Source: Scyliorhinus canicula (lineage: Eukaryota). From it: DNA of 64,000 bases. A model generated the notes under the pieces. It searched no databases. It saw only the letters and a program-made list of their open reading frames with translations, and was not told the origin of the DNA. Positions 1 through 64,000 of this stretch are shown here, piece by piece. Each line of letters begins with the position of its first letter. Within the stretch, counting starts at the first letter, position 1. The translations under genes and the position numbers were made by a program. The stretch spans positions 124,001 through 188,000 of the forward strand of contig NW_024056012.1 in the NCBI RefSeq assembly GCF_902713615.1, read 5' to 3'.

Positions 1-1000
1 GGAAGCCTTTAAAAGCTGATGTAATGTAAAAGCTGATAAAGATTTTTATTATTATTTTTGAACTGAGGGCATTAATGCTACGTTTACAGATGATGCTCAG
101 ATACGTAGAGGAATAGGTTGTGCTGAGGAAGCAGAGAGGCTGCAGAAAGACCTGGTCAGGCTAAGAGAGTGTGCAAAGAAGTAGCAGATGGAATACAATG
201 TAGAAAAGAGTGAGATTCTGAACTTTGGAGGAAACAGAGAGTATTTTCTAATTGGGGTAAGGCTGAGGAAATCAGAAGCTCAAATGCACTTAGGAATTCT
301 AGTTGACGATTCTCTTAAGGTTAACATGCAGGTTCAGTTGGCAGCTGGGAAGACAAATGCACTGTTAGCATCCATGTTGCGAGGGCTAGATTACAAGAGC
401 AGAGATGTAACTGTTGAGGCTGTATAAGGCTCTGGTCAGACCCCATTTGGAATATTGTGAGCAGTTTTGGTCGCCTTATCTAAGAAACGATGTGCTGGCC
501 TTGGAGGAGCTCCAGAGGAGATTCACAAGATTGATCCTCGGAATGACGGACTTGTCATATGAGGAGCGGTTGAGGACTCTGGGTCTGTACTTGATAGAAA
601 TTAGAAGGATGAGGTGCTGTGAGGGGAGTGGGGCGCGGGGCGCGGGTGGGGGGTGGGGATGGGGTCACATTGAAACTTACAGAATAGCGAGAGCCCTAGT
701 AGGTGAAACTAGAACCCGAGGGCACAGCCTCAGATTTAAGGGACGATCCTTCAAAACTGAGAAGAGGATAAATTTATTCAGCCAGGGGGTCTTGAATCTG
801 TGGAACTCATTCCAGCAGAAGGCCGTGGAGGCCAAATCACTGAGGGTCTATAAGATAGAGGCAGACAGATTATTGATTAATAAGGGGACCAGGGATTATG
901 GGGAGAAGGCGGGAGAATGAGGATTAGAAACATAACAGTAATGATTGAATGCGGAGCAGACTCGATGGACTGAAAGGCCGGGTTCTGCTCCTATGTTTTA
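1..1000 (+). mobile_element. Decayed CR1-type LINE, 3' part of ORF2 (RT C-terminus) and tail
   Basis: ORFs 188-427 and 414-920 contain LYKALVRPHLEYCEQFWSPY and QRRFTRLI, typical of CR1 ORF2; frameshifted; CR1-type 3' tail at about 900-1000. Confidence 0.85.
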
Positions 1001-1156
1001 TGATTTTATGGTAGGAAGACAATCTATGGACGATATTAGAATCGATAGGTGCTTGATTGTCGTCGCAGAAATGATCGGTGGAACGGCATCTTTCTATACT
1101 GTAAAACTCTCAGACTCCATGACCCTATGACAGAGTCTAAAGCAATGATCACTAAT

Positions 1157-2490
1157 ACAAAGAACAAAGAAAATTACAGCACAGGAACAGGCCCTTCGGC
1201 CCTCCCAGCCTGCACCGATCCAGATCCTTTATCTAAACCTGTCGCCTATTTTCCAAGGAGCTACTTCCCTCCGTTCCCCGCCCGTTCATATACCTGTCCA
1301 GATGCCTCTTAAATGATGCTCTCGTACCGGCCTCGACCACCTCCGCTGGCAAAGCATTCCAGGCACCCACCACCCTCTGCGTAAAATACTTTCCACGCAC
1401 ATCTCCCTTAAACCTTCCCCCTCTCACCTTGAAATCGTGACCTCTTGTAATTGACACCCCCACTCTTGGAAAAAGCTTGTTGCGATCCACCCTGTCCATA
1501 CCTCTCATAATTTTGTAGACCTCAATCAGGTCCCCCCTCAACCTCCGACTTTCCAACGAAAACAATCCTAATCTACTCAACCTATCTTCATAGCTTGCAC
1601 GCTCCATACCAGACAACATCCTGGTGAACCTCCTCTGCACCCTCTCTAAAGCATCCACATCCTTCTGGTAATGTGGCGACCAGAACTGCACGCAGTATTC
1701 CAAATGTGGCCTCACCAAAGTCCTATACAACTGTAACATGACCTGCCGACTCTTGTACTCAATACCCCGTCGGATGAAGGCAAGCATGCTGTATGCCTTC
1801 TTGACCGCTCTATCGACCTGCGTTGCCACCTTCAGGGTACAATGGACCTGAACTTCCAGATCTCTCTGTACATCAATTTTCCCCAGGACTCTTCCATTGA
1901 CCATATAGTCCGCTCTTGAATTAGACCTTCCAAAATGCATCACCTGCATTTGCCTGGATTGAACTCCATCTGCCATTTCTCTGCCCAACTCGCCAATCTA
2001 ACAGTATTTTGCTGTATTCTCTGACAGTCCTCCTCGCAATCTGCAACTCCACCAATCTTAGTATCATCTGCAACATGCGCATCAGACCACATATACCTTC
2101 GTCCAGATCATTTATGTATATCAAAAACAACAGTGGTCCGAGCACGGATCCCTGTGGAACACCACTAGTCACCTTTCTCCATTTTGAGACACTCCCTTCC
2201 ACCACTACTCTCTGTCTCCTGTTGCCCAGCCAGTTCATTATCCATCTAGCTAGTACACCCTGAACACCATACTTCACTTTTTCCATCAAACTGCCATGGG
2301 AAACTTTATCAAACGCCTTACTGAGGTCCCTGTATATGACATCTGCAGCCCTTCCCTCATCAATTAACTTTGTCACTTCCTCAAGGAATTCTATTAGGTT
2401 TGTAAGACATGACCTTCCCTGAACAAAACCATGCTGCCTATCACTGATAAGTCTATTTTCTTCCAAATGTGAATAGATCCTATCCCTCAG
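1157..2490 (-). mobile_element. 5'-truncated CR1 LINE (RT domain to 3' end), one frameshift
   Basis: Minus ORFs 1921-2466 ([33 protein letters not shown]) and 1233-1988 (LVRPHLEYCVQFWSPHY); (TTCTTTG)-type tail at about 1157-1172. Confidence 0.9.
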
Positions 2491-2524
2491 GGGTACATGA
2501 TGTAGATTAACCTAAATTGAGATT

Positions 2525-2700
2525 GAAATGAAATGAAATGAAAATGGCTTATTATCACGGGTAGGCTTCAATGAAGTTACTGTGAGAAGCCCCTAGTCGC
2601 CACATTCCGGCGCCTGTCCAGGGAAGCGAACCGTGCTGCTGGCCGACTTGGTCTGCTTCAAAAGCCAGTGATTTAGCCCAGTGAGCTAAAACAGCCCCTG
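2525..2700 (-). mobile_element. tRNA-derived SINE (family with head GGGGCTG(G)TTTAGCTCAC/GTGG)
   Basis: Reverse complement shows an A-box-like head and an (ATTTC)n tail; same family at 5870-6047, 14925-15070 and 42120-42225. Confidence 0.7.
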
Positions 2701-5700
2701 GAAATCGTGCGGTGATTACTGATTCAGGGTCTAGATGAACAGGTTCTAGTGCAGCGATTACTGATACAAAGTTTCATTAACTTAAATGAGATAGGATCTA
2801 AAGCAGTGATTACTCATACAGTATCTAGAATATTATAAACTGAGACAGGGTCTATTGCAGTCATTACAGGTCAGGGTCTGGATTAATATACGTGTACAGA
2901 GTTATTAGGCCAGATGATTAAAAACCTGGTTGACGAGGCAGGTTATGGGATGATTTTAATAAGGGAATTGAGGTAACGAGGAGTAGGGAATGAATACCAG
3001 AGCTGAGGACCGAGACATATGAAGATATCGCAAAATCAACCAAATAATTCTGAAGATAACAATACACCTTGATCGATTGGGGTTGCAAAAATTAAGAAAA
3101 ATGTTTCACATACACACCTACACGAATGGCCAATACCCTTTTGTAGCGATTTTAGTTGCTCTTCTTAACGAGATGAGTGTTGTATGATTGGGTGGACATT
3201 TCTCCTATGGATGCCCACCATTACCATCGTGGCGATACTGTGAGAACACTGTGAGCCAGTGCACAGGTGATCGGTTAATATAAATCGATGCAGGAAAATA
3301 ATCACCATCGTGAAAAAAAACTTTCCAATCGATAGAGTATAACACAAGAGTAAATTCATCATTTTGAACAAAACAGAGATTTCCAAGAAATTTTGGAAAT
3401 TGAATGCACCGGTGTTCACATGTAGACATGTCTCACAAGACCAATTCATTACTGGGATGTTGGTAAAGTATTCAACTCAATATTGCCCACATGATAGCAG
3501 AGGAAATACACATTTAATAGAGCTACTTATAGATATTAACATGAATTAACATAATCTGAAAATCAACGATGATTGTACTTGGAGAAACAAGCAAGCATGT
3601 CCAATAATTTATAATATCCAGACAGGTAACAGGAACATGGTCCGGTTAATATCAACAGAGACAGGCCCTGGTGAGATGTGAAGATGCAAATTCCTGTGGA
3701 ATATCATAGAGGCAGAACTTAATGTGATCTAATCCTATGTATGTTCTGGCATATTATTAATTGAGTGCAGCACAAACAGTACAGTGTAGTGTAGACAGGG
3801 ACAGGGGTTACTTTAATAGAAATAAAGACAGGGTCTCATTTAACATGAGAATAAACATGATGTAATACAGTGACAGAGAAAATAGAGCAGGGGTAGACCA
3901 TTCTGTCCTTCGAGCCTGCTCCGCTATGCATTCTGATCATGGCTGCTCATCCACTTCAGTAACCTGTTCCCACTTTCCCCTGTTTCATTTGGTCCCTTCA
4001 GAGCTTTGATCCCCAAGAGTTTTATCTAACTCCTCCTTGAAAACATACAATACTTTGGAGTCAACTTCGTTCTGTGGTATAGAATTCCACAGGGTCACAA
4101 CTCCCAGGGTGAAGATATTACTTCTCGTCTCAGTATTAAATGGTTTACCCCGTATCCTTAGACTGTGACCCCTGGTTCTACCTTCCCCGCCATCGGACAC
4201 ATCTTTTCTGCATCCGCCCTGTCCAGTCCTTTTACAATTTGATAGGTTTATAATGAGGGGGAAATTAATATTTCATGAATTAGTGTCTTCTGATTTCTGA
4301 CCCTCCTGCCAGTGAATCAACTTTCTTCCTAATTAATCAAACAAAGCCATTCATAATTTGACCATTTTTACCACGCCTCTCAAAAACTGCTTGGTTCGAA
4401 GGAAAACATTCCGAGCTTCCAACCGCTGTGACCGTGCAGCTCATGCAGTGTGAAGACCCAGTTGTATATATGTTTCTCCCTTGCTTGTGCTCAGATGCTA
4501 TTTTTGGAATTACTGACATTTTATATGGAGCCAGTGGAATTCCCGTTCACCATTACCATCGTGTCCGAATTAGACACAAGACGGGGGCAGCATGGTCATG
4601 CAGTGGCTCGCACTGCTGCCTCACGGTGCCGAGGTACCAGGTTCGATCCTAACTCTCGGTCCCTGACCGCGTGAAGTTTGCACATTCTCACCGTGTCTGT
4701 GTGGGTTTCACTCCCAAAACCCGAAGATGTACAGGGTAGGTGGATTAGCTGCGCTAAATTGCCCCTTGATTTGGAAAAAAATAATTGGGTACTCTAAATT
4801 TATAACAAGAATAAGACACAAGACTGATAAAAGACTAGCCACTGGAAATTAAATTGACCCATATCAGGCGGGACCCAGAATTAGAACTTTAGATACACTG
4901 AGCAATATTTGAGAATATAATGTCAACATGCAAACCATGATAGGTTAACAGTCTTGTCTCAGTGGAATCAATGTCACCTCTCACAACAGATACCTGAGCC
5001 CATGATCCAGATGTGATCCAATGCAGGAGTATTTTATGTTTCAGATGCTCCATCTTTTAGATGTGGTGATATTAGTCTTAGGGCTGGTTCGCAACATTAT
5101 TACTGGACTGGTAATCTGGAGGCCTGAACTATTACTCCAGGGACTCGAGTACAAATTCCACCAGGGCATATTGCAATGATGTGAACAGTTTTGATCTACT
5201 TACCTCAGGATAGATATTTTGGAGGCAGTCCAGAGAAGGTTCATTAGGTTAATCTCGGGTATGGATGGATTTTCATCGGTAGCTGGAATTTCACAGCACA
5301 GAAAGAGGTTATTCAGCCCATCGTTACTGAGCCTGTCATCAAATAGAGAAGAATCCAGCCCTGGATAGTCTTGAAACACAGACCTCTCGGTTTGCAGCGA
5401 AAAACGTTGACCAATTGCACCACAGAGACTGACATGTGGAGAGTTTTAGTAGGGAAGACCGACACGCATTGGAGTTTAGAAGAATGAGAGGCGAACTGAC
5501 TGAGATATGTAGTATTTTCAAGGAGCTTGACAGTGTGGATGCTAGAGGTTGTTTCTGCTTGTGGGAGAGTCTGGGACCGTAGGGCACCATCTCAGAGTAA
5601 GGTGTCGCTCATTTCAGACGTGGATGAAGAGGAATTTCGTCTCCCAGAGGGGAGTAATTCTATGGTGCAGAGAATTGGAGAGGCCGGGTCAATAAATATG

Positions 5701-7790
5701 TCCAAGACTGAGACAGACAGATTTTTCATTAGTCAGGGAAGCAAGGGTTATGGGGATATGGCGGAAAAGTGGAGTTGAGGATTTATTAGATCAGCCACGA
5801 TCTCATTGAATGGCAGATCATATTCCATGGGCCGAATGGCCACCTTCTGCTCCTACATCATATGGTTTGAAAATGAAAATCGCTTATTGTCACGACTAGG
5901 CTTCAATGAGGTTAATGTGAAAAGCCCCTAGTCGCCACACTCCGACACCTGGCCGGGGAGGCTGGTACGGGAATCGAACCGTGGTGCTGGCCTGCTTAGT
6001 CTGCTTTAAAAAGCAGCGAATTAGCCCAGTGAGCTAAATCAGCCCCTGGTTTTATGGCAGCTGGGGGACTTTCAATTGAATGAATTAATAAATCAGAAAT
6101 ACAATTGTTGCGTCATTCATAATACTCATGAAGCTCTTGAAATTTCCCAAAGCCCAGCAGGTTCACCAATATCCTTCAGGAGAAGAAATCTTCCCTCCTT
6201 CCCCTGTCTGGCCTCTATGTGTCTAGTTCAGCAGTGATGTGGTTGACGGGTAACTATCTCTGAAATTGCCGAGCAAGCCAATCAGTTCAAGTTCTGCTGC
6301 CACAGAAAGTCAGATGTGAATTCAACCGTCCGAAGTGCACCTTATCTAAAAGTTGGTTCACATCCGGCTTCTCAGGATGGACAGTTAATGCTGACTGTGT
6401 CAGTGAGGGTCATATTCCGAGAATGAATGTTAAAAACTGTGCAAAGTGCTGCAGATTCCGGAAATCTAAAACAAAAACAAAAAAAGGCTGCTCAGCAGGT
6501 CAGTGAGCATCAGCAGAGAGAGAAACAGATTCACATTTCAGGTGGATTACCTCATTGACATAATGATAAAGAGTCGAGCTGATTTACCCAGTATCCTTGA
6601 CCAATGTCCGTTCTTGAACTAATTTCACAGATTAGCTGGTCACTTATCACATCTCAGTTTGTGGGAGTTTGCTGTGCACAAATTCTCCGCTCTGTTTCCA
6701 ACATTACAGCAGTAACTAAATTCAGCTAAAATACATCAGTGAGTTTTCAGGGAGTTGGGATGACCTGAGGTCGGGTAAAGCGGTTTACAATAGCAAGCTC
6801 TTTCCAAACGTTTACATTTTAAAATGCAGGTTGTAATATGTTGAAAGATCTGAGATTAATGTGACTATCGGTCACTCCTCTGCCTGATGTTTTAATTTAT
6901 CGCCTTTAAATCGTTTAATGTTTCAATTAAATTAATATTCAGTGGAATAACAGCCTGGTTAAAGATGATTTATTAATTGAGGCATCAGAACTTCCAGAAT
7001 TAATACTTAATTTAAATGTATTTTTTATTTCAATTAAGTAACATCTGTTCTAATGGATGTTTCTATACGTTTCAACCAACTGTCAATAGTCTTAAAATAA
7101 CCCACTATTTTGAGTTGAACCTAATCAATAAATGACTGTGTTTATCTCGTTTTGCTGATACTAACACTTCATTGTAACCAGTGAAGTGTTTATGTAAATA
7201 AACACAGAAATAGAAGTCCCAGATTAGATTATACACTGACAAAAACACAACAACTATTTCCCCACCGATACAGCACAGAAATAGCGGCAAAGACGCAAAT
7301 AGATCAACGGATTCCAGTAGTGATTGTTTTTGACATTTGTTTCTTCATCAGTTATATGAGAAAAAGGTCATCATGATATCCATGTTCAGAATTAGGAAAG
7401 ATTCCCTCTAATCTCGAAATATAATGACATGCAAAATGTGTTCGCAGAGTTTTCCAGTTCTCCTGTATCTGATATCTGTCCCTTTTTCCTAACTGGTTCT
7501 GTCTCATGTCCCTCCACGATGGGTCATTGCCTTTAATCGACGACATGAAGTCAACATGTGCCGAATATAATCTCTCAACCCAATCTCACCACATTGGCTT
7601 CCAACTAAATGGATCGAATCCAATGAATTGGAATACATAGAGGGAGTTTTACTCTAAAATGTGGTTGGAGCATTCAATTACCTTGTAGTGTTTAATGAGA
7701 ACCGTAGAGAAACATTTACCCTGTGTCTAAACTGAGCTGAACAGGGTGGTGAGGATTTGATGTGGCAGTGCCGAAGGATCTTTCCCTCTT
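2700..7790. repeat. Copy 1 of an old tandem segmental duplication
   Basis: Colinear similarity to 8250-15290 (e.g. 2960-3000 vs 8535-8575; 6500-6560 vs 13865-13925; 7100-7330 vs 14480-14700). Confidence 0.85.
4583..4808 (+). mobile_element. HE1/V-SINE-like SINE with 16-bp target-site duplication
   Basis: GGGGCAGCATGGTCATGCAGTGG head; B-box GGTTCGATCC; TSD GAAT(T/A)AGACACAAGAC at 4567-4582 and 4809-4824. Confidence 0.85.
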
Positions 7791-9893
7791 TCTAACCAGG
7801 CTAACAGAGCTAGATAGTTTCTTGATTAATAAGGGGATCAGGGGTTATGGCGAGAAGGCAGGAGATAGGCTTTTAGAAACATAACAGTCGTGATTGAATT
7901 TGGAGCACACTCGATTGGCCTAATCGTCGAATTCTGATCCTGTGTCTTATAGCTTTATGGCTCATATAGGGTGGAGATTAAACTAAATCAATTTCATAAT
8001 ATCTGTGTCACAAGAAAGCTGACATTAGCACTGCAATGAAGTCACTGTGAAAAGATCCCAGTCGCCACATTCCGGCGCCTGTTTGGGTACACAGACGGAG
8101 AATTCAGAATGACCAAATTACTGAACAGCACATCTTTTGGGACTGGTGGGGGAAACCGGAGCACCCGATGGAAACCCACGCAAACACGGGGAGAACGTGC
8201 AGTCTCCACACTGTTGGGACTCTGGCGCTGTGAAGCAACAGTGCTACTGAGATTGGATCTAATGCAGTGATTACTGATGCAAGGTCTAGACTAACGTAAA
8301 CTGAGACAGGTTCTGGTGCAGAAATTACTGATACAAAGGTTGATTACGCTTAAATTATACAGGATATAGAGTAGTGATTATTGATTCAGGATGTGGAATA
8401 TTATAAACTGAGGTAGGGTCGATTGCAGTCATTCCTGCTGCAGGATCTGAATTAATATATGTGTAAAGAGTTATTAGGTCAGATGATTAACAACTTGGTC
8501 GACGAGGCAGGTTATATGAGATGATTTTATTAACGGAAATGAGGTAAAGAGGAGTAGGGAATGAATACCAGAGCTTAGGGCCGAGATGCATGAAGACATC
8601 GCAAAGTGAAACAATTAATTCTGAAGATAACATTCGGTCTTGATCGACTACAGTTGCAAAACTCAAGAACAATATTTTATATGCACACCTACACAAACGG
8701 CCAATCCCTTTTTGAAGTGAATTCACTTCCTCTTCTTAACCAGGTGAGAGTTCTATGATTGGGTGGATATTTATCCTGTGGGTGCCAATCTGGAGATTCT
8801 GAGAGCACTGTTCTGTCTAACACCGCCAGTATATCGGTATATTGGTAAATATAAAACGAGGCAGGAAAAAAGTCGTTACCATGAAAACAACTTTCCAATG
8901 GATAGAGTATAATACAAGAGTAAATTCATCATTTTGAACAAAACAGAGTTTCCCATTAACTTTTGGAAATTGCAGTGCAGCGATGTTCACATGTAGACCT
9001 GTCCCTCAAGCCCAGTTCATTACTGGGACGTTGGTAAAATATTAAACTCAATATTACCCACATGCTAGCAGAGCAAATACAAATTTCACAGAACTGCTTA
9101 TAGGTATTAACAAGAATTAATATAATCTCCAAATCAACAATGATTGCACTCGTATAAATAAGCAAATAGATACAATAATTTATAATATCGAGACAGGCAA
9201 CAGGAACATGGTCCGGTGTGATACAAAACAGAGACTGACCCTGGTGTGCTATTTTTGGAATAACTGATATTTTATATGAAGCCAGTGGAATTCCCTATCA
9301 CCATTGCCATCCTGTCAGAATAAGACCCAGGGCTAGTAAAAGACCAGCCTCTGAAAATTAAATTGACCTATTTAAGACTGGACCCATAGTTTGAACTTTA
9401 GAATCACTGAGCAACATTTCAGAATGTCAAAATATAAACCATGATAGGTTAACAGTCTTGTCTCAGTGGAATCACTATCACTTCCCACAACAGATACCTC
9501 CGCACATGATCCAATTGTTCCATCTTTTAGATGTGATGATATTACAGTCTTCGGGATAGTCTCGCAATATTATTACAAAACTGGTAACCTGGAGGCCTGA
9601 ACTAATACTCCAGACACAGGAGTTCAAATTCCACCAGGGCATATTGTAATGTTGTGGACAGTTTTGGTCTCCTTATATAAGGATAGATATTTTGGAGGCA
9701 GTCCAGAAAAGTTTTTTTTGGTTAATCCCGAGTATGGAGGTATTTTCAAAGGTAGGGAGCATTTCACAGCACAGAAACAGACCTTTCGACCCATCGTTAC
9801 TCTACCTGTCAGCAAATGAAGAAGAATCCGGCCTTGAAACGCGACCTTGCGGTAAACAGCCAAACACGCTGACAAATTGCACCACGGAGACTG

Positions 9894-10043
9894 TGGCCAT
9901 GATGTGGAGATGCTGGCGTTGGACTGGGGTGAGCACAGTAAGAAGTCTTACAACACCAGGTTAAAGCCCAACAGGTTTGTTTCAAATCACTAGCTTTCGC
10001 TCCCACCTGAGGAGGGAGTTTAGCCTGGTGTTGTCAGACCATA
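9894..10043. mobile_element. Penelope-like element terminal fragment with a partly deleted inverted repeat
   Basis: Same sequence family as 32228-32449; flanked by GAGACTG at 9887-9893 and 10044-10050. Confidence 0.65.
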
Positions 10044-10276
10044 GAGACTGAAATGTGGAGAGCTTAAGTCGGTTAGGCCTACAGGAATCGGAGTTTAGAA
10101 GAATCAGAGGCGAAGTTACTGAGATATATAGTATTCTCAGGGGACTTGCCAGTGTAGATGCTGGAGATTATTCCCGCTTTTGGGAGAGTCTAGGACCATA
10201 GGGCACAATCTAAGTGCCCTATCCAGCATCTAAGTGCCCTATCCAGCATCTAAGACCATAGGGCACAATCTAAGTG

Positions 10277-13185
10277 CCACATCCAGCAGCAGCCACCGAC
10301 CGAGAAAGCGAGGGAAATGCAGCGGTCTGCAGGTTAGACTGAAGGAACGCAGTTTCAAGACCCCTCTCCCCAGCATACTCCTGGCAAACGTCCAAGCGAT
10401 TGAAAACAAGCTGGATGAACTTAACGCCAGACTTACCTCTCAGAGGGAAGTAAGAGACTGCTGTGTGCTCTGTTTCACAGAGACATGGCTCACCCCCGCC
10501 TCACCGGACTGTGCCATACAACCTGAAGGCTTCTCTATTCACCCGGCGGACCGCACGGCATCTTCAGGCAAAGCGAAGGGTGGAGGGGTTTGCCTCCTCA
10601 TCAACTCCTCCTGGTGCTTGGGTGTGGTGACCCTGGCGACCTACTGCTCCCCAGACCTGGAATACTTGACCGTAAAGTGCCGCCCATACTATCTTCCACG
10701 TGAGTTCACTTCAGCCATTATCACAGCGGTCTACATCCCACCCCAGGCAGAAGTGAGGAAGGCGCTGGATGAACTGTACACAGTCATAAACAACTATGAA
10801 ACAGAACACCCGGAGGCCTTGTTCATTGTGGCCGGAGACTTCAACAAAGCCAAACTCAAGAGTGTACTGCCAAAATTCCACCAGCACATTTCCTGTACCA
10901 CCAGGGGCGACAACACTCTTGACCACTGCTACTCAAAAATCAAGGGCGCCTACCGTTCCATCCCCCGACCGCACTTTAGGAAATCAGACCATAAGACTGT
11001 GCTCCTTCTCCCGGCTTACAAGCAGAAACTCAAGCGGGAGAACCCAGCTAAGATGGTCGTGCAGTGCTGGTCCGAGGAGACAGAAGAGCTCTTACGTGAC
11101 TGCTTGGAGACAATGGACTGGTCCATATTTAAGAACTCAGCGACTAACTTAAATGAGTATGTCACCACCGTCACAGACTTCATCAGCAAATGTGTGGACG
11201 ACTGCGTGCCAAAGAAAGCAGTACGTACGTTCCCCAACCGGAAACCATGGCTCAACTGCGAGATTGACTCCCTACTGAAGGACAGATCTGAGGCGTTCAA
11301 GGCAGACGACCCTGTCCTATACAAGAAATCCAGGTACGACCTCCGCAAAGCCATCCGAGATGCCAAGAGAGAATATCAAACTAAACTAGAGTCACAGACA
11401 GACTCTCGGCGGTTATGGCAAGGACTAAGCAACATAACGGGCTACAAAGCGAAGCCGAGCAGTATCTCTGGCAGCAGTGCACCCCTCCCCGATGAACTTA
11501 ATGCATTCTATGCTCGGTTTGAGCAGGTAACCAACAATCCGCTATCGAGTTCCCCAGCAACCCATAATTCACCCATACCCACCATCACAGTTTCCGAAGT
11601 CAGATCGGCCTTCCTGAAAGTGAACCCACGGAAGGCGATGGGCCCGGACGGGATCCCCGGTCGTGCACTCAGAGCCTGCGCGGACCAGCTGGCAGAGGTT
11701 TTCACAGACATCTTTAACCTATCCCTACTCCACTCCGAGGTCCCCACCTGCTTCAAGAAGACCACCATCATACCGGTACCAAACGTGCCTCAATGACTAC
11801 CGCCCGGTGGCCCTGACATCAGTTGTAATGAAGTGCTTCGAGAGGCTGATCATGAAGCGCATCACCTCCATACTCCCGGAACGCCTTGACCCACTTCAAT
11901 TCGCATACCGTTGCAACCGGTCCACATCAGACGCCATTTCCCTGGCCCTACACTCATCCCTAGAGCATCTCGAAAACAAGGACTCCTGCATCAGACTCCT
12001 ATTTATTGACTACAGCTCCGCCTTCAACACCATCAGCCCAGCCAAGCTCATATCAAAGCTCCAAAACCTAGGACTTGGCTCTCCACTCTGCAACTGGATC
12101 CTTGACTTTCTGACCAACAGACCACAGTCAGTAAGAATGAACACCAACACCTCCTCCACAATAGTCCTCAATACCGGTGCCCCACAAGGCTGTGTACTTA
12201 GCCCCCTACTCTACTCCCTGTACTCACACGACTGCGTGGCAAAACTGGGTTCCAACTCCATCTACAAGTTTGCTGACGATACGACCATAGTGGGCCGGAT
12301 CTCGAATAACGACGAGTCTGAATACAGGAGGGAGATAGAGAACCTAGTGGAGTGGTGCAGCGACAACAATCTCTCCCTTAATGCCAGCAAAACTAAAGAG
12401 CTGGTCATCGACTTCAGGAAGCAAAGTACTGTGCACACCCCTGTCAGCATCAACGGAGCCGAGGTAGAGATGGTGAGCAGTTTCAAATTCCTAGGGGTGC
12501 ACATCACCAAAAATCTATCCTGGTCCACTCATGTCGACGCTATCACCAAGAAAGCACAACAGCGCCTTTACTTCCTCAGGAAACTAAGGAAATTCGGCAT
12601 GTCCACATTAACCCTTACCAACTTTTACAGATGCACTATAGAGAGCATCCTATCGGGCTGCATCACAGCCTGGTATGGCAACTGCTCGGCCCAGGACCGC
12701 AAGGAACTTCAGAGAGTCGTGAATACCGCCCAGTCCATCACACGAACCTGCCTCCCATCCATTGATTCCATCTACACCTCCCGCTGCCGGGGGAAAGCAG
12801 GCAGCATTATCAAGGATCCCTCCCACCCGGCTTATTCACTTTTCCAACTTCTTCCATCGGGCAGGAGATTCAGAAGTCTGAGAACACGGACGAACAGACT
12901 CAAAAACAGCTTCTTCCCCACTGTCACCAGACTCCTAAATGACCCTCTTATGGACTGACCTCATTAACACTACACCCGTGTCTGCTTCATCCGATGCCAA
13001 TGCTTATGTAGTACATAGTATATATTGTGTTGCCCTATTATGTATTCTCATGTATTTTCTTGAATTCTGTTTAATTCCCTTTTCTTCCCATGTACTGAAT
13101 GATCTGTTGAGCTGCTTGCAGAAAAATACTTTTCACTGCACCTCGGTACACGTGACAATAAACAAATCCAATCCAATCCAATCCA
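10277..13185 (+). mobile_element. Rex1/Babar-like LINE: APE endonuclease plus RT, 5'-truncated, one frameshift
   Basis: APE motifs LLANVQ, CFTETWL, VAGDFN, TLDHCY; RT motifs [35 protein letters not shown]; [12 protein letters not shown]; frameshifting deletion at about 11782-11785; AATAAA 13157-13162 then (AATCC)x4 tail. Confidence 0.9.
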
Positions 13186-16100
13186 AGGTGCCACTCATTT
13201 CAGACGAGGGTGAAGAGGAATTTCTTCTCTCAGAGCGTAGTGCTTCTATAGATTCATTTGCCGTAGAGAGTTCGCCTGGTCAATAAATATGTTCAAGGCT
13301 GAGACAGACAGATTTTTCATCAGTAAGGGAATCAAGGGTTTTGGGAATAAAGTGGAAATGTGGAGTAGAGGATTTTACCAGATTTTCCACCATCTCATTG
13401 AATGGCAGATCATATTACATGGGCCGAATGACCAAGTTCTGCTCCAGATCTTATGGTTTTATGGCAGCTGTAGAGACTTTCAATTGAATGACGTAATCAA
13501 TTAGACAAAAATCGTCGCGCCATTTATAATACTTATGAAGCTATCGAAATTTCGCAACGCCCAGCAGGCTCACCAACGTCCTTCAGGAGAAGAAAGCTTC
13601 CCTCCTTACCCTGTCTGGCTCATATGTGACACTAGTTCAGCAATTATGTGGTTGACTAATAACTATCTCTGATATTGCCGAGCAAGCAAGAAAGTCAAAT
13701 GTGAGCAAAATCGCTCGAAGTGCACCTCATCAAAAAAGTGGTTCACATCCGGCTTCTCGGGATGGGCAGTTAATGCTGACTTTGGCACTGATGGCTGTAT
13801 GGCGAGAATGAATGCAAAACTGCAAGTGCTGTAGATTCTGGAAATGCAGAACAAAAACAACAAAGGCTGCTCAGCAGGTCAGTGAGCATCAGCAGAGAGA
13901 GAAACAGATTCACATTTCAGGGGGATTACCTCATTGATATAATTCTGAAGAGCAGAGCTGCTTTTCCCAGTATCTTGGACTAATGTCCGTTCTTCATCTA
14001 AAATCACAGAGTTGTTGGTCACTTATCACATCTCAGTTTGTGGGAGCTTGCTGTGCACAAATGCCCTGCTCTGTTTCCAACATTAGAGCAGTGACTAAAT
14101 TCAGCAAAAATATATCAGTGAGTTTTAAGGGCGTTGGTATGACCTGAGGTCGGATAAAGTGTTTTATAAAAGCAAGCTCTTTCCAAATGTTAACATTTGT
14201 AAATGCAGGTTGTAATATGTCGAAAGATCTGAGATTGATGTGACTACAGATCAATCCTCTGCCTGATGTTGTAATTTATCTACTTTAAATTGGTTAATAT
14301 TTCAATCAAATTAACATTCAGTGGAAAAGTAGCTGGTTAAAGATGCTTTATTAATTGAGGCTTCATAACTTTCAGAATGAATACTTAATTTAAAGTATTT
14401 TTTATTTCAATTAAATACCATCTGTTCTAATGGAAGTTTCTATTCATTTTAACCAACTGTCAATATTCTTAAAATAAACCCTATTTTCAGTTGAAACTAA
14501 TCAATAAGTGACTGTGTTTATCTCGTTTTGCTGAAATGGACATTTCATTGTGACCAGTGAGGTGTTTATGTAAATAAACACAGAAATAGAAGTTCCAGAT
14601 TAGATTGCGGACTGAGAAAAACAAAACAAATGTTTCCCCACCAACACAGCACAGAAATAGAGCCAAAGATGCAAATAGATCAACGGATTCCAATAGTGTT
14701 TGCTGTTCGACATTTTTTAATTAATCAGTTATATGAGAAAAATGGCATGATGATATCCATGTTCATAATTAGGAAATATTCTCTCTCATCTCTAAATATA
14801 AGGGCATGCCAAGTGTGTTAGTAGAATTTTCCTGTATCCTATCTCTCTTTGTGTCTTTCTCATAACTGGTTCTATCTCATGTCTCTCCACGATGGGTCAT
14901 TGTCTTTAATCGACATGTGGCGAACACTAATAACAATTTTACTGTGAAAAGCCCCGAGTCGCCACATTCCGGCGCCTGTTCAGGTGAGTTGGAACGGGAA
15001 TTGAACCCGCGCTGCTGGGCTTGTTCTGCATCACAAACCAGCTGTCTAGCCCACTGAGCTAAACCAGCCCTCTCACCCGAACTCACCCCGTTGGCTTCCA
15101 ACTAAATGTATCGAATCCAATGTATTGGAATCCGTCGAGGGAGTTTTACGCTAAAATGAGATTGGAGCATTCAATGATCTTGGAGTGTTTAATGAGAACT
15201 GTAGAGATAAGTTTCCTCTATATCTGCTCTGGGCTGCACATGGTGGTTGAGGATTTGATGTGGCAGGGCCGAAGAATCTTTCCTTGCACTTAATCAAGCT
15301 GCCGAGACCTTGGAGCATTTGGCTGAAGAGTGTAGAGCAAGTTTACTTGCATGTAACCTGCACTGAACCTGCCCTGTGAGTGTTTGATATGACTGTGCAT
15401 AGGGAGATTTACTCCGTATCTGAACTGTGCTGTACCTGAACTGGGTGAGTTTGATGGGGAAATACAGAGGTTTCTTTACCCAGTAACTAACCCCACTGTC
15501 AACCTGTCTTGGGGATCTCTGAAGGAAGAGTGCAGAAGAGGTTTTGCCTGGTATAGAACTCTTGGTTTCTCGGCCTTTAATGTGTTTGAGCGAGTTATGT
15601 AGAGGGAATTTAATTCTATATCTAAACAGTCTGCAGCTGCTCTGAGAATGTTTGATGGGGACAGTGTAAGGGAGTTTCTCTTTGTCACCAACCTGTGATG
15701 CACCTGGCCTGCGAGTGTTTGAAGGGACCGGCGTCCCGGGCTCTGTATTGCACCAGGCCATGACCCCGTCTCTGTTTATATTCTACTACCTTGTACCAGT
15801 TTCAGTTTATATTAAATAAGGACATATTTCTCTTTGTTCATATTAAACTAGGCCACCAATTAAAGGTCATGTCTTGATCAATGAGGCGTTCAGGAGTTAT
15901 TGGGAGAAGGCAGGAGAATGGGGATTAGGAACATATTGGCCATAATTTAATGGTGGAGCAGTCTCGATGGGTCGAATGGCCTAATTCTGCTCCTAAATCT
16001 AATGGAGTTATGGACCCAGTCTGTCTCTCTTTACATTAACCCAGAACCTGACTCTGTTTCTATTAATATAAATCTGTCTCTGTATTACAATAGATACAGC

Positions 16101-17824
16101 CTCAGTTCTGCACTGGGCCATGTCTCTGTTCATATTACATTGGACCCGGCCTCAGTAATTGCTGCGGTAGATCATGCACAATAATTTGGAAAGTGGCTGA
16201 GGTGGAAATTGTGAAGATTATAAAAAACTGAGGGAAAAGTGATAGTCTAAAATTCTTCAGCAAGCAATGCTGATCTAAGTCCAGATAAACGTCATAGTCT
16301 GGCTTGTCAGCACCCTAGATGCATCTACATACAAGCACGGATCTCCCTGATCTTCTTGCAGCCACTTCAACTTGTACAACTGAACTTCTATTGCCTGGGC
16401 CCAGTGCAATAAACTAAGGGAATGGAATAGTTGTAATTGTGTAACATAAACAAAGGACCATTAGATAAATAACTGAGACAGAACCTAATTTTGCAGCAAC
16501 ATTCATTCTCTTCACAGCAGGCACACAGTAGCTGCATTGCGTAACATCGACGGGATGCACTGCAGCAACTCGCCAAGATTTCTTCAACAGCATCTTCCAT
16601 ACCCGAGACCTCCGAGAATCACAAGGGCAACAAGCACATGGGTCACAATACTCTGCATCCTCCTACACATACAGCTGTCTGGGATTGGAATTGGTCTTGG
16701 GCACTGGCAACGAAGAAATGCCAACTGAAATCTAATTCTGTTGACTGCACTGAAAATGAATATCAAATGCTGCAGAGCATACACTGTATACACTATACAT
16801 CCCGTTTCAGGCTGTTGCCATATACTGATTTCTTGTCCAAAATATCTATTTATTATATTATCTTTCCATCTCAAAGACATGTGCCCACAATTCAAAACAG
16901 AGGCATCATTTGGTGCATTAATAAAAGTGAGCAGGTCTCGGAACAAATAGGCAGATTCAGGATCAAATATAGAATCCCTACAGGGCAGAACGTCACTCGG
17001 CCCATAGCATCTGCCCCGACCTCTGAAAGAACATCTTCCCCAATCCCCTGCCCTTGCAACATGACCTGCGCATCCCTGGACACTAAGGGGCAATTTAGAA
17101 TGGTCAATACACCTAACCTACATATTTTTGGATTATGGGAGGAAACAGGAGCATCCGTAGGAAAGCCACTCAGACACAGGGAGAAAGTGCAAACTCCACA
17201 CGGATCATCAAGAATTGAACCCTGGAGCTATGAGGCAGCAGTGCTACCCACTGCGCCACCGTGCCGCCGCTAACATAATCAGAGACTGAGTCTAGTGTAA
17301 TATAAACTGAGTTCTGGTCTAGCGGAGTGCCGATTGATACACATTGAGACATGATCAATGCAGCAATAAGAGGGATATCGTACAGCACAAGAATAACAGG
17401 GGCAGGGACTAGTGTTATATCAATAGGGACATGGACAGCTGTGTATTAACTAAAGCAGGATTGAGTTTATTAGAATCTAACTATCTTGTCGAGTAATAGC
17501 TGAGACCGAACCACATGTGAAGCAAACAGAATGTTGTTCCAGTTTACGATGCACAGATAAACGTTCTGATGCTGTAACCATTGTGACGTGTTTCGTGACA
17601 GACTAACCGAGATATGATTCAGTGCAGTTATTATTAATGATTTGTAATATAAACAGGGCGTGGGCCTGTATATCAACAACTGATATTCAGCCAAGTGCAG
17701 GGAAACTGAGACAGGGCCTGCTGTAATGTGATAGAGACACGGCGAGTGGAATGTAAACAGAGGCGGGGGTGAGGTGAATGTAAGCTGAGAGATATGTTTT
17801 AAATGATTTAATGGCATTTTGGTG

Positions 17825-19300
17825 TCACCAGTAATGTCAGCATTTGATGCCAATTCCTAATTGCCCTTGGGAATGTGGTGTTGAGCCCGCTTATTGAACC
17901 ATTGTATTCTATACTGAGTAAGTCCACCCACGGAGCTGATAGGAAGGGAGTCCCAGGATTTTGACCAGTGACAGTGAAGGAACAGAGATATAGTTCCCAT
18001 CTTCTGCACTGTAAATTCTGTGATATCTCTGAAGATGGTGTGAGGCTTGTCGGGGAACTTGCAGGTCCTGCTGTTACAATGCGTCTGTCGGGCCTGGTCC
18101 TTTTAAATGTCTGAGTTCGTGGGTTTGGAAGGTGGTATAGAAGGAGGCAGTCGCTGCAGTAGTACATTCTTGTATATCGCTCACGCTGCTGGAATTGTAC
18201 ACACGTGATGCAGGGAGTGAATGTTTCAGCTGGTGGATGGGGTGTTCCTCGAGTCGGCCGCTTTGTCCTGGATGGCGTTGAGATTCTCGAGTGTTGCTTG
18301 AGGGGCGCACTTCAGACAAATGGAGAATATTCAGTTAAACTCCTGACTTCTGCCTTCTCGATGATGAGTAGGGGTTTGGAAGTCAGGAGGTGAAATATTC
18401 ACCGCAAAATTTCCAGCCACTGACCTGCTCTTGTAGCCACATTATTTAAATGGTTCTTCCAGTTCAGTTTTTCATCACTGCTAATGATGGTCAATGTAGT
18501 GCCATTTAAAATCAAGGGGAGTTGGTTAGCATCTCTATTTTTGGGGTGGTCATTGCCTGACACTTGTCAGTCCAAGCTTGACTGTTGTCCAAGTCATACT
18601 GTATATGAAATTAGACTGCTTCAGTATTTGAGGAATCGAATATGCTGCACAACATTGGGTAATCATCAGCGAACATCCCCACTTCTGACCTTATGATGAA
18701 CGGTGAAGCTAGGGCCGGGGCACTATGCTGGGACACTATACGTGACAGGATGCTCCTTGACACTTTTCATGAAGTTGCTGATGATCGAATGCGGACTGAT
18801 AGGCCAATAGTTGGCCGGGTTGGATTTTTCCTGCCTTGTGTGGATGGGTCATGTTTGGCAATGTTACACATTGTTGGGTACATGGCAGTGCTGTGCCTGC
18901 ACTGGAGCAACCTGTCTGGGGCGCAGCCAATTCCAGGCCACAAATCTTCAGTATTGTTGCTAGAATTTTGCCAGGGATAATGCATTAGCAGCGCCGTCAG
19001 CCGTTTCTTGATATCGTGTGGAGTGAATCAAATTTGCTGAAGACTGACATCCACGATGATGCAGACCACCGGAGGAGGCCGAGATGGATCATCCTCTCGG
19101 CACCTCTGGCAGAAACTTTCACTCTTGTTTTTTGCACTGATGTGCTGGGCTCCTGCATCATTGAAGAGGGGAATTTTATTGAGGCTCCTATTCCGGCCTT
19201 TTGTTTATTTATTCATTACTATTCAGGACTGGATGAGGCAAAACTGCAGAGACAGATCCTGCATATTGAAAATAGGATCGCATTGATTGTGTGATATAAA
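17825..19300 (-). mobile_element. Decayed CR1-group LINE fragments
   Basis: Reverse complement matches the + strand LINE at 58320-59820; a similar block lies at 21630-22480. Confidence 0.65.
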
Positions 19301-20149
19301 CATTGACAAGTACTGGTGCAGTATTAATTGAAACAGTGTATCCTGTATTATAAACAAAGACAGTGTCGAGCCTAACAAAAATACAGATGGAGTCCAATTT
19401 AAAATTAGCAGAGGCAGCAGTAATTATTGAGGCAATGTCTGCTTCATGTAATGCAAGACATCTCGATTTAAATTCCATCTGCTGGCCAAACTTTGCAATT
19501 GCAGTTACTGTGAAAATGTCGCTGTCAGGTATAATCCATGATGTTGATGTATCCATAATCCATTTGCACAAATGTAATATCACATCGCCTTCTACGGGAG
19601 GTGCCAAATCTTAAGGTGTAACTAATTGCAGGTGTCGCTGGCTGATTCTCCAACATTGAGATCAGCACCACAGCAAAGTGGCTCAATTCCTGGTCACGCG
19701 TTTTTGTTCATCTTTGTTAAATAGAGGAATGTTTATCTGGAAGTTGTGTGGAGTCCATGGGAAATGTAACATTCATCTAACAAGCATAGTGTTGGGGAGA
19801 GTTTATTGATTCATTATACCACCTGCAAAATGGTTGGGGCCATTGTGTCCGAAGCTTCACGAAGGTCACATGGGATTTTAGTTTTAAAGGGGAAATATGG
19901 ATGTGCGTGTAAGACAGAGAGAATGCGTGTGTGAGAGACTGTGTGTGTGTGCCTGTGTTTATGTGAAGCACATGTTGCGTACAATTAAATTTCACAAAGG
20001 CCACGGCATCCTTCTATTTCCAATAGATACACAGCAAATACTTCCACAAATGTAGCACATGAAGCTCCCAATTGTCGTTCTGGGTTGTCATTTTCTCGGT
20101 TTGTGTCCATTTCAAACCTGCTAAATCCACTGGTTCTGGTGGCTCACAC

Positions 20150-21430
20150 CAGCCCACCGGAGGTGTCGCCATTTTTTTCAGTTTGCAGCTGGTGACACCC
20201 GATTGTGATGACCAATGTTTAGGTTTCGGGACATTATGTCACACTTGGAAGAATCCTTGAAGTGGAATATCGGCCTTCCGCTGGGTGCGTGGCTCCGGCT
20301 ACTTCGCAAAGTGGAAATTCCTTGGTCGTGTGACTATGTCCCATTTAGGGACCAGACTGGAAATGTGCAAACCACCTCCATTTAATTGTCTTGAAGAGAA
20401 TTGCAAGCTCTGTCTTTGAGAAAACTGCCGCATTTCTGATTTTGTCCGGCCAGTAAATATCCATAATGCATTGCGGACAACAAAGATGACATTGGCTGAG
20501 TTATTTTTCTTCACATGTGCAGGTGTTCCTTGTTTCACAGACATACAAGAAGTTTCTGGGCGTTCAGGCCTTATAAACCACCTGCTTGTTCCAAAGGGTC
20601 AGCTTGATGTTATTCCATGAACATTCAATGAGTAAAGCAAAGGTCGTATCTGTTTTCTCAATGACAGCATCACATTCTACATCCAGGCAGTCTCTCACAG
20701 TGGAAACTCGACAGCAGAATCTGCGCACCGGCTCTTATTTAGTGTGACCATGGCGAGAGTGCAACACCTTGTCCCACTGCCACGGTTTCCTCATGCGTAT
20801 GGTAAGGAAGAACAAGATACAAGGCACCGAGGACTGAGTCCATGAGTCTCTGTCGGTGATGTTTTGTGTGGATTATCCAACTTTAAGCATAGAGGAATTC
20901 TCTGATGAGGATGTATTGTGATTATGTCTCCGTTTTCATGACTGAAAGGTTGCCGAGGTTGCAGCCTTACCGACTGTGCAAGTGGAGTCATCCATATCTT
21001 CAGGGAAGGCGAAGATCAGCAGCATGGAGAGGAAGCTGCTGAATAGAGTTGGGTCAATGACACGGTCCTCTTTCGCTCAATTATTCACTTAGAATCATTC
21101 GGAAGTGGAATCATCAATCTGCACAGTGCAGTGCATTTTGCGATGGAAGGAGTGAATGCGACAGGGGAGCTTCAGCAGTCAGCCAATTTTCCCCAAATCA
21201 TATAGTCCCTACTCCGCTGACAGTGTGGAATTTTTATTGAGATTGACGAACGTGAGGCGAAGAGGTAGGCATGTGGCAGAGGGAGCAGATCTTGTCCAGA
21301 GTAAATCTTGCGATGCAAACACAGCCCCTTTTTTCCAGCAACATTCGACCTGCAAGCAAATGAAGTATTTAAAGTGTGACCATTGGAAAGGCCTTCCCAG
21401 TGCTGCTATGAGTGAGTTATGTCAATAGTT
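20150..21430 (-). mobile_element. Heavily decayed RTE-clade LINE fragment
   Basis: Minus strand near 21025-21070 reads RVIDPTLFSSFLSML, resembling the RTE motif GCVLAPTLFSIFFSML; no long ORF. Confidence 0.5.
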
Positions 21431-24400
21431 GCTGCAGTCTCCTCTGTCCACTTTATTTTCAGATATTGGTTATGATTTTGCATCACGAATCTCCTCCGGG
21501 ATGGGTTATGTCTTCCAGCAGAGAAGGCATAGGTCATAAATGATCAGAAACATAGCAATTATATTCACCAATTTTCATTCATTTAGGAATATAAATAATC
21601 AGATTCACAAATTGCCACCGTTCCACAAAGTACAGTTTTAAATTAAGTTATCCGGTGCCGGTGTCGAGGGCTAGGCCATGATTTGTTGTCCATCGCTGAT
21701 TGCCTTTCACAAAGAGGCGGTGAACTGCCTGTTTGAACCTCGACAGTCATTCTAGTGTAGGTACACTGACGATGCTGTTAGGGAGGCAGTTGTAGGTTTT
21801 TGCACCAGTGACAGCAAAGATTCGGTGATATATTTCCAAGTCAGGATAGTGAGTGATTTGGAGGTAGATCTCTTCACCTTACTTTCATCAATCTCAATAA
21901 ACATTCGACATCGTCAGCAGAGCAGGGACTATAATATTTGGAGGGGAATTTCCAGGTGGTGATCTTCCCATGAATCAGCTGTCTTTTCCTTCTGGAAGGT
22001 AATGGTCCTGGGTTTAGAAGGTGTTTCAAAGGAGACTTGCTGCGTTCCTACAGCTCATCTTGTGGGTGGTATATTATTGCCATTGTTCGTCAATGGTGGA
22101 TGGAATGAGTGTTTGTGCATAGGGTGACAATCAAGCGGGTAGCTTTGGCCTGGATGGTGTCGAGATTTTTGAATTTTGTTGGAGCTGCACCCAGCCAGGC
22201 CACTGGAGAGTATTCAATTACAGTCCTAACTTGTGCCTTGCAGATGGTGAACAGGCTTTGGGAGTCAGGAGGTGAGTTGCTCGCCGCAGGCTTCCGAGAC
22301 ACTGACCGGATCTTGTTTCTTCAGCATTTATGTGGCCAGTCCAGGACAGTTTCTGGTCAATGGTAACCCCAGTGTATTGATACTGGGGGATTAAGTGATG
22401 GCAATATCAGTCAATATCAAGTGGCGATGGTTAGATTCTACTTTGCTGGAGATGATCATTGTTTAGCAATTCCGTGGCGAATATTACCAATTGTCACAAT
22501 TCACAAAGTTAAATAATGATATTAATCAATTAACTTCAACTCACAACATAAAAAGTTACATTCACCAATTATGATCCGCACTTTCTTTCACAAAATGCAA
22601 ATGCAATTCATTTAAGGGCGGTGTATTTGAGACCAGGAAGAGATCAGCCATGATGATTGAATGGCGGAGCAGGCTCGAAGGTCTGAATTGCCTATTTCCC
22701 CACCTAATTTCTATATTCGTATGTTTAATAATTTATTGAGATTAAATTTAATTGAGTTAGTATTGACCATTCTGCCACCAAGAAGTCACATCTGCATCAG
22801 CGTTCAATGTGAAATGGAATTAAACCACACCGAGGATAATGTGCAGATACCCAGCAGCCTCTGCGCTGTATTGGTCATTAATCACCTCATCGTCACACAG
22901 AATCTGCAGACTGGAGTGTGAGATGATTTTTAAAGTGTCGGTAGAAATGAAAATACCTTTACCTAATGTAACGTTAATGAATCTTTACTTCCCAATTTGT
23001 TATTACACTGTTTTGGAAAGTAATTCAACGTCTGCAGCTGTCCACAGAGTTTCACAGGATTTCTGTTCCATGTCTGGTGTCTCCATTGATTTGGGTGAGG
23101 ATATCTTGAATGACTTATTGTACATGAAATGACATGTTCCAGAAAATACAGCTGTCCCTTCTCCATGTAATCATGTTCCCGCTTTCTGTGTTTGAGATGA
23201 AGATTCACCATCAGCAGAGAAGAATCACCAGAACCGTAGGAATATCTCCAGTTTCCTCTCAGTGACGTCCATTTCGTCAGTTCCCGATAGTCAGGGGATG
23301 GAATTCACCCAGAACAGCTTCAGCCACCGAATGTATTAGACTGACACAAATTATAACGGACCTGCTTTAATTTGTGAAACCATCAAGTGCAAACTTGAGA
23401 ATGTAGAACAGTATCTTTCAGGACCATCTAGCCATCCATCCATCAATCCCACTCACTAATTCCACAATCAAAATATTCACGCATCAAACCAACATCCATC
23501 ACTACATCAAAGCAGTAACCCATTATCTTTTGGGATTCATTGAACCAATAATCCAAAGGCCTGGGCTAATTCTGTGGGGATTTGGGTACACATCCTCCCG
23601 TAGTCTGTGGGGGGGGGGGGGGGGGGGGGGGGTTTGAGTTCAATTAATAAATCGAAAAAACATACTACTGGTCACCATGAACTCCCCTCTGCTTCGCCAA
23701 TGAAATAAATCTGACATCCTTCCCTGGTCTCACCTACATTTGGCTCCAATCGGATAGCAACATGTCTGACTTCTGAGCTGGCCCAGCTCAAGAGCAATTA
23801 GGGATAGGGGATACCCGGTGGTCTTGACAGTGAGTCCCAAATTCCACGGAAGAATAAAAGGAAAAACACATAAATCTACATGTTCATCTATTACAAAATG
23901 TACCCTCTGTCTGATACTCTGTCTGATAGTCTGCTTGCATGTCTACCCATCATCACAATGTTATTAGATGTGGGATAGATCCTCCAGCGGGATATTGCTG
24001 CGAAGAGGGGACCGAGAAGCTGGATAACTCTCCTTTCCTTAGAGATTGGAGCAGTTCAAATAGGTTCACAATTTAAAACATAAAATGATCTCCAGTGCTG
24101 TTGCTGGGTAGATTTGTTTATAAATAGTCCTCATTGACAATGTTACGAGTTTGAAGTTGGCTTGCAGCCAAGCGGTCAGTACTGAGCAAACAGATCTTTG
24201 AAAAACAAATCCAGATGCTTCCTGTAAACAACATTGAACATTCGAGCCTCCCTGACTGCAGGCGGCTGGATTGCTGCCAAATACTGTGTGGGGCAGATTA
24301 GCCTGAATATGAATGGATTAAATGGGATTGATCCATTCAAACAATAAATGTTTAGTTGCACATGAAGAAAACGTTTTAAATGGTGTTCCATGCAAAGAAA

Positions 24401-25559
24401 TATATTCACTGAATATATGAGATTCACTATGAGATTAAACACAATCTGAAAATAGTAACCTGACCAGATGCTATTTAATTTATATTAGTTCTGAGTAAAG
24501 GTCACTCTAGTTATTAAAGTCCGTTTGTTAAAAACCTAATGAAGTGGGAGTGAATGGTGTTGGTGGACCCAATCCACAAGTTCAATAAGATGACTCCAAT
24601 TACAAAAAATAAAATAAAATGAATTAAAAGTTTTAAAATACTGCATTGAATTCGCGGGGAATCCTGGAATATTCTCCGAGTTGTCGATCTCCTTTAAACG
24701 GAGTCTTCTCTTATATCCGATTAGCACCGTGTTCTATACAGTTTAATTTGTCTGAATTTCCATTATTTAACAGTCCCTCTCATTGCTGCTAATGAGTGGA
24801 GAAATGACCAGTTCATGACCAGCTTCAGTGGAAGATAAAACATTTATTCCTGTGATATTGTGTAATATGCCACAAAGTCCTGATATCCTGTGTTCCCAAC
24901 ACCAGTGAATGTTAGACAGCCGCTGGTCAGTAAAATTAGCGGCAATGGTTTGGATGCTGAAGGATAACTTTGCTGGTCGCCGTGCCCGTTCTGATTCACT
25001 AACTTCTCTGTCAAAAGCTGGTGTGAATTTTATGTTTCTCTGTCAACTCACTGTTGAATTATCAGGCAAGCGGCTTCTTTTACCGCTAATGTTCACAGGA
25101 CTGTCTGAGGCTGAGGGACAGTTCGAGAAATGTGAAGAGAGACATTGTGTAATGTTAGAGCTTCTTCTTGTCGACAGGCCCACATTGTACAGTGATGGCC
25201 ATCCGCACTGCAAATGTAATCACGTCATTCATTCCCTCATTTAGTTACATTTCGTCTGATAAATTATACTTTATTATTGCAATGGGATAGAGTCCCGGAG
25301 TGTTGCAAATCTGAGTGACAGACGATTTATTCCCTGATAATGTAATTTAATCTGTCTGTGTTCATCCCTTTATATTGGAGTGCAGAAATAAAGAGACTTA
25401 ATATATAATGGAATTCGATTTTACTTAGAGATGCTCAAATATAATTCTCCATTCGGATGAGGATAGACATTACAATGAATCCATTCAGCCAAACAAATAT
25501 ACCGATACCGATCTAATATCGTTTTTTAAATAATAACCTATTTAAATATCTGAGTCCAT

Positions 25560-25742
25560 TCTGTTGGGGGTGTGGAAGGTGGGACGCGGATCCAGTCGCC
25601 GCCTCCACCAGGGAATCAAAAGGCGGCGCCTGGAAAGCCGCCCCCTTCTGCCGGGTATTTAAATGCCGCTCACTGGGACCCGAATCCAACAGTCCGGGAG
25701 CTGGTTTGTTCACTGAGTTCCTGACACAACCATTTCCCCCAA
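25560..25742 (+). promoter_or_regulatory. VH proximal promoter
   Basis: GC/CACCC-like boxes at about 25565-25645; TATTTAAA at 25656-25663, about 80 nt upstream of ATG 25743; no perfect octamer. Confidence 0.6.
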
Positions 25743-25800
25743 ATGACCAGAAGGATGAGGTGGGCCATTTCTCTCAGTTTGTTGCTGACTTTCTTATCCC
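25743..25800 (+). CDS. IGHV: IgM VH leader exon (MTRRMRWAISLSLLLTFLS, phase 1)
   Basis: ATG at 25743 (second in-frame ATG at 25755); hydrophobic signal peptide; donor GTGAGT at 25801; 128-bp intron. Confidence 0.95.
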
Positions 25801-25928
25801 GTGAGTAGTTTTTATTGTCCAAGTCTCTCACTGTTACTGTCTCAGTGTTAGTCTCTCTCTAGAATGTTCCAGAGTCGCCAATCATTTCACCAGCATTAAT
25901 CCTCGGGCTTTTTGATATATTTTTACAG

Positions 25929-26236
25929 GTGTCCAGTCGGATGTTGTGTTGACTCAGCCGGAGGCAGAGACCGGGCGTCCCGGAGGCTCCCTGACACTGA
26001 CCTGTAAAACCAGCGGCTTCAATCTTGGCAGCTACGGGATGAACTGGGTCCGCCAGGTTCCCGGACAGGGGCTGGAGTGGCTGGTTTACTACTACGATTC
26101 ATCCAACACCATCTACTACGCGCCAGGGATTCAGGGCCGATTTACTCCGTCCAAAGACACTTCAAACAACATCTTCGCTTTGGCCATGAGGAGCCTGAAG
26201 ACCGAAGACACCGCCATCTATTACTGTGCAAGACAC
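25929..26236 (+). CDS. IGHV: VH exon, germline and in frame (RVQS|[22 protein letters not shown]...WVRQ...DTAIYYCAR)
   Basis: Acceptor TTTTACAG at 25921-25928; both V-domain Cys and the FR2 Trp present; no stops; followed by an RSS. Confidence 0.97.
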
Positions 26237-26275
26237 CACAGCGAGAGGAACCAGGGCTGGACCCGCACAAGAACA
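26237..26275 (+). other. VH 3' RSS, 23-bp spacer
   Basis: CACAGCG (26237-43), 23 nt, ACAAGAACA (26267-75). Confidence 0.92.
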
Positions 26276-26637
26276 GCTCGGGAGGGAATTCAGCAACTTG
26301 CACCTTAACCTGAAGGTCAGCACTTGATCCAAATCTAATATTAATGTCGGTGGTCAGAACCGGACAACGAACCGCGTCTGACACAACTGAGACAGACAAA
26401 TGTTCGCAGTAAAACCTAACAAACCTACCGATATCAATGTGACTGTGTTTATATGTAATGTCTCAGTTTCAGCAATTACTGACCTGAATATGATACTTGT
26501 TTTAATCTGTCTATAATATGGAGCAGAGCTTTGTACATTGTGTTTTATACACGATTAATTAAATTGTAAATTAGATCAGAAGCAAACGTCTATTTGAAGT
26601 GAATATTGAGCGGCAGGACTGAACAGAGAGTGGGTGC

Positions 26638-26715
26638 AGTTTTTGTGCGGGTATCTGTCACTGTGACTACAGTGGGTCACAGTGCTGTGCACAGCGACAT
26701 CCTCATACAAAAACC
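26638..26715 (+). other. IGHD: D1 segment ACTACAGTGGGT (26666-26677) with 12-bp 5' RSS and 22-bp 3' RSS
   Basis: AGTTTTTGT-12-CACTGTG | D | CACAGTG-22-ACAAAAACC. Confidence 0.95.
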
Positions 26716-27025
26716 TCAGTGAAAGAGTTTGTTCAAATTGGTGATCAGCGCCACAGCAGGATTGTCAATGTCAATGAGTTTTAAATAAAACAAAGTTTGG
26801 AAGTAATATTAGTTTGCAAAAAGCTATAAAAATCTTCCACTTTATCTTTGTTGACCGACACGCGAAATATGCACAGAAGGTTTTAAAGTGTTCCGATCCT
26901 CTTTATAAATGTAATGACCAGGACAAGCTGAAATAACTCACCCATTCGCTCTTGGAAGAGACAGTTAGGTTTTTGAGTGAACAGTGAAATTAAATCTCTG
27001 TATTTTACAGTTAACAGTCGGCCGC

Positions 27026-27091
27026 AGTATTTGACACGCTGTGTCTCACTGTGATAGCTGGGGCACAGCAGTTACTATCAATACAAAAAGC
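27026..27091 (+). other. IGHD: D2 segment ATAGCTGGGG (27054-27063) with 12/12 RSSs
   Basis: AGTATTTGA-12-CACTGTG | D | CACAGCA-12-ACAAAAAGC. Confidence 0.93.
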
Positions 27092-27413
27092 CCCTCAGCA
27101 CTAATTAACTGAGGCTGGCTCAGTGCTCGCTTTTACAATCCAACTTTATTTACAGTGATGTATTATTTATTTCCAGCACTGACAAAATAATAATAATTAA
27201 TGTGGAAAATTGGTGGTCGTTATTTAGTCACTGTTGGTGTTTTCAATTACATTTGCATGTCTGTGAAATGTAAAACATTCGGTCATTTATGAAGAGAGAA
27301 CGGTATCCACAAATATTAATATAATTTCCTGAAAATTAATCGTGAATTTTCTTTGCCGTTGGTTTGTGAATATTTAAAATAATGGTGGATTTCTGTCTAT
27401 TTTGTGCAGGTCC

Positions 27414-27452
27414 GGTTATTGAACGGAGCTGCCCAGGGAATGTGACACTGTG
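27414..27452 (+). other. JH 5' RSS, 23-bp spacer
   Basis: GGTTATTGA (27414-22), 23 nt, CACTGTG (27446-52). Confidence 0.9.
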
Positions 27453-27500
27453 ACTATCTCGACTACTGGGGACAAGGCACCATGGTGACGGTGACTGCAG
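27453..27500 (+). CDS. IGHJ: JH segment (YLDYWGQGTMVTVTA, phase 1)
   Basis: WGQG motif; donor GTAAG at 27501. Confidence 0.97.
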
Positions 27501-27589
27501 GTAAGAACCATTCCATTATTTACCAACTGTTTTACTTGAGTATTTGTTTTATATTTTTCTGCATTTTCAAAATCCATTCGTTCACTGAA

Positions 27590-28940
27590 ATGTGTTTTGG
27601 TGGATCATGTATTGAGATGTTGTTGCAATGTTTCATTTGATCCTGCTGAAAGGGGGACATAGAATCCCGCGGTTTCTTGACAGAAAGATGCTGCTGAGGG
27701 ATTCAGTCCCTGTTTGCTGTGATTTGGTGTTTATTTGCTGAGGATACTGTGTGGCTGGGCTACTTTAAATACAAAACGTCTGTTTTTACGATGTTTAATC
27801 TCGGTTCTATCTAATATCTGCAGCTTGTACCGTCTTCCGCACAAGTGTTTGAGATCGAGCCCAACATTGACAAAATGTGCTAAAGTTTCTGTATTATCTT
27901 ATTGACCATGTTCTGCTTACTGAAAGTACTGATGATTTATTCAAGTTTTCTGTTCAGTTTACCTGTTCGTTCATTTGATGACATGAGGGTTTGGTGCATT
28001 TTACATTGAGATTTTCTTGCAATGTTACATGTGATTCTTTTGGAAGTGTTTGTAGAATTGAGCTGCTTCTCTATGATGTTTCATTCCTTCAGCGATGTGA
28101 TTTGGTGTTTTCCTGCTGAGGAATGTTTTTGGGTGACTTTGTGTAGAAAGGTTTGTGAAACGGTTTGGCGTGTCTGTATTGTTTCAACTCGGTGACACTG
28201 AGCGGTTACACGGTTTGTGCTTGAATACAAAGAGTCTGCGTGTTTGAAACTGCTTGTCGCTGGATTGTCGGCAGAGAACAGGGAGATTGTTTCTGCACGT
28301 GAAGAAAGTGAAAATTGCAGATTAAACTAAACCACGTTTTACGACTAATCCTTTCCGAGCACAAGTGTTGCTGCTATCAGTTTGCCGTTTGTGCAAAGTT
28401 TAATCTCGGTGGCATCTGATGGTTGCAGCTTTTACCATCAACTGCAATCATTAAAAGCATTTAAATATGTTTGAAAAATGACTCAGTATGAAAAAACTGG
28501 TTAAGTTTCAATATTTATTTGTTGTTAATATTCCAGCTCCTCGCAATGCTATTGCTGTTATTCCACATTTCTGTTTAGTTAAATAATTCATACATTTGGT
28601 GACCAGCTGGTTTGCTGGATATTGATATTTTCTTGCAATGTTAAGTTTGATCTTGTTCGATGTAGAGTTGAGTTGCTTCTCCATAAACGGGTTTAATTGA
28701 TGTGATTTAGTGTTTTGTTCAATTGATGTGATTTAGTGTTTTGTTCTGCTGAGGAGATTGTGTATCTGGGTGACTTTAAATGATTAAGATCTGTGAAACG
28801 GTTTAGCGTTTCTGCATTGTTTCTGCATTGTTTAAACTCGGTGACACTGAGCGGTTACACGTTTTCTGATTGAATGCAAACAGTCTCCGCGTTTGAAAAT
28901 GCTTGAAGGGAGATTGTCGGGAGAAAACAGCCAAGCTTAA
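27590..28940. repeat. Three diverged tandem copies of a 0.4-0.6 kb unit just 3' of JH
   Basis: Shared blocks ATTGAGAT..TTGCAATGTT and TGTGATTT(G/A)GTGTTT..TGCTGAGGA recur at about 27605/27720, 28005/28097 and 28620/28728. Confidence 0.75.
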
Positions 28941-31900
28941 GAAAATAATCGAATAAAGATATATTGATGCATTTTGTAATTTTAACTGATGCTTCCAGAT
29001 TAAACGAAATAGTGACTGAAACGCCCATGCAGAACATAGTAACATTTATATAATTCAAACAATTGCAATGCGGTGATACAACTCCATATTAACCAAAGGT
29101 TATTTTCGATTAATATAATTCATCATTAATCACCTTTCACAATCATGCTGTGTCCTGCACGAGGTTGACATGGCCGGACAGGTTTCTCGGCTGGAAATAC
29201 TTTGTAGTTCCAGTTAATCTATTATTTCAGTGCCGCTGCAACCACATTATATATTCACTGTAATGCGTAGTTGGATAGCGAGGTAATTATCAGTAATCTA
29301 ACCTGAAACAGTTTTCTGAGATGTGGAAGTCGCTGCCAATCAAGGAATTGTTCCCATGGTTTTATTTGTATTATAGGAAAGTTCAGATTGCATATGGCAA
29401 GAGATTGAAAAGTAAAAGCTTGAATGTCAAACCGATTTATTTATTTACAAAAGGTTAACAGTACCTTTGCATTTTATAATGACACCCTGTCTCCCACGGC
29501 TGTGCTCTACACACGATAGAATTATAGGAAGAACAGATGATAGGAAAGAAAGAATGATTATATCTTAGCTTTCGGCTTAAATTTTATTAAATGCTAAATT
29601 CAACAACAAATTTTCCACTCCACTTGCTCATAATGGGTCAGTTTTGCAAATGATTAGAATAAATATTACTGAGCTGTTCTCGTTATATTCATTACTTTCT
29701 GAGAATAGATGGAGTTTATGATTTATCAATGTGTTCAGAAAGGCGCATATTTTACACATTTGTAGGTCGAATAGAGCAATTGGAGTAAAAAAAATAAAAT
29801 GTGAATATAGTCAATTAAATGTTAAGATGATTCCATCGAGTAATTTGGAGTTTACTGTTCAACATTGTTTGATTGTCAGGTTGTTTTAATTAAACCCCAA
29901 TTATTTCATAAAGATCTGGGTAAAAACAAATTGGGGATTATTGAATGCTATTTTTATTATATTTATTATTATAGTACAGATAATCGAATAAAGAATTAGC
30001 TGACAATTAACAATAACTCACAATACAATATCAGTGAGAATTAATTCAGCATAAATGATCTCCTACAATTGAGTTGTATCCTGGCGTGCAATATCTCAAA
30101 TGGTTTAGAGAATTTTAATAATATCTAAAATTAATTTAGGAACCCATACATTTCATTATACTGCTGTGTGCAGCTAAATTCTTTTGCTGATTACATTCTT
30201 TTGCCCTGATTCTTTTGCTGATTATATTTAGTTGTGTTTTTAGAACATATCAGTGGGTAATGTGAATATTTCCTGGTTTGTTTAATTATTGCCCTGTCAC
30301 TGAGTCTCTGTTCCGTCATTAATCTACCCTGAATCTGTAATATTTAATCTGCTCATTTTCAGCAAAACTACTTTTTGCCCAATTATCGAGTTTTGAGACA
30401 GACGGAGAGAAATAGTTAAAAACCGAATGCAGTTTTGAAATTAATGTCAGTTTAATTTCAAATAAGTCACTAAATTATTGTTGTCGGAAGTTGACCATTG
30501 ATAAATTAGAATCAAACAGTTTCATGAAACTGACAGATTGAACAGATCTGCTGGAACTCGGTTGTTGCCATGTGTGTCTGTTCAGTTTCTGTGCGCGCGG
30601 TCACTGTGCTGGGACCAGGAATCTTCCTGACTGGTTGTAAATCTTCTACTTCATTTTCCAGTATTTCAGGGAGTACAATTTGATCAAGTCCTTCAATAAA
30701 ACTTGTATATGTGTGGAATGTGGAAATTGTACTTGATGTTTGACCAGGCGACTCAGAAAGGGGATTCCAAATCCAGATTGTGACAGTCAGAAAGAATTCA
30801 GCAACGCCAGACAGGCTGGAAAAGGAGATTTGGTTGATTTTTAAGCAGTGGTGTATTGGTCTTGGGAATTTTCGATTAGGCAATGCAGAGAGCGATTTAT
30901 TGGGTTACATTCCGTGCTATGGCAGTCCTTGATTTATTTAATGGGTCAGTGCAGCGGAGAAATCCCTTTGCATTATATTTTTAATCCTATCCTAGGATTC
31001 TGGAGGCGCTGGCAAGGCCAGATTTTATTATATATGCCTAAGGGTTCTTGGGAAAGTTTTGATGTGAAGCATCCTTGAATAGCTGCAGTCCATGTGGCGG
31101 AGGTCTATCTGCAATATTGTCAGGGAGGGAGTTCCAGAATTTTGACTCGGCGACAGTGAAGGAATGGCGCTATATTTCCAAATCAGGATGGTGAGTGTCT
31201 TGGAAGAGAACTTGCAGGTTTTGGTGCACCCATGCATCATCACAAACACAGACACACTCTCGCTCTCTTACACACATTCTCTCACAGCCTCACACAAACT
31301 CATTCTCTCACACACATAATCACAATACTTCTTTCAAACATACACACTGTGCCTCACACACAATCACACTCTCACAGTCTCACTCTTAGACACACTGTGA
31401 CGATCTCTCACACACACTTTCACTCACACGCTCTCTCACTCACACACATTCGCTCACACGCTCTCTCACTCTCACACGCACTCTCCTTCACCAAATCTCT
31501 GACACACCTTGCCTCACTCTCACACCCACTCTCAAACACACAGACCGTCTCTCTCCCTCACATACATGCATAATCGCTCTTCAAACGTAGCATTTTTTCT
31601 TTCAGGCTCTCTCTCACACACATTTCTCGTATATACACACACACAATATCTCAGACGCACACAAACTCGCCACCACATTATTACTCTCTCACTCTCTCGC
31701 TCTCACGCACTCTCACACGTGCACCCTGGCACATGCCCTCTCTCTCTCTCATGGACACTGTCTCATTCTCTCTCTGACACACAATCTATCTCTTTCAGGC
31801 ATGCAGTATCTCACACTCTCTCTCTCTCACATTCTCTCTCTCTCTGACACACACTCTCTCAGATGCACATTCTTTCTCTCACACATTCCCTCTCTATTAC

Positions 31901-32227
31901 GGACACACTATATCAGACACACAGATCTCCGTCTCCCACACAGTCTCACATCCATAATCGCTCTTCAAACAGAATCAATCCTTCTTTCACACACACAATC
32001 TCAAACATACTATCTCTCTCCCTTTCTCTCACACACACTTCCACAGACACACACACGCACCCTGTCACACACACATTCTCTCACCTGCTCTCTCATGCAC
32101 ACTGTGTCACGTGTCTCTCACACAAAATCTCTCTTTCGCACATGCACACTCTCATACACAAACACAAACATACTCACACAAACACTTATTTCTCTCACAC
32201 ACACAAACACTGGTACATACATATCTC

Positions 32228-32449
32228 AGTAAGAAGTCTTACAACACCAGGTTAAAGTCCAACAGGTTTGTTTCAAACACGAGCTTTCGGAGCACGGCTC
32301 CTTCTTCAGGTGAATGAGCCTTCTTCATTCACCTGAAGAAGGAGCCGTGCTCCGAAAGCTCGTGTTTGAAACAAACCTGTTGGACTTTAACCTGGTGTTG
32401 TAAGACTTCTTACTGTGCTCACCCCAGTCCAACGCCGGCATCTCCACAT
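32228..32449. mobile_element. Penelope-like element end forming a perfect inverted repeat, with 12-bp TSD
   Basis: Arms 32227-32317 and 32325-32415 are exact reverse complements with a 7-nt loop; CATACATATCTC at 32216-32227 and 32450-32461. Confidence 0.8.
32330..32364 (+). ncRNA. Minimal type I hammerhead ribozyme motif (mirror copy on - strand at 32278-32312)
   Basis: CAC-CTGAAGA-A-GGAGC/CGT/GCTCC-GAAA-GCTC-GTG: catalytic core boxes, 5-bp stem II, palindromic AGCT stem III, CAC/GTG stem I. Confidence 0.65.
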
Positions 32450-33337
32450 CATACATATCTCGTAAACACACTTTCTTTCACTCAAACACAGACATGTTCT
32501 TTGGCATACTCTCTCACACGTTCTCTCAGAAACACACAAACTCGGCCGCACAATCTGTCCTTCTCAGACACACGGTCTCTCCCTCATACAGATACAAACG
32601 CTCCCACACAAACAGTATCTCGCAAACACACATTCTCTCACTCAAACAGAGACATATTCTTTGGCATACTCACACCTTCTCAGAAACACACAAACGCGCC
32701 CCCACATTCTGTCTCTCTGTGACACACGTGGTCTCTCTCTCTCACTGTCTGAGGTACACACCCACATGCTCTCTAATCTCTGTCACACACTCAATCATAC
32801 ACACACTATCTCGAACTCACGCACACAATCTTCCGTTTACACACACTCTCACACACATTGCCTCTCTCACTCACACACAAAATCTCACACACACACATCC
32901 CCTCACACACTCTCACACAGAAACTCTCCCTTGCAAATTATTTTATTCTCCCTCTAACACCTATCTCACATACATACACGTACTCTATCTGTAGGAGTGT
33001 GGTCTGTTCAGTTTCTGAAAGTATTAAAGCAGCTGCCCAGTGATCTACACTGCTGTCTGACTTTACACAGCCGGTGTTACTGAAAGCTGATTAATGTGGA
33101 GAATCAGGACAGGATCGATGGAGCGGAAGAGGAGGAGGCGGGGGTGGTGGAGCCGAATGGAGGAGCCCCCAGCACGGCTGTGGACAAGACAAAAGGAAAC
33201 TGAGTCTGAGCGGAAAATCATCCAGAGAAACATCGTCCTAATGGCTGGGAGCACCTGTGAATCATCACTCAGCCACGGTCACTCACTCACTCACTCACTC
33301 ACTCCCACACCCTCACTCACACATCCTCACTCACTCC

Positions 33338-33555
33338 TTTTTTAAAATAAATTTAGAGTACCCAATCCATTTTTTCTAATTAAGGGGCAATTTAACGTAG
33401 CCAATCCACCTACCCTGCACATGTATGGGCTGTGGGGATGAAACCCACGCAAACACGGGGAGAATGTGCAAACTTCACATGGACAGTGACCCAGAGCCCG
33501 GATCGAACCTGGGACCTGGACGCTGTGAGGCAGCAGGGCTACCACTGCAGCACCA
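33338..33555 (-). mobile_element. HE1-like SINE inserted in the CACT repeat block
   Basis: Reverse complement of the 4583-4808 family. Confidence 0.85.
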
Positions 33556-36500
33556 TGCTGTCCTTTCACTCACTCCTTCACACACACTTACCCACCGTCA
33601 CTCACTCACACAGCCTCACTCACTCACACACACATTCTCACACACCCTCACTCACTCACCCACTCACTCACTCACACCCACCCTCACTCACACACCACCT
33701 CACTCACCCTCACTCACTCATCCTCACACACTAATGCACACTCCCTCACTCACGCACCCTCACTCACTCACACTCACACACTAATGCACACTCCCTCACT
33801 CACACGCCTTCACTCACACACACATCCTCACTCACCCTCACTCACCCACTCTCACTCACTCACACCCACCCTCACTCACACACCCTCACTCACACATCCT
33901 CACACACTAATGCACACTCCCTCACTCACACGTCTTCACTCACTCACACACACTCACTCACCCACCCTGAGACACTCACCCACCCCCACTCACACACCCT
34001 CATTCACCAACCCTCAATTATCCACCCTCACTCACAAATCTTCACTCATCCACTCTCTCACACACACTCACTCACCCACCTTCACTCACACGCACTCACC
34101 ACCCTCCCTGAATCTCCCTCATTCACCGACTCTCATTTCCACACCCTCACTCACTCCCACACCCTCACTCAACACCCTCACTCACACACCCTCACTCACA
34201 CACCCTTACTCACACACCCTCACTCACACACCCTCACTCACTCCCACACCTTCACTCACACACCCTCACTCACACACCCTCACTCACACACCCTCACTCA
34301 CACGCCCTCACTCACTCCCACACCCTCACTCACACATCCTCACTCACACATACTCACACGCAGTCGCTACCCTCCCTGAATCTCCCTCACTCTCCTACAC
34401 TCCCTTGCCACCCTCACTCACTCACACACCCTCACTCACACATCCTCACTCACACACCCTTACTCACACACCCTCACTCACACACCCTCACTCACACGCC
34501 CTCACTCACTCCCACACCCTCACTCACACATCCTCACTCACACATACTCACACGCAGTCGCTACCCTCCCTGAATCTCCCTCACTCTCCTACACTCCCTT
34601 GCCACCCTCACTCACTCACACACCCTCACTCACACACCCTCACTCACACATCCTCACTCACACACCCTCACTCACACATACTCACTCACACATACTCACA
34701 CACACTCGCCACTCTCCCTGAATCTCCCTCACTCTCCTACACTCCCTCGCCCACCCTCACTCACTCACACACCCTCACTCACTCACACACCCTCACTCAC
34801 ACACCCTCACTCACTCACACACCCTCACTCACACACCCTCACTCACAGACCCTCCGTCACTCACACCCCTCACTCACACACACTCACTCAGATGCACTCA
34901 TGACACTTCCTGAATCTCCCTCACTCACCTACTCTCCCTCGCCCACCCTCACTCACTCACACAGTCTCACTCACACACCCTCACTCACACACCGTCACTC
35001 ACTCAAACAGCCTCACGCACTATAACACCCTCACTCACCATCTCTCTCTCACACTTATTCACTCACACTTGCTAGCCCAACCTAAATTGCTCACTCTCAT
35101 TCACCTGCACTCATTCACACACCTTCACTTCACCTTAGTCACCCACACTGATTCACTCACCCACCCTCACTCACTCAGCCTCACCTCGCTCATCGTCACT
35201 AACCCTCAGTCATGGAACCTCACTCAGTCACCCTCACTCATTCAGCCTCAGTCACACACCTTCACCCTACCCTCATTACTCACCCTCAATCATCTTCACT
35301 CACTCACACACCCTCACTCATTCTTCCTCGTTCACCCAGCTTTATTCACTCACCCACTCTCACTCTCTCAGCCTCATTCACTCACCTACCGACCCTCACT
35401 CACCTTCATTCAGTAACCCACCTACGCACCCAACCTCATTCAGCCTCACACACCCACCCTCACTGATCCTCCTTCAGTCTCTCGGCTCAATCAATCACCC
35501 ATCCTCACTCACCCTCACTCACTCACTCACCCACCCATCCTCACTCACTCACCCGCACTCACCCACCCACCCTCACTTACTCACGCTCAGTCACACACCC
35601 ACCCTCACTCATCCTCATTCAATCACTCAGCTCAATCAATCACCCATACTCACTCACTCACCCTCACTAACTCACCCACCCACCCTGACTTACTCACGCT
35701 CAGTCACACACCCTAACACACTCACTCTCATCCATTTACCCTCACTCACCCACCTTCATGTACTCACGCTCAGTCACATACCCTCACACACTCACCCTCA
35801 ATCACTTACCCTCACTCACTCACCCTCACGTACTCAAGCTCAGTCTCACACCCTCACACACTCACCCTTATTCACTTACCCTCACCCTCCCATGCTCACT
35901 CACCCTCTGTCACACTGTCCTCACTTACTCAGCCCCATTCATTCACCCACCCACCCTCACTCTCCTCATTCAGTAACTTACCCTCACTCAGTCACCCACC
36001 CACCTTCACTCTCCTCATTCAGTAACTTACCCTCACTCAGTCACCCACCCACCCTCACTCTCCTCATTCAGTAACTTACCCTCACTCAGTCACCCACCCA
36101 CCCTCACTCTCCTCATTCAGTAACTTACCCTCACTCAGTCACCCACACTCACTAACACACTCACACGCCCACTCTCACTCACCCACTCTCATTCACTCGA
36201 TCTCACTGACGCCCACAATCACTCACCTCACTCACTCACTCTCTCACTCACACTCACCAACTCACCCACCCTCAGTAAACTACCCTAACTCAGCCCCACT
36301 CACTCAACATCACACCCACCATCACTCCCCATCCTCTCGCATTCGCCCACCCTCACTCACTACCCTCACTCACCCACCCTGACCCACTACCCTGACTCAC
36401 TACCCTCACTCACACAGCCTCACTCACAAAGCCTCACTCACACAGCCTCACTCACACACCCTCACTCACACACCCTCACTCACACAGCCTCACTCACACA

Positions 36501-38531
36501 GCCTCACTCAGCCTCACTCACACAGCCTCACTCACACAGCCTCACTCACACACCCTCACTCACACACCCTCACTCACACAGCCTCACACACACAGCCTCA
36601 CTCACACACCCTCACTCACACACCCTCCCTCACACAGCCTCACTCAGCCTCACTCAGCCTCACCCACACAGCCTCACTCACACACCCTCACTCACACAGC
36701 CTCACTCACACAGCGTCACTCACACAGCCTCACTCACACACCCTCACTCACACAGCCTCACTCACACAGCCTCACTCACACACCCTCACTCACACACCCT
36801 CACTCACACAGCCTCACTCACAAGGAGTCTCTCACCCACCATTACCCATGCGCCTTCACTCACAATCTCACCCATCCTCACACACCCTCACTCACCCATG
36901 TTCCCTCTTACATCCTCACTCAGCCACCCTTACTTACACGCATTCATGCACCCACACTTTTACACCGCTCTCAGTCACTGTCACTTACACACACTCACTC
37001 ACCATCACTCACACACCCTCATTAACTCACTCGCCATCACTCACCCAACCTCATTAAATCACCCTCGCCTCTCACCCTCACTCACTCATGCACCCGCTCT
37101 CATTCACTCCCTCATTCTTACCCATCCACTCTTATTCTCTCATTCACCCTCACTCACTCAACCACTATCACATACCCTCGCTCCCACACACATGCTCCAC
37201 CGCTCAAGCGCCCTCACTCACCCAAGTTCACCCACTAATTCTGTTACACACCTCGCTCACAGCCACACTCATACAGCCTTAACCACCCTCACTCATTCAC
37301 TCCCACTTATTCACCCTCACTCATTCACCCTCCGCATACACTCACCCGCAGTCACCAATCCTGCCTCACCCACCCTCACCCACTCACCTTCACCACACAA
37401 CTTCACTCACAAACTCACCCTCCAGGCCTCACTCACCCATCCTCACTTATTTTCCACCTCTCACTCACTGTCCCTCACCCATCATGACTCACTCACCCTC
37501 AGTGACACACCCTCACCCAATTACACTCACTCAGTCAACCCCCCATTCTCTCCCACTCATCCACACTCTCATATCCTCAATCACCCAACTCACTCACCCA
37601 CACTCACTCTCCTACCCTCACTCAGTTACTCACTCATCCACACTCACTCTCCTACCCTCACTCAGTTACTCACTCACCCACACTCACTCTCCTACCGTCA
37701 CTTAGTTACTCACTCACCCACACTCACTTTCCTACCCTCACTCAGTTACTCACTCACTCTCTTCATTCTCTCTTATTCACGGTCCCTAAATCAGCGAGGG
37801 AATGTCTGGAACGAGAGAGAAAGAGAGAACTGGAGTGGGACATGATCACGAGAGGTGCCCACATGTGTCTGTTGGCCCGGGATTGGGGAGAGCCGGGGGT
37901 AGTTCAGAGAGTCGGGAGAAAGCGCCGGAGCCGGGAGAAAGCGCCGGAGCCGGGAGAAAGAGCAAGGAGGCAGGGAAAGGGCAGGAAAGGGAGTGGTGGG
38001 GAGGAGGGGGGCAAGCACAGAGATGTGGGAGCCAGGGGAGAGATTCTGCGGAAAGCTCAGGGAGCCGTCGCAAAGGACAGAGAGCTGGAAGAAAGAGAGC
38101 AGGGGAAAGGTGCCGAGAGCCGGTGGAAGGTGCAGAGAGCTGAGAGAATTGCAGTGATCGGGAAAAAACTCAGCAAAGAGTGGGCGATAAGCGGTAAGAT
38201 TCCGCGCACAATAATGGCAAAAAAACTGAAAGAACCGCGGAAAGTACCAGGAACCGGGGCAAAATCCAAAGAACGGGAAAAGTGAAGAGCGCATGGACAA
38301 AGCAGAACGAGATGGAGGAAAGTGCGGAGAGACAAAGGAAAAGGCAGAGATGTCGGGGAAAGCCGGAGAGCCGTCTAAAAGAGCAGACAGCTGAAAGAAA
38401 GTGAAGGGAGCAGGTGAAAGGTGCAGAGATCCCCCGGAATGGCAGAGAGATGGGGGAACGAACAGGGAGCGCGGGGCGGGGTGCGGGGGATTGCAGACAG
38501 CCCGGTCTCAGTGACAGGCGGAATGCTGTTC

Positions 38532-38822
38532 ATTGTGACGTACACCGCTCAGTTTGCTGGATTGTGACGTGCACAGCTCAGTTTGCTGGATTGTGACGTA
38601 CACAGCTCAGTTAGCTGGATTGTGACGGACACAGCTCAGTTAGCTGGATTGTGACGTACACAGCTCAGTTTGCTGGATTGTGACGTACACAGCTCAGTTA
38701 GCTGGATTGTGACGTATACAGCTCAGTTAGCTGGAATGTGACGTACACCGCTCAGTTAGCTGGATTGTGACGTACACCGCTCAGTTAGCTGGATTATGAC
38801 GTACACAGCTCAGATAGCTGGA
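38532..38822 (+). repeat. 10 x 29-bp tandem array (GCTCAGTTAGCTGGATTGTGACGTACACA) running into a tRNA-SINE head
   Basis: TGACG at an exact 29-bp period from 38536 to 38797; continues into GCTCAGATAGCTGGACGGCTGGTTCGTGATG...GGGTTCAATT. Confidence 0.92.
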
Positions 38823-39325
38823 CGGCTGGTTCGTGATGAAGAGCGATCCCAGCAGCGCGGGTTCAATTGCTGGACCGGCTGAGGTTATTCATAAAGACCC
38901 CCATTTCCAACCTTGCCCCTGGCCTGGGATGTGGTGGCCCTCGGGTTAAATCACCACCAGTCAGCTCTCAAAAGGAGAAATCAGACTCCAGGACTACGGC
39001 GGGGTTTCACATTTTGGAGAACATGATGGCTGAAATAATGGGAAAAATCATCCGCACTTCGCTTTCAATCCAATGAAATTTACATCATTCTGATGACATC
39101 AAAATGTTGTTTTATGCCAGGTGATATGGACGGAGAAAAATATGTACGTTTCTAATGAGGGGCCAAACAGGTGGTGATTCTCAAATGATAAAACTAATAG
39201 AAGCTGAAATGTGGATGGAAAAATGTTGGAATAAACGCATAATTCTCGTGAATTTTAGAAATGTTTGGTTGCTTAATAAATACAATCCCAGAGTCTAACT
39301 TGTTGAATGGGCCATTCTCTCCCAG

Positions 39326-39625
39326 CGACACCGTCTCCGCCCACTCTCTACAGCCTGGTCTCCTCCTGTCAGCAACACAACACCGACGGCTCCGTCACCT
39401 TTGGCTGTCTGGCGATGGACTACTCCCCAGAAATCAGCAGTCTTACCTGGAAGAAAGATGGGCAGCTGATCACCACTGGTGTTAAGAAATACCCGTCAGT
39501 GAGAAACAAGAAGGGAACCTACACCCTGAGCAGCCAGTTAACCATCACCGAGTCAGAGGGGGCATGCAGCAAAATCAGCTGTGAGGTTCGACACAGCGTC
39601 TCAGACAAGAGCATTGGAATGACAT
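39326..39625 (+). CDS. IGHM: IgM Cmu1 exon ([15 protein letters not shown]...[10 protein letters not shown]...TWKK...ISCEVRH)
   Basis: Acceptor CTCTCCCAG; 300 nt, phase 1-1; C1-set Cys/Trp pattern; donor GTAAG at 39626. Confidence 0.96.
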
Positions 39626-39824
39626 GTAAGTGTTGTGGAATCTGTGAGAAACAGACGCTTTGATTACTTTATTTAAATCTTTGGTCATAACACATTGATG
39701 GTTCTCTGCACAGTTCTGATTCCTGCGAGAAATAGTGACAACAGAGAAACTGTTAAAATATAATTAAACATTTTATTCGTCACAACATCTTCTTCAAGAA
39801 ATGTCTAACTTGTGTTTCTTGAAG

Positions 39825-40136
39825 GTCCTCTACCTGACATCCATCCAAATGTTCTCCTCACCGTGAGTTCCAGTGAAGAAATCTCAAGCAAGAAATTTGC
39901 CACCATGGTCTGTTCAATTAACGATTTCCATCCAAACTCAATTAACGTGAAGTGGCTGAAGAATGGACAACCCATGGATTCAGGAATTATCACCTCTCCC
40001 GCCTGTGAAGTGAACGGGAACTTCTCGGTGAGCAGTCGGCTGACAGTCTCCGCTGGGGAATGGTTCAGCAAAGCGGTCTATACCTGCCAGGTCACTCATC
40101 AAGAGGTCACCCAAAGTCACAACATCACCGCGTCTG
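39825..40136 (+). CDS. IGHM: IgM Cmu2 exon ([37 protein letters not shown]...YTCQVTH)
   Basis: 312 nt, phase 1-1; AG/GT boundaries; C1-set motifs. Confidence 0.96.
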
Positions 40137-40774
40137 GTAAGAGACACAAACAGGGGAAACAATAAATCATCCTGCACTCTGATGTTAATCCAAATCAGGA
40201 ATTTACTAAAGTTAGTACAAAGCACAGAACAACTTCTAATTTACTGCCATGTAGTTTGTGTTTCATTCTGATGTAAGAGATGCATTAGGATTGCTCACCA
40301 TTCAGGATTTGATCAGTATAGAAATAAATGTTTCCCTCTAACTTGAAGTAATTTAGGGAATGAGGTGGATTTGATATCAGCTTTATCCTGAGACAGCTGA
40401 TTAAATTGCAGAGGCAATGGCTGTCTGGAACCCTTTACTGAAACCAGCTCGGAACGAAGATTTTGGAATGTTTATCCAACCTATTTATAATTCAGCCTTC
40501 AGCATTAGGTTTCTGAGATCAGGACTGGAATATTTGTATTGGCAATGCTGCAATACAGATTCATTAGAATGGTATCGGGGCTGACTGTATTTCAAAATGA
40601 GAATAGTTTTCACAAACCAAACTGGTTTTCCGTTGTGTATAGAAGATTAAAGGCGATCATTAGAGGTTATTATTTCGAAGTTGATTTATTCCCATTGAGT
40701 GAGTGAAGGCTAAATCCTGCTGTCCTGATTCTGAAGATGAAACTTGGGTTGATTTCCATTTTTTTCATTCACAG

Positions 40775-41083
40775 ATCCTTCCGTTTGCACTGATGCCTCA
40801 GTAACAATACTGCCACCACCAATAGAACAGGTCTTACTGGAGGCGACTGTAACCTTAACCTGCGTCATTTCAAATGCTCCCTATGGAGTTAACGTATCCT
40901 GGAGCGAAGCAAAGAAGCCGCTGAAATCAGAGATTGCCAACCAGCCTGGGGCAGATACTGAGAGCGTGGTCAGTAAATTAAACATCTCGACACAAGCCTG
41001 GCTGAGTGGGGCTGTGTTTGACTGTGTGGCGAGCCATCAGGACCTGCCAACTCCTTTAAGAATTTCAATTCACAAAAAAATAG
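40775..41083 (+). CDS. IGHM: IgM Cmu3 exon ([33 protein letters not shown]...[13 protein letters not shown])
   Basis: Manually translated (absent from the ORF track); 309 nt, open, phase 1-1; acceptor TTCACAG; donor GTGAGT at 41084. Confidence 0.95.
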
Positions 41084-41655
41084 GTGAGTGGAGAGATTGA
41101 AGCAATAAGTGAGTCATTGTGTCTATTTCTAGTGTCAGTGCAGCGGTCAGTATTTAGCATTCAGGGTATTTATGGTCCATTCTGATTGGTAAATCCACTA
41201 ACTGAATCCTCTGGGCATTTAGAGTTTAAGGGGGAAATTGATATGCGGATGAATGAACAATGAATTAAAAGCAGTGATATTGTGTTTAGATGGAGTGAGA
41301 CCATAGACCACAAGACTTGGGAGCAGATGGAGGCCATTGGGCCCATCAACACTGATCCAGCCTTCAGTGAGATCCTGACTGATCTGCTGTGATAATCTTC
41401 AACTCCTCTTTCCCGCCTTATCCCCATATCTCTTGACGCATTTACTAATTTAAAATATGTCTTTCTCAACCTTGAACATACCGACCGACACAGAATCTAC
41501 AGGCCCCCTGCGTTAAATAATTCTGCAGCTTCGCTACCCTCTGAGAGAGGAAATTCCTTCTCATCTGCGTTAAATGGGTGAACCCTTACTTTGTGATCCT
41601 GCACGCTGCTCCTAGACGCTCTCACAGGGGAAAACAATCTCTCACCGTCTATCCT

Positions 41656-41883
41656 TTTTTTTTTTTAAATTTAGAGTACCCAATTATTTTTTCCAATTAA
41701 GGGGCAATTTAGCATGGCCAATCTACCTATCCTGCACATCTTTGGGTTGTGGGGGTGAAACCCACGCAGACACGGGGAGAATGTGCAAACTCCACACGGA
41801 CAGTGATCCAGGGTCAGGATTTGAACCCGGGTCCTCAGCGCCGTAGGCAGCAATGCTAACCACTGTGCCACCGTGCTGCCCCC
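41656..41883 (-). mobile_element. HE1-like SINE with 15-bp TSD in the Cmu3-Cmu4 intron
   Basis: CTCACCGTCTATCCT at 41641-41655 and 41884-41898. Confidence 0.9.
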
Positions 41884-43132
41884 CTCACCGTCTATCCTAA
41901 GAAGCTCCCGGAGAATCTTTCATGTCTCAATTAGGTCGCTTTATTCCTCTAAACTCCAAGAAGTCCAACCCAGCAAAGTTACCCTCAGCTCATAAGAAAA
42001 TCCCTCCATACTCCGGATCAACCTCGTGATCCTTCTCTGGACTGCCTTCAAAACCAATCTGACTTCCTTAGATGAGGGCACAAAAACTATTCAAAGTGTA
42101 TCAGGTGTAGTCTAACAAAATAATAATAATCGCTATTGTCACAAGTAGGCTTCCATGAAGTTACTGTGAAAAGCCCCTAGTTGCCAAATTCCGGCGCCTG
42201 TTCGGGGAGGCCGGTACGGGAATGCCTTGTATAGTTTTATCCAGACTGCTCCATGTTTATATTCTATTCCCTTTGGAGTAAATGTCAACATTCAATTTGT
42301 CTCCATATATCCTGCAGAACTTTCTTTTTGTGGTTTCTGCACGAGGACCCCCAATTCCCCCGTTACTTCAGCTTTCTCCAGTCTTTCTCCATCTAAATAA
42401 TATTCCGTTATGTTCTTCCTCCTACCAAAGTGTCTAACCTCACATTTCTGTCCCTCTGTGGATATTCTGTAATCTTCACCACTTGCCTTTCTACCTATTT
42501 TTGTTATCTGCAAATCTGGGAATAGTACATTCATTTATTAAACACAGTTTTGAAATTCCTGTATATTACATCTACTGGCCCCCCTCTCTCTAGCCTTCTC
42601 CTTATCACCTCAAATAAGGGTACTAAATTTGTCAAGAAATGATTTCCCCTTCACGAAGCCGTACTGACTCTGCTGATTATATTGTGTATTTCTAAATGCT
42701 CAGCTATTGGATCCGTTATAATGGGCTCGAACCGTTTCCCACTGACAGATGTTAAGGTCACTGGCCTATAGTTACCTGTTTTTGACTCCGTCCCTTTTGA
42801 ATAAGGGTGTCACATTGGCAGTTTTCCAAATCCTCTTGGGAGAAGGTGGGAGGAGCCTGGTGTGGAGCTTTGACACGAGCACAGAACAGTTGGGCCGAAT
42901 GGCCTTTCCCCTGCTGTACACTTTCTGAAACTTTCGAACCAACATCCGTAAATTCTCAGGGAAAAGGATTGTGTCCACCTCTGCTCCGAGCTGGGAACCC
43001 GGACAGATCCCAGAGTGGAAAATGGAAACCTTTAAAATCCAACACAAAACACATTTCTCCCACATCTAACCCGCGGTTCCATTATCACCGGAATTCCCCA
43101 TTTTATTGACATTTATTGTACATTTTCTGCAG

Positions 43133-43524
43133 ATCCCAATCCGCGGGAACCGTCCGTCTCTGTCCTCCTGCCCTCGGCTGAAGACGTCTCCGCCCAGAGA
43201 TTCGTCTCCCTCAGCTGCTTAGTGAGAGGTTTCTCCCCCCGAGAGATCTTCGTCAAGTGGACCGTCAATGACAAGCCGGTGAATCCCGGGAACTACAAGA
43301 ACACCGAGGTGATGGCGGAGAACGGCAATAGCTCCTTCTTCATGTACAGCCTGTTATCCATTGCAGCGGAGGAGTGGGCCAGCGGCGCTTCTTACTCCTG
43401 TGTGGTGGGACATGAAGCCATCCCCTTGAAGATCATCAACAGAACGGTTGATAAATCCAGCGGTAAACCCAGTTTTGTGAACATTTCCCTCGCTCTGATG
43501 GACACCGTTAATTCATGTCAATGA
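43133..43524 (+). CDS. IGHM: IgM Cmu4 plus secretory tailpiece ([20 protein letters not shown]); internal donor for the membrane form after 43462
   Basis: Acceptor TTTTCTGCAG; [19 protein letters not shown] and YSCVVGHEA; tail has the N-glycan sequon NIS and a penultimate Cys; G|GTAAAC at 43462/43463. Confidence 0.97.
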
Positions 43525-43551
43525 GAATCTATTGGTTATATTTCGAACTAA

Positions 43552-43566
43552 AATAAAAATAATAAA
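43552..43566 (+). terminator. Secretory-form poly(A) signals
   Basis: AATAAA at 43552-57 and 43561-66. Confidence 0.8.
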
Positions 43567-43993
43567 GGGTTTTTCCTCCAATTGTGATTTAAATGTACAG
43601 CCGCTTAATTAATGGTGCTTCCACTTTGCTGATATTAGATCTGTTCAATGAGACTCGGATTTCTACAGGTCTCAGCCCCAAGTCTGATACAACCAGTGCT
43701 CCCAGCTCAGATACACCCTGGGTTAGAGACAGAGTAAATCTCATTCATTCCAGGATTCAGCAAAATATCTTCATTGACTTTCCTCCCGCTGAGGAGAAAT
43801 CGGACAATTTCCCATTTCAGGCAAACAAACCCATCACATTTAGATATCGGTGTTCCTGCTTCTCTCATTGTCCATCCCTTTAAAATTAATGTCAGCTTTA
43901 AGTTGCTGTATCACACCCAGTGGGAACTGAATTGAGGGCCACACAGAAACATGGACCAACAATGCCCAGTCAAAGAGCGGGGGAAGTGAAATT

Positions 43994-45400
43994 GTTAATC
44001 CACTGTACCCCCACTTCACCAACAGAGAGGGGGAGGGGCATTAGTTAATCCACTGTACCCGCACTTCCCCAACAGAGAGAGGGGGAGGGGCATTAGTTAA
44101 TCCACTGTACCCGCACTTCCCCAACAGAGAGAGGGGGAGGGGCTTTAGTTAATCCACTGTACCCCCACTTCCCCAACAGATAGAGGGGGAGGGGCTTTAG
44201 TTAATCCACTGTGAAGAGACATGAGAGGTGTAGAATAAGTGGGAGGCTCCGGCCGCCGTTGAAATACCACTACTCTTATCGGTTTTTCACTTACCCGGGG
44301 AGGCGAGCCCTGAGGGGCTCTCGCTTCTGGTCGGAAGCGCCCGGGCGGTAAAGGGATTAAGGGTTATGGTGTTCGGGCCGGAAAGTGGAGCTGAGTCCAC
44401 AAAAGATCAGCCATGATCTAATTGAATGGCGGAGCAGGCTCGAGGGGCCAGATGGCCTACTCCTGCTCCTAGTTCTTATGTTCTTATGTTCTTATGTACC
44501 CCCACTTCCCCAACAGAGAGAGGGGGAGGGGCTTTAGTTAATCCACTGTACCCCCACTTCCCCAACAGAGAGACGGGGAGGAGCTTTAGTTTATCCACTG
44601 TATGCGCACTTCCCCAACAGAGAGAGGGGGAGGGGCTTTAGTTTATCCGCTGTAGACCCACTTCCCCAATAGAGAGAGGGGGAGGGGCTTTAGTTAATTC
44701 ACTGTACCCCCATTTCCCCAACACAGAGACGGGGAGGGGCATTAGTTAGTCCACTGTACCCCCACTTCCCCAACAGAGAGAGGGGGACGGGCATTAGTTA
44801 ATCCACTGTAACCCACTTCCCCAACAAAGAGAGGCTGAGGGGCTTTAGTTAATTCACTGTACCCCCACTTCCCCAACAGAGAGAGGGAGAGGGGCATTAG
44901 TTAATCCACTGTAGCCCACTTCCCCAACAAAAAGAGGCAGAGGGGCATTACTTAATGCACTGTACTCCCATTTCCCAGGCAAAGAGAGGGGTAGGGGCAT
45001 TAGTTAACACAGTGTACCCCCACTACCCAGGCAAAGAGAGGGGTAGGGGCATTAGTTAACACAGTGTACCCCCACTACCCAGGCAAAGAGAGGGGTAGGG
45101 GCATTAGTTAACACAGTGTACCCCCACTACCCAGGCAAAGAGAGGGGTAGGGGAATTAATGAACACACTCAATTTCCCCAGCAAAGAGAGGAAGAGGGGC
45201 ATTAGTTAACACACTATACCCTCACTTCCCCAACAAAGAGACGGTGGGGGCCTGAGTTAATCCACTGTACACCCGCTTCCAACAGTGAGAGAGAGAGGGA
45301 TTAGTTAATCCACTGTACCCACACTTCCCCAACAAAGAGAGGTAAGGGGCAATACTAACCCATTTTACCTCCACTTTCCCGACCAAAAGAGAAGGAAGGT
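43994..45400. repeat. About 52-bp minisatellite (TTAGTTAATCCACTGTACCCCCACTTCCCCAACAGAGAGAGGGGGAGGGGCA-like)
   Basis: Period 52 (44041 to 44093; 45001 to 45053); interrupted at 44213-44497. Confidence 0.92.
44213..44497 (+). mobile_element. Chimeric retrocopy: 28S rRNA fragment (about 44213-44346) fused to a CR1 3' tail (about 44347-44497)
   Basis: GAAGAGACATGAGAGGTGTAGAATAAGTGGGAGG, TGAAATACCACTACTC and GGGGCTCTCGCTTCTGG are vertebrate 28S rRNA motifs; then GATCAGCCATGATCTAATTGAATGGCGGAGCAGGCTCG and a (TTCTTATG)x3 tail. Confidence 0.88.
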
Positions 45401-45889
45401 GACGATCGAACTCTCTGTATCTCCACCTCCAGCAGGGAGAACCCAAAGGCAATTTGCTGAGCTGACCAGAGAGAGGGAGATTATTAACTCAATATCTTCC
45501 CAGTCCCCAAGCAGGGAGTATGAAAGTAAACGGTTCTCTAGACTAAGAACTCAGTTACTGACATTACAAGACTGCATGTAGCTTACTGGCTGAAGGCTTT
45601 AAATGACCATCTTGATAAAGATGTTCTTAAAGTATCTATTTATGCAACAGAATTTTTTAGCACCCTTGTTCCTCTTATCCGTATGCTTAAACCGATTCCC
45701 CAGAATCCAAATCCAGATGGTGATTGAGTTCTCCCTGGGTTTTCACTGTTCTCTCCTGAGGCACCTCCTTGTATTTTTGCATTCGGTCACCTGATGTCAA
45801 CTTGCAGCTCACACAAAACACATTTATAAGCAGAAAGTTCAACATATTCTACATCGGTACCAATAATACCTACAACTGGCAAAGCTACA

Positions 45890-47230
45890 GGCAGCTGATA
45901 CAAATACACAGACAGATAAACAGACACAGACACTACACATACATGCACACAGGCCCACAAACACACACACGCTCACACGTAGACACAATCACACACATGG
46001 ACACACACATAGAAACACATGCATTAACATACACCCAGGCACAACGAACCACACATATTTTGACTCAAAAACACACGCAAACGTGCGCAAAAGTTCACAA
46101 ACATGCCCATAAACACAAACAAGCCCACATTTATACAGAGACAGACACACGTGCACATCCACACATAGACACACAAATCCACACACACACGTGACTACAC
46201 AAATGTATACAAACAGACACATACAATCACATGTCCTCACAGATACACAAATATATAAAACCAGACAAGCAGGCTGACAGAAGAATATGAAACACAAATG
46301 TAACCAATAACATATACATTAGCAGAATTTCACGATGACAGAATTATTTCCATTCAAACAGAGACAGTAATCCACATTAACACACTTATGGACACACGTA
46401 GACACATATTAGCAGACTCGTACACACGCTAACACGAACACATATGAATACGCATAGAATCATCAATACACATCAATAGATAATTACAAACAACCATCAA
46501 CGCATAAATAGCACTGCTGCCTCACAGCGCCATAAACCCGGGTTCAATTCCAGCCTTGGGTGATTGTCTGTGTAGTGTTTCCACGTTCTCCAGTGTCTGT
46601 TCCTGTTTCCTCCGGGTGCTCTAGTTTCCTCCCACAATCTAAAGCTGTGCAGGTTCGGTGGATTGGCCAGGCTATATTACCCCTTAGTGCCCACAACGTT
46701 AGGTGGGGTTAGGATGTTCTCGGCACAGGGCAGGGGCATGCGTCCAGGTAGGGTGCTCTTTCCGAGGGTCGGTGCAGACTCAATGGGCCGAATGGCCTCG
46801 TTAGGCACAGTAGGGATTATCCGATGATGATTCTATGATGAAATACACGCATCAACAAACACACACACACACAAACGCATTTATCTAGACACAAACATTA
46901 AGACACTGACGTGCATGTTGAACGTATAAAGACACATTAACACTTTTATTACTGGGAAGGGAAGTATAAACTTATATTAAAACAGGCATTAATATATAAA
47001 CATAGACTTCAACACACAACACACACACAATAAAACACTCATATATACACATTGACTTAAGATAAATTTACACAAAGGCGCTGACACACAAATACACAGA
47101 TCAATACTCATTGACACATGAACACACACAATGACACTTATAAAGACATCGGGACACACAAATGAAGAGTAAAGAAACACGAATTTCGCATCTACACAGA
47201 CACAAAAGCTAAAGAACAAACACAGACGTC
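45890..47230. repeat. CA-rich low-complexity DNA with an embedded SINE (about 46510-46830)
   Basis: Degenerate (CA)n on both sides of a + strand SINE. Confidence 0.85.
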
Positions 47231-47569
47231 AGGCAAGGGCGGCACGGTGACGCAATGGTTAGCACTGCTGCCTCACGATCCCGCTCCTGGGTCTTTGTCC
47301 CAGTGGAGTTTCGTCGTGACCCGTGGGTCTCACCCCCACCACCCAAAGATGTGCAGGGTAGGTGGATTGGCCATGTTAAATTGCCGCTTAATTGAAAGGA
47401 AAAAGTTACAGAGATCGATTTCCGAGTGTCATGAACTCAACAGTAGATATGCAATGACAAATATATTAAAGAATGAATTAGCAGCGGGAGAAAATGAAAC
47501 GAGAATATTAAAAACAAAACGTGTATTAACAAACAATCTGATTATATTTATTGGGCTCTATCTCCGTAG

Positions 47570-47697
47570 ATACCACAGACCACACCTGGACTGAAGACAA
47601 TGAGGATGATAACGGCAACATCTGGACAACCGCTTCCACATTCATCACCCTGTTCTTCCTGAGCATTTCCTACAGCGCTGCAGTCACTCTGGTGAAG
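47570..47697 (+). CDS. IGHM: IgM TM1 exon (DTTDHTWTEDNEDDNGNIWTTASTFITLFFLSISYSAAVTLVK)
   Basis: Acceptor TCTCCGTAG; phase 1 matches the Cmu4 internal donor; CART-type WTTASTF..LF.LS..YS motif; donor GTGAG at 47698. Confidence 0.96.
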
Positions 47698-47835
47698 GTG
47701 AGAAGATTCAATCCACTCACACATCAAACTGACAGAAGCCGTTTAAGAACACTAAATGTTTGATTGATTAAAATCTCTAACATCAATGTTCCAGATCATA
47801 AACATCTGCTTCATCAGTTTCTCTCTCTTTTACAG

Positions 47836-47844
47836 ATCAAGTGA
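47836..47844 (+). CDS. IGHM: IgM TM2 exon (IK*)
   Basis: Acceptor CTCTCTCTTTTACAG then ATC AAG TGA. Confidence 0.9.
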   Translation: MK

Positions 47845-48249
47845 TGGGTTGACGTTCGGACGCTGTAGATTTCCCTCAGCTGTTTATTATGATCTGTGTG
47901 TGACACAAATACAATATCTCCTCTTGGTGACTCTAACAGTAAAATTATCTCAGTTTGTTATTCTGCATCTGTAACTGAGACAATCATGGACAGTATTTCT
48001 GCTTTTCAGTTTAAAATGTACGCGATAATTTTGGCTGTAATGTAATTGTAGCTAGTAATTTCTCTCAATGTCATGTCTAAATAAGTAACTTACCTTGGAT
48101 CTTATTCACAACAGTTTTCTTCCCTTTATGTTGAGCTCCTGTTCTCTCTTGTGTCTGTTACAGTTGTACATACATTTGGCAGCTCAGAGGGCATGTGTTC
48201 TGTTCTCACTGTGACCCTCAATCGCTATGTTCCCTTTTGTAAACATCAA

Positions 48250-48290
48250 AATAAACTTTTGTGTAATATTTTCTCTGAAATTTTAATAAA
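48250..48290 (+). terminator. Membrane-form poly(A) signals
   Basis: AATAAA at 48250-55 (followed by a T/GT-rich tract) and 48285-90. Confidence 0.75.
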
Positions 48291-48675
48291 TATTGAATGA
48301 AAAATGAAGAAAATAAGACTAATCTGAACTCCTTTCTCTAAGGTCTATCGGCACTGATCCTTTTCCCCGGTTATACAGTTTTCTCCCCTTTCCCAGACAG
48401 ATATTTCTCACCAGTCCTGTCTGGGATGTGTCGGAACTCAAGGCCCCTCAGTGAAAGAGCCACTGCGCCACCAAGCGGCCCATCCGGGTTAAGACACCTT
48501 CACCTTTGCCTTTTTATGGTAAACTCCAGAGACAGAATGATTGCACAGCTGAAGAATTCCACTGATTCACTACCCTCTGATGGAAGAAATGTCTCCTCAC
48601 CTCTGTCCTAAATTTGAGACCTCTTACTCTGAGATTATGCCCTCTGGTCTCAGACTCTCCCACAAGAGGAAACAA

Positions 48676-48927
48676 GATTGTTTTTCAGGCTGTGTAACTG
48701 GTTAAAGCTCTTTCCACAGTCAGTTCACTGGAATACTCTCACTCAGGTTTGTGTGGGTCTCGGGGCTTTTCCAGTCACACTGAAGTTTGAAATCTCTTCC
48801 CACAGTCCGAACAGACAAACACATTGACAGTTTGTGATATTTAGATGCTAATGAATTGAGTGACTGTCAGATCTTGATGTTATATTTGGTTTGAGTTGCC
48901 CAGCTGCCAATCCTCCCGTTCTAATGC
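48676..48927 (-). pseudogene. Decayed C2H2 zinc-finger exon, antisense to IgM
   Basis: Minus-strand acceptor TTTTTCAG|G at 48927; reads VFVCSDCGKRFQTSV*LEKP and FQ*TDCGKSFNQLHSLK; 5' part homologous to 55024-55140. Confidence 0.75.
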
Positions 48928-49756
48928 CTGAAAAATAAGTTTACAAAAACGATCACTATAAGAATAGGATATAAATTCACAACAGATCATTCTAGTTTCT
49001 ATCAAACCTTCTTTTGTCTCTTGCTTTCCCCAAGCATGGCAGCACGGTAGCATTGTGGATAGCACAATGGCTTCATAGCTCCAGGGTCCCAGGTTCGATT
49101 CCGGCTTGGGTCACTGTCTGTGCGGAGTCTGCACATCCTCCCCGTGTATGCGTGGGTTTCCTCTGGGTGCTCCGGTTTCCTCCCACAGTCCAAAGATGTG
49201 CAGGTTAGGTGGATTGGCCATGATAAATTGCCCTTTGTCCAAAATTGCCCTTAGTTTTGGGTGGGGTCACTGGGTTATTGGGATAGGGGGAGGTGTTGAC
49301 CTTGGGTAGGGTGCTCTTTCCAAGAGCCGGTGCAGACTCGATGGGCGGAATGGCCTCCTTCTGCACTGTAAATTCTATGATATGTGGTCCAGTCAAAATA
49401 AAAGACCAAAATCAGCTAGAAGCCCCAACAAAAGTGTCACTGCCTGTGTGGAGTCTGCCCGTTCTCCCCGTGTCTGCATGGGTTTCCTCCAAGTGCTCCG
49501 GTTTCCTCCCACAGTCCAAAGATGCGCAGGTTAGGTGGATTGGCCATGCTAAATTGCCCTTATGTTAGATGGGGTCGCTGGGTTACAGGGATAGGGTGGA
49601 GAGGCTCGTTCCAAGAGCCAGTGCAGACTCGATGGGCCGAACGGCCGACTTCTGCACTGTAAATTCTATGATTGTACCTCTCTGATTATTGAGTCAATCA
49701 GCGAGTCAGCCTGAAATCTGCCTCACAATGCCCGGGTGATTGACGGCAGCCCCCGA

Positions 49757-50106
49757 CCAATAGGAAGAGGAGGGGCGGGACTGCGGGACCGACCGGAAGC
49801 AGCTAGTCCTCCAACCAATCGGAGTGAATGAGGGGCGGGCCCGCTGTGATTGAAGCATGCGCAGTGTGTGTAATGGCGATGTAGAAGGATGTGTTTTCAG
49901 ATCGGAAATCGGTGAGAGGACTTTAACAATATGGAGGGAGCGAGAGATCGCGGGGGCGGGCGGAAACGTTGTGTAAAGTTGTTGAAATCGCAAACATCGG
50001 AAAGGTTTCCGGGACCCAGTTTGTCCCGAGTGGAACTGCAGCTCCTCACGTTGGGCTCGGGTTAACGGCCGCCATCTTTATTGGATGTAAATCAGGGCGC
50101 ATGCGC
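49757..50106. promoter_or_regulatory. CpG-rich housekeeping-type promoter, probably bidirectional
   Basis: CCAAT 49757 and 49815; GGGGCGGG 49772, 49832, 49953; CCGGAAG 49793; NRF1-like GCATGCGC 49855 and GCGCATGCGC 50097; YY1 site (AAGATGGCGGC on -) 50068-78; ATTGG 50080. Confidence 0.8.
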
Positions 50107-50373
50107 GTTTGCCGTCTTTGTCGGGGCGATGTTTCAATGAGTGGGAGGAGCTTGTTCCCCATTGTTCAGAATGGAGACAACTTGTCCATCAAACTGGATT
50201 CGTCTTTGAGTCCCAGTGTCTTACTGATGATGCAAAGCAGTGGCAGAGATGGAAAGAAAAGGAAGCCAATCCTGCTCTCTGAATTTCACTCTCTTATTAG
50301 ACATTCTGTCCCATCTGTCCAAAGCTCTGCGGCTCTGTTCAGCCATGTGAAGACCCAGGATAGAAATTCACAA

Positions 50374-50476
50374 TCAATGGGCTTTGACAAAGAGTCATTG
50401 GACTCGAAACGTTAGCTCTTTTCTTTCCCTACAGATGCTGCCAGACTTGCTGAGATTTTCCAGCATTTTCCCTTTC
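50374..50476 (+). mobile_element. Second Penelope-like terminal fragment with 15-bp TSD
   Basis: GATAGAAATTCACAA at 50359-73 and 50477-91; GAGTC-attg-GACTC-GAAACGTT hammerhead-like remnant. Confidence 0.7.
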
Positions 50477-51876
50477 GATAGAAATTCACAACCCTGAGTA
50501 GACGTCACCCTCAAATCGAGGGACTGATTCATAGAATTTACAGTGCAGAAGGAGGCCATTGGGCCCATCGAGTCTGCTCTTGGAAAGAGCACCCGACCCA
50601 AGCCCACACCTCCACCCTATTCCAGTAACCCCACCCAACTCTCAGGGCAATTTTGGGTACTTAAGGGCAATTTAGCTTCACAGCTCCAGGGTCCCAGGTT
50701 CGATTCCCGGCTTGGGTCACTTGTTTGTGCGGAGTCTGCACATTCTCCCCGTGTGTGCGTAGGTTTCTCTGCGTGCTCCGGTTTCCTCCCACGTCCAAAG
50801 ATGTGCAGGTTAGGTGGATTGGCCATGCTATATTGCCCTTAGTGTTCAAATTTGCCCATAGTCCTGGGTTATGGGGATAGGGTGGAGGTGTGGGCTTGGG
50901 TAGGGTGCTCTTTCCAAGAGCCGGTGCAGAGTCGATGGGCCGAATGGCCTCCTTCTGCAATGTAAATTCTGTGAAATTATATGAAATACATGGGTTTCTG
51001 AAAAATCATTGCGACAGAAAAAATATTTTAGTGACTCTGGAACATGATTAGGACAGTAAAAATACTAATTTTGGGTCTCTGGAAAATCATGAGGACAGTA
51101 AAAAAGATTTTTGAACATTTCAGTGGATATAAAAATATTGAAACTGGGATAAAGGTTGATTGACTGACAGTCAATCACTGTCCTTTTTTAAAATAAATTT
51201 AGAGTGCCCAATTCATTTTTTCCAATTCAGGGACAATTCAGCATGTCCAATGGGCCTAACCTGCACATCTTTGCGTTGTGGGGATGCAGCATGGTGGTTT
51301 CGTGGGTTAGCCCTAATGCCTCACGGCGCGAAGGTCCCAGGTTCGATCCCGGCTCTGGGTCACTGTCTGTGTGGAGTTTGCATATTCTCCCCGTGTTTGC
51401 GTGGCTTTCGCCACCACAACCCAAAGATGTGCAAGGAAAGTGGTTGGCAAGGCTAAATTGCCCCTTAATTGGAAAAAAAAATTAATTGGTTACTCTAAAT
51501 TTATTTTTTTAAATCACTGGGTTGTGGCATGAAACCCACACAAACACGGGGAGAATGTGCAAACTTCGCACAGTCAGTGACCCAGAACTAGGTCCGAACC
51601 TGTGACCTCGGCGCTGTGAGACAGCAGTGCTAACCACTGCACCACCGTGCTGCCCTAGTCAAACACTGTCCTGGAAGGGAAGGAGTTCTTTTGCTTCCCA
51701 ATTGGCCGAGGAAGGCAGTGTGTCACAAGGATGGAAGTGTTGACCGATTAATGGCTGGAGGATGGCGGCAAGTCATGTGATCAAGCCTCCAGGAATACAT
51801 TTAATCAAAGTTGGCGAGGAGAGAATGTTGTGAATTTCTATCCGAAACTGGCAGTGTGGTTTCTGTAAATTTACAG

Positions 51877-52072
51877 GATACTGGAAGTGGAGGTTTAACA
51901 GACGGGAAACACAAACCAAATGTCACATCGCGATCTGACAGAGTCACTCGATTCATCAGAACCAGAATTTCAGCAGCATCTGGTTGTGGAAGGTAAAAGG
52001 TTTGTCTGTTCTGTCTGTGAGGGAAGATTTCAGGTCTCAGTGTGACTGGAAAAGCCCTGAGATTCACAAACC
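51877..52072 (+). pseudogene. Decayed zinc-finger exon or 5' UTR exon, paralogous to the ZNF coding exon start
   Basis: Acceptor TTTACAG at 51870-76; aligns with 55035-55150; reads EGKRFVCSVCEGRFQVSV*LEKP*DSH. Confidence 0.7.
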
Positions 52073-55000
52073 CTGGTTAGACCAAACCTGGAGAACTGTG
52101 TTCAGTTCTGGGCAACAAACCTGAGGAAGGATAGAATAGCCTCAGAGGGAGTGTAGCACAGATTTATCTGAGTGATATCTGAACACCCCCCCCCCCCACC
52201 CCCCCGGGGTTGGGTTAAATTAAAAGGTGAGATTACACAAAAATGTCAGAGTCAGCTGGCAGCACGGTGGCGCAGTGAGTAGCATTACTGCCTAACAGCG
52301 CCGAGGTTCCAGGTTTGATCCCGGCTCTGGGTCACTGTCCATGTGGAGTTTCCACATTGTTTGCATGGGTTTTGCCTCCAAAGCCCAAAGATGTGCAGGT
52401 TAGGTGGACTGACCATGCTAAATTGCCCTTTAATTGGAAAAAATGAATTCGGTACTCTAAATCTATTTTTAAAAATTATAAAAAACAAAAATGTCAGTCA
52501 TTATGGGCAGAGAAGGGCATTCGGTCCATTGAGTCCATGCTAGCTCTCTGGTCGGCCAGGTGGTTAGCACTGTTGCTTCACAGCACCAGGGACCCAGGTT
52601 TGATTCCTGGCTTGGGTCACTGTCTGCGGTCTGTGCACGTTCTCCCCGTGTGTGTTGTGGGATTTTCACAGTAACGTCATTGCAGTGTTAATGTAAGCTT
52701 ACATGTGACACTAATAAAGATTATTATTATCTGGAGCAATCCAGTCAGAGTCATTCTCCTGCTATGTCTCTGTATCTTCACAGGTTTATTTCTCTCAGGT
52801 TTCTATCCAATTTTTAAAAAAATAATTTATTGTGTCTATTTCCAAACACTGTCCTTGGCAGCAAGTTTAAGGTCATTGCCACTGGCTGTGTAAAAACATT
52901 CTTCCTCATACCTCCTGGACCATTTACATGCACAGATACGGAGCAACGTAGAAAATAGGAGCAGGAGGAGACCATTTGGCCCTTCGAGCCTGCTCCACCA
53001 TTCATTACGATAAGAGCTGATTAGGCTCAATAACCTAATCCCGCTTTCCCCCCATATCCTTTGATCCCCTTCACCCTCAGTGCTGTATCTAACTACTTCT
53101 TGAAGACATGCAATGTTTTGGCCTCAATTAGTTCCTGTGGCGACAAATTCCACAGGCTCCCCACTCTCTGGGTGAAGAAATGTCTCCTCATCTCTGTCCT
53201 AAATGGTCTACCCGGTATCATCAGACTGTGACCCCTATTTCTGGACACCACTATCGGGAACATCCTTCCTGAATCTACTCTGTCTCACCCTGTTTTTCTT
53301 TTAACATAAATTTAGAGTGACCAATTTTTTTTTTGCAATTAAGGTGCAGTTTTAACGTGGCCAATCTACCTACCCTGCACATCTTTGGATTTGTGGGGGT
53401 GAGACCCACACAAACACAGGGAGAATGTGCAAACTCCACAAAGACCGTGACCCGGATTGAACCCGGGTCCTCGGCGCCATGAGGCAGCAGTGCTAACCAC
53501 TGAGCCACCTTGCCACCCACTTTTTATAGGTTTCTATGAGATCCCCCCTCATTCTTCTGAACTCCAGCAAATACAATCCAAAACAATTCAACCTAACCTG
53601 CACATCTTTGAACTGTGGGAGGAAACCGGAGAACCCGGAGGAAACCCACACAAACACACGGAGAAAGTGCAAACTCCGCACAGTCAGGGGGAGAATTGAA
53701 CCCGGGACCCTGGTGCTGTGAGGCAGCAGTGCTAAGCACTATGCCACCCCCTGTCTTGCAACCCTCAAGAGAAAAAAAAATCCTTATCCCCATCTGAAAT
53801 GGGTGACCACTCACTTTGCAACAGTGACCCCCTTGTTCCAGATTCTCCCACAAGAGAAACATCCTCTCCACATCCACCCTGTCAAGACCCCTCAGGACCT
53901 CATATCGTTCAATCCAGGTTTTCCCAAAACTTTAAATCTGTGTCCCAGCTGCTTGTACGATCAGTGAATGGAAACAGAGTTTATTTGTCCACCCGATGGA
54001 AATCTGGTGTAATCTTGTGTCCCTGAACCAAATCTCCCCTGAACCTCCTTTGCTGGAACCATTCTGGTAAATCTCCTCTGCACCTTCTCCAAGAACCTTC
54101 CCATTCTTCCTGAAGAGTGGTGACCAGAGCTTTAGAAAGATTCATAGAATAGAATTAGAACTGTAGAATTCCTGCAGTGCAAAAGGGGGCCATTCGTCCC
54201 AACAAGTCTGCACCGATTCTCTGAAAGGGCACCCTGCCTAGGCCCACACCCCTACCCTGTCCCTGGAACCCCATAGCCCCATCTAACCTGCACATCCCTG
54301 GACACTGAGGGGCAATTTATCAAGGCCAATCCACCTAACGTTCCCTTCTTTGGACTGTTAGAGGAAACCTGAGCACCGGGTGGAAACCCACACAGACACG
54401 GAGAGAAAGTGCAAACTCCACACAGACAGTCACCAAGGCCAGAATTGAACCCGGGTCCCTGGCGCTGTGAGGCAGCAGTGCTAACTACCGTTCCACCAGA
54501 AGCATAGTTTTGGAATCAATCTTACTGTTTATGAAGCTCAAGATCGAATTTGCTTTGCCATCAACTCTCTTAATATGTCTTGTAGATGTACAAATTCCCT
54601 CTTCACCTCTTTCTCTCTCCTCCCAAAGAGGCCAGTTGCATTTTTGTGACAATTCTGCCGTTTTCATGGTCACTTTTTCCCAGAACCGACCCCACAAATG
54701 ACCAGATTCATTCAGTTCAATTTCACAACCTGCTTTTGTGTTTTTCTAAAATAAATTTAGATTATTCAATTCAGTTTTTCCAATTAAGGGGCAATTTAGA
54801 GTGGCCAGTCCACCTATCCTGCACATCTTTGGGTTGTGGGGGTGAAACCGACACAAACACGGGGAGAATGTGCAAACTCCACATGGACAGTGACCCGGGG
54901 CCAGGATCGAACCTGGGACCTTGGAGCCGTGAGGCAGCAGGGCTAACACACTGTGCCACCGTGCTGCCCGCCTTTGTGTTTTTCTGGGTTCTCTCTCACT

Positions 55001-55139
55001 CCCTATTTTCTGTTTTAAATCAGTTTCACAAGGTGTTCGAAGGGGAGGCTTTAAAGTCCAGAAACTCAAACCAAGCATCACATCAGGATCTGACAGAACC
55101 CTCAATTTATCATATCCTGAATATCAGCGGATTTTGAAC

Positions 55140-56261
55140 ATGGAAGGAAAAATCATCGTTCACAGTGGGGAGAAACCGTACACGTGTTGTGTGTGTGGAC
55201 GAGGATTTAGTCAATCATCAGGCCTCACAAGCCACAAATTCAGTCACACAGAGGAGAAACCATGGAAATGTGGGGACTGTGCGAAAGGATTCACTTACCC
55301 ATCCAACCTGGAAACTCATCGACGCAGTCACACTGGGGAGAGACCATTCACCTGTTCCAAGTGTGGGAAGGGATTCACTCAGTCATCCACCCTGCTGAGT
55401 CACCAGCGAGTTCACACTGATGAGAGACCGTTTCAATGTCCAGATTGCGGGAAGTGCTATAAACGTTCTGGGGAACTGATGTGCCATCAACGTGTTCACA
55501 CTGACGAGAAACCGTTTAGGTGCTCTGACTGCGGGACTGGGTTCAGACGATCAGCTGATCTCGCTGTACATCAGCGAAGTCACACTGGGGAGAGATCGTT
55601 CACCTGCTCCGAGTGTGGGAAGGGATTCACTCACTCAACCAACCTGCTGAGTCACCAGCGAATTCACACTGGGGAGAGACCATTCACCTGCTCCAAGTGT
55701 GGGAAGGGTTTCACTGAGTCATCCACACTGCGGAAACACCAGCGAGTTCACACTGGGGAGAGACCATTCACCTGCCCCAAGTGTGGGAAGGGATTCACTG
55801 AGTCATCCACACTGTGGAAACACCAGCGTGTTCACACTGGGGAGAGACCATTCACCTGCTTAGAGTGTGGGAAGGGATTCACTCAGTCATCCCACCTGCT
55901 GAGACACCAGATAATTCACACTGGGGAGAGGCCATTCACCTGCTCCGAGTGTGGAAAGGGATTCACTCAGTCATTCAACCTGGTGAGTCACCAGCGAGTT
56001 CATACTGGGGAGAGACCGTTCACCTGCTCCAAGTGTGGGAAGAGATTCAGTCACTCATACAACCTGCTGAGTCACCAGCGAGTTCACACTGGGGAGAGGC
56101 CATTCACCTGCTCCAATTGTGGGAAGGGTTTCGCCACTTCATCCCACCTGCTGAGACACCAGCGAGTTCATACTGGGGAGAGACCATTCACCTGCTCCGA
56201 GTGTGGGAAGAGATTTACTCAGTCATCCCACCTGCTGAGACACCAACGAAGCCACAAGTAA
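55140..56261 (+). CDS. C2H2 zinc-finger protein, 13 tandem fingers with TGE(R/K)P linkers; no KRAB/SCAN visible
   Basis: Open ORF; AACATGG Kozak context at 55140; frame stays open back to a likely acceptor at 55021-23; AATAAA at 56383-88. Confidence 0.92.
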
Positions 56262-58319
56262 CCACAATGATTGGATTTTGCTGTTACTCACATTCAGGAC
56301 TGAGCCATATTCATTTGGGTCTTTTTCTGCTGATAACAAATTCCAGCCCATTTACAGGGGCTAATATTCTGGCTAAAAATCAAATAAATTAGATTTGTGT
56401 TAAATACGCAGTGTGTTGAAACTTTATGATATCTCTGACACAAGTTAGTTTCTTTTGAAGTACTCTCGCTCTCCCCGTCTCTTCCATCCTCACCTCCAAC
56501 AAGAAGTGTGAGGAGCGTGTGGAGATTCTTTGTGACTGAGATTGAGTAAATCCGATCAGCTGCCTCTGCTGCTTCCCTCCCTTCCACGAGCCCACCAGAC
56601 CAAAATGTCTCTAAATTACATCCTTTCCCGAGCCCTGAACCCACATCTTTCTCTAGTTTCTCTCCCAACTTCTCTCTTGCCCTCTGAGAGCTCATCTTGT
56701 CCATGAGACCCAGCTCCTGGCCCATCGACCCTATTCCCACTGAGCTACTGATCAGCCAACTACCCTGTGTCCACGGATATTGTCAACATTTCTGTCTCTT
56801 CAGGTACTGTCCCTCGGAGAGAAGACAGACAATCCGGGAGCTTGGATGCAAGGGCGGCACGGTAGCACAGTGGGTAGCACCGTTGATTCACAGCACCTGG
56901 GACCCGGGTTCGATATCCGTCTTGGTCATTGTCTGTGCAGAGTCTGCAAGTTCTCCCCGTGTCTGCGTGGGTTTCTTTCGGGTGATCCGCTTTCCTCCCA
57001 CAGTCCAAAGATGTGCAGGTTAGGTGGTTTGACTGTGCTAAATTGCCCTGAGTGTCCAAAAAGATTAGGTGGGGTTGTGGGGATAGGGTGGAGGCATGGG
57101 CTTAAGTAGAATGCTCTTTCCCAGGGCTGGTACAGACTCAATGGACTGAATGGCCTCCTCCTGCACTGTAAATTCTCTGATTCTAAGAGGTGAGATTGTC
57201 CTTTCTGAGCTCCAGCCAGGTGATACTAAACACTCAGGCGGGAAAGACAAAAATCTACAACGTGTTTAAAACAGCTGATTTGTTTCACCAATATCCAGGA
57301 TGTCAAACTCCAGTCTCTTCGAGGTTATTTTCATCAGAAACAAACTCCAACGATCAGAGTAAAAACCTCAAAGCTCTGGTACAGATAGAGGCCATTTGGC
57401 CCATTGTGTGTGTGCTGGCTGCAGTGGAGCTATTCAGCTTAATGCTATTTTGCAGATCTCAGTCGATTGCCCTGTATGTCCCAGTCCTTCAATTGGATAT
57501 CCAAGAGATTTATTTGAAAGTGATCAGGATTTCTGCCTCTGTGACCCTATCGGACAGTGAGTTCTAGACTCCTACCACTGAAATGATTTCCCCCTTCCAC
57601 TCGCAATCCTCTGCTAATTACTTTAAATCTAAACCCCTTGGTTATTGATCTGTTAATGAAATAGATCCTTCTTATCCATTCTATCCGGGCCCCTCAGAAT
57701 GTTAAACACCTCAGTTAATCTCTCCTCAGCGTTCTCTGTTCCGCAGAAAACCACCTCGGCCTCTCCAATCTTTCCTCATTGTTAAAATTCTCTATTTGTG
57801 TCGACATGCTGGTCAATCTCCTCTGCATTCTCTTTGGGATGAACACATCCTTCCTGTAATGTGGTGACCAGAACTGTACTCAGTAATGCAGCTGTGGTTT
57901 AACTAGTGTTTTGGACAGCTCCAGTATAACCTCCCTGATCTTATAATAAACACAGAAAATGCTGGAAATACTCAGCAGCTCTGGCAGCATCTGTGGCGAG
58001 AGGGGTTTCAGGTCTTTCCTCCAATAGAAATTGCCGGGAATATTCCCTGCTCTAGTACTCTGTCCCCGTGAATAACAAAGAATCCTCTCTGCCTTTCCAA
58101 TCACCGTATCTACCTCTCCTGTCACCTTCAGGGATCTGTGAACATGCACTCTAATGCCCCTTTGTCCCTCTCACCTCACTATCATACCATTCATATTCTT
58201 TCCCTTTGCTGTGTTTTTCCACCACAAATGTATTTACTATCCCGCGCTTCTCTGGATTGACCTGTTTGCTACTTTTCTGGCCCACTGATCAGTCTGTTGA
58301 TGTCTTCCTGCAGTCATTA

Positions 58320-59820
58320 CAGCCTTGGTTCAAACATGGACAAAAGCGCTGAATGCCAGAGGTGAGGTGAGAGTGTCTGCCCTTGACATCAAGGCAGCAT
58401 TTGACCGAGTATGGCATCCAGGAGTCCCAGCTAATCTGGACTCACTGGGAATCAGGGGAAAACTCTCCGCTGGTTGGAGTCGTACCTGGCACAAAGAAAG
58501 ATGGTTGTGGTGATTGGAGGCCAACCATTTCAGCTCCAGGACATAGAACAGTACAGCACAGAACAGGCCCTTCAGCCCTCGATGTTGTGCCGAGAAATGA
58601 TCACCCTACTCAAACCCACGTATCCACCCTATACCCGTAACCCAACAACCCCACCCCCTCCTTAACCTTACTTTTTAGGACACTACGGGCAATTTAGCAT
58701 GGCCAATCCACCTAACCCGCACATCTTTGGACTGTGGGAGGAAACCGGAGCACCCAGAGGAAACCCACGCACACACGGGGAGGACGTGCAGACTCCGCAC
58801 AGACATCACTGCAGGCATTCCTCAAGGTAGTGTCTTCGGCCCAACCATCTTCAGCTGCATCGTCAATGACCTGCCTTCATCATAAGGTCAGAAGTGGGGA
58901 TGTTTGCGGATGACTGCACAGTGTTCAGAATCATTCGCCAACTCTCAGATAATGAAGCAGTCCATGTCCAAATGCAGTAAGACCTAGACAATATCCAGGC
59001 TTGGGCTGAGAAGTGGCAAGTTACATTCGTGCCACACAAGTGTCAGGCAATCACCATATCTTCCAAGAGAGGGTCTAACAATCGTCCCTTGACATTGAAT
59101 GATATTTACCATTGCTGAATTCCTCACAATCAACATCCTGGGGGGTGCCATTGATCAAAAAATTAACTGGATGAGCCATATTAATACCGTGGTTACCAGG
59201 AAAGGTCAAAGACTAGGAATCCTACGAAGGGTAACTCATCTCCTGAACCCCCCCTCCCCCCCCCCCCCCCCCTCTCAAAGCCTGTCCACCATCTGCAATG
59301 CACAAGTCAGGAGTATAATGGAATACTCTCCAGTTGCCTGGATGAGTGCAGCTCCAACAACACTCAAGAAGCTCAACAGCATCCAGGACAAAGCAGCCCG
59401 CTTGATTGCTCCCCCTTCCACAAACATTCAGACCATCTATCACCGACGAACAGTGGCAGCCGTGTGTACCGTCTACAAGATGCACTGCAGTAACTGACCA
59501 ATGTTCCTTATTCAGTACCTTCCAAACCCATGACCACCGCCATCTCGAAGGCCAAGAGCAGCAGATCACTGGGAACCCCACCAGCTGGAGGCTCCCCTCC
59601 AAGTCACTCACCACCCGACTGGGAAATATATCACCGTTCCTTCGCTGTCACTGGGATAAAATCCTGGAACTCTCTTCCTAACAGCACAGTGGGTGTACCT
59701 ACACCTGAAGGACTGCAGTGGTTCAAGAAGGAAACTCCCCACCATGTTCTGAAGGGCATCTAGGGATGGGCAATAAATGCTGGCCCAACCAGTGAAGTCC
59801 ACTTCCCATAAATGAATAAT
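58320..59820 (+). mobile_element. Decayed CR1-group LINE (RT to 3' end) with a nested SINE at about 58546-58803(-)
   Basis: ALDIKAAFDRVWH motif; CCTCAAGGTAGTGTCTTCGGCCCA resumes after the SINE; multiple stops and frameshifts. Confidence 0.85.
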
Positions 59821-60709
59821 AAAAGTCTGCAGCTTTCTTTCTCACTGCCAAAAAGAGGACCGTAAATAACTTAATCCTGTCCCCATGTTAAAGTCTAAAG
59901 CATTGATATAGAACTCAAGAAGCATGGAATCATGTCCTGGGAAATCTAGAATCCCACTGGAAATACTCCACCAATCACAAACATACCTCTCGACCAATGC
60001 CCTTTGCTTCCTGCTGCTCCAGCTGATGTCACTTCCTGCACTTGTGATTGTTCTGGACATGAGAAGTATCCTGGTTTTCCCACGTGGAGCAGGACTGGAA
60101 TCCCCAGCCAGGTCTTTAATTATTTGATTATTTGACTTAAGCAAAATAAATTTAAGATTAAAATAAATAAAGATTCATCAGCTTCTCACCAATCAGTTTC
60201 TTCCATTGAGCTGAAGTCACCTTTTATCCGGAATTAACTGAAAATGTTTTGATAATTGTTTTTTAAAAATAAATTTAAAGTATCCATTTCTTTTTTTTTT
60301 AATTAAGGGACAATTTAGCATGACCAATTCACCGACCCTGCTCATCTTTGGGTTGTAGGGGTAAGACACACGCAAACACAGGGAGAATGTGCAAACTCCA
60401 CTCGGACAGTGATCCAGGGCCGGGAACGAAACCAGGTCCTCAGCGCCTTCAGGCAGCAGTGCTAACCAGTGTGCCACCATGCCACCTGTTTTTGTTAACT
60501 GTTAATATCTAAACCTCTCAAATGATTAATTGACTAAAAATTCAGACGTCTTTACTCTTACAATGCCAACTTCATCTTTATTCCCTGGATTTGATTAACG
60601 GACCGCAAACTGTAATTCTATGAACGATGATCAGATTATTTCAGTTTTGTGATAATTAATGAATCGTCTCACTTTATAATTGATGAATGCAGTGACCAGG
60701 ATGTGCTCT

Positions 60710-63222
60710 CCACAGGGCTGGGATAGCCTGTCATTGCCACAGGACTGGGATGCCCTGTCATTGCCACAGGACTGGGATGCCCTGTCATTGCCAAGGGACT
60801 GGGATGGCCTGTCATTGCCACAGGACTGGGATGGCCTGTCATTGCCACAGGACTGGGATGCCCTGTCATTGCCACAGGACTGGGATGGCCTGTCATTGCC
60901 ACAGGACTGGGATGGCCTGTCATTGCCACAGGACTGGGATGCCCTGTCATTGCCACAGGACTGGGATGCCCTGTCATTGCCACAGGACTGGGATGGCCTG
61001 TCATTGCCACAGGACTGGGATGCCCAGTCATTGCCACAGGACTGGGATGGCCTGTCATTGCCACAGGACTGGGATGCCCTGTCATTGCCACAGGACTGGG
61101 ATGCCCTGTCATTGCCAAGGGACTGGGATGGCCTGTCATTGCCAAGGGACTGGGATGGCATGTCATTGCCACAGGACTGGGATGCCCTGTCATTGCCAAG
61201 GGACTGGGATGGCCTGTCATTGCCACAGGACTGGGAGGCCCTGTCACTGCCACAGGACTGGGATGCCCTGTCATTGCCACAGGACTGGGATGGCCTGTCA
61301 TTGCCACAGGACTGGGATGCCCTGTCATTGCCAAGGGACTGGGATGCCCTGTCATTGCCACGGGACTGGGATGGCCTGTCATTGCCACAGGACTGGGATG
61401 GCCTGTCATTGCCACAGGACTGGGATGCCCTGTCATTGCCAAGGGACTGGGATGGTCTGTCATTGCCACAGGACTGGGATGGCCTGTCATTGCCACAGGA
61501 CTGGGAGGCCCTGTCACTGCCACAGGACTGGGATGCCCTGTCATTGCCACAGGACTGGGATGGCCTGTCATTGCCACAGGACTGGGATGCCCTGTCATTG
61601 CCAAGGGACTGGGATGCCCTGTCATTGCCAAGGGACTGGGATGGCCTGTCATTGCCACAGGACTGGGATGGCCTGTCATTGCCACAGGACTGGGATGCCC
61701 TGTCATTGCCAAGGGACTGGGATGGTCTGTCATTGCCACAGGACTGGGATGGCCTGTCACTGCCACAGGACTGGGATGCCCTGTCATTGCCACAGGACTG
61801 GGATGCCCTGTCATTGGCACAGGACTGGGATGCCCTGTCATTGCCACAGGACTGGGATGGCCTGTCATTGCCACAGGACTGGGATGCCCTGTCATTGCCA
61901 CAGGACTGGGATGCCCTGTCATTGCCACAGGACTGGGATGGCCTGTCATTGGCACAGGACTGGGATGCCCTGTCATTGCCACAGGACTGGGATGCCCTGT
62001 CATTGCCACAGGACTGGGATGCCCTGTCATTGCCACAGGACTGGGATGGCCTGTCATTGCCAAGGGACTGGGATGGCCTGTCATTGCCAAGGGACTGGGA
62101 TGGCCTGTCATTGCCAAGGGACTGGGATAGCCTGTCATTGCCAAGGGACTGGGATGGCCTGTCATTGCCAAGGGACTGGGATGCCCTGTCATTGCCAAGG
62201 GACTGGGATGCCCTGTCATTGCCGCAGGACTGGGATGGCCTGTCATTGCCGCAGGACTGGGATGGCCTGTCATTGCCACAGGACTGGGATGGTCTGTCAT
62301 TGCCACAGGACTGGGATGCCCTGTCATTGCCAAGGGACTGGGATGGCCTGTCATTGCCAAGGGACTGGGATGGCCTGTCATTGCCACAGGACTGGGATGC
62401 CCTGTCATTGCCACAGGACTGGGATGTCCTGTCATTGCCACAGGACTGGGATGGCCCGTCATTGCCACAGGGCTGGGATGGCCCGTCATTGCCACAGGGC
62501 TGGGATGGTCTGTCATTGCCACAGGACTGGGATGCCCTGTCATTGCCACAGGACTGGGATGGCCTGTCATTGCCACAGGACTGGGATGCCCTGTCATTGC
62601 CACAGGACTGGGATGGTCTGTCATTGCCACAGGACTGGGATGCCCTGTCATTGCCACAGGACTGGGATGCCCTGTCATTGCCAAGGGACTGGGATGGCCT
62701 GTCATTGCCACAGGACTGGGATGCCCTGTCATTGCCATAGGACTGGGATGCCCTGTCATTGCCACAGGACTGGGATGGCCTGTCATTGCCACAGGACTGG
62801 GATGGCCTGTCATTGCCGCAGTACTGGGATGGCCTGTCATTGCCAAGGGACTGGGATGCCCTGTCATTGCCAAGAGACTGGGATGGCCTGTCATTGCCAC
62901 AGGACTGGGATGGCCTGTCATTGCCACAGGACTGGAATGCCCTGTCATTGCCACAGGGCTGGGATGCCCTGTCATTGCCACAGGACTGGGATGGCCTGTC
63001 ATTGCCACAGGACTGGGATGGTCTGTCATTGCCACAGGACTGGGATGGTCTGTCATTGCCACAGGACTGGGATGGCCTGTCATTGCCACAGGACTGGGAT
63101 GCCCTGTCATTGCCACAGGACTGGGATGCCCTGTCATTGCCACAGGACTGGGATGCCCAGTCATTGCCACAGGACTGGGATGCCCTGTCATTGCCACAGG
63201 ACTGAGATGCCCTGTCATTGCC
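60710..63222. repeat. 27-bp minisatellite, about 93 copies (CCACAGGACTGGGATGCCCTGTCATTG)
   Basis: Constant 27-nt period; variants GCC/GGC and CACAG/CAAGG. Confidence 0.97.
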
Positions 63223-63774
63223 TTTATTTATTCCATTATTCACTGACTGAAGCAACAATAAACTGGAGGTTAAAATAAATAAAGATTCATCAACCACTCA
63301 CCAATCAGGTCGATCCATTTGCCTGAAGTCACGTTATTTTTATCAGGAATTAACTGAAATGATTTTCTTCAATCTTATTACCTAAACAGATTGGATTTTA
63401 ACTTACTGAAGAATTCAGACTTTTTCACTGCTCCAATCACTTGTCATTCAGTTGCAACTTTATCCTCTTGATTTGATCAACAGAACACTAACTGCAATTA
63501 TATAAATAATCAAATTGATTCAGGTTTATACTAATTAATGAATCATGACTTATAGTTCATTAATGCAGTGACCAGAATGCTTCTTGCATAATCTCCTTGC
63601 TCTTATATTCCAGGCCTCATCCAAGAAAGGATTCTTGGCTGCCTGATCAATCTATCCAGCTACCTGTGGATAGGGACTCCAATGCCTCTCTGTTGCTCTA
63701 TGTTCTCAGTATCATTCTATTCATAGTTCATTCCCTTGTCTTGTTTTCACTCTGAAATTCATTATCTCTCAATG

Positions 63775-64000
63775 TTTGCAGCACAGCAGTTAACACTGTT
63801 CACAGCGCCAGGGTCCCAGGTTCGATTCCCAGCTTCAGTCACTGGTCTGTGCGGAGTCTGCATATTCTCTCTGTAGCTGTCTGGGTTTCCTCCAGGTGCT
63901 CCAGTTTCCTCCCATAATTCCTGAAAGACATGCTTGTGGGTTGAATTGGACATTCTGAACTCTCCATCAGTGTACCTAAACAGGCACCAGAATGTGGCGA
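63775..64000 (+). mobile_element. SINE running off the window end
   Basis: GCAGCACAGCAGTTAACACTG...GGTTCGATTCCC head. Confidence 0.75.

What the first reader, a model, noticed from the sequence alone, without database searches (positions are those of the whole stretch)
44210..44497. 28S rRNA-CR1 chimeric retroposon (candidate shark SINE28-like family) inserted in the IgM intron
A 285-bp insert splits one minisatellite unit exactly (CCACTGT|ACCCCCAC). The 5' 134 bp or so is sense-strand 28S rRNA (3' half of the molecule) and the rest is a CR1 3' tail ending in (TTCTTATG)3. TGT occurs on both sides, and the host CACTGT resembles the 28S CACGGT that I recall preceding this fragment, suggesting microhomology joining. 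It is either a one-off RT template switch from CR1 RNA to rRNA, or a member of a 28S-headed SINE family mobilised by CR1. 28S-derived SINEs are described in mammals; I know of none with a CR1 tail in sharks.
Basis: partly seen in the sequence, partly recalled or inferred. Interest (0 to 1): 0.75.

Follow-up and report, generated by a model that had tools for sequence, protein, structure and literature searches.

The report
Shark 28S rRNA–CR1 chimeric retrocopy
A 285-base piece of retro-copied RNA, made of a slice of the large ribosomal RNA welded to the tail of a CR1 jumping gene, landed recently in an intron of a shark antibody (IgM) gene; it is a real example of a known kind of reverse-transcriptase accident, and whether it also belongs to a repeat family could not be tested here.

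Summary
Window 44213-44497 is a 285-bp insert that cuts one unit of a 52-bp minisatellite, and the two halves rejoin exactly. The array lies in the Cmu4-TM1 intron of a shark IgM cluster.

- **28S part:** bases 44211/13-44347 are sense-strand eukaryotic LSU rRNA (Rfam RF02543, 75 bits, E 1e-16, model 2441-2586 of 3401). It is the only rRNA hit in the 64 kb.
- **CR1 part:** bases 44348-44497 are a CR1-type LINE 3' end, with an 8-bp-stem hairpin and a perfect (TTCTTATG)3. Nine older, 63-75% identical tails in the window continue upstream past the junction, so the join lies at an arbitrary internal CR1 position.
- **Age:** CpG observed/expected is 0.95 in the rRNA part and 0.13 in the flanks, so the insert looks young.

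My best reading (0.6) is a one-off chimera from a single CR1 retroposition: reverse transcription began on a CR1 RNA tail, moved to 28S rRNA, and joined the target through short homology.

A SINE family (0.25) is not excluded, because no tool here holds this genome. An unchecked scan note (s1-253743) reports another 28S+CR1 element elsewhere in this genome. Against a pol III SINE: an internal T5 run and no A/B boxes. It is not mammalian SINE28.

The parts
43994..44212 (.). Left part of the 52-bp minisatellite (target), ending ...AATCCACTGT
   Evidence: TRF: period 52, 4.2 copies, 95% matches; sequence
44210..44212 (+). Left TGT: host sequence that also matches the 28S consensus (UGU/GU) just before the fragment; 5' junction microhomology of 0-3 nt
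   Evidence: cmscan alignments start at 44211 or run through 44210-12
44213..44347 (+). Sense fragment of 28S (LSU) rRNA, model positions about 2441-2586 of 3401. From memory of 23S homology this is the L1-stalk helices plus the start of the next expansion segment.
   Evidence: RF02543 at 74.9/74.8 bits, E 1e-16 to 3e-18; aligns to a natural eukaryotic 28S, L001; CpG o/e 0.95
44283..44287 (+). TTTTT run inside the rRNA part. It would act as a pol III terminator upstream of the CR1 tail.
   Evidence: sequence
44347..44348 (+). 28S/CR1 junction (...GCGCCCGGGCG|GTAAAGGGATT...), certain to within 1-2 nt
44348..44497 (+). 150-nt 3' end of a CR1-type LINE
   Evidence: blastn to nine other tails in the window, 63-83% identity; no LSU hit on its own
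44431..44469 (+). Terminal hairpin GGAGCAGG...CCTGCTCC with inner GGCC-AGAT-GGCC, the putative CR1 reverse-transcriptase binding site
   Evidence: RNA fold; hairpin plus 8-bp microsatellite is described as the CR1 hallmark in PMC5729268
44473..44496 (+). Perfect 8-bp microsatellite (TTCTTATG)3 at the element's 3' end
   Evidence: TRF 100% matches; pattern search
44495..44497 (+). Right TGT: either a duplicated target or the end of the microsatellite plus the first base of the next unit
   Evidence: sequence
44498..45391 (.). Right part of the same 52-bp minisatellite, resuming ACCCCCACTTCC
   Evidence: TRF: period 52, 17.5 copies
43130..43524 (+). Context: IgM Cmu4 exon with secretory tail (...[20 protein letters not shown])
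   Evidence: ORF; Pfam C1-set E 3e-16
47570..47700 (+). Context: IgM TM1 exon (...NIWTTASTFITLFFLSISYSAAVTLVKV); approximate limits
   Evidence: motif scan of six-frame translation

Best explanation
This is a dead-on-arrival chimeric retrocopy made in one CR1 retroposition event.

Proposed steps (inferred):
1. A CR1 endonuclease/reverse transcriptase nicked the minisatellite unit at CCACTGT/ACCCCC.
2. It primed cDNA synthesis on the 3' microsatellite of a CR1 RNA and copied the last 150 nt of that RNA through the hairpin.
3. It then continued on 28S rRNA, entering at ...GCGCCCGGGCG in an expansion segment. This happened either by template switching or because the two RNAs had been ligated beforehand.
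4. It copied about 135 nt of rRNA towards its 5' end.
5. The cDNA end was joined to the upstream target DNA, where the host sequence (GGCTTTAGTTAATCCACTGT) partly resembles the rRNA sequence just upstream of the fragment.

What is shown: the two-part composition, the orientation, the exact target restoration, the intact CR1 hairpin and microsatellite, and the signs of youth. The order of events, and template switch rather than RNA ligation, are inferred.

The insert lies in the Cmu4-TM1 intron, in the sense orientation of an IgM gene. There is no sign that it has a function.
For: - LSU rRNA match at 75 bits, confined to 44211-44347.
- CR1-type tail 44348-44497 with hairpin and perfect (TTCTTATG)3.
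- In the other CR1 copies the homology runs on upstream of the junction (...GAGACAGACAGATTTTTCATTA|GTAAGGG). The join is therefore at an arbitrary internal CR1 position, as expected of a switch.
- The head-to-tail order (cellular RNA 5', LINE 3', both sense) is the order TPRT followed by a switch produces. It is also the order of the 28S/LINE-1 chimeras catalogued in human (n=18, 83% sense; PMC13174262).
- CR1 requires its own hairpin and microsatellite to start (Suh 2015, as cited in PMC5729268). A foreign RNA can therefore only ride in behind a CR1 tail.
- The flanks restore one repeat unit with at most 3 bp duplicated.
- Host/28S similarity upstream of the 5' junction has p about 0.01.
- There is only one copy of the rRNA part and of the junction in 64 kb.
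- A T5 run at 44283-87 and the absence of good A/B boxes argue against an autonomous pol III unit.
- CpG o/e is 0.95 in the rRNA part against 0.13 in the flanks, so the insertion is recent.
Against: - Genome-wide copy number could not be measured.
- An unchecked first-reader note (s1-253743) reports another '28S rRNA fragment fused to a CR1 3' tail' of similar flagged length (298 against 288 letters) on another piece of the same genome. This could be a second family member, an independent chimera, or a paralogous IgM cluster.
- The shark's own 28S was not available. The exact junction microhomologies and the age are therefore not measured.
- The tail is assigned to the CR1 clade on its hairpin and 8-bp microsatellite only; no linked CR1 ORF2 was found in the window.
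Confidence: 0.6

Rival explanations
1. It is one copy of a multi-copy, CR1-mobilised retroposon family with a 28S-derived head: a SINE in the broad sense. The family would have been founded by such a chimera and then amplified from a master copy, transcribed either by read-through from host genes or from an unrecognised promoter.
For: - It has the head + LINE-tail architecture of a SINE with an intact CR1 recognition module.
- It looks young: CpG o/e 0.95, perfect microsatellite.
- An unchecked scan note reports a second 28S+CR1-tail element of similar length elsewhere in the same genome (s1-253743).
- Earlier notes on this genome report amplified snRNA-derived retroposons (unchecked).
- There is precedent for chimeras seeding SINE families (PittSINE, PMC5729268; SINEU, PMC4494074).
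Against: - Only a single copy is present in 64 kb.
- The best A-box and B-box matches carry 2-3 mismatches, and the best A-box match lies in the CR1 part.
- A T5 run 71-75 nt into the element would stop pol III before the CR1 tail.
- Searches came back blank: translated junction frames in the protein collection, exact-pattern metagenome scans and ORF look-ups. These blanks carry very little weight.
- Two such elements in about 86 Mb scanned is also roughly what independent chimeras would give, at a rate extrapolated from human 28S/L1 chimeras (my rough estimate).
Confidence: 0.25
2. It is a 5'-truncated copy of a CR1 LINE lineage that carries a captured 28S fragment inside its 3' UTR. The truncation point happens to fall within or at the start of the captured piece.
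For: Some LINEs do carry captured sequences in their 3' UTR. Most CR1 insertions are 5'-truncated.
Against: None of the nine other CR1 tails in the window has rRNA sequence at that position; they continue with CR1 sequence. The 5' end shows homology-assisted joining exactly where the 28S similarity to the host begins, which fits any truncation equally well.
Confidence: 0.07
3. It is an assembly chimera, or a DNA-level capture of rDNA and CR1 fragments at a repaired break, and not a retroposition.
For: Minisatellites are hard to assemble, and no reads were available to check.
Against: The insert ends precisely at a LINE 3' microsatellite. It interrupts one repeat unit with exact restoration and at most 3 bp of duplication, and its parts are in the order and orientation that TPRT predicts. 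A collapse or mis-join would not produce this.
Confidence: 0.03

Closest known systems
[quoted passage not shown]
   Same: A sense fragment of a cellular non-coding RNA is fused 5' to a LINE 3' end and inserted in one event. The fragment size (about 135 nt) lies within the reported 50-482 nt. By my reckoning from memory, not tested, the segment lies inside the human hot region 3,636-4,115.
   Different: The LINE is a CR1-type element with hairpin and 8-bp microsatellite, not L1 with poly(A). The host is a shark. There is no 7-17 bp TSD, only 0-3 bp.
SINE28 of mammals (Longo et al. 2015, PMC4994717)
   Same: LSU rRNA-derived sequence retroposed by LINE machinery.
   Different: SINE28 is the terminal ~500 nt of LSU with an A-rich tail, 5-28 bp TSDs, L1 nick sites and reported pol III dependence. 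This element is an internal LSU segment with a CR1 tail, a T5 run and no demonstrated copies.
CR1-mobilised SINEs born by template switching (TguSINE1/PittSINE in passerines, PMC5729268) and 5S-headed DeuSINEs with CR1 tails (SINE3/AmnSINE1; table in PMC3747384)
   Same: A CR1-derived tail with hairpin and 8-bp microsatellite, and a head acquired from a cellular RNA by a presumed switch during TPRT.
   Different: Those heads (tRNA, 5S) carry pol III promoters and the families have many copies. Here the head is a pol I product without a recognisable promoter, and no family has been shown.
Known shark SINEs with CR1-type partners (HE1/HER1, SacSINE1, SINE2-1_CM; table in PMC3747384)
   Same: They depend on a CR1-type LINE tail in cartilaginous fish.
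   Different: All of them have tRNA-derived heads. No 28S-headed element is listed in PMC3747384 or in the 2024 rDNA/TE review PMC10946416.

Membership tests
LINE-mediated chimeric retrocopy (template-switch / ligation chimera) | The 3' part is the 3' end of a LINE, with the features its reverse transcriptase needs | tested here: met
   150-nt CR1-type tail, hairpin 44431-44469, (TTCTTATG)3
LINE-mediated chimeric retrocopy (template-switch / ligation chimera) | The 5' part is an unrelated cellular RNA fused directly to it, usually in sense | tested here: met
   LSU rRNA at 75 bits on the same strand, abutting the CR1 homology at 44347/48
LINE-mediated chimeric retrocopy (template-switch / ligation chimera) | Both parts were inserted in a single event (one intact target restored, shared boundaries) | tested here: met
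   The flanks rebuild one 52-bp unit, with 0-3 bp duplicated
LINE-mediated chimeric retrocopy (template-switch / ligation chimera) | The junction is unique to this locus and not shared by a family | not testable with these tools
   Single copy in the 64-kb window. The genome is not searchable here. An unchecked note of another 28S+CR1 element exists.
SINE (LINE-dependent, internally promoted repeat family) | Many dispersed copies with the same head-tail junction and 5' end | not testable with these tools
   One copy in the window. Indirect searches were blank and uninformative.
SINE (LINE-dependent, internally promoted repeat family) | Internal pol III promoter (A and B boxes) in the head | tested here: not met
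   The best A-box match (2 mismatches) lies in the CR1 part. The best matches in the head have 3 mismatches, and the B-box candidates have 3 mismatches.
SINE (LINE-dependent, internally promoted repeat family) | No pol III terminator before the LINE-derived tail | tested here: not met
   TTTTT at 44283-44287, upstream of the tail
SINE (LINE-dependent, internally promoted repeat family) | The tail is derived from a partner LINE present in the same genome | tested here: met
   Nine related tails in the window
SINE28 (mammals) | Head derived from the terminal ~500 nt of LSU rRNA | tested here: not met
   The fragment covers model positions 2441-2586 of 3401. Definition from PMC4994717.
SINE28 (mammals) | A-rich or simple-repeat tail with L1-type TSDs of 5-28 bp | tested here: not met
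   CR1 tail with an 8-bp microsatellite, and at most 3 bp duplicated
CR1-clade LINE 3' end | Terminal hairpin followed by an 8-bp microsatellite | tested here: met
   hallmark as described in PMC5729268
CR1-clade LINE 3' end | Continuity with a CR1-clade ORF2 in full-length copies | not tested
   No full-length copy with this tail is present in the window. The EN/RT ORFs at 10234-12958 end in a different (CCAAT)n tail.

The most novel reading that the evidence does not exclude
The insert is a young member of a so far undescribed catshark retroposon family with a head from an internal 28S rRNA segment and a CR1 tail. Because of the T5 run, the family would amplify without a conventional pol III promoter, for example by co-transcription within host genes. 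This would be the first 28S-headed, CR1-mobilised SINE-like family, and the first rRNA-headed one in cartilaginous fish.
Probability: 0.25. Interest if true: 0.6.

Novelty: new member of a known kind. Interest (0 to 1): 0.35.

Why it matters
CR1 reverse transcriptases are thought to accept only RNAs that carry their own hairpin and microsatellite. This requirement is the usual explanation for why CR1-dominated genomes have few retrogenes.

A clean, young 28S-CR1 chimera shows the one route by which foreign RNA still enters such genomes, which is riding behind a CR1 tail. It is also the raw material from which new SINEs arise. It extends a phenomenon catalogued for L1 in mammals to CR1 in a shark.

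If further copies share the junction, it would be a new type of SINE head. As a single locus it is a neutral marker in one IgM cluster, useful at most for dating cluster duplications.

Tried and rejected
- **Second copy in the window.** Pattern searches and blastn for the rRNA part and the junction found none. A whole-window Rfam scan at E<=5 found no other rRNA fragment.
- **Copies elsewhere, by indirect routes.** All came back blank, and none of these collections is known to hold the shark genome, so the blanks say almost nothing:
  - the 60-aa frame open across the junction, searched by words against the protein collection;
  - the sense 28S frame;
  - exact-pattern scans of metagenome contigs for the junction and for the expansion-segment part;
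  - exact look-ups of two ORFs spanning the right boundary.
- **A shark 28S reference for dating.** The antisense 28S frame gave one hit (P0001). Its contig L001 is a 28S of an unidentified, non-shark eukaryote from an ENA metagenome. It is AT-richer and not human-like. It was useful only to confirm the conserved context, not for dating.
- **Big profile search.** I did not use the search of protein representatives.
- **The Rfam extension of the LSU match to 44384** is rejected as forced.
- **SINEU as a CR1 precedent** is rejected. The paper assigns SINEU to Tx1 partners.
- **CR1 ORF2 link.** Pfam on the two LINE-like ORF fragments next to the CR1 tail at 41298-41445 found nothing.
- **Spliced IgM model.** The exons were scanned one by one and the joined step was left out.
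- **Scan index by sequence** gave nothing.

Full report
**What is there**

The region 43994-45391 is one 52-bp minisatellite. TRF reports it as two arrays, 43994-44212 and 44495-45391. Between them lies a 285-bp insert. The left flank ends ...GTTAATCCACTGT and the right flank resumes ACCCCCACTTCCCC, so removing 44213-44497 restores a normal unit.

The array sits in a shark IgM constant-region cluster on the + strand:
- Cmu1 at 39307-39663, Cmu2 at 39812-40165, Cmu3 at about 40780-41080.
- Cmu4 with its secretory tail, ending at 43524.
- A TM1 exon (...NIWTTASTFITLFFLSISYSAAVTLVKV) at about 47570-47700.

Pfam finds C1-set domains at E 2e-14 to 3e-21 in the three exons scanned, Cmu1, Cmu2 and Cmu4. 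The insert is therefore in the Cmu4-TM1 intron, about 690 bp past the secretory stop, in the sense orientation. I scanned the exons one by one and did not build a joined protein.

**The 5' part**

Rfam's eukaryotic LSU model matches 44211-44384 at 74.9 bits, E 1.4e-16, model positions 2441-2602 of 3401. Cutting the scan at 44347 leaves the score unchanged at 74.8 bits, with the match running to model position 2586. The piece 44348-44520 alone gives no LSU hit. The rRNA part therefore ends at about 44347.

It is the only rRNA match in the 64 kb, at the gathering threshold and at E<=5. A natural eukaryotic 28S recovered through a spurious antisense ORF (P0001/L001; non-shark, not human-like) aligns through the conserved part (GTGAAGAGACATGAGAGGTGTAGAATAAGTGGGAG...TTGAAATACCACTAC...). 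It then diverges in the variable part, as expected of an expansion segment. From memory of the 23S homology, this is the L1-stalk region plus the start of the next expansion segment. I did not test that placement.

**The 3' part**

Blastn of 44347-44497 against the window finds nine other copies of the same tail, at 69-83% identity in local blastn matches and 63-75% over the whole aligned tail. In the alignment the shared sequence starts at GTAAAGGG (44348). In four other copies it continues upstream as ...GAGACAGACAGATTTTTCATTA, which the insert lacks. The junction 44347|44348 is therefore an arbitrary internal point of the CR1 3' region, not the natural edge of a repeat.

The tail folds into a hairpin with a perfect 8-bp stem (GGAGCAGG/CCTGCTCC, 44431-44469). 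This is followed by a perfect (TTCTTATG)3. [quoted passage not shown] No full-length CR1 with this tail is in the window, so the clade assignment rests on those hallmarks.

**Junction details**

- TGT occurs at 44210-12 and at 44495-97. The left copy can also be read as rRNA: the Rfam alignment starts at 44211 or runs through it. The right copy can be read as the end of the third microsatellite unit plus the first base of a fourth. The target-site duplication is therefore 0-3 bp.
- When the scan is cut at 44347, cmscan extends the alignment 18 nt into the host repeat: GGCTTTAGTTAATCCACTG against consensus GACUCUAGucuGgcaUUG.
- Scoring that consensus, copied from the tool output, against 20,000 random 19-mers of the window gives an empirical p of about 0.01 for a match this good.
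- At the 28S/CR1 junction at most 1-2 nt can be shared. The species' own 28S is needed to say more.

**Age**

The rRNA part keeps 11 CpGs (observed/expected 0.95), while the flanking minisatellite has 0.13 and old CR1 tails 0.18-0.68. The hairpin stem and the microsatellite are perfect, and the target unit is undisturbed. The insertion therefore looks recent. I could not turn this into a date without the species' 28S.

**Mechanism**

The order (cellular RNA at the 5' end, LINE tail at the 3' end, both sense) is what target-primed reverse transcription gives if synthesis starts on the CR1 tail and then continues on another RNA. CR1 enzymes are held to need their own hairpin and microsatellite (Suh 2015, as cited in PMC5729268), so a foreign RNA can enter only in this way.

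The same architecture is now catalogued for L1 in human: eighteen 28S/LINE-1 chimeras, 83% sense, segments of 50-482 nt. The authors attribute these to template switching or RNA ligation (PMC13174262). I cannot separate those two routes here.

**One-off or family**

Against a conventional SINE:
- The head is a pol I product.
- The best A-box and B-box matches carry 2-3 mismatches, and the best A-box match lies in the CR1 part.
- A T5 run at 44283-87 would stop pol III 71-75 nt into the element, before the tail.
- The window holds one copy.

For a family:
- A first-reader note elsewhere in this genome (s1-253743; unchecked, sequence not visible) describes a '28S rRNA fragment fused to a CR1 3' tail' with a flagged length of 298 letters, against 288 here.
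- That could be a second member, an independent chimera from a favoured rRNA segment, or the same insertion in a duplicated IgM cluster.

About 86 Mb of this genome has been scanned. Two such notes are roughly what independent events would give at a rate extrapolated from the human catalogue (my rough estimate). I put the one-off at 0.6, a family at 0.25, a CR1 lineage with captured rRNA cargo at 0.07 and an artefact at 0.03. Earlier follow-up notes call the genome a catshark; I did not verify this.

**Comparison with known elements**

It is not SINE28, which is the terminal ~500 nt of LSU with an A-rich tail and L1-type TSDs (PMC4994717). A table of SINE/LINE partners (PMC3747384) lists only tRNA-headed SINEs with CR1-type partners in cartilaginous fish. 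A 2024 review of rDNA in transposable elements (PMC10946416) lists SINE28 as the only 28S-derived SINE. SINEU, which I first recalled as a CR1 case, is assigned to Tx1 partners.

**Verdict**

The finding is real and correctly described: a clean, young CR1/28S chimeric retrocopy. It is a new example, in a new LINE clade and a new host, of a known kind of event. Interest is moderate. It would rise if a genome search shows a family.

Noticed in passing
window 43994-45391: A 52-bp minisatellite of about 22 units (consensus GTTAATCCACTGTACCCCCACTTCCCCAACAGAGAGAGGGGGAGGGGCATTA) lies in the Cmu4-TM1 intron. The four units left of the insert match each other at 95%; the right-hand units match at 82%.
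   Followed up: partly
window 10234-13190 and 13186-13463: A LINE with endonuclease and RT ORFs (Exo_endo_phos; RVT_1 at E 1e-35, plus an ALKBH8_N-like stretch) ends in a (CCAAT)n-type tail. It is followed immediately by a separate 5'-truncated CR1-type tail fragment.
   Followed up: partly
window 41298-43065 (- strand): The Cmu3-Cmu4 intron holds a decayed CR1-type tail (41298-41445). Upstream of it are LINE-like ORF fragments (for example ...KTANVTPLFKRDG) that Pfam does not recognise.
   Followed up: partly
window 32747-32789 (- strand): Sub-threshold Rfam hit to Ocean-VII RNA (24.8 bits, E 0.005). It lies about 300 bp from the palindrome/hammerhead that another note flags at 32216-32461.
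   Followed up: no
window 60631-63297: Four long overlapping ORFs (686-888 aa) on both strands of the same 2.6 kb. They look like a long low-complexity or tandem-repeat tract rather than genes.
   Followed up: no
window 55134-56261 (+): An uninterrupted ORF of 375 aa made of tandem C2H2 zinc fingers (...[16 protein letters not shown]...) lies downstream of the IgM cluster.
   Followed up: no
L001 (ENA ERZ27248230, contig k141_243356): This metagenome contig is a eukaryotic 28S rRNA gene (Rfam 1984 bits) on which four 'genes' were called. It is an example of spurious ORFs on rRNA in the protein collection.
   Followed up: partly
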